Numbered from the stretch's first letter, positions 1-64,000 are shown. The stretch: DNA of 64,000 nucleotides from Kudoa neothunni (GCA_964304625.1 OZ199840.1:4378490-4442489), one strand, 5' to 3'. Translations and numbers: made by a program. The notes: generated by a model from the sequence alone, not told the origin.

Positions 1-917
1 TTTATTCAAAAATGACACACTGGATAATTCTCAGGTTTTCAATTATTTTGAATATAGAAAAAAAATTTAATTAAATTAAATAATTTTGCAGAAATAGAAT
101 AATGTTATTTTTTACAATGAAAATGATTATACGGGATAAATGTACAAATCGTATACTTCTTCTATAAGTACCATTCTTTATTTTATTATTTGACTTAGTT
201 ACACTCTAGAAACATTTATTTACAAAAGAATAGCTCCGTTTGTGTAAGTTACTGTTCGGTGATTACAGGCGGGCATAATTTCATGAGTTCTCTCTTACTT
301 GGAACTCGGATGCATAAAACTTTGTTCAAATAAGAAAATTCGTCTGTTTAATTATCCAAAATAAAATAAATAATAAAAAAGTGGGTCACCCGATTCTCAA
401 AACTGTTAATACGTCATGTACAAATAAATCTGACATCCTCGGGAGGTTGGACGCTAAGTCTGATTTTCATTTCATTCTTTAATGACACTAAAAGCCTAAA
501 GAAAATAAAAATTTTCTTAAGACATTAAAGGATTGAGGACAAAAAATATGATTTATATTTAACTCGACTATATGTTCAAAGGATTCTCCACATTAAAAAA
601 ATAAATTTAATATTTTGTTAATTTGATAACATATAACAGATGATCGCGCTCGAGTATAAACTAAGCATGAAACAATGATACGCAACTAGCGAAAATAAAG
701 TAAAGAGTTCCCGCTATTCATCAATAGTGGAACGAATTAAAAATAAGGCAGAATTGAGGAATCATACGAGAAATATCAAATAAATTTATAATACATAATA
801 AAGCTGTTCAATAGGTATACATAGAAAGAATGGTGAGTATACATGTGTACCTTTACAATCAAGAAAAATCGGATATCGTAAATTTTGGGTTAGAATGTGT
901 TCCACAACAAACACCAA

Positions 918-3900
918 TTAACTAAAGGTATGAATTAGAATGAGAAAACAAACAAAAAGGCCGTACGGTGCTGATTTTTTAGGTAACCCACTGGAAGTTG
1001 ACGAATAGCTGCTATGAGTAGTGGAGACAGTAGGGTTATGAGAAGAGATAGAGGTTAATGGTTGAACGTTTTTGAGTCCGATCTTTTTGTTGATAATACC
1101 ACCAGTGAGAGGCGATATGGAACCATCCCCTTCAAATCTAGATTTATCGGATATAGTATGGTAGGCGTTTGGAGTTTTGTTGATCACTGATCCACCAATC
1201 GAACTTCCAGCATTATTTGGATGAGTTAAATGGAGGACGGATTGATTGAAGTTTAATTTGAACCAAATGATCAGATCCTTGAACGAAGGATGAATAACAT
1301 CTCTAAACTTAACTCCCTCAGGTCCTATGGACAAATATTCAAAAACGGGTGTGTTTCTCGGCAGAAATCCCAATAACAATTTTCCGGGGTAGATTTTTGA
1401 AGGCGAAAACACATACGGAATACGCAGTGGATTGGTTTTTTTCTCTTCAGACAAAATGGAAGCCATCTTATGACGACTGCCACCTTCAGCGTAGTTGAAC
1501 ATCTTGAGGGTGGAAGCTTCTTTCATCAGAGTAGACATAGGTTCGATATGGCGTGCAATGATTTCATCCAAATCATCATAGCATTCGCCTTTGATCCAGA
1601 GTTTCTTGCCGAGACTGAAAAAGTTTGGTTTGTCTTTTTCGATAACATCAATGTGGCTGTATATGCTATCGTAAACTTTCCAAGTGACAGTAAGATGGTC
1701 GGCCCCTTTGCTAGAAGGACGAATAATACACTCACCGACGGGAGCAGATTCCAAAAGTTTCTCGGCTTCAGTGAAGGTGACATTTTTGAACGAAGGATGT
1801 ATGATGACCTTTTTATGGTAGATAACTTGTTTCTTGAGTTGTTCTTTTTTCTCTTTTTTCAATCGACGTTGTTCTTCCTCCGCTGTCAAGTCATAGTAAG
1901 CATCACGTTTAAATTTGTAACAGTTGTTGGGTTTATCACAGAGATCTGACGATCTGCAAGTGAGATCAACAGAAAGTCGATCAAATTTGATATTCAATAC
2001 CACACACGTAATGTGCATGGATTTTCGAATACGCTCTTTGATATTTTTAGGTGGATTGTCACTCACATGAGTCAAATTAATAACTCCTGTAATAGAACCG
2101 TAGAAGCCTTCTAAAAATCCACTAACGGCGACCGCATTACCAGGACACACATTTTCAATGTGATCCCAACACACTTTCAAATCAGTTGAAATGTGGTCAA
2201 AACAAAACGGACATTTCCACATCTGCGAATCCATATCTCGTTCAGGTACAGCCTTGGAGATTTCATCTTGGTCTGGTCTTCTGCAGATGAAACGAGTGAC
2301 AATAAATGAGACATATTTGCCGGGATATACCGGAATAAGGTCTTCATTATGGAAACGGGAAAGTTCGCTGGAAGGATGTTTGGAAGAGACAGTGGAGTAT
2401 TCTAGCGTTTCGCAGAGATCGATACGATTTCCGCCATTTGCGAGAATCCAGAACTTTTCCACCGTAGTCATCGAATTGAATTTTGGTCTGTAATCGGGGA
2501 ACTCTTTCAGCATTTCCGTGGTGATTAGTTCAAGGGAGTATTTTTTGTTGAGAGGTACACCTTGGCGCATAAGTTCATCGGCAAACACTTCCAAATCGAG
2601 TTCTTTCAGTTTGGAGGGATCATTTCGTAGAGTGGTAAGCATGTCGTTGAAATCGTACTTTTTGGTGGAATCAATGCTTTCAATGTTGTTGGGATCTTCG
2701 ATGTCGAGTGCGTCAATCATGATTTTTCTAGTCCAATCATAGAGCTCGGGGTGGATTCGTGTGGCATCCAATAGATCAACATCTCCCTCGTCGTCACCGA
2801 AACCTTCAATTTTCAGGAAACCGGCACAGTTTATGAAAATTTTCGGCCCGAGATTGCACATAGTAACCAACTGAGTTCGATTGTTGAGTCTACCGGATTC
2901 GCTGGATGCTCGGATATCGGTGAGAAGACGATGTGCTTTTCTAGCACCAAAACCACATACAAACTGCACCAAATTCGAGTACCACGACACACTACAAGCT
3001 TTATTCAAGTCGACTCCAATCTCGTTCACTATCGATACCAATTTCTCCTCGAAAACCGTCCTCAACTTATCAACATCAAGTACCTTCTGATAAGGTGGGA
3101 GTAGATCGTTGAGGAAAGTTAACGATTCGGAATCGCTTACAAAAAGATTGGCACATTCAACCAACGGATCCAACGCATAACGACCAATGGAAATGGCACG
3201 TTGATACTCGATCCGATTAGCACAACTTGGATCTTGTTTAATCAACACCTTCATCATACGGTCACTAATATAGGGATTGACAAGATGGACGTTGAGTGGT
3301 TTAGATAAATTGGAAGAACTTGACATAGCTCGAATTTTGGTTTGAAGGTTCTCGGCTAGGTAATTGTACTGACGATCGATTAACGGCACGAAAACGGCAC
3401 CGACATTATATTTGGATAGAAGTTTTTCAATTTTTCCAAAAGAAATCTCTGCAAATTTCAACCTATCCTCGTCTACATTATTTGAGCTTTTTTGTTTTTG
3501 AATGTTGGTGCCAAAGTTGGAATGAAGAATAGCATTGTTAATGGTCACATAATCTATGCATTCACCACAATCATCCAAAACAACTGCATAACCGATTTCT
3601 TCGTTAGTGACACCAATCACGTTTGTTGCTGAATAGGAGTTTGACTGCGACTGATCGAGGTCATTATTATCAAAATTGTCGTCATATGTTTGACTTGAAT
3701 TGTGGTTTGCAACTGACGATGGATGATTAATACGCCCATTGACAGCTTTCATGTGGAAGTATTTGGGTTGGCGTTTGCCGTTTATAGTGGAAGCGGCAGT
3801 AGCTTGAGTGAACGATGGTGAGGGGACTGAAACCACCATAATCAATGGCGAGTCTGAATCAAACTTGTTTCTGCCATTGTCGGTTTGTAAGGCTTTGAGT

Positions 3901-6900
3901 TCGGGCAAAAACGGTGAATATATTAGATGATTCTTAAAAATATCACCACATCGTTTAACAAGATCGTTCCGGGCTTCACGAAGCAGCTGTTGATAGATGT
4001 CTTTTTCGACAGCAGACAAACAATGATTGTTTACAGCATTTTCTATGGCTGTAGAGAGCAAATTACTCCATTCGTTAACATATCGAGATTGGGGTTCGCC
4101 ACTACTATTGGAAGGACACTTTTGAAAACTTTTAAGATAGTCAATTAGTTCCGCAACGATGTGTTCTGGCAAGCCAATACTGACATCTAGTAGTTTTTCG
4201 GTTTTGGCTTGATCCAATTTAAGCATCATCTCAGAAGTGATACCTTTGATCGGTTTGTTGGCGATATATTTGAATGAACAGTAAGGATGAGATTCGTCAA
4301 TTTGTTGAAGGCCGATTTTTGTGGGCGCTACATTGAGTCGAGCATGTTTCAAAAAAAGCTCATGAATGTATCGCAGGATGTGTTGTTCGTGACTCAACTC
4401 CAAAGTGTACATGTCAACAGCGGCTTCGATCACCTTTTCGGCATTGTCGAACACACTGGATACATATTTTTCTGCCACACACATCGGCGACTCCATCGAA
4501 CAATGTGGGTTGTGTCTTTGATATTCCATTTGTAGGTTTTCATCAAATTTTGCCGAGCTCAATCCAAAACAACGAACCACGTTATCAATCTCCTTACTCA
4601 CATAGAAAAAATGTCGATTGAAAGAACGAGGTTCCTTTTGAGGCGCGGCAACAGTTTTAGCTGCTTCGGAATCATTTCCCAACCCTTTATTCATATTTGC
4701 TTCATAGTTAAGAAAGTCATTTTTGTGAGTTCCATTATAAAATTGGATCTTTTTGTAAAAGTGAAAGAATTCAATTTCGTTGTTGATACTCCCTAAATAA
4801 CTGAAATCTTTGTCCGATATACGATAACTGAAATTAATATTGCTGGCTTGAGACGAAGACTGGAAAGTCTGAAAACGCTTCAAATAGTCATAAAATTGAG
4901 TGATTTTATTGGAAAAACTGCACCACTTATTGTCAGCATTGTAAATGGTCCATAGTTCATCTTCAGTTAGCATCCCCTCAATATTTTCATGTCGATAAGT
5001 GTGAATGAAAGGCACTTCACACAGCTCATTTCTTATGAGGTCTAACGTGGTCTTGATACAGAGGGTGTGGTCGAAGGGAGACATCTTTTTAATTCTTTCT
5101 GACGACGAACCTGTTTCGCGCTTATCGTTGGTAAGTAATAAGGCGGACGTTTCAACGAAATTGTCGTATATCCATTTGGCTTCTCTCTCCAACTCATCGT
5201 CATCGGCCGGTCTAACAGCATTAGAACGAAGTTGAAACCTCTCTGGTTCATCTTTATTGCGAACAGTGTCATCAAAGCTTGTGAGAAACTGTCGCTTAAG
5301 TTCTTGGGGTTCGAACAACTATATATAGCATAAGTATAGATGATTTTGAATTTATTAGAATATATGCGAGTGAACTAACTGACAAGCTACACAGCAGTTG
5401 GGGTCATTCACTTTGACAGCTTAATAACAAGTCACACGTATCAACAAATGAGTGCATGTCAATTTACTAATTGATAGTTTAATCATTGCGCTCAAGCAAT
5501 TACGACCATTAAACAATTAATGACAATCAACTCAATCGAGTACAATGAAATTGGTAAAATGCATGAGTAATTACAAATGATACCAATTTAGTTTGTCACG
5601 TGGAAATTAATTAGGTCTAATTAAATTTAGGCGGTTCTTTTTGTTAAAAAAACTAATTAATTAATTATGATTGTCACAAGTCACTGAAAGCAATAAGAGC
5701 CAATTAAAATTGCGTCATTCTTTTTTTTCAATAAAACAAACAAAGTGCGCCTATTCAAACACGAGAATGTACGAAACTTCTTTTCTAACACATATACTAT
5801 TTGAATTAGTAGCACACATGTGTAATAAGTTTAAAAGTTAAATATTTACAAAATGTAACAAATCAAAAATCTTAGAACGCACTCAGTCAAACACACAAAT
5901 ATGACAATGGCAGATTAGTTGTTATCAGCATTATCAATTTCAATGAGAATGAGAACGACCCCATATAAAATTAAGCGGTGCATCAAAGCAATTAGCAGAT
6001 TTAGTTAAAACGGCGGTCATTAATACCTCATATATTGATTTTTTAACAACATGTCGATGATCGAATGTGGTAGTAGATTGTGAATAGTCATTTCGATCAC
6101 CCTGAAGGCTTTCGTCATCACCGAACAATCTTTCACTGTCATCCGAAACATATTCTTCGTCGTTAGGGCGTGCGTAAGATCCGGTAGCAAAATCCTCTCC
6201 AAACACATCCAACGCCAACCGATAACGCCTACTAAAATACACATTGTGTAAACGAGAGAACTACTCGAAAACAAGTAGTCAAAAATACTCTTGATTCAGT
6301 TGGGATCTATCCAACTCAGATTCATAATGGTTATTCCTATTGGTGGTTAACGAGGAAGATAATACGCGTCGACTATCTCCAGTTTTTCTGCCGCTGGTTA
6401 TCATGGTTTCGTCATGTTCAATGAAATCGTCCATATCATCTGGTAGTTAATCGTAAAATTGAACCGATGAATAAACCTATCAACATCATACCAGAATCAC
6501 TAAAATCCATCCTATTCAAAATATTTCTCGTGTAACGATCAACGGAGGTGCGGTCTTCTTTCGTGACATCAACCTTATCACAGATTGTTATCTATCCAAA
6601 AGAACACTTAAATTATACAGTGTTGGATTGGTCTTTCTGTTTAATTTTATCCTTGAAAGGAGAATCCGATACAACTATCGGTTGATTGTCATCGGAATCA
6701 GAACTACCACCAGAGTCGAAAAGAACACTTTCCAAGAATTCTTTCTGGTGAGATTTCGCCGGAGATAATTTGGATTTTTTGTAATGATGGCGATGAGTTT
6801 TGTTCAATGTGTTAGTCCGCTCAGTATCATCCTCATCTTCTAGAAATTGAACTCTCTTTTTTCTTTTCTACAACCCAATCCAATTTAGAAAAAACTATCG

Positions 6901-7150
6901 TAAACAGTTGGAAAAGTTGCAACAAAGACTAACCGTGATTATCGAACGATTTCCACTCGCAATACTACTGTTTTCTAAACCAAAACTCGATGTTACTAAT
7001 GTTACGAGTGTTCATACGCGTCAAATAATATTAACAACTTCCAACAACAAGAATTATTTAGTTTTCAATCAGTATCGAGTATTTTTAGTTTATAGAGCGC
7101 TGAAGAAACTTACGAGAACGTTCATTTAACTCATCATCATCTGATGACAT
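918..7150 (-). CDS. SPT6: Transcription elongation factor / histone chaperone Spt6 (multi-exon)
   Basis: 1466-aa ORF with Spt6 hallmarks: EVPFIHTYR, AISIGRYALDPL, LGPKIFINCAGFLKI, LDATRIHPELY, and tandem SH2 (IIRPSSKGADHLTVTWKV). Upstream acidic exons splice in from ATG 7150 (MSSDDDEL...KKSIYE|LFEPQELK) through an intron at about 5322-6025. Confidence 0.97.
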
Positions 7151-7184
7151 CTCTATAATCAATCGGTTTCTGTCGATAACAACT

Positions 7185-7194
7185 CGCGCATGAG
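7185..7194. promoter_or_regulatory. GCGCATG-type (NRF1/EWG-like) motif upstream of SPT6
   Basis: CGCGCATGAG about 35 nt upstream of the inferred ATG. The same motif class lies beside several other gene starts. Confidence 0.45.
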
Positions 7195-7759
7195 GAGATG
7201 CTGAAACTTTGTTTTGCTGTTCGTTTCGAATTCATGCACTCATAACTGCGAATTTAGTTTGTTTCATGCTGAATTTTGTTCCAACTATTATGTTTCTGTG
7301 TTGGAATTCGTTTATGATAATTTAGATTTGAAACTAACACACATAACAGTTAATATTAATGGGGTCATTGAAACGGATTTTCACACATTTTATTTTAATG
7401 TGTTTATTTTATTTTTAAATAATTCAATTTTCTGGTATTGAACTTATTCATATTCTGAACAATTTTAGCATTGATACGAATGTTAATCATTCTTCTCAGA
7501 AATGTTTTTAATATGATTCTAGAGTGAATTGTAGTTTATATTCGATGTTTGATTTAGGTATAGATAAGCAGATTAAGTCTCGCCTTAATTCTTACTTATT
7601 TTGTTTTCTTATATGCAACGGGGAGTCGACGATTCGCATGTTATGTTTTGTGTTCTAAATGATAGAAATAGTCACAAATATAGTGTTATATGTTTATCTT
7701 TTTAATTAAATATGAAATTAGAAATTTTATCATTCCATTTAAATGGGAGTTTATATTAA

Positions 7760-9450
7760 CCTTCAAAATCATTGGAAAATTCGCACCCTCCGAGAAAAAT
7801 GGTGAAATTGGGGTATTTTTACATCCCACATTTTTTTAGATCAACCGATTTAGAATGCAGAAATAATTATTTTTGTAAATTTGGAAGAATTTCTATTGGT
7901 TAAATTCGAAATTATAGACCAATATTTCTAGCTAAGCTTGCGTAAACGCGCTTGCGCACAAATCAATATTTACTACCTGGTGTAGAATGATTATTGACAA
8001 TACGTTTACAAGACACTAAATTATTTTCTAATTTAGGAAAGCTTTCAAACAGCATCAGAATTATTTTGTTAAATATTCGAACAAAAGAATAGCAATAATA
8101 ATAAGACAAAATTGACATATAGTTATATAGTTATCGGTTAAAACAATTAAAACAAACATGATTGGAATGGAATTTGCAGCAAGATGAAGCACAAATATCG
8201 CATTTTATTTCGGTTTTTCTATCATACTTCCTATCGCAAAATCGACATCTCCCATAACTACTTTGTCCAATTAGATATAACAGATATAACAGATAGCAGA
8301 GGAGTCTTCACTAGTTGTCATATTTTGTTTGCGCCTCAAAAGCAGTCGATGTGTCAATCGGATTGCCATCATTTTCAAAAATTCCCTCCTAAGTAATTTT
8401 GAAGGAGGGAATAAATTTTTGTATGTACAAAACGCATTAATCAGACTGATATCAACCATGTTAAAGAAAACAATTAACGGCCAACGACAAGTTATTCGTC
8501 TCACATTTATTACTGCCAGTATTCTGGAAATAGTATCAACTCCGCCATCTGGTATGCATTATAATGCATTACTACTACATCGGGTTTAAATGGCTTTTCA
8601 GTTGATATTTGGGTGTTTGTCGAGGAGGAACAAGGCATACATCTTAGCATCATTTTGAGATCGCTTTACCGAATAGACAATTGCATTGCAAACAAAAGTC
8701 AACTTTTGTTTGCAATTATTAATAAACTTTAGGCCATATTTTGAAAGCATTTTTGGCATGTATTGTTTGAATTCACAACGACCTCTAAAAGCCACAAATT
8801 TCTTGTCGATGCAGAGATCCTCAAAGGGTCGAAAACTCTGGATAAGCGAGTCAACCCAGATATTCCAGAGCTCACGAATGTGGCAAAATTTATCTGATGT
8901 ATTTCTTGTCTCTCGTGTTTCCAAATCGTCGAAATGAAGAGCTCTCTTGATCTGTCGGAACTTACTTAAAGAAAATAGGTCACGATAAACTTGCCTTCTC
9001 TCTTCTAACCCAAACAATTTTTTGACATATTAACTTGTTTGTTTTAAAATTAAATCATATTTTCAATTGTCCTTAAGATTCCATTCATATCTGTTAAAGA
9101 GTTAGATGAAACATTGGTTTCAACCTCCGAATTATCTGATGACGTATCACGCATATTGAAATAATCAGTGTCTCAAGAATTAGTATCAGAACAACTGCCG
9201 ATATATTCACTCGAGCTCATGTTCATTTCATAGCGATCTGCTGGCGCATGCGCATTGCAATACGTCTAGTAATATTTGTTGATTTAAACAATAATTCGGC
9301 GACGAAAATGTATCAAATTTGACATAAATATTATTTTTTACTCGGAGGGTATTTTTGAGTTATATTTCATTTTACAAAATAAAATAATTTTAAAAGTAGA
9401 TTTGAGATTAAAAATTAAAGATGATTAAATACCCCATTTTAATTGGAAGG
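7760..9450 (-). mobile_element. Degenerate piggyBac element
   Basis: TTAA at 7756-7759 and 9451-9454; ends CCTTC(A/C)AA; shared subterminal ACCCTCCGAG and TGGGGTATTT; internal transposase remnant. Confidence 0.9.
8150..9230 (-). pseudogene. piggyBac (PGBD4-like) transposase, internally deleted and frameshifted
   Basis: Motifs LHFDD, LCIDKKFVAFRGRCEFKQYMPKMLSKYGLK and RRITCRWPLIVFFNMVDISLINAF, plus a C-terminal Cys-rich remnant, spread over several frames. Confidence 0.88.
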
Positions 9451-10578
9451 TTAAGCTGTCTGAATAACAATCATCAGATGTAAAAGTAATCTAAATATTT
9501 ATAAGGAAATAGATTTTTTGACTTGGTATAACTAAAGAGTAGTATAGAGACTATCATACATCATACGAGAATCACATAATTATTTCAAAAAAGGACAAAA
9601 TTATTCCTTTTTTTTCAGATAGAACATTATTTTACTATTGATAACAAGGACAAGAAAATTAATTCTTATTCGTTATTCAACCAAAAATATTTTGTAGTTG
9701 TTATTAAATACTGAAGCGTGAGCGAGAACAACTGTTTTCATGCAACAATAATTACAATTAACCAAATATTTTGTTCTATAGTCTATTTCGATTTAAAATA
9801 AGATTCACTAAAATTATAACGCCGACAGATCGGATAATCACTTTTATGTCAATGGTGCGCGCGCGATAAGAGATTAATGCGAGTGATTGAAGAAAAACTC
9901 TATACATTTAAATATTATATTTTAAATACTTATATTTTTAATGTTATAAAAAACAATTCCGATCGAATAAATATAATTTTCGTATCAGTTATCTATTGAA
10001 ATGATTTAATCAATTACAACTGTACCACCCATTTGTATTCGGTCTCATTATTTGTGAATATTTTTGCTTTGTAGATAAAACTAAACAAATTAAGCTGATA
10101 TCATTTTATTTTTTAATTGATGTATATTTATGTATTATTTCGACACAAAAACCTCACAACAGTCATAACTCAATTATTTGGTTCATTAAATTCCATTTAA
10201 ATTTTTGTTTAGTGTTGATATGGTGAATCTACTTAATAATTATTTTTATATTTGATTATTACTAAAATCTGATCTAGCCAATTATCAAATTTATAACTGA
10301 TAATTGATTTTAAACTATAATGAAGTGTTTTCTTCCCATTATAAGTATTCTATAGTTATCAAAAGTTCAAGCATATTCACTCTCACAATTAGTAGTATAA
10401 GCACCAAGACAACCTCTACATGAGAACAATACCCATTATTCAACCGTAACAAACACACAATGGCATAGTTGGTCAACAAGAATTAACCTACTAAAGGTGT
10501 TCCACACAGCTCTCCTCACCAATTAGTAAACAACTAAATAGTCATTATCAACCGATCCAATCTTAATCATATCTAACG

Positions 10579-11310
10579 ATGCAATGCAGAGTATCCTATT
10601 ATGAATATGGGCAGAAAGTAGCAACATACAAACAATCCACTATGCCCTATATTATGGTGGATGGATATACAGGTGAAGGAGCAGAGGGAAAATTTTCACT
10701 TGGATCCCAGAATAATCCACGAAGAACGTTTTATGTGTGTAAAAATCATTGATTCAATCCCTTCATTTGGTTAAACTTCTGTGTAATGAACAATTCACCT
10801 TAGGCACAACATATTATGAGACAAATCGGCGGAGGGGTTCGAATATTCACATACGATCAAGGAATTTACATCCAAAACTATTCCGATAATAATATTTATT
10901 TATTGTGTGCATTTTACAACGAATCCAAAAGTCTTCACAACAAAAACATTATACGATTACAACCAACCGAAGTTTGGAAGGTAACTAAAATCCATTATAT
11001 ATTGTGAAATTAAGTATAAATCTTAAATTTTGATTTATAATTATTGAATTTTTAGTTGTTTGATTACGAAGAATTCGAATCAACAGCTAACAAAGCTAAG
11101 GAAATTAGCTACGAAGAAGTTTACAATCTTATCAATCAATGTACAAGCTACGTTAGTTTTGTTAAGGGTTTTGGTGAAAACTACATAAGACAACACATAA
11201 ATCAATGTCCATGTTGGATAGAGTTCACTCTGGAGAAACCTCTGGAGATGCTTGATAAAATCTTGCAACAATTAGGAAGTTCTGCTAATCGGTGCACTTC
11301 TACCACATAA
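10579..11310 (+). CDS. SMAD: Smad-family protein, MH2 domain (3 exons; no intact MH1 found)
   Basis: CRVSYYEYGQKV...VDGYTG...FSLG, RQIGGGVR, SFVKGFGENYIRQHINQCPCWIE, LDKILQQLGS, ending RCTSTT*. Introns at about 10735-10803 and 10981-11055. Start codon uncertain. Confidence 0.9.
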
Positions 11311-11820
11311 AATTTCTATTGGAATCACATATTTTCCATATTTGTAGTTTGTTTTGATGAATTAATCTGTTTAAAAATGGATTTTACATGCCACCCAAGC
11401 CAAATGTACGCTTACGATTCAAGCGCATGCTCGCAGTATAACTTTCAGTTTATTACACTAAGCTAAATATTGTTCCAAGCATAGTTTTAAATCTGCATTT
11501 AAGAAATTGGTGTTGGATAAATACGTCTATGAAATTAAACTGTCTTATTTCTTAGGAGGATTCGGTTAGATGATAATGAAATCAAATTTAATCATATATT
11601 CAAGTCCCAAATAATCCAATTATAATTATAATATAATCTCTCTTATCATGTGGTTCATCAAAATTTCTCGATTTACATATGTATTTTTTAAATGGAAAAT
11701 AAATATAGAGTAGGATAATTTGGCCCAAAAACGACCATTAAAATTTACACTATCATCATTTGAGCAGGATCGGTGGACACGTGTCATCCTAATTATGTTA
11801 GAGTTCACAACAAAAAACTC

Positions 11821-11844
11821 ATATATATATATATATATATATAT
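11821..11844. repeat. (AT)12 microsatellite
   Basis: Direct reading. Confidence 0.95.
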
Positions 11845-14449
11845 GTAAATCCGTGACAATAATAGTTTTATACTGCTAAAAATAACATTTTTAAACTTAT
11901 TTAAATATACATTAAAATAAGGTTGTATGTGGGATTAAAGCTCATTTGTATTATTCAAGAAAAGTTTAATATTTCTGGTTATAATAATTTTTATTAATTT
12001 AAATATTCATAAAACCATTTTTAATCATTAGTTATAGTTTTTAAATTTTTTTTAGATATTTAAATAATAGGAAAATAAAGTTATGCACTATTTTTTACCA
12101 AAATTTCCAGGTTAAAATTTTATTGCAATAGTAATAGGTGTCCTTTGTTCTAAAACTATTTTTAGTACTGTATAAAAATTTATGACGTAGTGAATTTAAT
12201 ATATGTCTCGTTAATATATACATTATTTTGTGTTATAGAGTACCTCCTATAAAACGTCAACTTCCTTAAATCTCTTACAAAAAGGTTAATCTTAGTGCCT
12301 ACAATAGTGCTTGTACTAACAAAATCACGCTTAGACAATGCGCCTCGGTATTATGTTTATTATACAAAAATAATATAATTGTTTATTTATTACGCTATTA
12401 ACTCATTATTATGAGTATATTTCAATAATTATTGTATTGATCAGTTAATCATTGCAGTGAAAATTAGGTTAACTTAATTAATAATGTTTTATGTGTATCA
12501 AGCATTTTATAAGCTCTTTCATCAAATTAATGACATGACTTGAAATATTCTAAAAATAACCTACTATATATAAAGCTCTTATAACTGCCAGTGTGTGTCC
12601 ACAAGTGCGCATGTACCACGGAGAAATTTTTTTTAAATACAACTTGTTGTTTGCATTTGAATAGATGATACCATTAATAAAAATCGTTTATTTACTTAGA
12701 AGTATAAATGTAATCAATATCGCAGCCAGAAATAAGGAATTTTCTGATTGTCTACATCAACTGACAGATTAAAAAGTACCTGAATAATATTGGTGTTTGT
12801 TTACTTCAGAGTGATAATCAATTAGAATGAACTTTTACTCACTACATACAAAGATAATCTGCTAATTATTTTATAGAATGTTTTTAAAATGTTATATATA
12901 CTGTTTGGAGTAATTTTAAGACAAATATAACTATTAACGTCATATTTACAAGAGTTGTTGCATTTCCCTAAAAATTTTAACCGTAACCAAATTATTTAGG
13001 ATGTATTTTCACTTTTCAGGCGCTATTGATTTAGTTAAGCTAAAAGGTTATGGTCATTTTGAATAAAACACATAATTTGAGATTATAAGTTGTTGCCATG
13101 TTGGAATAATTTTGGTCTCTATATGCATTCTAAAAGCGATGTAAGATGTGTGTAAAGTTTTCAAGTGATTAAATTTTTGTGATAACTTCTTAAATGAAAA
13201 TTTCTTGTTATCAAATATATCGATTGAAATTGAAAACTATATTCGTCTTTTCGATAAGTTTTTATGTTTGATGAGATAATTTTATAAATAATGTTTAAAT
13301 TCTTAGTAACCTAATCATTCCATACCTCCAGCCAGACCTTAAGGTTAATATTCAAATCAATCTATGATTCTTTTCTTTTCGCTAAAACTAATTCATTATG
13401 ATATAAGAGCTGCATGAAAATATGCGACACCTTATTCTATACGTAGTTTAAGAATTTATATTCACGATTACTTTTGCACAAAATACAGTCCCCTCTCAAT
13501 ACGTTTATTTTTAAAGAGTGCATTCCTTCGAGAAAACCAATTGATATAAAAGCATTACTGTAATTTTTCAAATCAAAAACACCTTTACATTTTAGATTTA
13601 ACCGTATTTTGATAATTCAATTTGTATATTTTTGAACCAGCGAGTATTTTTGTTGAAGAGAAAGATTTCATTTATTTATAATTTGGTAAATTATGTTAAA
13701 ACAGTGAATACGTAAGTTACCACTCACAGATTATTAAAACCTCATTATTATCCTATATAAAATTGCAAACAAAGGAGTAACAATTAATATTTTTTATTTC
13801 TGGCGCATCTTAAGTTGATTTTATTTTTTTTATAAATAGTAGACTAATTATAAATTTTATAACTAGAAGGATTAATTTTTATCGCAAAATCTTGAAATGA
13901 ACTTTAATCGTTAATTAAATTGCTCATAAATAAAAATGGAGAAATAAAATTCGGTAAATGGTTATAAATCACGCTATTCAAAACAGGTACAGGTTGGTAG
14001 TAAATTAAAAGTAATTTTTTATTGATTCCTAAAAATTTAATTCTATAATAATAATAATAATTTATCATCCTGGAGGATACTGAATTGAGCGATAAATCAT
14101 AAATTATAGAGGAGATATAAGTAAAAACATATCTGCGCATGTATGAATAGAATAAAATATTTAAAAATATACGACAAATAAAATTTTACGATATGTTTAT
14201 CATGATTATTCTTTTTTTAAATTTTCTATTCATTTTCTTAGAAACGTTTAATGCAACACGTCACCTAAACTGGCTCACATAGAATTAATATTATAATTTA
14301 GAAAATTGTATGAAAATTAATTTTATTGAGCCCAGTAATCAATGAGTTGCATGATAATAGTTTCAGAATAAACGAAAATATAAAATTCGACACATTATGC
14401 GCACGCACAAAGGAACACACCCTACTAAATTTTCGTCATATTGACACTA

Positions 14450-15400
14450 GTTGTGTTTAGATATGGTTTTGAACTTATTTTTGAATGTGTTTAAATTAGT
14501 TGATGCGTTAGGAGAAGGAGATATTTTGTGGTTACATGAAATGTGTGGTACCACCTAAGACTGTTTTTTGTCAAGTAATCAAAACAATACTAGTCGATTT
14601 AAGCTTTTATACAGCGAACTGAGGACCAGTACCCGATGATCAGGAAGTACTTTGCAATTTGGATAACAATCAGTCCATTATTTTGGAGATGAACGTGATT
14701 GAAAATGAAAATATCACTAACATAAAGACCACAGCCGAGTGATTGAATCAATTTTGAGTTTATTTGAGTAGATCTGCTGTAGAGATTTCTATAGGGAATA
14801 TCTTGTTGATTGCCAATCCGTTAGTGGCTACAATGTAGATTATTGAATAGTTAAATGTGGATGAAGATGGATATTTTTTTGTTTTACAGTTTGAAAGTAA
14901 TGTGATGGATTCTTCTCAGTGGAAATTAAGACCCTACTGGTAGTTGATGGGTGGAATATTCCTAAATGCTCTTTAGTCGTTTGAATGGAGTAGTTGAGTT
15001 GAAAGGAGTTCATAGTATGCTTAAATCAGGATCAAAGGTAATTAATTAGGATCTACAACCCCACTGTAATCAAACTCATGATAGATTGCTTCGGATGTGT
15101 CTGTTTACATGCTTTACATGAATTTTGCGTTGGAAGGAGTAGACGAGACTGTTGCGTTGAGTATAATATTTAATTCTCCTGTAATTCCGAGTTTTCTTTT
15201 TTTATTGTAATAAACTTTTTTTTATTTTGAGGTTGAATCCACTCTTCAAGATCGAACACAAGGTATCAAACTCTAGTTGTTTTTTTGATTCTGAGATTCC
15301 TTCTAAGCTGAGGTTTTTGTGGACAACAAAAGATGTTTTATGTATCGCTGAAACTCTGGAGATAGTTGACCCATCTCTAATTGTAGTAAAACAGAATAGT
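14450..15400 (-). mobile_element. Decayed LINE reverse-transcriptase remnant
   Basis: Fragments KLGITGELN and ...STNLNTFKNKFK resemble RT-internal and C-terminal motifs of CR1/L2/Jockey-type LINEs; many stops. Confidence 0.35.
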
Positions 15401-15853
15401 TAAATGATATATTTTGCTATTCTCATGTATCCAAATCAAAAGTCGATTTCATTATTTTAGTATGAAAATATTCAAATGTGTCATTTTTACATTACGATCG
15501 CTTCACAAATTACAATTTTGTTTTCAGTTATTTTTGCGATGTATCTTGATACTTGATATGTACGAATTTAATTTTTCGTATTATCAAAAATATTAGTGAA
15601 AATGTTTTCCAGCACCTTGAATTTTTTAACAATTATTAAAAAACATAATTACACCTATTAATTTAAATTACTAAAAAATCGTACTGTATTACAAACTCGC
15701 ATAACAACTTGATGTAATTATGCCGATTTGATAGAGTTCAAAGTTAAATAGACCACAAATATAAAATAAAAAAAATAAGCGCATAGAAGTAAACATTGTA
15801 AAAAAAATTTGAAAATAATCAGATGAAAATATTTGAACATAATAATAATGGTA

Positions 15854-16729
15854 TTAGTAGTAGCAAAAATTCAAAATAAATTTTCCAACGTAAACAGTCC
15901 ATGGGTATTTCACGCTGAGATCTTCCCAACAAACAATCACGTAATCTGCAACATATCGGGACAGTTTTCCAGTTAACGAGAGACTTTTAGTTCGACAAAC
16001 ACTTTCAACAAATACAATATTGCATGGATTGAGCAATCCCAGTTTCTATAACAATATCAAACTCAAAAAATGGACATACTAAAACAAACAACTAATATTC
16101 ATTTATACAGCAAGTAGTGAACCAGCACACATCACAGGAAAAACACGTGGAAGGTCCATTGCACAAAATCTATCACATACAATAAATTTCATCAAAAATT
16201 AACTCAAATAACAACCATAGTTGGATGTATTCGATAGATTAAGTGCAACGCTTGTAGAGAGGCGTAAAATGTAGGAAAAATGGCGCCCAAATAAGACTGA
16301 TGTACATGTCGACTTCTTTGAATGTAGGAGATTTGGGTTGTGGTGTGATGCTAAAACAACAACCAGAAAATAATAAACACACTATGTAGCTGAGTAGCTG
16401 TGTAGTTATGTGGCGGGAATTTCCTACATAAAAATCGTGTTCTTGTAATTTGACGAGGGAATTTTTATCGGAACCAGCAATCACAAAAGTATTCAAATGA
16501 AATCGGGTTGAATCCAAACCTTTGCACAACATAAGCATTTCTCTTGTGTGCCCTCCTACACCCCAAAAGAATTGATATAAAAAAAGTATGTGGAAAGTGT
16601 GCTCTTCTCAACCCGACCCCCAGAACAACAAGTACATCTCTGTGGTTATCACATTTTTTTTGTTTTTCTCAATACGCTGTATACAAAAATAAAAGTCACC
16701 AACAACCACACTATGAATAGAAGCAGCAT
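15854..16729 (-). CDS. ALG14: UDP-GlcNAc transferase subunit ALG14 (needs two +1 homopolymer corrections)
   Basis: N-terminal TM, VLVVLGSG|GHTREM, QRSRHVHQSY, ILCNGPSTC, IVFVESVCRTKSLSLTGKL; four short introns. Confidence 0.93.
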
Positions 16730-16745
16730 TAGATATAATTTATTC

Positions 16746-16756
16746 GCGCAAGCGCA
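16746..16756. promoter_or_regulatory. GCGCAAGCGCA (NRF1/EWG-like) motif with adjacent CCAAT, upstream of ALG14
   Basis: 16 nt from the ATG at 16729, inside a 144-bp intergenic gap. Confidence 0.55.
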
Positions 16757-16873
16757 CCAATAAAAAACATATTTATTAATTCAAAATTAAAAACAATGTA
16801 TACTACAAAACTCTAGTTATAAAGATTTCCAAATCGCAATTTGAATTGAGCGAGAAGTTTGCTAGGAATTGCG

Positions 16874-19339
16874 TCAATATTGAGGGACGTCCATGTGGCT
16901 TTTCAACCAGTAGAAAATGGAAAAATAGGCATTATCAGGAAGAGTTCTATCGTCTTCCATGTGGGCCATAATTGAGTTGGTGATTTGATGATTGTTGGTT
17001 TTATTATAAATTAGAATTTTGGTGTATTTCCGAACGGCATCGTTCACATGGTGATTATCAAGTAGAAGTTGAATGAATTGAATTGGGTTGGTTTCTATCA
17101 GGATATCCATGGCAATCACAATGAGACTTGGATATTGATGGCAGTAGCCAAGTAGATGAGTGCCGATTACCCGTCTTTTAGGAAGCAACCCACATTGATA
17201 CAGTTGTTGCAGTTGAAACACATCATTGAATTTGACCATCAAATCGATTGTGGTTTCATAAAGGAAATTTTCCACGGTGATGTTGAAGCGCGATAGTCGA
17301 GAGATTAAATGTAGCAAGATGTTTTTGAGTTTATAGTTTTTTTTCAATTTTTCCGCGCGAACTCCAATACACATTATCAGCCATTAGCGGTAGAAACACA
17401 GCGGCGAAAAGATTTTCTTGACGAATCTGAGATTTGACATAGTTGAGTGTGGGGATGGTTGGAGGAGGTCGGTTCTTTTTGTCCGATACAGAGACGAAGT
17501 GGAGGAGGGAGAACTAGGATAAGGTGACACACTGGAATCGGTGCTAACGTAATAGCAACTATCAATGCTAGTAGCGACATGATTCACAATTTTCTCCCCA
17601 ATATTTATCTCCATAATCAATAGCAGCAATATTACACACAACCACCGTATCCAGCAGTCGTCTAGCAGTGTCCAAAGTGCAATCTTTCAACACGAGAGTC
17701 TCGTGGGATAAGTTGAAGGATGTGTTTTTGGGAGTCGGAGCGACGCTGTATCAGCTGTATTACAGTGGGTTGGTGAGACGGGATACAATCGCGTATAAAA
17801 TAGTTCACGTTGAACATCAACAACCACATAGTTCCATTTGAGGTGTTCAGTATGAGATTGGGCTGCAAAAACAATATGTGATCTTGTTCAGCAAAATAAT
17901 TGCCTTCGGTTTCACACAGCTGGCATTGATCTTGTATTTGTGGCTCCTAAAAATTTCATTTAGCTCATGTAGCAACCAGGCAAAAGCTATTTTCACGGAC
18001 AAATTTAGGCAAAAAATATTTAACTTCATATTAACAAATAAAAATTAAATATTAGTCCGGAAAATAACTTTATATTAAAATAACAATAAAGAATTATTGT
18101 TATTGGAAATAATTACACCATTATGATTATTTTGAATAAAAAGCAAATCAATAGGTTTTATAAAGAGATCATTAGAGTTGAGATTGGAGACGAGTGTCTT
18201 GTTGGCCTCATGCCCACCAAACACTATCGAATTATCATCATTCTCCCCCAGCAAACCATAACTCAGCATGAGAGATATATCGAATGAATAGATTAATCTC
18301 TTGGGTCCGAGACTCACATATATTAGATCATCGTCGAATAGAAAATTTATTCGATGTGAATTTGGCGCCAAAAATTCCATCGGATAGTGAAGTGTGAACG
18401 AGCACTACCTTGACATGAGGTGTTTGTTTCAAATAGTGATTTTTAGTATTTTTCTTGGAATAATGCTCACAAGTGGGCGCGGATTTTGACAAACAGCACA
18501 AATCCACGATTTTATACAAATAAATCAGTCCATCATCCACTCCATACACAAACAGAAACAATATCTTGTAGATAACGGCCAATCTAATGTTTTTGGATGA
18601 GAGATTGGTGTATTTGGTGCTGAGAGAAGAAGTCGCCAAAGATTTGTTTCCGTTAGTCGGCAATACACTCGGTTTAACTAACTGAAATGTGCGCCGGGTT
18701 TCCAACTTGGAATTTTCCTTGAATAGAAACATATGAATTTGACTGTGTTGACCTACCATCAACAGTGGATAGTGAACCTGGTCACAATACAACTGTTGCC
18801 ATTCGCATTCCACAGAAGTTTTGTCCAACAATTTGAGCGTCATTTGTGGGCCCAAACTATACAATTCAATGCCACAATTGGTCACAAACACTATGTGAGT
18901 GGAATCCAACCAAAAAAAAATTGTTGATAATATTTTTTTTCGATGAACTCGGTTGAAAAAATAACTGTTGTCTCTGGCCAAAAAATCAATATTATCGCTT
19001 GAAGTTCACCAAAAATTCCATACCTGCTCACTTAATGTCACCATCACAAATTCCACATAATATGATGATCTTTGTATGGCTACAATATCGTAATGAGGAG
19101 ATATTTTCACTGAAGTAATTATGGCATTCCCTGGTATCTCTATATTCCATAAATCTATGTTGGATGGTGTTTTTTGCAGTCAGTTGTGTTCTATTGAGTT
19201 TGATCACGCAAAAACACAAACTTTTGAGTCAACTCATCGTAGTAGATCGAACTGTTTGGTTCGTTGAATTTGAACCCCAAGTTTCTCTCGGTGCAATTTT
19301 ACATAACCGTTAGTGAGTAGGTCTTTTTTCCTCGTACAT
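16874..19339 (-). CDS. RMC1: Regulator of MON1-CCZ1 (Mic1/C18orf8), divergent, multi-exon with apparent frameshifts
   Basis: Motif order matches RMC1: YYDELTQK, FFWLDSTHIVFVTNCGIELY, FLQPNLILNTSNGTMWLL, and a Mic1 C-terminal region (SRFNITVENFLYETTIDLMVK...YPSLIVIAMDIL...LLDNHHVNDAVR). Confidence 0.8.
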
Positions 19340-20099
19340 ATTTGTTTGAATGTTGTGATAAATATGATGTAATTATACTCTCTTTTTGTAAAATGAATAA
19401 AAATGATGAGAAATGATGATAAAAATTGGTTGATTCGAATGCTTCTAAGGGGGATTTCTTCTAAAAAATCTTAATAATTTAAGTCAGTTAGATGGGTGGA
19501 AGTTTTTAATTTATTATTAATATTAAAAATTTGGTTCTGTTGAGGTGCTCGACCAATTTTTAATCCCAATCCACTCATATTATTTAACTCGTAACACCCC
19601 AGTCAGATAAATTTTTACTATTTTTAGTATAGAATAAAATTACTTGAACCTTACCAAAAAGTCTTTTAATCCTAAACAGCAACAATAATAGTGATAATGA
19701 TAACGATAATAATAATAATAATGGTAATAGTGGTATTGGTATGTGTGCGCGCACGCACAAGGATTACACCTATTCATTAATGGTTTCAAAATTCGACCCC
19801 ATATAAGAAAACCACTAAATTAGATTATGATGGGCTGCTCAAAAGAAAACTTTATCTATACAAAAAGTTCACAATTACAGGACTCTTTGTAGGATTATAT
19901 TTTAACGTTATGGAACATTCAAACTAAATTTAATTTTAGTTTGGCTCACTTGTTGGTGGATTACTAAATGTAGTTCATTATCATTGATTATCGGTTGACA
20001 CAATTTAGATCGCGTATAAAATGTTCTTTTACGAGGAGAGAAAACCTATGAAAGATTTCGACCAACTCCCCACCACTCCTGCTCAGCTTCGTTCTAAAC

Positions 20100-20800
20100 A
20101 TTAAATTTGTTCGTACACTGTGCGATAATAATATAAAATCATTTGTTTATATTTTTTGAGAGATAGTTTTCTTGTTATTGTTTGAATGTTTATAGTATGT
20201 TGTAGTTGAAATTGTATTGATTTCTGTTATTGTAAATTTTAATGATTATGAGTGAATATTGTTTGTAAATTTCCAAAGAGAAATTAAAAATATTTGAAGT
20301 GTTAGTGTGTAAATGCGGTTTGTAGTCAGTCCGAGGAGAAGTTAACTTTTTTTAATCGACCATGGCCGAATTATGACGGATGTTAATACGATACTTCTGT
20401 TAACATGCCGTCCTCCCCCAAAAAATACACCCACCCTGATGTTGCTGTGTCATATGCGTTGGGAGATTTTTTTTTCTGTTTTTACAGTGATGATGACTGC
20501 CTATTTTTTTCGTCAGCCGAGTAAGCCCGCACGATAATTGCAGAATATAGTTGACCTTTCAATATCAATATAGACTAAAGTGTTTGGCTGGGTCTCACTT
20601 ATTTTGAATATATTAGCATTTGTGAGTGGGGCTAGCGAATTCGGTTGGCTACGATTGATATCTGGATGCGTGTAGGTTTTCATTTTTGATAGTCGGTATT
20701 AGTCGACATATTAATGCAATCAATTATTCATACAACCGTAAATATTTTTGATAATTATACAATATAGGATGAGCTTCTCCATGCTTTTCTTCTGCTACAC
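20100..20800 (-). mobile_element. Possible L1/Tx1-type ORF2 C-terminal remnant
   Basis: Decayed LLLG...IFLISLWKFTN segment preceded by a His/Cys patch; weak. Confidence 0.25.
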
Positions 20801-21804
20801 TCAAGATAACTCCCCGATTCGATTTGACCATTTCTGATGTTATACAATATTAAACTATTGTCAATTTTTTTGTAGTTTATTTTTAATTTTTTACATTTTT
20901 GTTGCGATCTGAAAATAATAAATTACTTAAAAATGGTTGGTTTTAACGATTTAAAAAGTTAAAATGTTCAAAAATTTTTTATCAGCCCATTATCAAATTA
21001 CGGGAAAAAATGAAAGTTTAATTAAAATACTATTCGTATCTATCATAACCCTGGTAAAAATTTTGCACTGAATTCAAAAAGCACGAAAATTTACATTGCA
21101 TCTGATTTGTGAACAAAATAAATTCATATAGTATATATGCTTACGTCAATCAATTTTCGGGTGCATGCGCGCCAATTTTTTTGTCAAATTCAAATTTTCG
21201 AAAATATTTAAAGCTGAAACGTTTAAAAAGAGGCACAACAGATTGAGTTTTAATATATATTTTTTCTCGAATTAAATATATTAGTGATTATAAATAACGA
21301 AAATAATAATTTATTAGATAATACACAACAATAATTCCTGTATTGCTTTTCTTAAATTAATTTAGAACTTTTTAAATATACATGAATGTTTTTTGAACAA
21401 CAATATTTTATGGAATATATCAAGATTATTTTTAAAAATAAATTACATTAAATTAAATGGCGGAATTTTAAATTTTCTAATATCAAACAGATTAAACTCG
21501 GCCAGATTAAAAATTAGGACTAATCAATTTAATTTTTAAGTTTAAATAATTAGGAATTTTACACAAATTCTAGCGTAGGAGTCGAATAAACCTTGAAACA
21601 TGTATTATTTCGATTCATACGTTTTACATTCAGAATCTTGCTATATTAATATTAATGTGCCGATTTCCTCTTTTATTCCAGTTAAAATAAAATAAAAACG
21701 TTAAAAGAATTAAATAAGGATTTTTAATTAACGGCCATCTATTTAAAATAATGCATTGAAAGTCTTCAAGTAAGTCAAACAATTTCACGTGCACAAGCGC
21801 ATCC

Positions 21805-21849
21805 GAGGGGTTAGGGGGGAGACCGCGGGCCGTATTTTGGTGACCCCTG
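21805..21849. mobile_element. Solo hAT-type terminus
   Basis: GC-rich end ...TTTGGTGACCCCTG, i.e. CAGGGG on the reverse strand; same class as the 44042-44469 element. Confidence 0.5.
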
Positions 21850-22032
21850 TTTTAAAGTCATAATTCACTGAAATTATTCATAATTTGTTTTTAAATCGAT
21901 AAAAATAACCACAATATTTTTAATCCACTTAGAAGAAAATATTCAAAATAAGGCGCCGCCGAAGTTCATTTTTTTTCTCGCTCATTTCAATGATGATTAT
22001 TATTAGGTGTGAAAATATTAAGATATTTTGTG

Positions 22033-22043
22033 TGCGCATGCTC
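22033..22043. promoter_or_regulatory. TGCGCATGCTC (NRF1/EWG-like) motif upstream of NAT9
   Basis: About 40 nt before ATG 22083. Confidence 0.5.
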
Positions 22044-22082
22044 GATAGTAAAAAAACTTAACATTCTAGTTTAGTGTCGCAT

Positions 22083-23386
22083 ATGCATTCGAATCGAGTA
22101 ATTGAAACAGAAAGATTATTTCTATGTCCTTTTATCGAAATTTTTACCAACAAGTACACTCAATCACAATCATATTTCAATAAATTCGAGCAAAATTGAA
22201 GGTATTATCATTGGCTAAAAGATGAAAAGTTACGTTATGAGACGGCTACCGAGGAAATATCTCTGGAGGAGACGTGCAAATTACAAAAAGATTATTAAAT
22301 GATAAAAACGGTATTTTATTACATCCTAATCTTTTATTGTTAACAAATTATCACACCGTATTAAATCATGCTATAATAATTGTTTAGTTGTTGCATTTAT
22401 TATAATGAAAAAAAGTGGTTTAATTGGTGATTTAACTGAACCAAAATGTCAAGGTAATCCATAATCTGCCATTTTATGAAGACAATAAGCGTATTTGACT
22501 CACATACGTGTATCTAATTGAAATATTAAAATATATAATTGATTATTGTAAAAGTGACAATGCATTTTAATAGACCACGTTGAAAGAGTTAATTGATCTA
22601 ATTGACTCTATAGATTCGATGATTGGTGATATTGACGTGTTTATGGGTGAGGATAATCCATGCGCTGAGATTTCTGTGATGATTGCTGGTAACTGATGTT
22701 TCTATAGATGTGCTTTTATTAAGAGGAATTAGAAAAAATTAGAGCGGAACAAAGGATACGCTAAGGAGGCGTTTTATGCAATGGTTTTCTATGTGAAACA
22801 ATATTTTCCCGCCATTACCACTCTAATTGCTAAAATCAAGACAGGGAATTTTGCCAGCTTCAAATTTTTCGAAAGTGTTCATTTCATTAAGGTAATAACA
22901 TAAAATTGGTCTATTATTTATTTTTAATCAATTCTTAAACTCAAGCTTTAATTGTAATAAATACCTATTCAATATTATGATTGTCTATCATTCATTTCAA
23001 ATTTAATCTTCTTTCTTTAACTTTGGTCACATTCATTGTCGGTCCTCAACAACAAAACAATAGACTTAATAATTATTAATTATGGCTTATTTTATACTAT
23101 AAACTTCATGTACAATCACACAATTATAATATAAATGGGTTTTGAGGATTAAAATGTGAGGCCGAGAAAATTTAAATGATATTAGGGATTGAAGTTTAAC
23201 GTTAATAAATATCAGCACACTTATTGACATGAAATACTCGAATTAATCGATTTATTTTAGAAAGGATTTAACGAAATTTTCGACGAAATCGAATACACTC
23301 TGGAGTTGAACAACCAAGATGAGATCTCTCGTAATCCACTTAATGTGTCAGAGATAGAAAATTCATTTTTAAAAAATTTCACATAA
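22083..23386 (+). CDS. NAT9: GNAT N-acetyltransferase 9 (5 exons; two homopolymer indels)
   Basis: Not in the ORF track. Spliced reading YYHWLKDEKLRYETATEEISLEE, MIGDIDVF, AEISVMIAE...RNKGYAKEA, LIAKIKTGNFASFKFFESVHF, FNEIFDEIEY follows the NAT9 motif order. Confidence 0.9.
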
Positions 23387-23423
23387 AAGAATATTGAAAA
23401 TTAGAAATTAACAAAAAGTTTAG

Positions 23424-24908
23424 CTATTGTGTTTTTTTTGCGGCTCGTCGTTGTTTAGCTGAAGATCTAAAATTTTGATACTAGAAAACACTAGAAAACA
23501 ATCGCCTACTTGGATAAAGCGGTGTTGATTTTAGGACCACTTTTAGGAGGCCCGCCTGTGTGAGATGTCACCTTTTTTTCATACTGAGGATCTAACACCG
23601 AACGCAAACGATTAATTTAAAATTATATCCGTAAATACTAATCGATTTAATTGGAGAGTCAGTATCTTTTCTAATAAATAAATTCAACAAACCAATTTAA
23701 TCCATTCTTCTATTACTTTTTGTCGGGGGATTTGTTGCTGATATTCGAGTTGGATGCGCTTCGGTGAGAAGAGCAAGACGTGACGGTGATTGACTTGGAT
23801 ATAGATTCGCTCGGGGAGCTTTCAGTCCATATATTCTTGGTTGCCTCCAAGCATTCATCAGCAAATTCCTGCGCAATACTACCATCTAAATATTAAATCA
23901 ATACAACGCCGCTAATTAAAGTCAGCACTTTTCTTATCAGTTGGAGTGGATTGTTTGGCGTAAGCGAAACCATGGTCGTTTTTCACGTCTATCAATTTTG
24001 TTGGCCGCATCCGACACATCCTTTCTTCTTCCAATGACATAGAAAGTGGACGAATTTCTCGTTCTCATTATACGACACTAGGTTGTAGCCATCGGCAGTT
24101 TTATTGAATCTGTTTTCCTGATCGCCATCCCTTATAATCATTGTTTCTATTGGTTGGTTTCAAATATTAAAGCATTCGTATTTTGAGAATTATTTCCAAA
24201 ATCACTTGTTGACGATTCCAGATTCGAAATATTTAATTTTCGCTTCTGTCTCAATTTTTTATACCGGTTGGAATCGACAATCACAATTTTGTATGTGATT
24301 TTTGCGAGGATCTCATTCAAATAAGACTCACCCATGTAGATCTGAGATTGGGTTCCCACAATCTTTATGGGGGATCGATTTGTCACTAGATCGTTGATCG
24401 AATAATGAGTGGTGGTGGTGGTGGTGGTGTGTGAAGAGAGCTCAACGTAAATTCTACAGGAACAATCAAATTGCTTCAATACATCAACACATCAGAATCA
24501 TCACGTCCAAACATCAATTGGTGGTTGATCTCTACATTACCTCGCTCCACTACACACTTCGTATTTGCGTAGAGTGTTTTTTGAGTATTTTGTCAGATAC
24601 AATCCTTTGTACGATGGAACATCCATTTCTTTCTCAAAAACACTGGATGTATCATTGATAATTGGCGTACAAATGCGTTCACTCTCTTGGTCTTGGAGCT
24701 GCAAATGCAACCGCTGCACCACTGTCCTCCGTTTTCGTCGTAGATGGTTGTAGATTTTCAACAGCACCCACAACCCACCCCCTAAGACTATCGATGTAGT
24801 CAAAATTATTTTTGTTGATGGCATCCCGCTATTGTGCAACAGAATTGCCGCTCTCACCAACTTAAAAATTACTCAAACTAAGTGGATTAACACTCTCAGG
24901 CTGCGCAT
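23424..24908 (-). CDS. Hypothetical multi-exon protein with N-terminal membrane anchor
   Basis: Hydrophobic IILTTSIVLGGGLWVLL followed by basic RRKRR; several ORF pieces separated by GT-AG introns. No family recognised; both ends uncertain. Confidence 0.5.
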
Positions 24909-26800
24909 TATTGTCTAATCATCTCTATAGTGATAGGGGTGATTAACATTTGTTGATCAATATAGAAATAGATGCATATGTAGAACATGATAAATAAATT
25001 ACAGTTCAATATTCAGTCATTCTAACTCGATAATTTGTTCTACAACCGATTACCTATTTTTGGATTAATGTAGATGTGGTGTATGTCCCTACTATTGTAC
25101 ATTGGATTGTTTTGATTTTGGTGTTATAGGTTAACTACTTATGCCGGAAACTTACTTTTCAGTTATTTCTTCTAAGCGCTCTCTAGAATTGGTGCTAGTC
25201 CTTACGAAATAATAAACAAACAAAATTATTTATTTTCTAATTTAAAAATGATAGTAGATTAATTTTTAATGAAAAATTGAATGTATGAGACGGGAAATTT
25301 ATTTTGAAAATGCAAAATAAGCCACCATGTGAAAATTATTTCATGTGGTGCTTGCGCTGTAATCAAAAATATAATTTTTATTAACATGTGTATTGCTTTA
25401 TTTGAATGAATAGCAAAAAATGTAATGATGAAATTTAAGTTTTTTAATGATAACCGATAAAGAACTGAATTAAGGAATTTTTTATGTGTGAAATATTTCG
25501 GATTAATTCACATCTCACGGCACTATCAATACCGAGGATAGTTGGTCATTATTTCACATTAAAATTTTCTGTTGTATTCTTTTTGATAATAAGTTTGAGT
25601 CAAATATAGAAATAATCATGTATAATTAATTATCGTTAATATTGGAGAGAGAATTTTTTAAAAGTGCTAAAATTATTTGCATTTTAATATGTAATCGCAA
25701 AGTGTTTGACTGAAAACTTTATAACTCTTTTATTCGTATTATTATCAACAAATTAAAATATTTCCCTACGAAACATCCTAATTTGTTCGCAATGAACCAA
25801 TAAATAATTGTCTCATTATAAAATACTGATGTTGGAATAAAAACAAAATTGTTTACTTAATTTTATTACAATTTATAATAATTATGTTTTGTAATTTTTA
25901 AACCGCACAATTGATAGAAAGTTAAACAATTTGAAATTTATTATTGTGCGCATGTGCACTGTAAAATTAGCGATTTAAATTGCTATACGCTTATCTCCCA
26001 TTAATTTAAATAGTTTTTAATCATTATAAGTCATATTGAATAAAATATAAACTTTTTAGATAAATAAGATTTCATGTTGATAAATTAATTTACACATACA
26101 TTAAAATAGCCGGCACAATATTTAAATTTTGATCTCAAATATTTGTTTCATAATTTATTTTTATTCATCATTTTCTCAAGAGTTACAGTATACTTTAAAT
26201 TGACTGACTTTTTATTATAATAAATAACTTCTTATCGTTTCAAGTAAAATCCATTTATTTATTTTTTGTTTAAAAATAATATTGACTCATATCTTTATTT
26301 AAATTCAAGAAATTTGAACTACATACTGTTCATCTTATTTTTTACAGAAACTTTCTTATAGTGTATAATGAATCGGTCGAATTTGGGTATTTGTTTTATT
26401 AGTGCCATTATGTATTGAAGATATCGTATAAGTACCTTCACGCGTACAATAATTGTATGATGAAAATAGAAAATAAATGCTCAAAAACTTCATGCAATAA
26501 CAAGATAAATATTACGTCTGAAATAAATAGTATTGGTTTCGTGAAAACTTAAATCTATATGACTTTTATTAGCATAAAAATTTGTTCTGTAAATGCTTTT
26601 CCACTATTCTTTTATAGATAAGTCTATACATACATAAAATCCCTTGTTTGTATGTGTTCGTCTAGCTATGCATGAGCGACATAATTCACTCTCAATCAAG
26701 ATAAATTTGTAGAGCTTTTAAAATTTTAATAAAATACCCCTTTATTTAATATTAACATTTTCAAAATGGTCAAATCATTGAAAAATTAGCGTTTCATATA

Positions 26801-27380
26801 CAGTGCAACCTCAGAATTCGACCAAAAATTTTGAGTCAGAAATATTTTTGAGTTCGAACAAATAGAAAGGGTATTCAGAACAAATCCAGTCGGAGCAAAA
26901 AATAGAGAAAAGAAATTCTGGAAGGAGATTTTCGCAATCAAATTGTGCGAACATCATTGAAAGAAAACCCTTTACAATCTATCGTATGACGACCAAAAAA
27001 TATTTATCCTATGTAACATGTGGATAATAAGGGTTGTAATCCACCAATCATATGAGCGGTCGAGTGACGAGCGGTATGGCACCACCGCTTTTAATGCTAA
27101 TAACACAGGTTCAAATCCCAATTCGGAGCTTGTGTTACATCTTATAACGCATTTTTATTATTATATTTAATATTTGTTATATTTTATATTTTATAAAAAC
27201 AAGGCATGCTTGTTTGTTGATTAATAAGAATAAAAATATTCATTTATTTCACGAGAGATGCGGATTAAACTAATTTTCATTGTTTAACATGGGAAAAATT
27301 TATTCGGAGTTCGAACAAATCGCAAGTCGAACACACTTGTAGAACAGAACGGATTATGGTCGAAGTCTGAGGTTGCACCG
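26801..27380. mobile_element. Tc1/pogo-type MITE carrying a tRNA-like module
   Basis: 24-bp TIR CAGTGCAACCTCAGAATTCGACCA versus CGGTGCAACCTCAGACTTCGACCA; TA on the left side; repeated GAGTTCGAACAAAT subterminal motif. Confidence 0.88.
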
Positions 27381-27533
27381 TGGTTTTTAAAATTCTCAAG
27401 CAAACTAAACGACTTTAAAAATAGGATTAACATACGCTCATCTCAAAATGATGATCAGTTGAAGTTAACATTTTTCTTATATATTAACATTATCTGCCAA
27501 CTTAATTGTATCATCAATCTGTATTAAGAAATA

Positions 27534-28247
27534 CAGTAATGGATCGGTCGTACGTAATCCTCATGGTGATGGGGGAATTGTACGTATTACTGGTCTCGGC
27601 TGGATAGTACGTACTTTTTGAGCAAACGCACAAAAAAATAATTAATCATAAAACTAACCATAACATCAATATTAATGAAAAGAAAATTATATTTTTTGTT
27701 TAAAATTATAATTTAGACATAAATAAACATCTGGAATATAATCAGACCTTAACTCCCACTTTTTTGAACCATGATGTTAAAAATAGTTGCCAAGCCCTTC
27801 TAAATAAAATAAGGCCATCTCTGAAAGGCTCAATTTTTTATCAATAAAATCATCATCCGTTTCTGAATTATTGGGGGATTGTCATTTCTATGAATTAGAG
27901 AGGACATCATTATAAACCATATTATTACGCATCTACAACATGTGTCTATATTTATCCTTCATTTTTCAACTAGCTATCACTTTGATGTAACTTTAAAAAC
28001 TTACTAATTGTTTAATCGTAGTAAAAAAGGAAGAAAACGCTTAATTTAATCACGCAGTCAAAGCAAAACGATTTGTACGACCGATTCTCACGTGACTTTT
28101 CATTTTTCTTCTTTTGTACTAATTATGCTCATAAATTATTTAAAGCGAGTAATAATAACATTAAATCATTTGAAATACGAGATAACTTTTAATATGTAAA
28201 ACAACTAATGTACGTACGACCGGTCCATTACTCATTACTCATTATTG
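27534..28247. mobile_element. TA-flanked MITE
   Basis: TIR AGTAATGGA(T/C)CGGTCGTACGTA at 27535 and 28211-28232; the right end has a CATTACT stutter. Confidence 0.85.
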
Positions 28248-28739
28248 TACTGTAGTGTTTATAGCTGTTTGTAGGAAAAAAGCGTATTAATAGTTAGTTT
28301 AGTTCAAGTGGGAATAATCCAAACGATAAAAGTTGATCATCATAAGTCTTAGCTTAGCTTAGCGATATTGATTTTACAATTTTTGATGTTCACTTAACAA
28401 ATTCTTCAAAAGGGGAAATTTAAAATTTTTTTTATTTAATCCTTTCGTCTATGGATTTTAACATTTTTCTGTAGTTTTAGAATGCATTTCAATGCGGAAT
28501 ATACCAAAGTCCAGGAGAAGCTGTAAGTCTGTTTTAGTACAAACAAACCTATCTATTATATATAATAAAGTTACCAGATTAACTCTTTGTTTGCAAGGTA
28601 AAACCTCTGGCTCACTTTATTTGATAAGTTGTGGAGTTATGCTAAGTTAAACCACCCCCATTAGCGTTGTAAGCATCGCAAGACGAGTAAGTCTATCCCT
28701 CTTTATCTTTCTATGGTAATGTGGGAGTTTAACCCCTTA

Positions 28740-29110
28740 AATATCCTCGTTTGTAGAGCAACCACCATCCGAAACCCTCTCCATAAATCCATAAGGACTT
28801 GAGTTCTACAGAGATCTCAATCCCATTGATGCATTCCCGACGATTCAAACATCTAATTCAACCTCCTCTGCTAGATCAAACTATAACTGCATACGAAATT
28901 ACAGTTATAACTTTAATGCAATTGCACTCTAACAACAGCTCCGATCACGAGACAGAGACACACTCGTACGATAATTGTAGTCTGATCAACAGCAGGTTTT
29001 GACTCCAGTCACCACACCGCTTAGCTATCCGTTATCGGCAATTGCGGGTGTGTCACAAACAACATTGAGAGTGAATTCCAGCTACAGCTTCTATTACATA
29101 ATGAATTAGG
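28740..29110 (+). mobile_element. Possible restriction-like endonuclease remnant of an R2/NeSL-group non-LTR element
   Basis: AYEITV ... VIGNCGCV spacing resembles the RLE C-terminus; degraded. Confidence 0.3.
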
Positions 29111-29808
29111 TCGCAAAACGCAGAAGCAGTAACCTCATAAGGATAGTGGCTTGAACATTAAGCCTTCAAAGTCGAAATAGATGGCTAGACACCGTCTTAT
29201 CTGTCCATTATTACTATCAGGAAAGCACGATTTTCCATTATTTTGAGGTAAATTTTATTCCTCTCCTTGGTTTCGAAACTTAATGCTTATATCGCTCTGG
29301 CTCGTTTCTATTAAATTATTTAACATCTTCTGAGTTGTGTTCTTTCGGTCCCCTACTCAAATTTAAATAATTATCATCAATTATAACATATTGACAATTT
29401 TATTTGAGAGTTAAAAGAACTTTTTTTTCATTCAAATTAACATGATAAATTAATCCAATCATTTTAAATTCATATTTAGAGTGCAACGACTCTACACAAC
29501 GCATCTCCCTTTCCTATAAACAGTGCACCACACAAAACAAATTAATTTAGCAGAAATCTAACGCTCCAACAATAAATAGATAAATAGATAAATAGGAAAT
29601 AAAAATATTAAAGTTGCTAATTTTTGTAGTGAAGTAATTATCAATGTAAAATATTTAGAAATATTATAGTCGTCTTATAAATTGTTGTGTTATAGTATTG
29701 CCAACTAAAAAATATTAATCAAAAATCTCGTAAGAGCGAGACAAATAACGCATCAACAAACAACAATGAAAGATAGACAAGTTGTTTCTATTGTTTTAGT
29801 GAACCAGC

Positions 29809-31397
29809 TCAACATCTTTTATTGCCTTTTTTCCCGCGATGAATATGACTGGAGGTAGCATTGCATGGTTTGTTTTTTCCCACATTTGCTCCGGGTCCCG
29901 CCACATTGAACGTTTTTAGATGGTTAGAGAGATCAACAACATCCTCATCCTCGTCATATCCTAGAATATCAGCATCCGCTTCCAACTCGTCGGACATAGA
30001 GTCACATTCCTACGCAGAGCAAGTCAATACCAACCAACTCAATGAAAGTGAATAGCTAACCGAAAGATTCATGTCACAGCCGACAGGACCAACGAAAAAG
30101 TGTAACGACTAAAAAGAATAAACACAACGACTAACTGTAACTGGGATACTCTTCGAATAACCACATTAGCAATCCACTCACCAAGAAGATAATCCAAGTC
30201 TGGGCATTGACCGAGAACTCCAGCTTCAAATTGACCATCTTTTTTTACAGGGTTATCAAAAAAATTGAAAAAAGATTCTTTTTTCATTTGTTTTGTGACA
30301 GTTCTCACTTTCTGTGTTCCTACATCAATAAATCAATCAACCATGTGGCACAGTATGATAAAAGTACTTTTATGACGTTGGGTTTTGACCACCTTTTCTA
30401 CTGTGACATTTCTTCCCTCGTTCCAATCGATGGTACAACTAGATAAAATTCAATATGAAAAATAACAAACACACACAATCCTACCCAACAGTATCGTAAC
30501 AGTATGGAGCACCTCTTCCATCAAGAGCGTCTTTCAGTTGCACATCGAACGTCAACTTGAAATATTTGTACAACACCTAGATAAATCAATCAATCACTTC
30601 AATTCCAGGGAGGAATGTGGGCTGTAGTAGATTACAGTGTTTGTGAAATGTGGGTTCTTTTTGAACTCGAATTCAATAACCATCCCCTAAATCGATCATC
30701 TTATTGTAAAAGTGGGAATCTATCCAACTCACAATGTCTTTAAAATCAGGATATATTGGCGAAAAAGAGTCATCAGTAATGGTGATAGATCTCACATCGG
30801 TTATGTAATTAAGTACAGGTTCATCTTCTTCCTAGAATAGTGTAAGATGAAGCGTTTAAATAGATAGAAAAATTGATGCAGCTTATCGTAATAAATTGAT
30901 CACCATAATAAATTCGGCAACATCCTGACAGTTTAATAGACATTCTGCCCAGTAAACCACGTCATCTAATCACACATATTACACTCGTAGAAAAAAAAAC
31001 CAATTTATCATCTACCTTTGTCATCGATGTTGGCCACAATTTTCTTGATCTATATATCGTCATTAGATTCAAGATTGATCCAATAAGTAAATTTTAATAC
31101 TTCTTCAGCAGATTTATCAAATATTGTGTCATATTTCTTTCTTAATTGCCAAATCTCACGCTCAAAATCATTTTCCACTTTCATTCTTTCTTCCTATTTA
31201 TCGAAAAAGTTTGATAACCAATCACATCGACATATCCATACAAAAATTGCCACCAAAGGATTAACATGTTCTGGTAAATTATCAAGAATATTCACATCCT
31301 CAGTTCTAAAACTACTGTGACGAATTCAATTGATAATCGTCTAATACAGTTCAAAATCTGTATTGTTCGACAGAGGATCACCAGAATTACTATCCAT
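29809..31397 (-). CDS. NAP1: Nucleosome assembly protein (NAP1 family), many short introns
   Basis: LDNLPEHV, FEREIWQLRKKYD, EEDEPVLNYITDV, IEFEFKKNPHFTNTV, RTVTKQMKKESFFNFFD, DYLLGEWIANVVI, acidic tail. Confidence 0.93.
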
Positions 31398-31408
31398 TAT
31401 TTATTCAA

Positions 31409-31418
31409 GCGCATGCGA
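31409..31418. promoter_or_regulatory. GCGCATGCGA (NRF1/EWG-like) motif upstream of NAP1
   Basis: About 12 nt from ATG 31397. Confidence 0.55.
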
Positions 31419-31863
31419 CACATGTACGCTTAGGTGCCAGTTTCGAATAAAACCATCTTTGAACGAGACTTTCCGCGTGTCAGCAACCTGTACTTAATTT
31501 CTCATTTAATGAGCGTACATTCAAACGATTTTAGGCTTTTTTTCAAGGGACTATAAAGCTAATTACACACTCATATTAAGCTATTTATTTTGCATGGTAA
31601 TTAAAAAATATGTTAAAAAATGATTGTTTTGCAGTATTATTGGTCTATTAAATAAAGTCAATTGTATAATTTAATCGAATGGTATTCAATCTAATTAAAA
31701 ATTATCACAATAATGATGTTTGTGTGATAACAAAATTAAGATAGTCAATTCCACATAGTAACAAAATAATCCCACCACGTTGCTGAGGGATCAAAATAGG
31801 TGTGCAGTTTCTGTACACGTTAAAGTTAACTCAATAATATTCTAGTAGTTGTGATGTATTTTT

Positions 31864-31888
31864 TCCAATCCAATCCAATCCAATCCAA
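31864..31888. repeat. (TCCAA)5 microsatellite
   Basis: Direct reading. Confidence 0.9.
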
Positions 31889-32452
31889 AATTAAATTAAT
31901 TTTTTGAATAAAACAAAATTAAAAAAGATGTCTATTTGTGTACATCAATTCAATCCTCTGTGTCTATAGAACGAGTATGGCATTTATAACAGATTCTAAA
32001 CATAAAAATTTACTTGCTAATTATACTTAAAATTGGGGGGGGGGGAGATTCAAATACTATTAGTGCTTGCAATTATGAGTTTTTGGTTAAAATGTAGAAT
32101 AATAGCCGTAGTCCAAAACAGCGACTGTGATAAAAATCGATCTTGTCGATTATCTGAATATTTTTTATTAATCACTGTTTCGTCACCAGCAGGCTATTTT
32201 CGGCATTATATTTGTTTTCAATATTAGTTGATGTAATAAATTTTTGAAATAATTGTTAACTCCTCGCAGTTATTTCAACAGGCCGTGTCGTATAATCGAG
32301 CGATAAAGCATACTTTATCTCGCGTAAAATTTGAATGTAACAACTATGATTTTTTATCGATTATCGTATTTCATCCTCAGCTATTGCTAATTATTAACTT
32401 CATGCCTGTAAGAATAGGTTTTCCATATTTTATACCAGCATTAATTGATTAA

Positions 32453-33657
32453 CTCTCCGAAAACTTTGGGGTCAAATTGACCCTAAAGTATAATTAAAAC
32501 CAACATTACTATTAGTGTACTCTTTAAAATTTCTCTATTTTCCAAAATCTTTTTACAGTATATAATAATAATATGAAAATAATTTTGATATCATTCGGAT
32601 TTTTAGGGTCAAATTGACCCCAAGTTTTTATTTTACGACAATACTATAAAAATATTTTAAAAAATAAAAAAGTGATGTTTTAGGAATTCTATCGAGTCAT
32701 TCTTTGGTAAAATGGTGATTAATATATCATTTAATCTGTGTTAATACCTTACTAATAATCTCGGATCCTGTTCGCAAATGATCGTACGAAGAATATTACA
32801 TCGCGTTCATTGTTTTGGTTGATAAGTTGACGATTATATGCCCCTCACGCAACAAAAAGATTGTATAAATTTTTAAAAATTTGAACAATTCTTACATTTC
32901 TCCGATGAATGAACTGAGCAATAGTGTTTATTGCATTATGAGCATGTGGTTTGAGTTTGTTTTATCAATTCCTCGAGGAAAATAGAAAATATTCAATATT
33001 CACATCGACGTCTTTTGGCTATTCGTAAACTGTTAGTCTATGTCCCTAGATCTAGATAGGGTGATTTTGCTCTGTCAATTTTCCTTTTCTGTAGATTTCG
33101 GCCCATGCATAAGAGGTTGATAGAGAACTTGTGCGATTTCCTTTAAAAATATTTTAGTTTCGTCCTTTCGATGGATTAACTGAAATGAGTGTATAAGTGT
33201 ATTTTTTAAATGATTTTAAAGGGATTCTTCAACTCATAATATTTGTGTAACCTGACAAAGGCGGGGTTTCGCGCTAGATTAAGATAAAAAACCCAACTGA
33301 AAAAATATTACGGTCTACGTGAAAATGAATAATAATTGTTATTTTCGGTTGTGTATTAAATTATTGTTTATCGAAAATTGAAATAATATTTTTCTTGAAA
33401 AAGACCACAAATTATTATTTTAAACAATAAACCAGCTATTAAACAGTGGCTTACATTCTACGAAAAATTACGTAAAAGATTTAACAGGATTAATTGTTAT
33501 ATTTCACATTGTTTTACTGAAAAACTAGTTGACAGAATCGAAAACACCAGAAAATTGAATAGATAACAATTTTTAGAATTAGTTTATCAAATAATAATCT
33601 GAGGTTAAAATGACCCCAAAAGACCTCCCAAGATTTTTTATTAGCGACTTTTGAAGG
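32453..33657 (-). mobile_element. Non-autonomous piggyBac derivative
   Basis: TTAA at 32449-32452 and 33658-33661; GGGTCAAATTGACCC palindromes near the left end and TGACCCCAAAAG near the right; minus-strand transposase C-terminal remnant (IFLKEIAQVL). Confidence 0.75.
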
Positions 33658-33917
33658 TTAATTGTATAAACTATTACCATTAAATGTTTGATACATATCA
33701 TAATGATTGATTTAAGAAATCTAGGATTAATATCCGAATAAATTATAATGGTTAATCGGAAAATACGGCCATTATTCTGCATTTTAACCAATTTAAAGGG
33801 TAAATAGAAAAAATCTAAAATATAACAAGTCTGATAATTTTGATCGATTTTTTCAATAAAAATAAGTGATAATATCTTATAATTGAGGTTTCCCGCCTCA
33901 ATTGAAATTTAATATTA

Positions 33918-34735
33918 CAATAAACTCTCAGTATTGCGTAACTTTTCGTTGGTCTTAAAAAGTTACGCAACTGCAAGAAATTGAGATAAATTGTGACACG
34001 CGCAAACAATACAAATAATTATTTTTTAAAAAATATTCGTTAATTTCGCAGGGTTTTTCGATTTTTTGACTCTGTGGTATAATGATAGGTTATAAGGATT
34101 TTAACTAAAATAAAAATATGCGCAGTCAGCAGAAGAACGGGATGGTATCACCGCCCTCAACAAGCCTAGACAATATGGCATAGTGGTGTTAGGTGTGGCT
34201 CGCATACAGTAGGGGTTGCAAGTTCGAGACCTAGTCCGAGAATTTCTATACTCCTAATACGAAGTTGAGAATGAAGCCTGGAGGAAAGGTAGATCTCGGA
34301 CGCTCATAAATGCTGGGGTACAAGAATGAAATAAACCCCAATAGAGGGTTTCCGCAGAGCTGACGCCCGCATTCAGACGATTTTCTCGGAACAAGTCTGG
34401 GTCAGTCCAGATATGGTTTTTGCTCCAAAATGAGGATGTTTAGTGTGTTAAGATCTCACACTAACACATAGACGTAAGTCGCCTTAATATGACGTCGCGA
34501 TGTCTACAGCATAAATGAGGAAAGCCTAACGAGCTTGAACTTCACGACCTAACAAGTTTCGCCAGGATATGACCTTTAAAAAAAAAACCGCCCTCAAGCT
34601 ATGGCTCGAGGGTTCGAACTCTATCTGCGACTATATTTTAGATTATAATTTTTGTTTCTTCTGATTTTATCTTCAATATTTCCCTGAAAACAAATCGTTT
34701 TTGGTTGTTGTTATGAATTATTTTGAGGATTAAAT
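33918..34735 (+). mobile_element. Left portion of a pogo/Tigger-type element (TA|CAATAAACTCTC...) with an internal tRNA-like module, interrupted by a SINE
   Basis: Colinear with 59996-60368 and with about 40300-40400; the terminus matches the inverted end at 41921-41944 at 19/24 positions. Confidence 0.75.
34161..34586 (+). mobile_element. tRNA-derived SINE, full length
   Basis: A box TGGCATAGTGG, B box AGTTCGAGACC, GACCTTT plus poly(A) tail, 11-bp TSD ACCGCCCTCAA (34150-34160 and 34587-34597); the empty site is visible in the 60.2-kb copy. Confidence 0.92.
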
Positions 34736-35847
34736 TGAAAAATTTTAGTTACACACTAGCAGGAATATCAATTTTTCTTTCTTTTCCAATATACTATAGC
34801 TTATATAAAATTAAACAATTAAAAATGGGTTCGGACTTCGTATATTGTTATTTTTTACCGATGACATTATTAAAAACTATGCCAAAATATACCGAATGGC
34901 GCAATACCGAGATTTTATTGAATATTAAAATTATAGTTATCAAACAAAACGTTTTCAGTTATACCTTTTAATGAATATTTTAGACAATAAATAAACCTTT
35001 CTTACTTACTTATGGATTCTCTTCTTGCTATAATTTTTCTTGTTTTGCCTACAAAATTCAATGTGAAATTTAGTTTATCCTATAAAAGAAATGCAAATCT
35101 TATTCGGAGTCAGGAATTGTTGTCATAGATTATACCTTGATGCACAAACGTAATTCTGTTCTAACGAAATATCATAGATATTAATTTTTTGAAACATTGT
35201 TGTCTAAAATGAGAATATAGATCATCCATTAATTTTCTGAGTATCTATTTTAATTATTGACACTGTGCTTCTCAACTATCAATGATGGTTGAAGTTAAGT
35301 AGTTACTTAGATAAATAGTGTATTCAGTAACCATCAAGCCATGCCTAATGTTCACCAATTAAACCGGATATTAATTCTTACAGTTAAATTAATTATTGAT
35401 TACAACATGTTATACTACTTTTTCAATTATTAATAAAATTAGATATTTATGTATGGTAATTTTAATGGTAATTGTACCATTCATTGTTCGGATAAAATCA
35501 ATGCGGTTTTAGCGCTGTTTAATTTATTTCGATATAAATATAAATTTGTTGAGTAATTTCTTTTACTTTTTATCTTTAAAATAACATTAATTTAGAATAT
35601 TTTAGAATATATTTTGCTATGTGGAATAATTGATTTGTAATATAAACAATTTTACCTAATGAATACACTTATAATATTCCTATGAAAATTGATATGGTAC
35701 AAATCAATATATCAGAAAATAATTATCGTTATTAACTATTTTTATATTTCTTAATTCAATTTCCCCTTCACCCGAAAAGCTTGGATCATAATATGCCATT
35801 CATAAGCTCGAATTTAATCATTGATTACTATAATACTATTTATCACG

Positions 35848-38800
35848 ATGAAGGTTCAACTGCTGTTCTGTTTTTCTAGTATTAAATTACTTTTATATTA
35901 TTTATTTAATCAATATTAGTCTTTATTAAAGTATTATTTGCAAATGCAAGACAGACACATCCAGTAGCACCTGCGCCAGAGGCTACATTAACGTACCAGA
36001 TTGATTTTGAAGAAAATACCAAAAAATATACTTTTAAACATAAACTTGGGGGCACAAAGTATGTAGCTGGAAAAAAGTGCCGTATAATGATATCAAATGA
36101 GGCAGCAACAATTGTCACATCATCGGTCGCAGCTGCTTTCGTGGAAATCGCAAGTTGCCCTGGGCATGATGATACAAGTCAAACGACTGAATGTATCATC
36201 GCTTGTAATAGTGAAAATAGTAAAGTAGGGTACAATAAACTTTCACCGAGGACAAAATACATATACGTAAAAGATGGGGCAGAGACAACTAATGTTCTAG
36301 GAAACAATCATAAACAAGGTGGAAAAGTGTTTGGGTTGGCAACACGTAATGGGATAGAAATAATGTTAATTTATTAATGCATAAAATTTTAGCATTGATA
36401 GTAAATCCACAAGCAACAATATCTATTGATAATGATAAGCTAAAACTCTCAGCAAAAACTTGTACTCCAGTTAATTGCCCTATCTTTTACAATGATGCAA
36501 AATTTAATGAGGGTGCGAAGGTTGCAGAATGCGACACGGATAACACAGCTGGAGCTTTGGAATTTGACTTATTGATTCCTCATTATGAGATGAGGTGTGA
36601 GAATTATCCCAGCTTCTTTTACCATATGCCAAATACATATATGAAGACCAACATGGAAATTTATAAACCTCAATATTACGTTACCAAAAAGACAGGAGAT
36701 AATAATAAGTTATTAATTAAATTCACCAGTTCAATGCTATCATCGGAAATATGTGTGTTCAGTATTAAAGATGGACAAACTGCAGGCAATGATCAACAAT
36801 TTGAGTCCAAATGTGGAAATACAGCAGGAAAATGTTACGCACTTTGCAAAGACACTGAACTTACGGTAACTGAAGCAAAAGAAATCTACAAGGTCCTAAT
36901 TCAAACCAGAAATCATGACCTCACAAAAACTGCTGCTGATTTAGAGGGATTTCCTCAGAACAAATTTGGTATTTATAGCGCGAATAATATAATGTTATAA
37001 TATGTATTATTATAGCGATTGCTGAGAGTGGAGCAGGATTGCTGTCTTTATATACGAAAACTGGTGTAACTTTTGACGGGGGATTCTTAAAGACGGTTGG
37101 AACTGGAACTACTAAATTTGGTACTTGCACGCTCAAACATTATGCTGCCGACAAAATCAAAACTGCATCAACCAGTACAGAATGTACCGAGGGTACACGT
37201 GGTAATAGCGGAAACGCTTGTAAAACAGATTGTTCAAAGGTGGTGATTGAAGGACTTGCTGAGGGAAAACCGTATATTATCGAAATTGAATCTACTGGCA
37301 TCGAAAGTCCAACAGATTTTAAGGAGCAAATACTCATCTGGACGGGTATATATTTAATAATTCTAGAGTTCTTGAGTTAATAATTATTAAAGAAAAAATA
37401 AGCGATGAAAAAACTTTCCAAACAACAACATCCGCTAAAACGGAGTCAACAACCACTCTAACAGCTATTGGAGGACAAGGCGAAAATGATAAGAAAAATG
37501 AACCCAACTGTGAGTATTACATAAGTCCAACAGGAAAAAATACATTTTACGCTGCTACATGCACTGAAACAAACCCTTGTAGAGGAAGATGCAGAGAGTC
37601 AATAACCATTATTGACCTTGAGCCAAATACTTCCTATGATATTAAAGTTGTTGCTGACAAAGAATACAAAGAGCATGTTTATAAAAATGTTTCAACAAGT
37701 ATACTTCTCATGGAAATAATATATTATTTTTGATTAGATTTGGCAATCCTTACAATAACTCCAAAATATACCCAACAAGGTTTGGAGTTAAATGCACAAT
37801 TATCAAAAAAAGTTCCAGAAGCCATTTGTCATTATACAATTCAAGTCAAGAAAGCCGGCCAGTTCGAAAATGTTTATACATGCGAGAGGCCCGAGACCTC
37901 AGCAGTTGCCCCAACAGTCCCAGAGACTCTACCAAACACACCAACTGGATCCGAACCTAGCATCAATCCAGCAAGAATGAGTGTCATTCCATCTCATAAC
38001 CAACAAATGGAAAAAACAGGTTTAAAGCCTGCAAGAGCTGAGGTAACTCCAACTGATGACGCAGAAACAACAACTACTACTCCTGCTACCACAGCCGCCA
38101 CGGTGGAAATTCCTCAAAGTTCGGACATATGCACGTCATTTCCATTATGCAGTTCGATTGTATTCAATGATTATGATGCAAAAGAAGAATATAAGGTATT
38201 GGTTACTGCAGTTGGAAAATCTTCACCCAGTGAAATCACTTTAGTAGCCAGTAATTAATATTTTTTAGGATATAAGTATTAATATCATTAAATAGCTGCT
38301 CCAAAAGAAAATCCAGCAGATAGGGAAAAAACAATATTTATAACCATAACAAGGGATGGAGAAATATTCAATATAGAAAATACCCTTCCATCTAGTCTTT
38401 CTGAAAATTCGAAATGCAAATGGGAATTACGTAACTCCAGTGCCAAATCAATGGCCATAGTGAAAAAATGTATGGGTCCGAGTGACGTTGGATGCAAAAA
38501 GTTCCCAAAATGCAAATCTTTTAGAATAAGTGGGATAAAAGATGGTAATAGTTATCATTTGACTGTTTACAGCTCCAGAGATTCTTCCATTTACGGGACG
38601 ACTGTAATTGAACAAGGTATAACCTGGTTTATTTTGTAATATTGTAATTTACGAATCTTAGGTGCAAAGAGCAGCTCAAGGTTTGTTTAATTATTAAAAA
38701 ATCAGTTAATCTATTATTTAGTTCTAAAACCCTTATGATGTATGATTTGAAAAATAACACATGATTGAAATAAAATGATTTAGACTAATAGTGGTAGCGG

Positions 38801-38859
38801 TTGTTGGAGTTTTGATTGCCGGTGCAGTCGGCTTCATGATTTTCAAGAAGAAAAACTAG
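35848..38859 (+). CDS. Type-I surface protein A (about 871 aa, 10 exons) with Cys-stapled FN3-like modules
   Basis: Exons 35848-35878, 35920-36345, 36393-36968, 37016-37345, 37393-37698, 37738-38250, 38296-38616, 38662-38680, 38722-38739, 38784-38859 give one open frame. It has a signal peptide, an FN3 signature (LEPNTSYDIKVVA), and a TM followed by FKKKN*. Confidence 0.88.
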
Positions 38860-39114
38860 GGTTTACCATTTAAATAGATTCCATTATAAATTAATAAAAT
38901 ATCATAACAATATCTTCATTTAACCCAATAATATGTGATTGGTCACCTTACATCTTTATTTATTCTGAAGCCCCATTATTTTTAAATTCATATTTTTTCT
39001 AAAATACAATTTCAGAGTATAAAATTTAATGTTATCTTTAATTTCTAAACTAAATTAATTATGATCTAATAAAGTATGAAAATTTCTCCAAAAATGAATG
39101 TATTTAAAAATATT

Positions 39115-39118
<4 letters not shown>

Positions 39119-39150
<32 letters not shown>
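39119..39150. repeat. (AT)16 microsatellite
   Basis: Direct reading. Confidence 0.95.
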
Positions 39151-39153
<3 letters not shown>

Positions 39154-40299
39154 TGCATTTAAGAAAAATAAATAGGGCCGTTACACACTGTTTCCAAATT
39201 AATGAGGGTCTAGTTATATTTACGAAATTTTACTACTTGAAATAATGATACTAAAATGAAAATATTTAATATAGTTAAGAAGCAAACCGCTGTTTGCAAC
39301 AAAAATTATCCTATTGATCGCTCTACGAAAATATAGGGTTTCTTAATTGAACTCGGCATTTTTTTTGTTCTGATCAAAATTCGTGCTGACACATTAAAAT
39401 CTCTATAAACAAATATTTTTTAGGATTTTTATTTTAAAAGACGTATTCCAGCAGAAACCATGTACACTTACACTTTATGATTAAATTCATTTCGAGTACC
39501 TAGAAAAATTTTACTTACACTCTACGATAGGTCCGCTTTAAGTATTCTTATTTAAATTTTATTCTTAGAGTCTATATAACATCAAATGAGACGCTTTACG
39601 TTAATATAAAATGTAGGAAAAAAAGATCTTTTTAAAAAAATAAATGCAAAGCAAAAACATAAAAGAATATAAAAAATTGAATGTGGTTCTTTGTCACCCC
39701 AGAAAACAGGATTAGAAACAGAATTCTCTCATTCTATTAATCACATGTGGCGGAAACTAAACAAGCTCATTTGTTTCTAAGGATGAGTTTTCGCAGAGAA
39801 ATTATTCTAGAATATGACCTATAAAAATATTAAATTTAATGTTTTTTATTTCATTATTTTAAAAGGTAAGAAATTTGTTAATAATATTGTTTATTAACAA
39901 CATTTTTTTTAATCTAAGTGCTAGATGGATGATAATATTTAATTTATACAAAAATTGAATGAAAAAAAGTAATTTGTAAGCTTAAAACATTATGATAAAT
40001 CAAATATATACATAAATTTTACAATTAGTCTTAGTTGAAAATTAATATTATGGTAGCTTGAAAAGGATTTTAACGTTTAAGTATGAATTTTGGTTGGATC
40101 TAAAAATGTGCCTAGTTCAATTGAGAAACCCTATATTTTACATTAAGTCTTCCTTACTTTTTAATGCGAGAATCTATTTTAGTTTAATACCCAATCAATT
40201 GTCAAGGTAAATCAGAGCTTGTTCATTTTTGACACAAGCGAATATCAGTTTACATATATTTTTATTAATTCAGTCTGGCGCACTGGAGAATATTATTAG

Positions 40300-41944
40300 T
40301 AAATAAAACAAACACGATATTTCATAACTTTTCTTTAGTCCGAAAAAGTTACGCTATAGCAAGAAATTACGCTATATTGAGACATGCACATACGCAAACA
40401 AAGTTTTAATTTTATTAATAATAATCCGTCAAAATAAATTTCATTTCTAAAGATTATTATCAATTATTAACTTTTTTGGTAACTGTTATTTTAATTAATT
40501 TCAAATTATCCAATTACTAATTACACTTTAAGCACAGTTTAGGAGTCAATTTAGCAAATAACGCTCAATAATTACCACTAATAGTTTAGCGTTTTGATAA
40601 TATAAATTCATAATACTAAAAATACTTATATAGCTTTAATTAGGATAAAACGAAAATGTTAAAATGCTATGAGAATGGAGAAAGTTTCAATATTCTACAC
40701 TCCTGAATAACAACCGTTTATAATGATTTATTGTTAATTTGTTTTCATTATAATTCCATGCGAAAATATAATAAACATTTAAACGAAAGAAATGAATTCA
40801 CGTTCATATCCCTTCATAATGAAATATAGAAACCAGTGTTTAACAGGAGGATTATGTTGTTGACTTCACCATCATATATGCGATTAGAAGAAAAATTTCT
40901 TTATAATTTTGTAAAAAATTTTGATACGCACGAGCTAAGAAGAACATATAAGATTTTATAGTGCCGCTTTCGACGAAAAAATCTTAAAAACGCTAAAAAT
41001 AGGGGAGCCGCACGCTCCGCAATAACCAGATGATAACCTGTTGTTGGATGGCGACATGATTCCATGGAAACAGCTTTATGGCCTTACTGCGTAAATAATA
41101 CGTCTTCGTGGTTTTTATTCAATTATGTTGAATTTTTTAGAAAAATTATTTGTTTTTAGTCTACGTTATTACTTGAAAAATTATGATAATAACTAATCTT
41201 TTTGTGCATAAAACCTAATCTCCTTTTTAAACATTCGACAACTAACATTACATCGTGCGTATTTTGTTCCCATTATCAATATTGTATATTATGACTTGAA
41301 GAAAAAGTTTTAAGTATATTAAATTTTTGTTTTTTTTTCCAAACAATCTTTATTTATGGCAAAGAATTAAAAGATTCAATAAATAGCTAAATATTACAAA
41401 AATCACTCTCCAAGGATATTTTTAATTTATATATTCTTGAAATTACAATGAAAGATATTTCTTATCCTTTTTAGTTAAGTAAACTATAAAAGAATTCTAT
41501 ACGATAATAAAGCGACTTTATTTGATCAATTTATACTTGGACCAAACAGGGGCCCACTGAATCTTTGTGTAATTTTTTGAAAAATCTGATAAAAACATAC
41601 ATAAGATGAACAAATTTTTTTGACTCCTGTAAATATTATTTCATAAAATTTATGATATAATTTACGTAACGTTAATTTTGTGATATAGAATATCTCTATA
41701 ATTTCATAAGCATTTAATAAAATTTTGGACCAACATGGGGTCCACTAAATTTTCTATGGTTAAAAGGATTAAATTAAAAAATTGTAGTTGTGCGATAACA
41801 AGAACATCAACTTTTCCTACTTTTTTACATTTTATATATAATTAAACTATGAGAAAAGGGTTTCCGGTCCCATATATTATTATTTTCATTATCAAACATA
41901 GACTAAAATATAACGACGCATTACGTAAAGTTGAGAGTTTACTG
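40300..41944 (+). mobile_element. pogo/Tigger-type element (decayed left end, clear right end)
   Basis: Left subterminal region similar to 33935-34010; right end GGGTTTCCGGTCCC...TTACGTAAAGTTGAGAGTTTACTG|TA. Confidence 0.6.
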
Positions 41945-44041
41945 TATGTCTGAATATTGGAATCGTAAATAATATTCAGGTGGAATTAGTTTGGACTATA
42001 CTTAATTATTTCTGGCTCACCGCTTCATTCTTCGAGGTTAGAAATAATTAAATATAGCAGATTCTAAATAATAAAACCTGCAAGCATTTTGTAAGTAAAG
42101 GTTGCTGAGGTAAAAAATTTCCATTGCGCAAACATACATACTGTTTAATATTAAATTTTACCGTTCCAATAGCTTCTACCTTAAATATTTTATTCTCCAT
42201 TCATAAACAATTTGTACACGAGCCTATACTATAATTATGTTTGACATAATTCAAGGATTTTATTGTTAAATTTGGACTAATCAAACATATTCAATCGCGA
42301 TCCTTCTACTTAAAAATTCAAAAAAACTAAATTTACTTTGATTTTATATATAAGATGAGATTAGCATATTGCAGCCCATATACGTAGTAGGATCTCGGTA
42401 TTATGTGATTCGATTGAGCGTAATTTGAAACTTTTGGCGATAAAACCATATTTTCTTTATTTGTTTGCTTTTTAATGTAATAATAATCAGACTGATTTCT
42501 AATTCAATTGAATGACTCAAAAGTTTCATTCATGAATTTTGTGAATTACATATGTCTCATAAAATGTTTCTACATTCTATTAAAGTAAAAAATCAAAACT
42601 GATTAAACTAAGAAGAATAACGATATATTAATAAATTTATTTACAATTTACTTTAAAAAAATTGATAATCTATTTAAAATATTACTGTGGAATTAGTTGA
42701 GTTTAAAAATAGATATAAAATTTATAAAATCGACTTATATTTATTAATCCTAAAAAGTTGAACTATTAGGCGGATATTTCCGATTTTCATTTTTCATTTT
42801 TATGTGGATAAATATTCGTCACTGTTTAGATAACAAGAATTCAATCTAGTCAGTCAAGTCATTATTAAAATTTACATTAGTTTACCCCACAAAAATTAAT
42901 AATAAATCACAATAATTTCTTTGGTGATTTGTTATGTCGATAAATTGGAAATTGCTCCATCATTACGAAAGCAGACTACTTTTTCGAATGTAATAGGAAA
43001 AAATTAAGCTAATTTAATTTTAATGAAACGGGTTGAAAATAAAAACACGTTCAAGGTAACTTAATTATTGAAAATTTTAGCCCATTAAATTTTATAGCGC
43101 AAAACTTTACAATTAGTGCCATAAGTGATAAACAAAGAGTCAGCAATAAAAGAAAGAATAATTTTAATAAATTTCACAATGCTAAATGAGTGGATACATA
43201 AAATATAAGTATTGTTCTAGTCGGATTCGGTCAATAACTGTTTTTGATCTATTTCGAATTAATCGATAATTTTACCCTAAAACAACTAACCTGCGAGATA
43301 TTTTTTTACTGACTGTTTATTTTTGAGGAAGAAAACCGATCTACTTTCATCAATACTTGCATAGATATTCTAAATAATTTCAGCTAACATCGTCAATGTT
43401 CACGTCTCATGTTACGTTATTTTTCTTCGCAGTATCAATTTCATAAAAGGCTATTTCGATTTCACGTATCTTGATGCAAATTATCAAAAATTTTTTTAGC
43501 GTTTGATTACTTTTTCCGATAGGATAAAATCCATTTAGTATTTTGCAATAGCTTGCGTGCGCACCAACACATGAAGCGATCTTAGAAATTCTTCTCAGTT
43601 TCCCTCTAATAACTCATAAATATAATAGTAAAGAAAATTTTCGATCATTTATTTTATTTTTTCAACTTTTTATCAAATTAATCTCCGTATAATTAAAAAA
43701 AGTCTAATTTTTTCTAATTATCAAAATTAAAACGGAAATTTGATTTTAAATACTTTAAATAAAAAATTACAATTTATTTGCATTAATAATTATAGGTATC
43801 AAAATAATCTATAATTACATCATATTTATGATTAAAATCAAAAGTATTATTTTATCGTCTTAAAATTTGGAATTAATTTGGATATAAATATTTATGATTA
43901 TTTGATGGAAAAAGTAACTGAATTATTTAATATTTATTTAATCCTTAATTGGTCGAAATTGAATATATTTTGTAATCAGAGGAATTAGAGAATGGTCCTA
44001 ACTTTAACCTAATGATGGCGCGCATGGTGAGTATTTTAGAT

Positions 44042-44469
44042 CAGGGGTCGGTCACCTACGATCCACCATGCATTAATAGCATGAAAATTTTTCATAATAT
44101 CTGAAATACCAAAATTATTTTCAAGTTATTTCTAAATCATTTTTCTAAATGTTAATGTGATTTATAACATAACGTTAATACTATTTCTATAAAATTGTAA
44201 AATATTTTTAAAAAGACAGGTACAACTCATTTTGTTTGAAATCGTCCAATAAATTGTTCTGTCACAAGTTAAGCACGGGTCGATTACATTGGAAGTGAAA
44301 ATTATTAAAATATAATACTATCATTTGACGTACTTTTCTACTTTAAAAGAATCTTATAAATTCTTATATATTTTAATCTGAAATTTGTATGGATTAATTT
44401 TAATACGGGTCGTATCAGAGTTGGGGTATGTCTGTTCGGCCCATCACCCTAAAAGGTTGCCGACCCCTG
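44042..44469. mobile_element. hAT (Charlie-like) MITE
   Basis: TIR CAGGGGTCGG..ACCT and a perfect 8-bp TSD TTTTAGAT. Confidence 0.95.
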
Positions 44470-45502
44470 TTTTAGATGATATACAAAATTCTTCAACATT
44501 TATAAAGCTCATAATCTGTATTTGATTGTATTTAAGTTACATAGAGTATATATTAGTTTAGATAATAATTCAAAGAGAATTTCAGTAAGATTTTAATAAT
44601 TAATATTAAATTCTATTGAAAGATGTGGAAGTTTATGAAGTCGAAAATTTCTATAATGATAATAATTTAGGTCTAATAAAAATTTTTCATATAAAGTAAT
44701 AATGAAAATAAAAGTCGTCATTTTTGAAATAAATTAAAAATTTTAATTTCGATGGTTATTGAATCACAAAAATACAACGATAATGCGTAATTCAACATTT
44801 GTATATATTTTTAATTTATTCGAAAAATAATTTATCTTTCCAACGCATTAATATTCGCGTTTACGAGATTTTACAATTTTTGTTTAAAATATTTAAATAA
44901 TGGAGAATTTAATTATATATCTCAATATAAGTATTCATATCGATCTTAAATCAATTATACTTGTCTTTAATTAATTAAGCGTAAAAAATATATACTTTGA
45001 TCTGAAGGTGTTAAAATATATAATTTTGCGCAAGCACATATCATTGATGATGCGAGAGTTCTTTGTTATTACATTACAACTAAAGTTTGCAAATATTACG
45101 CGATATAAGTAATTCGCGTCATATCTTACGATATAAATTGCGAAGGATTTTACAAATTTTAGGCGGTAATCCTGTTTATGCACATTTAAGAATGATCTTT
45201 GAAATTCAACCAAACCCTTTCATTTCATTTCATTTCAAATTAAATTAATGATAAATAAACTTCCAATGAAACTTTGTATATATGAAAGATTAAAGATTTT
45301 TAATTTATACCGCGCAAGCGTGCGTGAGAAAAAGATTAATTTGAACAATGGAATTATATATCAAATTTCAACAAACTTTTTGCAGTTAATATCTAGGATA
45401 ATAAATATTCTTGACTAAAAATATTATGAATTATTAAAATACTGTATTTGTATCATATTTAGAATTAGAAATGTTGCATGCGCGGATTTTCTGTTTATTC
45501 CC

Positions 45503-46523
45503 ATGAATCTATACTTGACCAGTTTCGAAATCAATTCCATAGCTACAATTGTGCTTTTAAACGTACCAGCCGTTTTGGTGAAAATTGGGAGTGTAGATGG
45601 GGACGAATTAAGTAGAATTAAGGACGCATTTCTTGAGAAAGCTGGTATCAACGATAGATTTCTCTATCAATACATGTCTCTAACTTATAATCACTTGAAA
45701 AATGGAAAATACTACACTCTAGTGACATATATGTTCAATCATGCCAGTATTTCGATGAATATCTATTCGAAACTGTGCAATTATCAGGATCTAACAATTC
45801 TGTGTTAGGTTTTGAACACTTTTTTACGAATATGAGTATGTTTGTGCAAACTTCTTCCTATGTGCTACCTATCTATGGATTTCAGCAATGGATAATCTGC
45901 TATTTGGTTGGTGGCGTGGTTAGTGGTTTGAGCGCCATTCTAGAATTCAACTATAAGAACCAAAGTTTCAACAATTTAATGATACGGCTGAATTGTTGTT
46001 GAAGATTTTTGGAGTTCCAGTGGGGGTGGTGGATTTCTTGAAAAATACAAAATCGAGATTATTCGACAATTTCAACGGGTTTATTCCAATTGTTGGAGCT
46101 AGCGGTGGAGTCTCCGCTCTAACCGCACTTATATGTTGTCATTATTTGTTTCGATGTTTAAAACTTTTTTTTATTTACGGTAGAAATCCACTGAAAAGAA
46201 GTGATTGTTTGTAGATGTTTATGGTTTATTGGGCATGTGTTTTAGAGAAAACCACTCCTGATGTTGGTGATGATCCCCCTCGTCGTGGATTATTTGTAGG
46301 ATGGAACCTTTCGTATTACATGAATGGAGCTTTCACAATATTTAATACATTGAACTTTCTGAGAATCACCGTCCAAGGGTTGTTCACCGATCTCAAATAT
46401 GAACCCTCATTTTTTAAGGGGATCAACTATTTCCACACCCTCAAAGTGTCAAATAGTGCTCACTTTGGTGGTCTTTTATTTGGATTTTTCTACTACCTTA
46501 TCGCCAAGCCTAAATACATTTGA
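45503..46523 (+). CDS. Rhomboid intramembrane serine protease (PARL-like?), catalytic dyad intact; 5' end uncertain
   Basis: YTLVTYMFNHA|SFEHFFTNM, YLVGGVVSG, IVGASGG, SNSAHFGGLLFG. Frame breaks are resolved by GT-AG introns of 56-66 nt. Confidence 0.88.
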
Positions 46524-47949
46524 CTATTTCATTATGTTATCAAATTTTTTATTTTGTATACACTCACTTAGATAAATGCCTATTTTTATTAATATTGAGA
46601 CTTGGTTTGTTTTACTTAAACTAATTAAAACGTTTCATTTTACGCTTAAATTCGGAGTTTTTTGATGATTAAAAAATTGTCGACATTTCTATGGATGTTT
46701 CAGGTTTTGGTATCTCCCCCTTATTTCTATAACAATTGTGGGGGAGGATTAAGGCACTGTCTATTGACACGGAAGTTTTTAATCCAACATCGCAACTACG
46801 CAAGCGCAATACTCAATTTTAACCCCAGAAACTCCTATTTATAGTTTACCTATAAAGTTTATTTTTCTAGAATATGCTATATATAATTATTTTTGGCCCC
46901 TAGAAATGGCAGAGAAGGGCCAAAAATAATTAAATGCAGTCAAAACTATACCTACCTGGACATTATGACCGCGCCAATAGCCACTTCCGAGGATTAATTG
47001 GGAATCCGTAGAAACAAATAATGTAAAATTTACAAATTAAATTCAACCGATTATATTTAATTAAAAATTATAATTAATTATAACGTATCAAACTTTTCTA
47101 AGTTAAGTTTGCTCGATTAAACCATGGCATGGGAGTATGTTTGTCCAGCGCACGCGCAACACATCATTTGATGACTCCAATAGTTATTTTTCCCGCCTAA
47201 TTCAGCGCTTCCCAATTAAAACTGGACTGGCACCCCCCATTTTTAGACAAAACGAAATTCGCACCCCTTTGCATACGATAAGGTGTAACTGACTTAAAAT
47301 TGATCAAAAATTATTTTCAATTTTGATCGGATCTCGCTCCACCTGAGACCAATGTTCACACCCCCCCAGTTGGGAACCCCTGACCTAGATATTATTACAA
47401 GTTAAGCTAATTTATATTTATTAAATTTCAAAAAATAAATGAAAAATTAAAAAGTCGCTATAACGTATTTTCACGTAAATTTTACCGTTTCATTAAAATA
47501 TCTCACTAGAGTCTGAATTTCCTGTGTTTGTGTCTTAAATGCTATAAATTTCACCCTAAATCGCAAAGAATTATCCAATTCACGCTCTCCAATCTGGTTG
47601 GAATAAGTCTGACTAGATTATTGGTATTTATTTAGAAACTAACGATACTCAGGCTAATATTGATTTAGAAATTCACCATAAAATAACTAATATAGACATA
47701 AAACTAGAGCATGCAATTTTCGACGCATATTTTTTTGCAAATCGTCGGGTTTTATCGAAAAAAAATAAAAATTTTTGTAATTCGACTTTTAAATTTTTTT
47801 ATGTTAGAAAACAATTCATAATTTCAAAAAAATAAATTGTAGAATTCAAATTTTAATTATAATGGAACATTAAAATCGATTATGTAGAGAATTTTTAGGT
47901 CCCCACCGCAATAATTGATCATTTCTTTTCCAAATATATTTTGCCATCA

Positions 47950-48770
47950 TGAGGAACTCCTTTCGGCATCAATGAAGGAAGCTGGTAACATCAATATATC
48001 TTGACAAGGTCTCGAAAGAATTGGACAAGCATTCCACACTTTATTTTAGGAATCAATTTTTGAGGGTCGAGTTGAATCTTTTATCGTTTTACATAACATG
48101 TAGTACTTATTATTAATCCCTATCTTCGCTTTGCCATCTAAATCTAAAAAATAATAAAGTTAATCAATATTTAATTTATCAATAGTAATTGGAGTGTATG
48201 GATCAATATATTTCATAGTTTGAAAAATTTAAAGAAAAGGAAAGGTTTCCTTAAATTTAAGAGTATTGGTTGATTAATTTATTCATTTGCGGCAAAACAC
48301 AAATTTTCTCTCTTAAATATTGAATTGTTTCAAGATTCAAATGGAGCAAAGCCAATAATATCTTTATGATTTTTGATCAAATTATCTCCTTTAATATAAA
48401 GTCATCGTTTATCTAATCCAAAATCCGTGATGTAAAATTCTCGCTTGTTTCTATTAATTTTGAGAGATCATAAAACACAGTAAAAGCATCAATTAAAAAT
48501 TTTGATGATAACTTAAGCATATTAAGTCTATCAGATTGCAGTTTCAAAAATTCGTTAAGTCCTTTGCAATAGTTACGGACCGGTGAATCCTCCCTCACTG
48601 GTTTCGAAATCGTTCCATTCTACCAAGTAATTAGTCAATTCACGTCGTTTTTTCCCATTTTCAAACGTTCCTTTCCGACGAAAGCCAATTTTTTCGATGA
48701 ATAAAAAATATAAACCGGTCATTTTCATCCAATTCGACGGTCTAAATCGATCAAAATCTATTTTAATCAA
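47950..48770 (-). pseudogene. hAT transposase remnant
   Basis: WNACPILSRPCQDILMLPASFIDAERSSS matches the hAT C-terminal dimerisation motif. Confidence 0.6.
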
Positions 48771-48800
48771 AAATTACATACCCTACATATAACTCATTAA

Positions 48801-49110
48801 CCCTCGTGGGACCAACTGGGGTCATTGTGACCTCAATTTGGATAGTTTAACTTTTTTCGCATATTGAATTACATGAGAGGGTTAAAAAATTATGGAATCC
48901 TTAATTATAGTCTGTAATTGATAATTATAAGGTTATGAAGAAAAATTGTGTGTATACGGATTTAAATATTTTACTTTAATAAGCGATGTGCTCGCTGCTT
49001 CATTTAATGTAGTTGTTACGAATTGATATAAAAATAATAAATATTATAAAGAAAAATAATGACATTAATTTTGATTCAAAATGTTATAGCATTATTAGAA
49101 AACGTTCAAT
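48801..49110 (+). mobile_element. Solo left end of a piggyBac-type element
   Basis: TTAA|CCCTCGTGGGACCAACTG; about 310 bp colinear with 53435-53740. Confidence 0.85.
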
Positions 49111-49360
49111 AAATTATTTATTCACAGGTTTAGCACGAGTTGATTACACTACACTGCAAGTGAAAATTATTTGATTATGATATTCTTGATTCAGCGTAAT
49201 TTTATAGTTTAAACAACTTTTATAAATTCTTATTTATAAAAATAAATTCTAAATTTGAATTAAGAATAATTTAAAATTTTAGTAGATTAATTTAATACGG
49301 CCGCATTAGGGTTAGGGTATGTCTGTTCAGCCCGTCATTCAAAAAGGTTGCCGACTGCTG
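49110..49360 (+). mobile_element. Right half of the hAT MITE family seen at 44042-44469
   Basis: Colinear with about 44250-44469, ending AAAAGGTTGCCGACTGCTG. Confidence 0.85.
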
Positions 49361-49863
49361 ACCTATACTATTTGTAATATAACGCAACCACATATCTATG
49401 ATTTTCAATATATTTATACATTAACCTAAATTTTAATCCGTTGATAAAAATATAACATAATGATTTCGTAATTGACCTGCTTAGAGTTTAAAGGCAAACT
49501 GATTTATCTCATTGAGTAAAAATTTTATTACCGGTTCGTTAATTATTGTATTAATTTAATAATTTACTAAAAATAATACTTTATTATATATTTTCTATCA
49601 TTATAATAGTCATTGACTCATTATTCATCCATATATAAAATAATTTAGAATTGCATAATAAATATAATTTTTCAGCATCAGATTAAACAAAGAATTAGTA
49701 ATTTTTTCATTTTTGTTTATTTAGCTGTCAATACCACTTTCTGTATTGAATTTATGAATTTGGCGAATTCCAAGTTACTTACATTCATATTTATTGATGG
49801 TTATAATCATATTAAATTAATCCGTATTGAATTGATGTATTTAATAAGACCTAAAAAATAAGA

Positions 49864-52127
49864 ATGCAGATGATTGCTTTGCTGTTGTTTACATTTTGCT
49901 GTTGCAGTAAATTTTAAAATTTGTTGCATTTAGGTTATATTAATTTAGTTCAGTCACATAAATATTATGTTGAGCGTGACCAAGAAAATTCAGAGGATCT
50001 AATCCATCTAAAACTTGAGGGGGTCTCAGGACAAAAATGTGAAGTGAAGCTACTGGACAAAAATGAACATTTCTATCATTATGTGCATAGCGGATCTGAT
50101 GAGATGAATACTCACATTATTCCTTGCAATGGAAGATACATCATTTCAACTGAAACCGCTGGTCCTATCTATTATGTGCAAATAAAATCAAAATCTGAAA
50201 TTGAAACTCTTAAAGTGGTTCATAGTAAGTCACTTTTGAGATTTCAGATTTAATCTTTCTGTAGCTACGGATAAAACACCTGAAACCCCATTTAAAATTA
50301 ATACAACTTCAATTGAATTCACAACAAAAAATATTTGCAGTCACCCTCAAACATGTAAATTAACTAGTGGAGATAAAATACTTGATAAATTCATTCCAAA
50401 AAATGACACTGAATGTAACGCTGAAAATAAACTCACTGGGTTCTTCGACTCCATGAGTGGTGACTCAATCAAACTCTCTTGTGGAAGTAACCAACCAAAT
50501 ATTCACTTATTTAAACGAAACAACAAAATTATGGAATTTAATCCCTTGGAAAAATATCCCTATCATATCGAAAAAATTACTGGTGACAATACAAAAATAA
50601 AAATAGTTTTTGATGAAGATATTCCGGATAAAATTTGCAAATTTGAAATCAGAAAAAAAGGCAGTGGAAACCATGCGTCAACTTGTTCTGTTTTAGGGAG
50701 TGGAGATTGTTACCAATTATGCAGAGAAGTCACAATGAGTTTTACCTTTGTTGAACAAACAGACAAGGACTTTGACGTTAAGGTGTCATTTAGGAATTAC
50801 GCGGCGGTAGAAAAAACGTTAAGAAGTAATTACTTATTTGATGTAATACAAATTTAAATCAAATTAGTTGGAAAAGGTAAACTTACAATCAAACCAACTG
50901 AAAACACTGCAGTTATCTCTGTTGGAGAATTAAAAGAGGGTTTAACTACTCCAACATGCACAATTGAGTTGAGGAAGCAGGATTACCCTAATTTGCTTAT
51001 TGATACAATGTGCGATGCAGCATTAAAAACACCCTGCCCAACAAATTGCCCCGATACCGCAACCATTCATGGACTAGAACCTAATACAAAATATATTGTT
51101 AAAGTATTGTATGAAAATACTGGGAAAACCGAATCTTTTATTGCAGAAACCCTTTTTTCCACAGGTGCTTCATAGAATAAATAATTCCTATAAACATAAT
51201 TTAGTTAGTTATAATATGACTAAAACTCCTAAGATTAAATCTTATTACGAACACACCAAGATAACTATAGCACCAAATGTGACTCAATTTGATGGAGTTT
51301 ATTGTAAAATTCTACAAAAACTGAGTGGCCAAAATGAATTCATTTCATCCGAATGTGAGGAATCTGTTGACTGTTATGGTTTATGTGGATCGACAATGAC
51401 GATCAAAAATCTTTTATCTGATACCGAATACCAACTCAAATACCTTTTTGATAAGTATATTGGTGACCTTCCCACAAACGTGGTTACTGTTAAAACAAGT
51501 AAAAATTATTAATTAAATATGAATAACGTTGATAAAGGTGCTAAACTTGAAAAACTAAATGTAACATACACGTGGAAAGATGCTGATTTAATTGTGACAA
51601 CAGGTTTGGAATCTTTAGAAGAGCATATATGTGACTTTATATTTGTGGACCCAATGGGTGGAGATTTACAATTCCTATATGGTGTATATGATAAAACAAC
51701 TGACTGGGAAGAGAAATGCAACAAAGAGATCACATTTTACAACGCTCAATCCTATAAACAGGGATCAATGATAGTTAAAGCAAGATATTTTAGCGAGCCA
51801 GTCATAATTGACCTTTCAGCACCAATATCTGATCCACAAAATGTGGTTGTTACATCAGGATCTCATGAGCATGGTAAATTATATTGATTATGACTAACAC
51901 AATTCATTAATGATTATTTTAGGGACCTCTGATGGGTAAGTTGGTATTAAATTCATTAATTTCTTAATGCATTAACTTTATTTAGTGCTTCTACCGGTGG
52001 AACAAAAGTTATGTAATTTCGATTGTTTAATGATTGAATTCAAATATTATTTAGGCTGATTGTTGGTGGAATCATTATAGCTTTGTTGATATGTGCTATT
52101 GGTTTCATAGTATTCAAGAAAAAATAG
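49864..52127 (+). CDS. Type-I surface protein B (about 639 aa, 9 exons), paralogue of protein A
   Basis: Exons 49864-49906, 49949-50224, 50265-50825, 50868-51164, 51205-51498, 51538-51873, 51923-51935, 51986-52012, 52055-52127 give one open frame. It has GLEPNTKYIVKV, a TGDN.K..I.F......IC.F.I block shared with A, and a TM followed by FKKK*. Confidence 0.88.
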
Positions 52128-53060
52128 ATCATACTCGAATTATTATAATTGAAATTTTTAATGCATTCTCAGACAAACTAATTTTTAGACTAGATTATTG
52201 TTTTATTAGATTCATTATTTTTTAGCACGATCATTTTAAATAATTTATTACCCCGATTAATTTTATTAGTTAACTAACGGCATATTTAGAAGCCAATAAA
52301 TTTTTGAAAATTGCTGAACACCTTTTGCTTCTGACTCATAAATCATTTGATTTTTCTCGATTCAACCTCAAAAAATTCAGTTATTTTATTTTTAATTTTA
52401 AAATTAATTATCTAAAATTAAAAATATATAGTTATTTTTTACTTTATTAGTTCAAACATTACAATTGATATTTCTTAATTTATTAGTTAATATAACAAAT
52501 CTTTATTTTTTACATAAAATTTTATTTTTCATTAATGACAGTATTAATATAATTTCTTTTAAAACTTATGTTACGTTTAAAGATGAAATTAATAAGAGAA
52601 TAGATAAAACGACGTATGTGAATAATCTAAATCACCTTGAATAATCGTTATCAATCATACAGAGGTGACGATCAGCATATATTGCAACTTACATATATTC
52701 TTGAAACATTAGCAAAATAAATAGAAAAAATATATTATTTAATGAGATGTTTCATAAAAAGAAGTATAGAACGTAATATTTAACCAATAAAAGACTTTTA
52801 TGTGAAATAATTGTAAATATTTTTATTCTTGATATATATACGAAAATTACTTTTGATTTTTAGTCAAAATTTTGTTAATAATATATATTTGTTGTTCAAA
52901 CAATTTTTAACAATTTAAAACTTAAAAAAATATTGTTATTAAAAATATTATTTATGAATATAAATGTATTTATTTTCTCGTATGTCTTGTATTTTCATAA
53001 GCCTAACTATGAATATTTTGAAATATAAAATTTTTTATCAACTGTTAAATTTAAAATGTA

Positions 53061-53090
53061 ACTAGCCTCCTCAAACCCCAGCGACACACG
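53061..53090 (-). mobile_element. Possible Helitron 3' end
   Basis: GC-rich patch ending CTAG|T on the minus strand. A similar end lies at 33261-33277 (+), and TCTA..TATA-type starts occur near 12560, 26623 and 28552. Confidence 0.35.
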
Positions 53091-53434
53091 AAAATAACAT
53101 TAAAATTAATTCTTATTATAAGCGAGCATGTGCATATATTAAATGTTCCCTCTTAAGCATATGAAAATCGATTAGTTGTTAGTTCAGTGAAATTTTAAAA
53201 CAAATATAATTCTAATATGATTGTATGAGAAATTTTTAAATCATGTTTGAAAAAATTTAATCTGAATCTTTTATTTTTACACCAAGTTTTTCTAAAGAAC
53301 GAAAAATCCTTGCACCAAGAATACCGAAATCTTCCATTATGATTAACATAATTTCTGTGTAAAACATCACGGTTTTCATAGAAATGTTGAAAAGTAGAAA
53401 TGGTATGAAAAAATAAATTTAACTTGATCGTTAA

Positions 53435-55115
53435 CCCTCGTGGGACCAACTGTGGTCATTTGTGGCCCAATTTCGATAATTCAACGTTTTCTCACATATC
53501 ACATTAAGTAAGAGGGTCCAAAGCTTCTGAACTCCTTAATTAGAGTTTGTGATTAATAATTGTAGAGTTATAACGAAAAAAATATATTTACTGATTTAAA
53601 TATTATACTTTTGATATGCGATGTGCCCGCTACTTTATTTAAAGATAGTTATTATTAATTGATATAAAAATAATAAATATTATTAAGATAGCTAATGACA
53701 TTAATTTATTAAAAAATATTATAGCATTACTAAAAGCGCAATGAACGCGTTTTTAAGTTTCATGCGAATGGATTCCGTTCGACTATGGTGAGTATCCAGA
53801 GTTTGTCCTTTAGATTAGTCTTCAACATAAAATGCAATGAATATAGGCATACATTGAATTTCTACTTTAACTCTCTAAGGCAGTGTTTCCTAACATGGGA
53901 CGTGGAAATGTTTAACGATTAATGAACCACTACGGTGGGATGTGGAAAATCCTGAGTATTGTTGTGGCAGGATAATGGTGGGAAATTTGGACATTATGAT
54001 GACTTTGGAGTTAATATCGGTTATTTTTAAGTGACGATTAACATCTTAAAAACGCAAAAAGCGATTCCTCATTATATAAAAATTAATAATAGTTTTTAAC
54101 TTGTCCTTTACCAAAATAGAATCAGAATCGTTTAATCCTTTTTTGACTAAATCTCCTGTAATGTTGATTAATTTTGTATTTATACTCTTTATTATCCGTT
54201 TATTAGCCCCGTATACACAGAAATATATCCCAATGAAGGTTAGATTACATTGGTTTCATTTGATGCTGTTTTTGACGGAATGTAGAACTAAAGATATTAA
54301 TTTTTAAGGTCCATCGATAAATTAAGTTAAATCTAATCGAATACATTTTAATGAAAAAAAGTATATATTAATTGCTTTCAAATTTTAATGTGATATGGAG
54401 CTTTATTCAATATTATAAATAGTTCAAATTGAAAAAATTAATACTTTTGAATAAGGTGGACTCGACAGAAAAATGATTGAGATATATTGCCCTAAAGATT
54501 ATGGGGTCTTTTGGACCCCAAAAGTCCTTGGAGGGTGGTCGTTTCTGCTGACCTTACAGGGTAAAATCAAAAAGGAGAGTCAACAAAATCCCCCATCAAC
54601 TTTAAAATATATTTATTTTTTGTTAAAAAAAAGTTTTATAATCTCCACATCTGAATAATTATATGTTAGTTGGGAAGGAAACTTCCATTTAGTAAACAAA
54701 AATGAAAGTATAATCTAGAGTTGCATACATGTATTAACGAGCTCCATTGGAGGTTGTAGTCATCAAATGCTTGGGGTCTGGTGTTCAAAGTTCCCATTGA
54801 AACTCAACTAAATATTCTATTATTATCGCTAATGCCTTGAAAATGTTATAAAATAACGGTGTCTATATATTTAAGACATTATATCCATTAATATACAAGT
54901 AACATGGGTACTGGTATATGAAGCGATGTAAGCATTTAATAGTAACTTAGCAATGGCAGAAATCTTATCACCTAATTTTTTTAAAACATATAATAAGCAT
55001 AACAACCAGAAGGAGTAAAAGAATTGAACTGTTTAAAAAAATGAAAACGTTCTGGGGCCAAAAATGACCCAAGTTGGTTCCCCGCGTAAGTTTTTTTATG
55101 TCGGCCCTTCGAGGG
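53435..55115 (+). mobile_element. Non-autonomous piggyBac-type element with nested fragments
   Basis: TTAA|CCCTCG...CGAGGG|TTAG; inner inverted repeat ACCAACT..GGTCATTT.TGGCCC with asymmetric spacer; nested hAT start at 53881 and an end of the 32453 family at about 54503-54535. Confidence 0.85.
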
Positions 55116-55923
55116 TTAGTAAATCACCATAAATCACAAATTAATAAAAAATAATCCGTCTCATTACGAAACGTATTGTGATATGCATTTTCATTTTTTT
55201 CTATAATTAATAGATGATCTCAAATATATCTGAAAGCGCTGATCCCTCTTTATAAATTTACGAGACCAAAAAAGCGATACTTAAGCATAAATAGAGTACA
55301 TTTTAAATTTAAATTATATGCGCAGACAATTTAACGACAAAAAAAACAATTTATATTTTATTAAAAATATAATTGGTTAAGTCGTAGCAAATTATATAGA
55401 TTGGGATTGTTTGATTTAGATAAATTAATAAATTAACTAAGCAACGGTTTCATTGAAAAGCCTAATTAATGCTAAGCGTAAACGCTAGACTCGTGTGTCT
55501 GGGGACACAAAAACCCATTGTAATCTCGGGGCGTGGTTGCTCCCTATGGAGATGTAACATCCGATTCAATTATTTCATTTCAATAACCTAGCTAAACATC
55601 AAGAAAAACAAAGTACAAGCACATGTACTCCAAAGGGATAAGTTAACAGGTTTTTGTTTGGATTAGGAATGTTCGAAATAGGGGGATTAAAGGTGTTAGA
55701 ATGAAGGAGCGTAAACGACGAGTATATTCATTTCATAAGATTGGTTTAATTGGTTGTTATAACGATACGGAATTATAATAAAAGCTGAAAGATTGTAACA
55801 ACCTACCAAACAACTGAATTACAGCATAGGTGGTGTATTCGGCAAAAATATTAACCCACCTAAAACTATTTGAAAATTTATCGGAATTTATCGATTGAAG
55901 CAAATCAAAATACTTGAATGTAA

Positions 55924-57558
55924 ATGTTGAGGTATTAAAATCTGATTGAAATTTTGTAGGACATTGGCTGGTCGTGTTGTACTTATTTCTGGCTCCACTA
56001 GAGGGATAGGCAGAGCGGCAGCTATCGCCTACGGAAAACGTGGGGCCAATGTGATTGTAACAGGGAAAACCACAAAACCTCAAAACCACAAACCCTACAC
56101 GATATACGATACCGCTCATGAAGGTTTATTGCGAATGGATTCCAAATTTTATATTATTCTTTTTAGTTGAGAAAGCAGGGGGAAGCGCTATCGCATTGGA
56201 AATGGATATAAGGGATGACGAGTCGGTCGCAAGTGCTATCAAAATTGGAATGAGACATTTCACAATCAACGGATCCGGCTCTCAACTGGACATTCTAGTC
56301 AATAATGCAGGATACATATCACTGACTAACATCGAAAATACCTCGATGCATAAGTATCATCTTCCAACGCTAATATTAGAGCCTTTATAATGCATCATTT
56401 TTATGTAGATATGATCTTATGCATGAAGTCAATCTGAGAGGAACCTATTTATTGTAGGTTTTCGTTTTCTTATGTTGTACTGAATTTTTGAATGTTCATA
56501 TAGATCCAAAATGTGCTTACCTTATTTCAAAGGATCGTCTAACCCTCACATCGTTGCGTATTGTCCTCCGTTGGATCTGAACCTCGGATGGTTTAAGAAT
56601 ATTTCTGGTATCTCATTTGTAGTGCGAACTCAACAAACAAATAAATAAACTTTAGCTTACACTGTAAGCAAATACGGAATGTCTATGTATGTGCTAGGTA
56701 TGTCACAGGAGTTCAAAAGCTACGGTATAGCGGTGAATGGTTTATGGCCCAGGATGGTTGTTGGAACGGAGTCGGTTAAAGATGCAATTTCCGGCCCTGA
56801 AGAAGCCATCATGAAAAAGTGTCGTAAACCTGAAATTATGGCAGATGCAACTGTACAACTTACTCTAAAACCTTCAAATTCATTCACTGGAAATTTGTTA
56901 CTGGACGAAGAACTGTTGAAAGCTGAAGGTATCACCGATTTTCAACAATATCTCATCGATCCAAGTACTTGAAACTTTCAACGTTAACTGAAACTTATAA
57001 TAATCAATTTCAGATGCCAAGGAGCTCTTTGATGACATATTTGTACCTGGAGTTCCACATCCAATGAAAGAACAATTCTCTTCGTGGACTGCTCGAGAGA
57101 AAAATCCAATAAAACTTGGAGAGATTTCTGAAAGTAATAGTTTTTTGAGATAAACATAGTGAAGTTATAACCAACAAAATTAGACATAATAACCAGACTG
57201 AACAAAGCCCTCAAAGACGGACTCCTGGATTCGATCGACAAATCATTTATGTTTGTTGTCACAGCTGATGAATGCATTATCAAAACATTTCACATAAACT
57301 GTCCAGAGAAAAGTTTGTTCAGCTGTTAAATTGGTTTTGGTTTGATTATATTATTCAGAGATCACTGAAGATGATAAAAATGGTGATTTTGATCTTAAAA
57401 TCACCACAAGTGAAGAAACTCTCTCGCAAATATTTTCCGGTAAACTGAATCCCTTTGATGGTTTGATTGAAAGGCGGCTGAGACTTCATGGAGACATCAA
57501 ACACGGAAAAGAACTCACTTTGATGTTGTCAATTTATGCTAAGAATTGCAGAAACTAA
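55924..57558 (+). CDS. HSDL2: Hydroxysteroid dehydrogenase-like 2 (SDR + SCP2)
   Basis: SGSTRGIG, DILVNNAG, AYTVSKYGMSM, VNGLWPR, CRKPEIMADA, and a C-terminal SCP2 domain (IFSGKLNPF...LRLHGD); 9 exons, frame intact. Confidence 0.96.
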
Positions 57559-57816
57559 ATTTATCATCTATCTTCACATTAGTCTATTCTTAAAAATAAT
57601 ATCGTCGAGTTTTTGCTGACGCATCCAAATAAACTGATATTGTTATATTACTGTCATAAAAAACTACCATTTAAATACAGTGATTATCTATTTCTATCCA
57701 GAGAAAAGTTAAGAACTAAGCTGATTTGGAAATACATGTAACGCATTTATAAAATAAAATGCCAGTCAACAAATATAACACATATGATCAGGAAACTAAG
57801 ACGTAGCTATATCTAA

Positions 57817-58586
57817 TCAATCGCATGTTATGCCAAGTGACTCCTTGAAGGACTTTTGTATGTTTTCGAAAACCTGAATAATGTCAATCAAAAATTCAAT
57901 CAATCAATCAATCAATCAGTAGAAAATAAAAATACCTTTTCAGGTACATCTTCACCAGATATGTCACTTACAAGATTGAGCTTCATAAAATGCTCAATAA
58001 TAGGCAGGGTGGAATCGTGATAGATTCGGAAGCGTTTTTTGAGACTTTCAACATTGTCATCGGTTCGATTGCTAACTTCAGCTCGTTTCATTATTCTATT
58101 GATACAGGTCTACAGTTGGATTAAATTATACCACGCAACCAATCACTACTTACATCTTCACTGGTATTCACATAGAGAATACGTTTAACATCGACCAAAT
58201 CGGACATAACATCATTCCAACCGGTGAGATTGTCCAAATTGCGTGGAAATCCATCAATGAGAAACCATTGATTCCAACCAAGTTGTTGCATTTTATTTTT
58301 AAGTAGGTTTAAAGTGATTTTCACGGGAACTATTCGTCCTTCCTTTATATCCCTGCTGATTATTTGACCGTATGGTGAGTCGGATTCCATCTCCTGTCGT
58401 AGCAACTCACCAGCGGATAAATGATGCATTTTATATTGCTAAAATTGAAATAGCATTGGATGTGGTTTGACGATAAAATTTAAAATGAAACTGCATTACG
58501 CGTGACAGTTTTTCACATTGTGTGCCTTTACCGGAACCGGGTGGTCCCAAAACAAAAATTATAGCCGGTCTACTAAGTGCTACCAT
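57817..58586 (-). CDS. CMPK1: UMP-CMP kinase (4 exons)
   Basis: FVLGPPGSGKGTQC, HLSAGELLRQE, GRIVPV, FLIDGFPRN, RTDDNVESLKKRF. Confidence 0.96.
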
Positions 58587-58869
58587 TGTCAATCTAACAA
58601 GCGTGTGATACAGTGTGTAGCTGTGACAAAATAAAGATTTCAACTGGGGATCCGACCACCCCCGAATATAATCTAGACTAGAATTTTACAATAATTAATT
58701 ATGTATTTTATTCGAAAGTAATTCGAACTTTTCGTTAACGTTGACTTGCTATTAAAACACTTATTCATGCTCATAATGGCAACACAGAATTTGATTTATC
58801 AATGAATGCGCAGCTTTTAAATCCATCTTAATAACATTTGTGCTGGATTGTTTGTTGTGAATAGTTGTT
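58587..58869. promoter_or_regulatory. Putative bidirectional promoter CMPK1/AP3D1
   Basis: 283 bp between divergent ATGs; TGCGCA half-motif at about 58807. Confidence 0.5.
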
Positions 58870-61800
58870 ATGGAACGGAAATCGACTTTACTGGTCAAAT
58901 ACCTTCTTGAAAATGGGTCGCTCAATGTGATTTATTCGATTTGAAGTGTCTATTTGATCTAATCGATTGTATAGGGATCCTACGTCACAAATGTTATTTG
59001 CCAAGTAACAAACAGCTTACAATCTCAAGATATGGCGGATAAGATTGCTGCAGTTAAAGATATCGTTTTTGTAAGTTTCTTTTAATAATTATGTTCTTTT
59101 ATTGATGCCACGTTTAAGCGTTAACACCGGATTCACTTGCTTAACTTTTATTTTATTATTAATTATATTATTATGATTAAAAATTTTAATATTAACTGCA
59201 AACGAAGATTAATTTTAGTTGAATATTATATTTTAATCACATTTTTTGTTTATAGTTGTCTTAAATTTAAAATTAATATTAATTTCAATCAAAATTAAAA
59301 AAAGGTAATCACCTTAGCCTGATCTATTTGTATCTCAACAAATAATACTGATAAAATATACTTATTTGTTTTAAAATAACGTTTGGATACCTTGAATATT
59401 ATATTTTGTACGTATAATTCAATTTGATGATTTTTTGGATTGATTAATGCTTATTTGATAAATTTTTTTATTGTTTCCATTGACACCTTCGTGGAGTTTT
59501 TATCTTAATATTTACGTGTTAATTATACTATAGAATATATTTCAATAATTGTCAACCCTTATTTGGTTTAAATTAATGATTTAATATTAGAATTATTCAC
59601 TTTTTCAATTGTTCAGAATAGATAAAAATCAAATGAACATTTAATGAGGTTTTGTTTTATTAAAAAGAAATACATTTTACGCAGCCTACATTAGAATGAC
59701 TTTGGACAATATTAGTTTAACACATCTGATCTGATCTGTTAGATTAGAATTGATATACGTAGGTAAAAGTTGTATAATTAAAATGACTCTATTTTATTAT
59801 GTTAAGTTGAATTTTTGTTTTAAAGCCCTTTTGATTTCAATAACTAAAATTGTATTACTGCCGTTGTCTTTTTAATTTTTGGGTAAATTTCTATTTATTT
59901 AAAAATAAAAAATATTTTTAAATTAAGTTATTCATTAACATAACCTTAAATATACATTTCAAGTTTAATAATTATACAAAAAGCATTTACTTAAAATGAA
60001 CTCTCGATAATGCGTAATTTTTTCTTAGTCCCAAAAAATCACGCAATACCTCAATGTGCATATGTGAAATCAATACAAATAATAATTGTTTTAAAAATAT
60101 TCGTTAATTTGGGGGTTCTCCTCGATTTTCGATCATTTAATGTAATGATTGATTATAAGGATTGTAACCAAAATTAGCATATATGTAATCAGCAGCAGAG
60201 CGATGTTGCACTACCGCCTTTAAGCTACGGTTCGAGATTTAGAACCCTGTCCGCGACTGTTCATTACATTATAATTTACAATGTTTGTTTATTTTGATTT
60301 CATCTTCAATTTTTCTCGGAGGACGAGCAGTTTTCGGTTTTTATTGTAAAGAATTTTGAAGATTTAAAGCAGCATTTCTTAGCCGGAGGTTCGTGAGTGA
60401 TTTCAATAAAATCTGAATCCAATTTTATAATCATACATTCATTGTTATTAGGTATTTTTTTAAATTAGTGTAGTTACTAAAAATTTCAAATATATCCTTG
60501 CATTATTGTTTCTTTTAAGTATTTTATATTTATTACAAGATCTCCTTGGGTTATAATTTAATCTGTATAAAATCCAAAAAAACAAAAGTTATTTAATGAA
60601 AATAAAAAATGTCAAAAATATTTCTTAACCCTTCCTGTACCAAGCTCAAAAAAATTCCGTGTGTGCCCGTGGGGTCCCCGAGAGACCCTAGTGGAAAGCT
60701 GTTTAGAAATTATTTTTTTATTATTTAAACAACTCAAAGCTATTTAAAACATATTTATAAGGAATTTTAACACTTCATATATTATTGTGTATAATCGGTC
60801 ATGAAATCTCACCAATCGATTGGTATTCTACAATTTAAACATCAACCTACGCCAAAATAAATCTTGTATAAATTTTGTTGTCGATATTATATAGTTCCAA
60901 GTATGAAAAAAGTCTAATTTCGAATAAAACTTCTAAATTTATGGAGAGGAGTTCACACAAACCTATCAACATATCAAAATATGGGGGTAACAACAGCACA
61001 GGAGATCATCCACAGGTTATGACAACGCCTTAATCTCAAAATGAGGCCTCCAAACTATGTTATTCATTGAACATCCCTCAAAACCCATTATGATTATATG
61101 ATTAAATTCAGTTTAAACATAATTACGTTGGAACTCTCAACTCTACAACGAAACAACATTCACCAGACCACGATTGTTATGTATTAATCTTTGGTAATCG
61201 TTATATCATAATTTAAATTTTAAAATATCTATCCTAAATTAAAATTGTTTAGATATATTTGATTTAAATATTAAAAAAAATATAAATGAATATTTTGCAG
61301 TCGCATAAATGATTATTTTGAACGAAATTATATGACCAATTAAAAAGTTGAAGCCGTATTTCTTGTTAAAAGTTAAATATAAATTAAAATTTTTACATAC
61401 TGATGTACTAAATTAATAGGGAAGTATTAATGAGATTTCAATAGAATAAATTGCGTTTGTTAGGGATTAGGAGGAAATTATCCTATCTTATTTGGGGTAC
61501 CTAATATACTCCGCCTGGTACTGGAAAGGTTAATGTTGCAGACAATGCATTTAGAATGATTGCTCCTTTTACAACAGCTTATGAATGCGAAACTAAATTT
61601 TTAAGTCCGTTACCATAAAACAAAGTCACGAAATCATTTATTTGATGCACGTTGCTCTTTCAAATTTTTTGTCAGAAGTCTGTGACCTTATTGATAAAAG
61701 CAACTACAAAAATCTCATTAAATATTATTTAAGTGTCTATTATTTATAAATAAATTTTTTATGTATTAATCTCGAATTCTATAAAAAAATACTTCCTACT

Positions 61801-64000
61801 TTGTTAATTCTTTATTTTAATAAACACATTAATTAATAATTATTAAAAACGGAGATTTTATGTAGCAAAAATATTTCGATTATTGTAGGCGCATTTTTCA
61901 TTAAAATTTTTTGGATTTTATTTTTTAACATGTATATATACTAATTCATCAAATTTGGTTTAATTATTTATTTTAAATGTTCTGTGTCATTGTCTATACT
62001 TGGTTAGAATTTTAATAATTTCTAAAAAATTACTCAACATAAATAAGCTCATTTAATTGTCTTAAATCATAAACTTGATATATCTTTCGCTGGTGTTGAG
62101 AACTAAATTAAATTAGAAGGCGCTGTTATATTTACACGCATGCGTCAAAAAAGTATAACTAAAAACTCTCATTTATAGGCTACGTATCTAGTTTATTTTT
62201 GATAATAAATTTAATTTCACTAATTTTAATCTATTTCTAAGCTTTTTATAAGAGTCAGTTAATAATCAGTTAAAGTGAAAACAGCGCTAAAATGAGTTAA
62301 ATTTAGGAAGTGGATTTTTCACCGGTACCTGATAATTCTCTCGCGGAACTGGCAATTCACATGCAATTAATATCTCTAAAATTAACCAATAGAATTTTTT
62401 GAAATTTCATATATTTAAATAACTTGAATAAATATATTTTTTATAAATTTTCGCAAAATACGTACGTTATATTCTAATAGTGGTTAAATAAAAAAAGATA
62501 CAAGTACGCAATTCAATAGATAATCCATTATTGAAAGCTCTCAATGCAAGTTGAAGCAAGACATTATTTTTGAATATTCCTTTATCCATTCATTGTGTGT
62601 CTATTAGTATTACTGAAAATATATCGATATGTAATTTTGTAGTATCGAAAAATGGATTGGTTGGCCTAATTATTCTGCTTTTAATATTGAAGAGGATTCT
62701 TTTCTAGCATTTATAAAAGTTACAATATGATGTCTACTAATAAATATTTATGGTACTTTCTAGTTGATCAAAAGAATTAAACTTCATACCAACGTTAAAT
62801 AAATTCTGATTCATCACTTTGACGCACAAATTGATGAATAATTGTCATTGGAGATTTTTAATACATTTATGATTAAATATTTTGGTATTGAATGTGTTTT
62901 TAAAGTTAAAAAACCTGTTCACACTCAGTCACGTGCTCTATTTTAAGGGCATCTATATAACATGTGTGTATGTTTACATATTTACATATCATTTTATTTT
63001 TATTATGGATTATGTTAATGCATAAATTTTAAACAAGTTTTACCTCATAGTTTTGGAGCTATTAATTGCCTGTATGATAACCAATTCTGCGGGAGATTAT
63101 CAAGTACCTGTGAAGTAGCCAAAACCTTAAATTTATCCGGATTCAAAGACGCTTTTAAAAATTGTTTGTATCTATCTCTTAATGATTTTTTAATCATTTT
63201 AAGATAAAGTAAATTTAGATTTTTACTTTTTTGACGCATATCGCAAATTCTTCATCTAATGAAATCTAATGAAATCTCATTAAAAATGATTGAAAATTCT
63301 TTAAATAATATAATTATATTCTAATTTAAAAAACGCTAATTTTCGTCATTAAGTTGGGAATGTTTGGACTGGACACATCGGTGGCTTCGTTTACTATAGT
63401 GGAATTGATAGGATCTTCTGAGTATTTGGCCAAGGTATAACACGACCCCATCTAGTTTCATTATATTTTTAATTTTACCGATTAGAAAACTGGATATATG
63501 GCCGCAGGATTTTGTTTGAAACAAAACACCGAAGCGCTTACTTTGTGTGTTAATATGTTCAAGAAAGATATATTCAACCAAAATCATTACATTGTGGCGG
63601 GAGTGTTATCATCAGTGTGTCATTTTATGAGTGAAGATTTGGCCAGGAATATCTACAACGAAGTGCACAACCAGGTAAGCATAGCATATTAGGCGATTGA
63701 TAAAACTTGATTCTAATGCCTAAAATTAATTCCAAAGTTGATCTCGAATTCGTCTCACGTACGTAAACACGCAGTTGTAACCTTATATAAAGTCTACAAG
63801 AAAGTATTGAATTGTAATCTAATCCAACTATGAAAAATATGGAATTTTATAGTTTTCAGAAGCCATACCATCTACAATAAATCGATTGGTTGGTTGTCTG
63901 GAGGATAAAAGTTCAAGTATTTATGATGTGGATGAGAAAGTTTCTAAAATAACTCGAACTAAACATTAAGGTGTCAAAATGGTTACTATAAATGTGTTTT
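58870..64000 (+). CDS. AP3D1: AP-3 complex subunit delta, 5' part (runs off the window)
   Basis: KIAAVKDIVF|LGMFGLDTSVASFTIVELIGS...KTGYMAAG...NMFKKDI...SEDLARNI...HVRKHAVVTLYKVY...LEDKSS follows the AP-3 delta N-terminus; intron 59071-63353. Confidence 0.9.
59996..60368 (+). mobile_element. Second copy of the pogo/Tigger-type left segment with tRNA-like module (no SINE)
   Basis: Colinear with 33918-34735 once the SINE is removed. Confidence 0.8.
60629..61529. mobile_element. piggyBac-type MITE in the AP3D1 intron
   Basis: TTAA|CCCTTCCTGTACCAAGC ... GCCTGGTACTGGAAAGG|TTAA. Confidence 0.9.
61535..61720 (+). pseudogene. Charlie-type hAT transposase C-terminal remnant
   Basis: AFRMIAPFTTAYECETKF resembles the LLPFxTTYLCExGFS motif. 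Confidence 0.6.

What the first reader, a model, noticed from the sequence alone, without database searches (positions are those of the whole stretch)
35848..52127. Candidate new diversifying surface-protein family: FN3-like modules with a disulfide-stapled hypervariable loop
Seen: two paralogues share an identical plan (signal exon, tandem ~100-aa modules, micro-exons, TM, 3-4-aa basic tail) but very little sequence identity. Most modules read C-x(14-25)-C-x(n)-C-x(3-5)-C followed by an FN3-type L.P.T.Y.V.V strand. The inner loop n is 11, 6, 11, 5, 82, 7 in A and 7, 7, 5 in B. Two B modules keep only the outer Cys pair, which supports nested C1-C4/C2-C3 bonds. Known: canonical FN3 lacks disulfides, and I do not recognise this pattern. 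Inference: a scaffold-plus-variable-loop display system (variant antigen, adhesin or allorecognition receptor) with no signalling tail.
Basis: partly seen in the sequence, partly recalled or inferred. Interest (0 to 1): 0.85.

Follow-up and report, generated by a model that had tools for sequence, protein, structure and literature searches.

The report
Kudoa FN3-like surface-protein megafamily
The two genes are real members of a very large, apparently undescribed family (at least about 240 copies) of membrane-anchored proteins built from disulfide-bonded fibronectin-III-like modules, in what is very probably the tuna muscle parasite Kudoa neothunni; they may form a variable parasite surface coat, but expression could not be tested.

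Summary
Two + strand genes, A (35848-38859, 10 exons, 871 aa) and B (49864-52127, 9 exons, 644 aa), share one plan: signal-peptide exon, domain exons bounded by phase-1 introns of 27-50 nt, two micro-exons, a transmembrane exon and a KKKN or KKK tail.

The canonical four-cysteine module folds as FN3 (AlphaFold2 pLDDT 90; TM 0.6-0.75 to monobodies and tenascin).

The main correction is scale. The genome has at least 238 exon-3 copies, probably 300-500, in tandem arrays on all three chromosomes. About 97% have open frames. The genome is very probably Kudoa neothunni (Myxozoa).

The "hypervariable loop" claim is only partly right. The C2-C3 loop evolves near neutrally (dN/dS 0.84-0.97) in alternate modules of A-type genes and is strongly conserved (0.02-0.25) in the others. 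No region exceeds 1.

Paralogues are mosaics, with a different nearest relative for different exons, which points to gene conversion.

Surface display and a variant-antigen role remain inferred, because no RNA data cover this organism. The nested disulfide pairing is unproven. Other first-stage notes of this scan flagged the same family elsewhere in this genome. I found no paper that describes it.

The parts
35848..35878 (+). Gene A exon 1: start codon and first part of the signal peptide (MKVQLLFCFS...)
   Evidence: Gene model. The following intron, 35879-35919, is GT..AG.
35920..36345 (+). Gene A exon 2: end of the signal peptide plus membrane-distal four-Cys module 1 (gaps 25/11/3). This is the most divergent module among paralogues.
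   Evidence: C2-C3 loop dN/dS 0.84; median dN 0.43.
36393..36968 (+). Gene A exon 3: an Ig-like N' module (C-x4-C-x17-C-x21-C) followed by a canonical four-Cys FN3-like module (19/6/3)
   Evidence: 8 invariant Cys; AF2 pLDDT 74; tandem FN3 / Ig-like sandwich. At least 150 homologous exons in the genome.
37016..37345 (+). Gene A exon 4: four-Cys module (18/11/3). Its C2-C3 loop varies in sequence and length; one paralogue carries a Ser-rich insert of about 40 aa.
   Evidence: loop dN/dS 0.97. Only 83.5% nt identity to the nearest paralogue, while exon 6 is 100%.
37393..37698 (+). Gene A exon 5: four-Cys module (16/5/3). It is the most conserved module and has a sub-threshold Pfam fn3 hit.
   Evidence: fn3 16.1 bits against a cut-off of 25; loop dN/dS 0.04.
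37738..38250 (+). Gene A exon 6: four-Cys module whose C2-C3 loop carries an 82-aa insert rich in Thr, Pro and Ser (about 37884-38129)
   Evidence: T+P+S 42%. The insert is present but variable across A-type paralogues.
38296..38616 (+). Gene A exon 7: membrane-proximal four-Cys module (17/7/5)
38662..38739 (+). Gene A: two juxtamembrane micro-exons (38662-38680 and 38722-38739) encoding a Ser-rich stalk (..AKSSSSSKTLM)
   Evidence: All bounding introns are GT..AG and 41-45 nt long.
38784..38859 (+). Gene A last exon: TM helix, KKKN tail and stop codon
49864..49906 (+). Gene B exon 1: signal-peptide exon (MQMIALLLFTFCCC)
49934..50224 (+). Gene B exon 2: two-Cys module (Cys 28 residues apart)
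50265..50825 (+). Gene B exon 3: N' module plus four-Cys module (15/7/3)
   Evidence: About 20 close and about 10 intermediate paralogues.
50868..51164 (+). Gene B exon 4: four-Cys module (17/7/3). This is the module that was folded.
   Evidence: pLDDT 90.2, pTM 0.79; FN3 matches, TM 0.6-0.75; fn3 17.8 bits.
51205..51498 (+). Gene B exon 5: four-Cys module (16/5/3) with a conserved loop
   Evidence: loop dN/dS 0.02.
51538..51873 (+). Gene B exon 6: two-Cys module (Cys 28 residues apart)
51923..52012 (+). Gene B: two micro-exons (51923-51935 and 51986-52012) encoding a Gly/Ser/Thr stalk (..GTSDGASTGGTKVM)
   Evidence: The second donor was placed at 52013 to restore the frame.
52055..52127 (+). 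Gene B last exon: TM helix, KKK tail and stop codon
   Evidence: Conserved in 11 of 12 B-type paralogues.

Best explanation
A and B belong to a large, lineage-restricted family of type I membrane glycoproteins in a myxozoan parasite, very probably Kudoa neothunni. The following is shown. Each protein has a signal peptide and 6-7 tandem beta-sandwich modules, mostly one per phase-1 exon. Most modules are FN3 folds in which four invariant Cys staple the C-to-E segment. A Ser/Thr-rich stalk, one TM helix and a tail of 2-4 basic residues follow. The family has at least 238 copies, mostly in head-to-tail arrays. It is kept open and spliceable under overall purifying selection, and copies exchange exon-sized pieces by gene conversion or unequal crossing-over. 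The following is inferred. The proteins sit on the parasite surface as a coat or adhesin layer. Alternate modules, above all the membrane-distal one, expose fast-evolving loops that meet host or partner molecules. Duplication and recombination produce a repertoire that serves antigenic diversity or varied binding. With no cytoplasmic domain, the proteins would act by binding or shielding, not by signalling.
For: Gene models and plan.
Fold: FN3, TM 0.6-0.75; exon 3 is two Ig/FN3-like sandwiches; fibronectin E-F motif, E 8.8e-5.
Copy number and arrays: (238 places, 70% with a neighbour within 20 kb; runs of same-strand copies 4-10 kb apart on C2 at 9.79-9.87 Mb and C1 at 16.44-16.56 Mb).
Functional constraint: stops in only 8 of 265 exon-3 matches; 172 of 176 junctions keep phase-1 GT..AG introns; exon dN/dS 0.16-0.49; TM exon and basic tail kept in 11 of 12 B-type genes.
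Variability: loops with dN/dS 0.84-0.97 in A exons 2, 4 and 6, plus variable BC-like and FG-like stretches.
Mosaicism: 18 of 23 A-type and 9 of 12 B-type genes have different nearest paralogues for different exons; A against its neighbour copy is 100% identical in exon 6 and 83.5% in exon 4.
Lineage restriction: only 26 hits in 1.84 billion representative proteins. Twenty-four are short unnamed ENA/Logan ORF fragments, and the 21 that matched held DNA other than their own contig are 25-75% identical to it. The other two are sea-star cubilin-like proteins that match through CUB domains.
Organism: together with PMC12239612.
Against: There is no expression, localisation or polymorphism data. The RNA runs offered contained none of this organism, and the genome paper says few transcriptomic reads mapped. 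No region has dN/dS above 1, so the fast loops may simply be unconstrained. Kudoa plasmodia live inside muscle fibres, where pressure from antibodies is not obvious (my own knowledge). The gene count rests on exon-3 matches, not on full gene models.
Confidence: 0.5

Rival explanations
1. The proteins are cell-cell adhesion or self/non-self recognition molecules acting between the parasite's own cells (myxozoans have cell-in-cell stages and fusing plasmodia). This would be analogous to cnidarian allorecognition proteins, and diversity would serve homophilic specificity.
For: The architecture, tandem Ig/FN3-like modules on a type I anchor, is that of metazoan adhesion molecules. Another cnidarian, Hydractinia, has a clustered family of sequence-divergent Ig-like surface proteins used for allorecognition (PMC9546547). 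The authors of PMC11792419 speculate that Sphaerospora molnari uses Ig-superfamily genes for non-self recognition.
Against: There is no cytoplasmic tail to couple recognition to a response, whereas several Alr proteins carry ITAM or ITIM motifs. Hundreds of loci spread over three chromosomes differ from a few highly polymorphic loci. Nothing was tested here.
Confidence: 0.2
2. The proteins are stage-specific structural coat or matrix proteins, for example of spore valves or the sporoplasm surface. Many copies would exist for dosage or stage-specific use, not for variation.
For: Overall purifying selection, conserved modules (exons 3 and 5) and homogenised membrane-proximal exons fit a structural role. 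Mucin-like inserts and stalks are common in coat proteins.
Against: Dosage families are usually kept similar. Here paralogues diverge to 20-25% identity between subfamilies, and the distal modules are the least conserved.
Confidence: 0.15
3. The proteins are surface-bound or shed decoys for host cytokines or other host ligands, mimicking class I or II cytokine-receptor binding modules.
For: The best Foldseek matches to the exon-3 two-domain model are cytokine-receptor D1-D2 pairs such as IFNAR1, the common gamma chain and gp130 (E 3.5e-5 to 1e-3). These receptors also have disulfide-bonded FN3 domains.
Against: TM scores are only 0.24-0.33 and plain tandem FN3 pairs score the same. There is no WSxWS motif, and the Cys positions differ from any solved FN3 found.
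Confidence: 0.05
4. The copies are not working genes. They would be a repeat family spread by transposons or segmental duplication that still looks coding because the copies are young.
For: 45.6% of the K. neothunni assembly is annotated as repeats. Gene B is flanked by two same-orientation copies of a roughly 280-nt element that begins TTAACCC, and a piggyBac-type transposase fragment lies at 8601-9017.
Against: Copies are old (median dS about 1, amino-acid identity down to about 20%) yet about 97% of exon-3 frames are open. Splice sites and phases are kept. dN/dS is 0.16-0.49. All cysteines are invariant.
Confidence: 0.05

Closest known systems
Fibronectin type III domain (Pfam PF00041) in multi-FN3 type I membrane proteins
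   Same: The seven-strand sandwich is shared (TM 0.6-0.75 to 10Fn3 monobodies and tenascin). So is the E-F 'TI.gLeP.T.Y.v.V' motif, which matches fibronectin itself. Domain exons are phase 1-1.
   Different: Four invariant Cys. No regular C' strand; a stapled C-to-E segment takes its place. Pfam scores of 16-18 bits fall below the 25-bit cut-off. There is no cytoplasmic domain, and the family has hundreds of paralogues.
Hydractinia Alr allorecognition family (PMC9546547)
   Same: Both are cnidarian. Both are clustered families of type I surface proteins whose Ig-like domains escape sequence models and were recognised by structure prediction. Both have invariant cysteines and highly diverse sequences.
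   Different: [quoted passage not shown] The 41 genes lie in one complex, and several have tails with ITAM or ITIM motifs. The Kudoa family is FN3-type, has at least 238 copies on three chromosomes and has no tail. Homology was not tested.
Variant surface protein families of parasites (Giardia VSPs; VSP-, RIFIN- and STEVOR-like genes reported in Sphaerospora molnari, bioRxiv 10.64898/2026.02.11.705288)
   Same: These are large arrays of Cys-containing type I membrane proteins with a very short basic tail in a parasite. One of the reported cases is also a myxozoan.
   Different: VSPs are CXXC-rich (more than 10% Cys) and not FN3. A and B have 3.3-3.7% Cys, no CXXC motif and a modular FN3 build. 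Switching or exclusive expression is unknown here.
Class I/II cytokine-receptor homology modules
   Same: Tandem FN3 domains with conserved disulfides. They are the top Foldseek matches to exon 3.
   Different: No WSxWS motif, different Cys positions, no signalling tail, and low TM scores (0.24-0.33).
Engineered monobodies, adnectins and centyrins
   Same: The same scaffold, with diversity placed in loops at one pole. They are the best structural matches.
   Different: They are artificial, and this is an analogy only. The natural loops here are disulfide-stapled.

Membership tests
FN3 superfamily (fold level) | Seven-strand beta sandwich superposable on solved FN3 domains | tested here: met
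   AF2 of B exon 4 gave pLDDT 90.2 and pTM 0.79. Foldseek against the PDB gave TM 0.6-0.75 and rmsd 2.6-3.5 A to monobodies, tenascin (1ten) and fibronectin. ESM Atlas fn3 clusters gave TM 0.69-0.73.
Pfam fn3 (PF00041) | Score at or above the 25-bit gathering cut-off | tested here: not met
   Best scores are 16.1 bits (A exon 5) and 17.8 bits (B exon 4). Most exons have no hit.
FN3 superfamily (sequence level) | Conserved E-F strand motif with the tyrosine corner | tested here: met
   T, I, L, T and Y are invariant in 30 modules. The module profile matches fibronectin 'ATITGLEPGTEYTIYVIA' with E 8.8e-5 against PDB sequences.
CUB domain (for the N' module of exon 3) | CUB jelly-roll fold and a Pfam CUB match | tested here: not met
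   Sea-star cubilin-like proteins matched the profile by many weak stretches that fall in CUB domains. However, hhalign probability is 5%, no Pfam CUB hit was found, and the model aligns to Ig-like sandwiches at Z 6-7.7.
Class I cytokine receptors | WSxWS motif and a cytoplasmic signalling region | tested here: not met
   No WSxWS motif in A or B. The tails are KKKN and KKK.
Giardia-type VSP | More than 10% Cys with many CXXC motifs | tested here: not met
   3.3% and 3.7% Cys, and no CXXC motif. The criteria are as quoted.
Variant (contingency) surface antigen system | Large, clustered, recombining gene repertoire | tested here: met
   At least 238 copies, 70% of them clustered. Nearest neighbours differ between exons.
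Variant (contingency) surface antigen system | Surface expression with switching or mutually exclusive expression | not testable with these tools
   No RNA run contained the organism.
Variant (contingency) surface antigen system | Positive selection (dN/dS above 1) on exposed parts | tested here: not met
   The highest pooled loop value is 0.97, in A exon 4. Site models were not run, and recombination would confound them.
Hydractinia Alr IgSF | [quoted passage not shown] | tested here: not met
   The modules are FN3 or C-type-like sandwiches and there is no tail.

The most novel reading that the evidence does not exclude
A metazoan parasite (a cnidarian) runs an antigenic-variation-type system built on an FN3 scaffold. 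Hundreds of recombining genes would have CDR-like variable loops on the membrane-distal and alternate modules, one or a few would be expressed per parasite clone, and new mosaics would arise by gene conversion. This would be a natural counterpart of engineered monobody libraries and a new route to immune evasion in animals.
Probability: 0.2. Interest if true: 0.9.

Novelty: new variant of a known kind. Interest (0 to 1): 0.7.

Why it matters
Myxozoans are economically important fish parasites, and how they deal with the host is largely unknown. The published K. neothunni annotation has only 5,316 protein predictions, made from protein hints.6% of the genome repeats. A family of at least 238 intact genes would be several percent of the gene set, and it may be largely missing from the annotation or masked as repeats. 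It would be the largest candidate host-interface family in this parasite. It gives a concrete target set for expression, localisation and diagnostic or vaccine work. It also shows FN3 domains used as a naturally diversified, disulfide-stapled display scaffold.

Tried and rejected
- **Nematode origin.** I suspected a nematode from the 47-nt introns, three chromosomes and about 40 Mb. No SL1 spliced leader was found, and SPT6, the mitochondrial genome and the telomere point to Myxozoa instead.
- **CUB homology of the N' module.** Rejected.
- **Composite piggyBac around gene B.** Only two same-orientation copies of the TTAACCC... end were found, and no inverted partner in the window.
- **ER-retrieval KKxx reading of the tail.** KKKN fits the motif, but B-type tails (FKKK, LTKK) do not.
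- **Expression test.** Three RNA runs held no reads of this organism, so this was no test.
- **ESM Atlas feature search.** No usable hit.
- **Contig C4.** Rfam and ARAGORN found nothing. This fits a myxozoan mitochondrial genome without tRNA genes.
- **Joined spliced proteins.** These were not sent to any search or fold tool.


Full report
**Anatomy.**
The region lies in AT-rich eukaryotic DNA with coding blocks in shifting frames. Joining the blocks through GT..AG introns gives two complete + strand genes.
- Gene A runs from 35848 to 38859, with 10 exons, introns of 39-47 nt, and 871 aa.
- Gene B runs from 49864 to 52127, with 9 exons, introns of 27-50 nt, and 644 aa.

In both genes a short first exon begins a signal peptide. 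Each large exon is bounded by phase-1 introns and carries one beta-sandwich module; exon 3 carries two. Two micro-exons encode a Ser/Thr/Gly-rich stalk. The last exon encodes a strongly hydrophobic helix followed by KKKN (A) or KKK (B) and a stop. A and B are collinear at 24% identity.

I joined exons only inside scripts, for bookkeeping and a local A-versus-B comparison. 

**Fold.**
Pfam gives only sub-threshold fn3 hits: 16.1 and 17.8 bits against a cut-off of 25. I aligned 30 canonical modules from the window and from paralogues. Invariant positions are C30, C48, C56, C60, T65, I66, L69, T73 and Y75. With this alignment AlphaFold2 models B exon 4 at pLDDT 90.2 and pTM 0.79.

The model has strands A, A', B, C, E, F and G but no regular C' strand. 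C1 lies in strand B, and C2-C4 lie in the segment between C and E. Foldseek places the model among FN3 domains, including monobodies, tenascin 1ten and fibronectin (TM 0.6-0.75, rmsd 2.6-3.5 A). The ESM Atlas gives fn3 clusters at TM 0.69-0.73. The module profile also matches the fibronectin E-F strands in PDB sequences (E 8.8e-5). No solved FN3 found there shares the four-Cys pattern.

Exon 3 of A, modelled with 22 homologues, reaches pLDDT 74 and forms two sandwiches. The pair resembles tandem FN3 and cytokine-receptor D1-D2 pairs, but only loosely (E 3.5e-5, TM about 0.3). Taken alone, the first half aligns to Ig-like sandwiches at Z 6-7.7. A match of that half to sea-star cubilin CUB domains rests on many weak stretches and fails hhalign (probability 5%), so I do not call it CUB.

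**Disulfides.**
- For the nested pairing: the two-Cys modules of B keep a Cys in strand B and one 3-4 residues before strand E, which are C1-like and C4-like positions. Residues 47 and 55, next to C2 and C3, appear as isolated bridges in the model.
- Against certainty: from FN3 topology (my reasoning), C1 at the start of strand B lies nearer to C2 than to C4. C1-C2/C3-C4 is therefore not excluded.
- In the N' module, fragments from other species lose Cys 1 and Cys 3 together and keep Cys 2 and Cys 4, which suggests 1-3 and 2-4 pairs.

**Scale.**
The main correction to the finding is the size of the family.
- Exon 3 of A finds 150 scored matches in the window's own genome, out of 506 first-look candidates. 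The weakest still has E 1.8e-48.
- Exon 3 of B finds about 20 close copies, about 10 at 32-35% identity, and many at 21-28% identity that overlap the A-type set.
- Merged, these make at least 238 distinct places. Seventy percent have a neighbour within 20 kb.
- Dense blocks lie on C3 at 0-1 Mb (26 places), C1 at 16-17 Mb (20 places) and C2 at 8-10.9 Mb (47 places), often as same-strand runs 4-10 kb apart.
- Only 8 of 265 matches contain stops.

The window sits at the edge of a mixed cluster. A 92%-identical copy of A's exon 3 lies about 6 kb beyond the window's end, and more distant members follow within about 80 kb.

In 40 paralogue loci the exon order is the same. Of 176 junctions, 172 keep a phase-1 GT..AG intron with a median length of 43 nt. 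Eleven of 12 B-type genes keep the TM exon and end 2-3 residues after it. Other first-stage notes of this scan (s1-690118, s1-687453) describe the same kind of family elsewhere in this genome. The stretch of s1-690118 coincides with my loci L027-L029.

**Evolution.**
- Whole-exon dN/dS is 0.16-0.49, which indicates purifying selection.
- The C2-C3 loop is not uniformly hypervariable. Its dN/dS is 0.84 in A exon 2, 0.25 in exon 3, 0.97 in exon 4, 0.04 in exon 5 and 0.89 in exon 6. In B exons 3-5 it is 0.55, 0.38 and 0.02.
- The entropy profiles show that, in the variable modules, the stretch after strand B and the stretch after strand F vary as much as the C2-C3 loop. By standard FN3 topology these loops lie at the N-terminal pole, which in module 1 is the membrane-distal tip. 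This last point is inference.
- Nothing exceeds 1, so relaxed constraint cannot be separated from diversifying selection with these data.
- Genes are mosaics. Eighteen of 23 A-type and 9 of 12 B-type genes have different nearest paralogues for different exons.
- A and its neighbour copy are 100% identical over the 513 nt of exon 6 but 83.5% identical in exon 4, where both dN and dS are raised.
- Near-identical pairs are commoner in the membrane-proximal exons.

This pattern fits frequent gene conversion with a more homogenised stalk and older, more diverse distal and alternate modules.

**Organism.**
- The genome has three contigs of 17.15, 12.04 and 11.05 Mb plus one of 18.2 kb.
- The small contig carries a divergent COX1 fragment, reads open with TGA as a sense codon, and has no detectable tRNA genes.
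- An intronless SPT6 gene in the window has cnidarians as its best named matches, at only 30-37% identity.
- (TAAACC)n is found at a single chromosome end.

These features, together with about 30% GC and introns of about 45 nt, match the published Kudoa neothunni assembly from a yellowfin tuna sample. That assembly has three chromosomes, a circular mitochondrial genome, 30.4% GC, a median intron of 49 bp, and a (TAAACC)n telomere at one end (PMC12239612). The identification is very probable but indirect.

That paper does not mention this family. Two Sphaerospora molnari papers report other surface families, not this one.

**Distribution elsewhere.**
A profile of exon 3 found only 26 proteins among 1.84 billion representatives. 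Two are the sea-star cubilin-like proteins discussed above. The other 24 are unnamed ORF fragments of about 100-400 aa from ENA and Logan assemblies. Twenty-one of them matched DNA held here other than their own contig, at 25-75% identity, and they keep the family motifs, so they probably come from other species.

**Function.**
Shown: this is a large, intact, recombining family of type I membrane proteins with FN3-like, disulfide-stapled modules and no cytoplasmic domain. Inferred: it forms a parasite surface coat or adhesin repertoire whose variable modules face the host. The rival readings are parasite cell-cell recognition, stage-specific structural coat, host-ligand decoy and inert repeat. 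They are weighed in their own sections.

Expression could not be tested. The three RNA runs offered held no reads of this organism, and the DNA holder only confirmed presence and paralogue cross-mapping.

**Verdict.**
Its scale was greatly underestimated, the "hypervariable loop" applies to specific modules only, and the functional reading is still a hypothesis. I rate it a new variant of a known kind, an FN3-based surface family, of fairly high interest.

Noticed in passing
window 921-5318 (-): An intronless 1466-aa SPT6 (transcription elongation factor) ORF. Its best named relatives are cnidarians at only 30-37% identity, and an unnamed Logan contig encodes a 53%-identical copy, presumably from a related species.
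   Followed up: partly
window 8601-9017 (-): A fragment of a piggyBac-type transposase (Pfam DDE_Tnp_1_7, E 4e-21).
   Followed up: partly
window 48794-49071 and 53428-53707 (+): Two same-orientation copies, 78-86% identical in three ungapped blocks, of a roughly 280-nt element beginning TTAACCCTCGTGGGACC flank gene B. No inverted partner was found in the window, so a composite piggyBac is not supported by this check.
   Followed up: partly
window 45419-46520 (+): A multi-exon rhomboid-like gene lies between A and B, with three sub-threshold Pfam Rhomboid hits on consecutive ORF pieces.
   Followed up: no
window 16877-18981 (-): ORF pieces matching the N- and C-terminal domains of RMC1 (regulator of the MON1-CCZ1 complex).
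   Followed up: no
window about 35740-35790, and upstream of A-type paralogues (L002-L030): A block of about 40 nt (CCGA.AAG...ATTCAT) some 60-100 nt upstream of the ATG is conserved among 29 A-type copies, while the rest of the upstream DNA is not. It may be a shared promoter or 5' UTR element.
   Followed up: partly
G000 contig C4 (L059, first 10 kb of 18,219 bases): A probable mitochondrial genome with 43% GC, no tRNA genes detected and a very divergent COX1. Long ORFs appear only if TGA is read as a sense codon.
   Followed up: partly
L060 (Logan contig, 2166 nt): In a related organism the exon-2-like and exon-3-like parts lie in one 333-aa ORF. The intron between them is absent there, or the contig derives from spliced RNA.
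   Followed up: no
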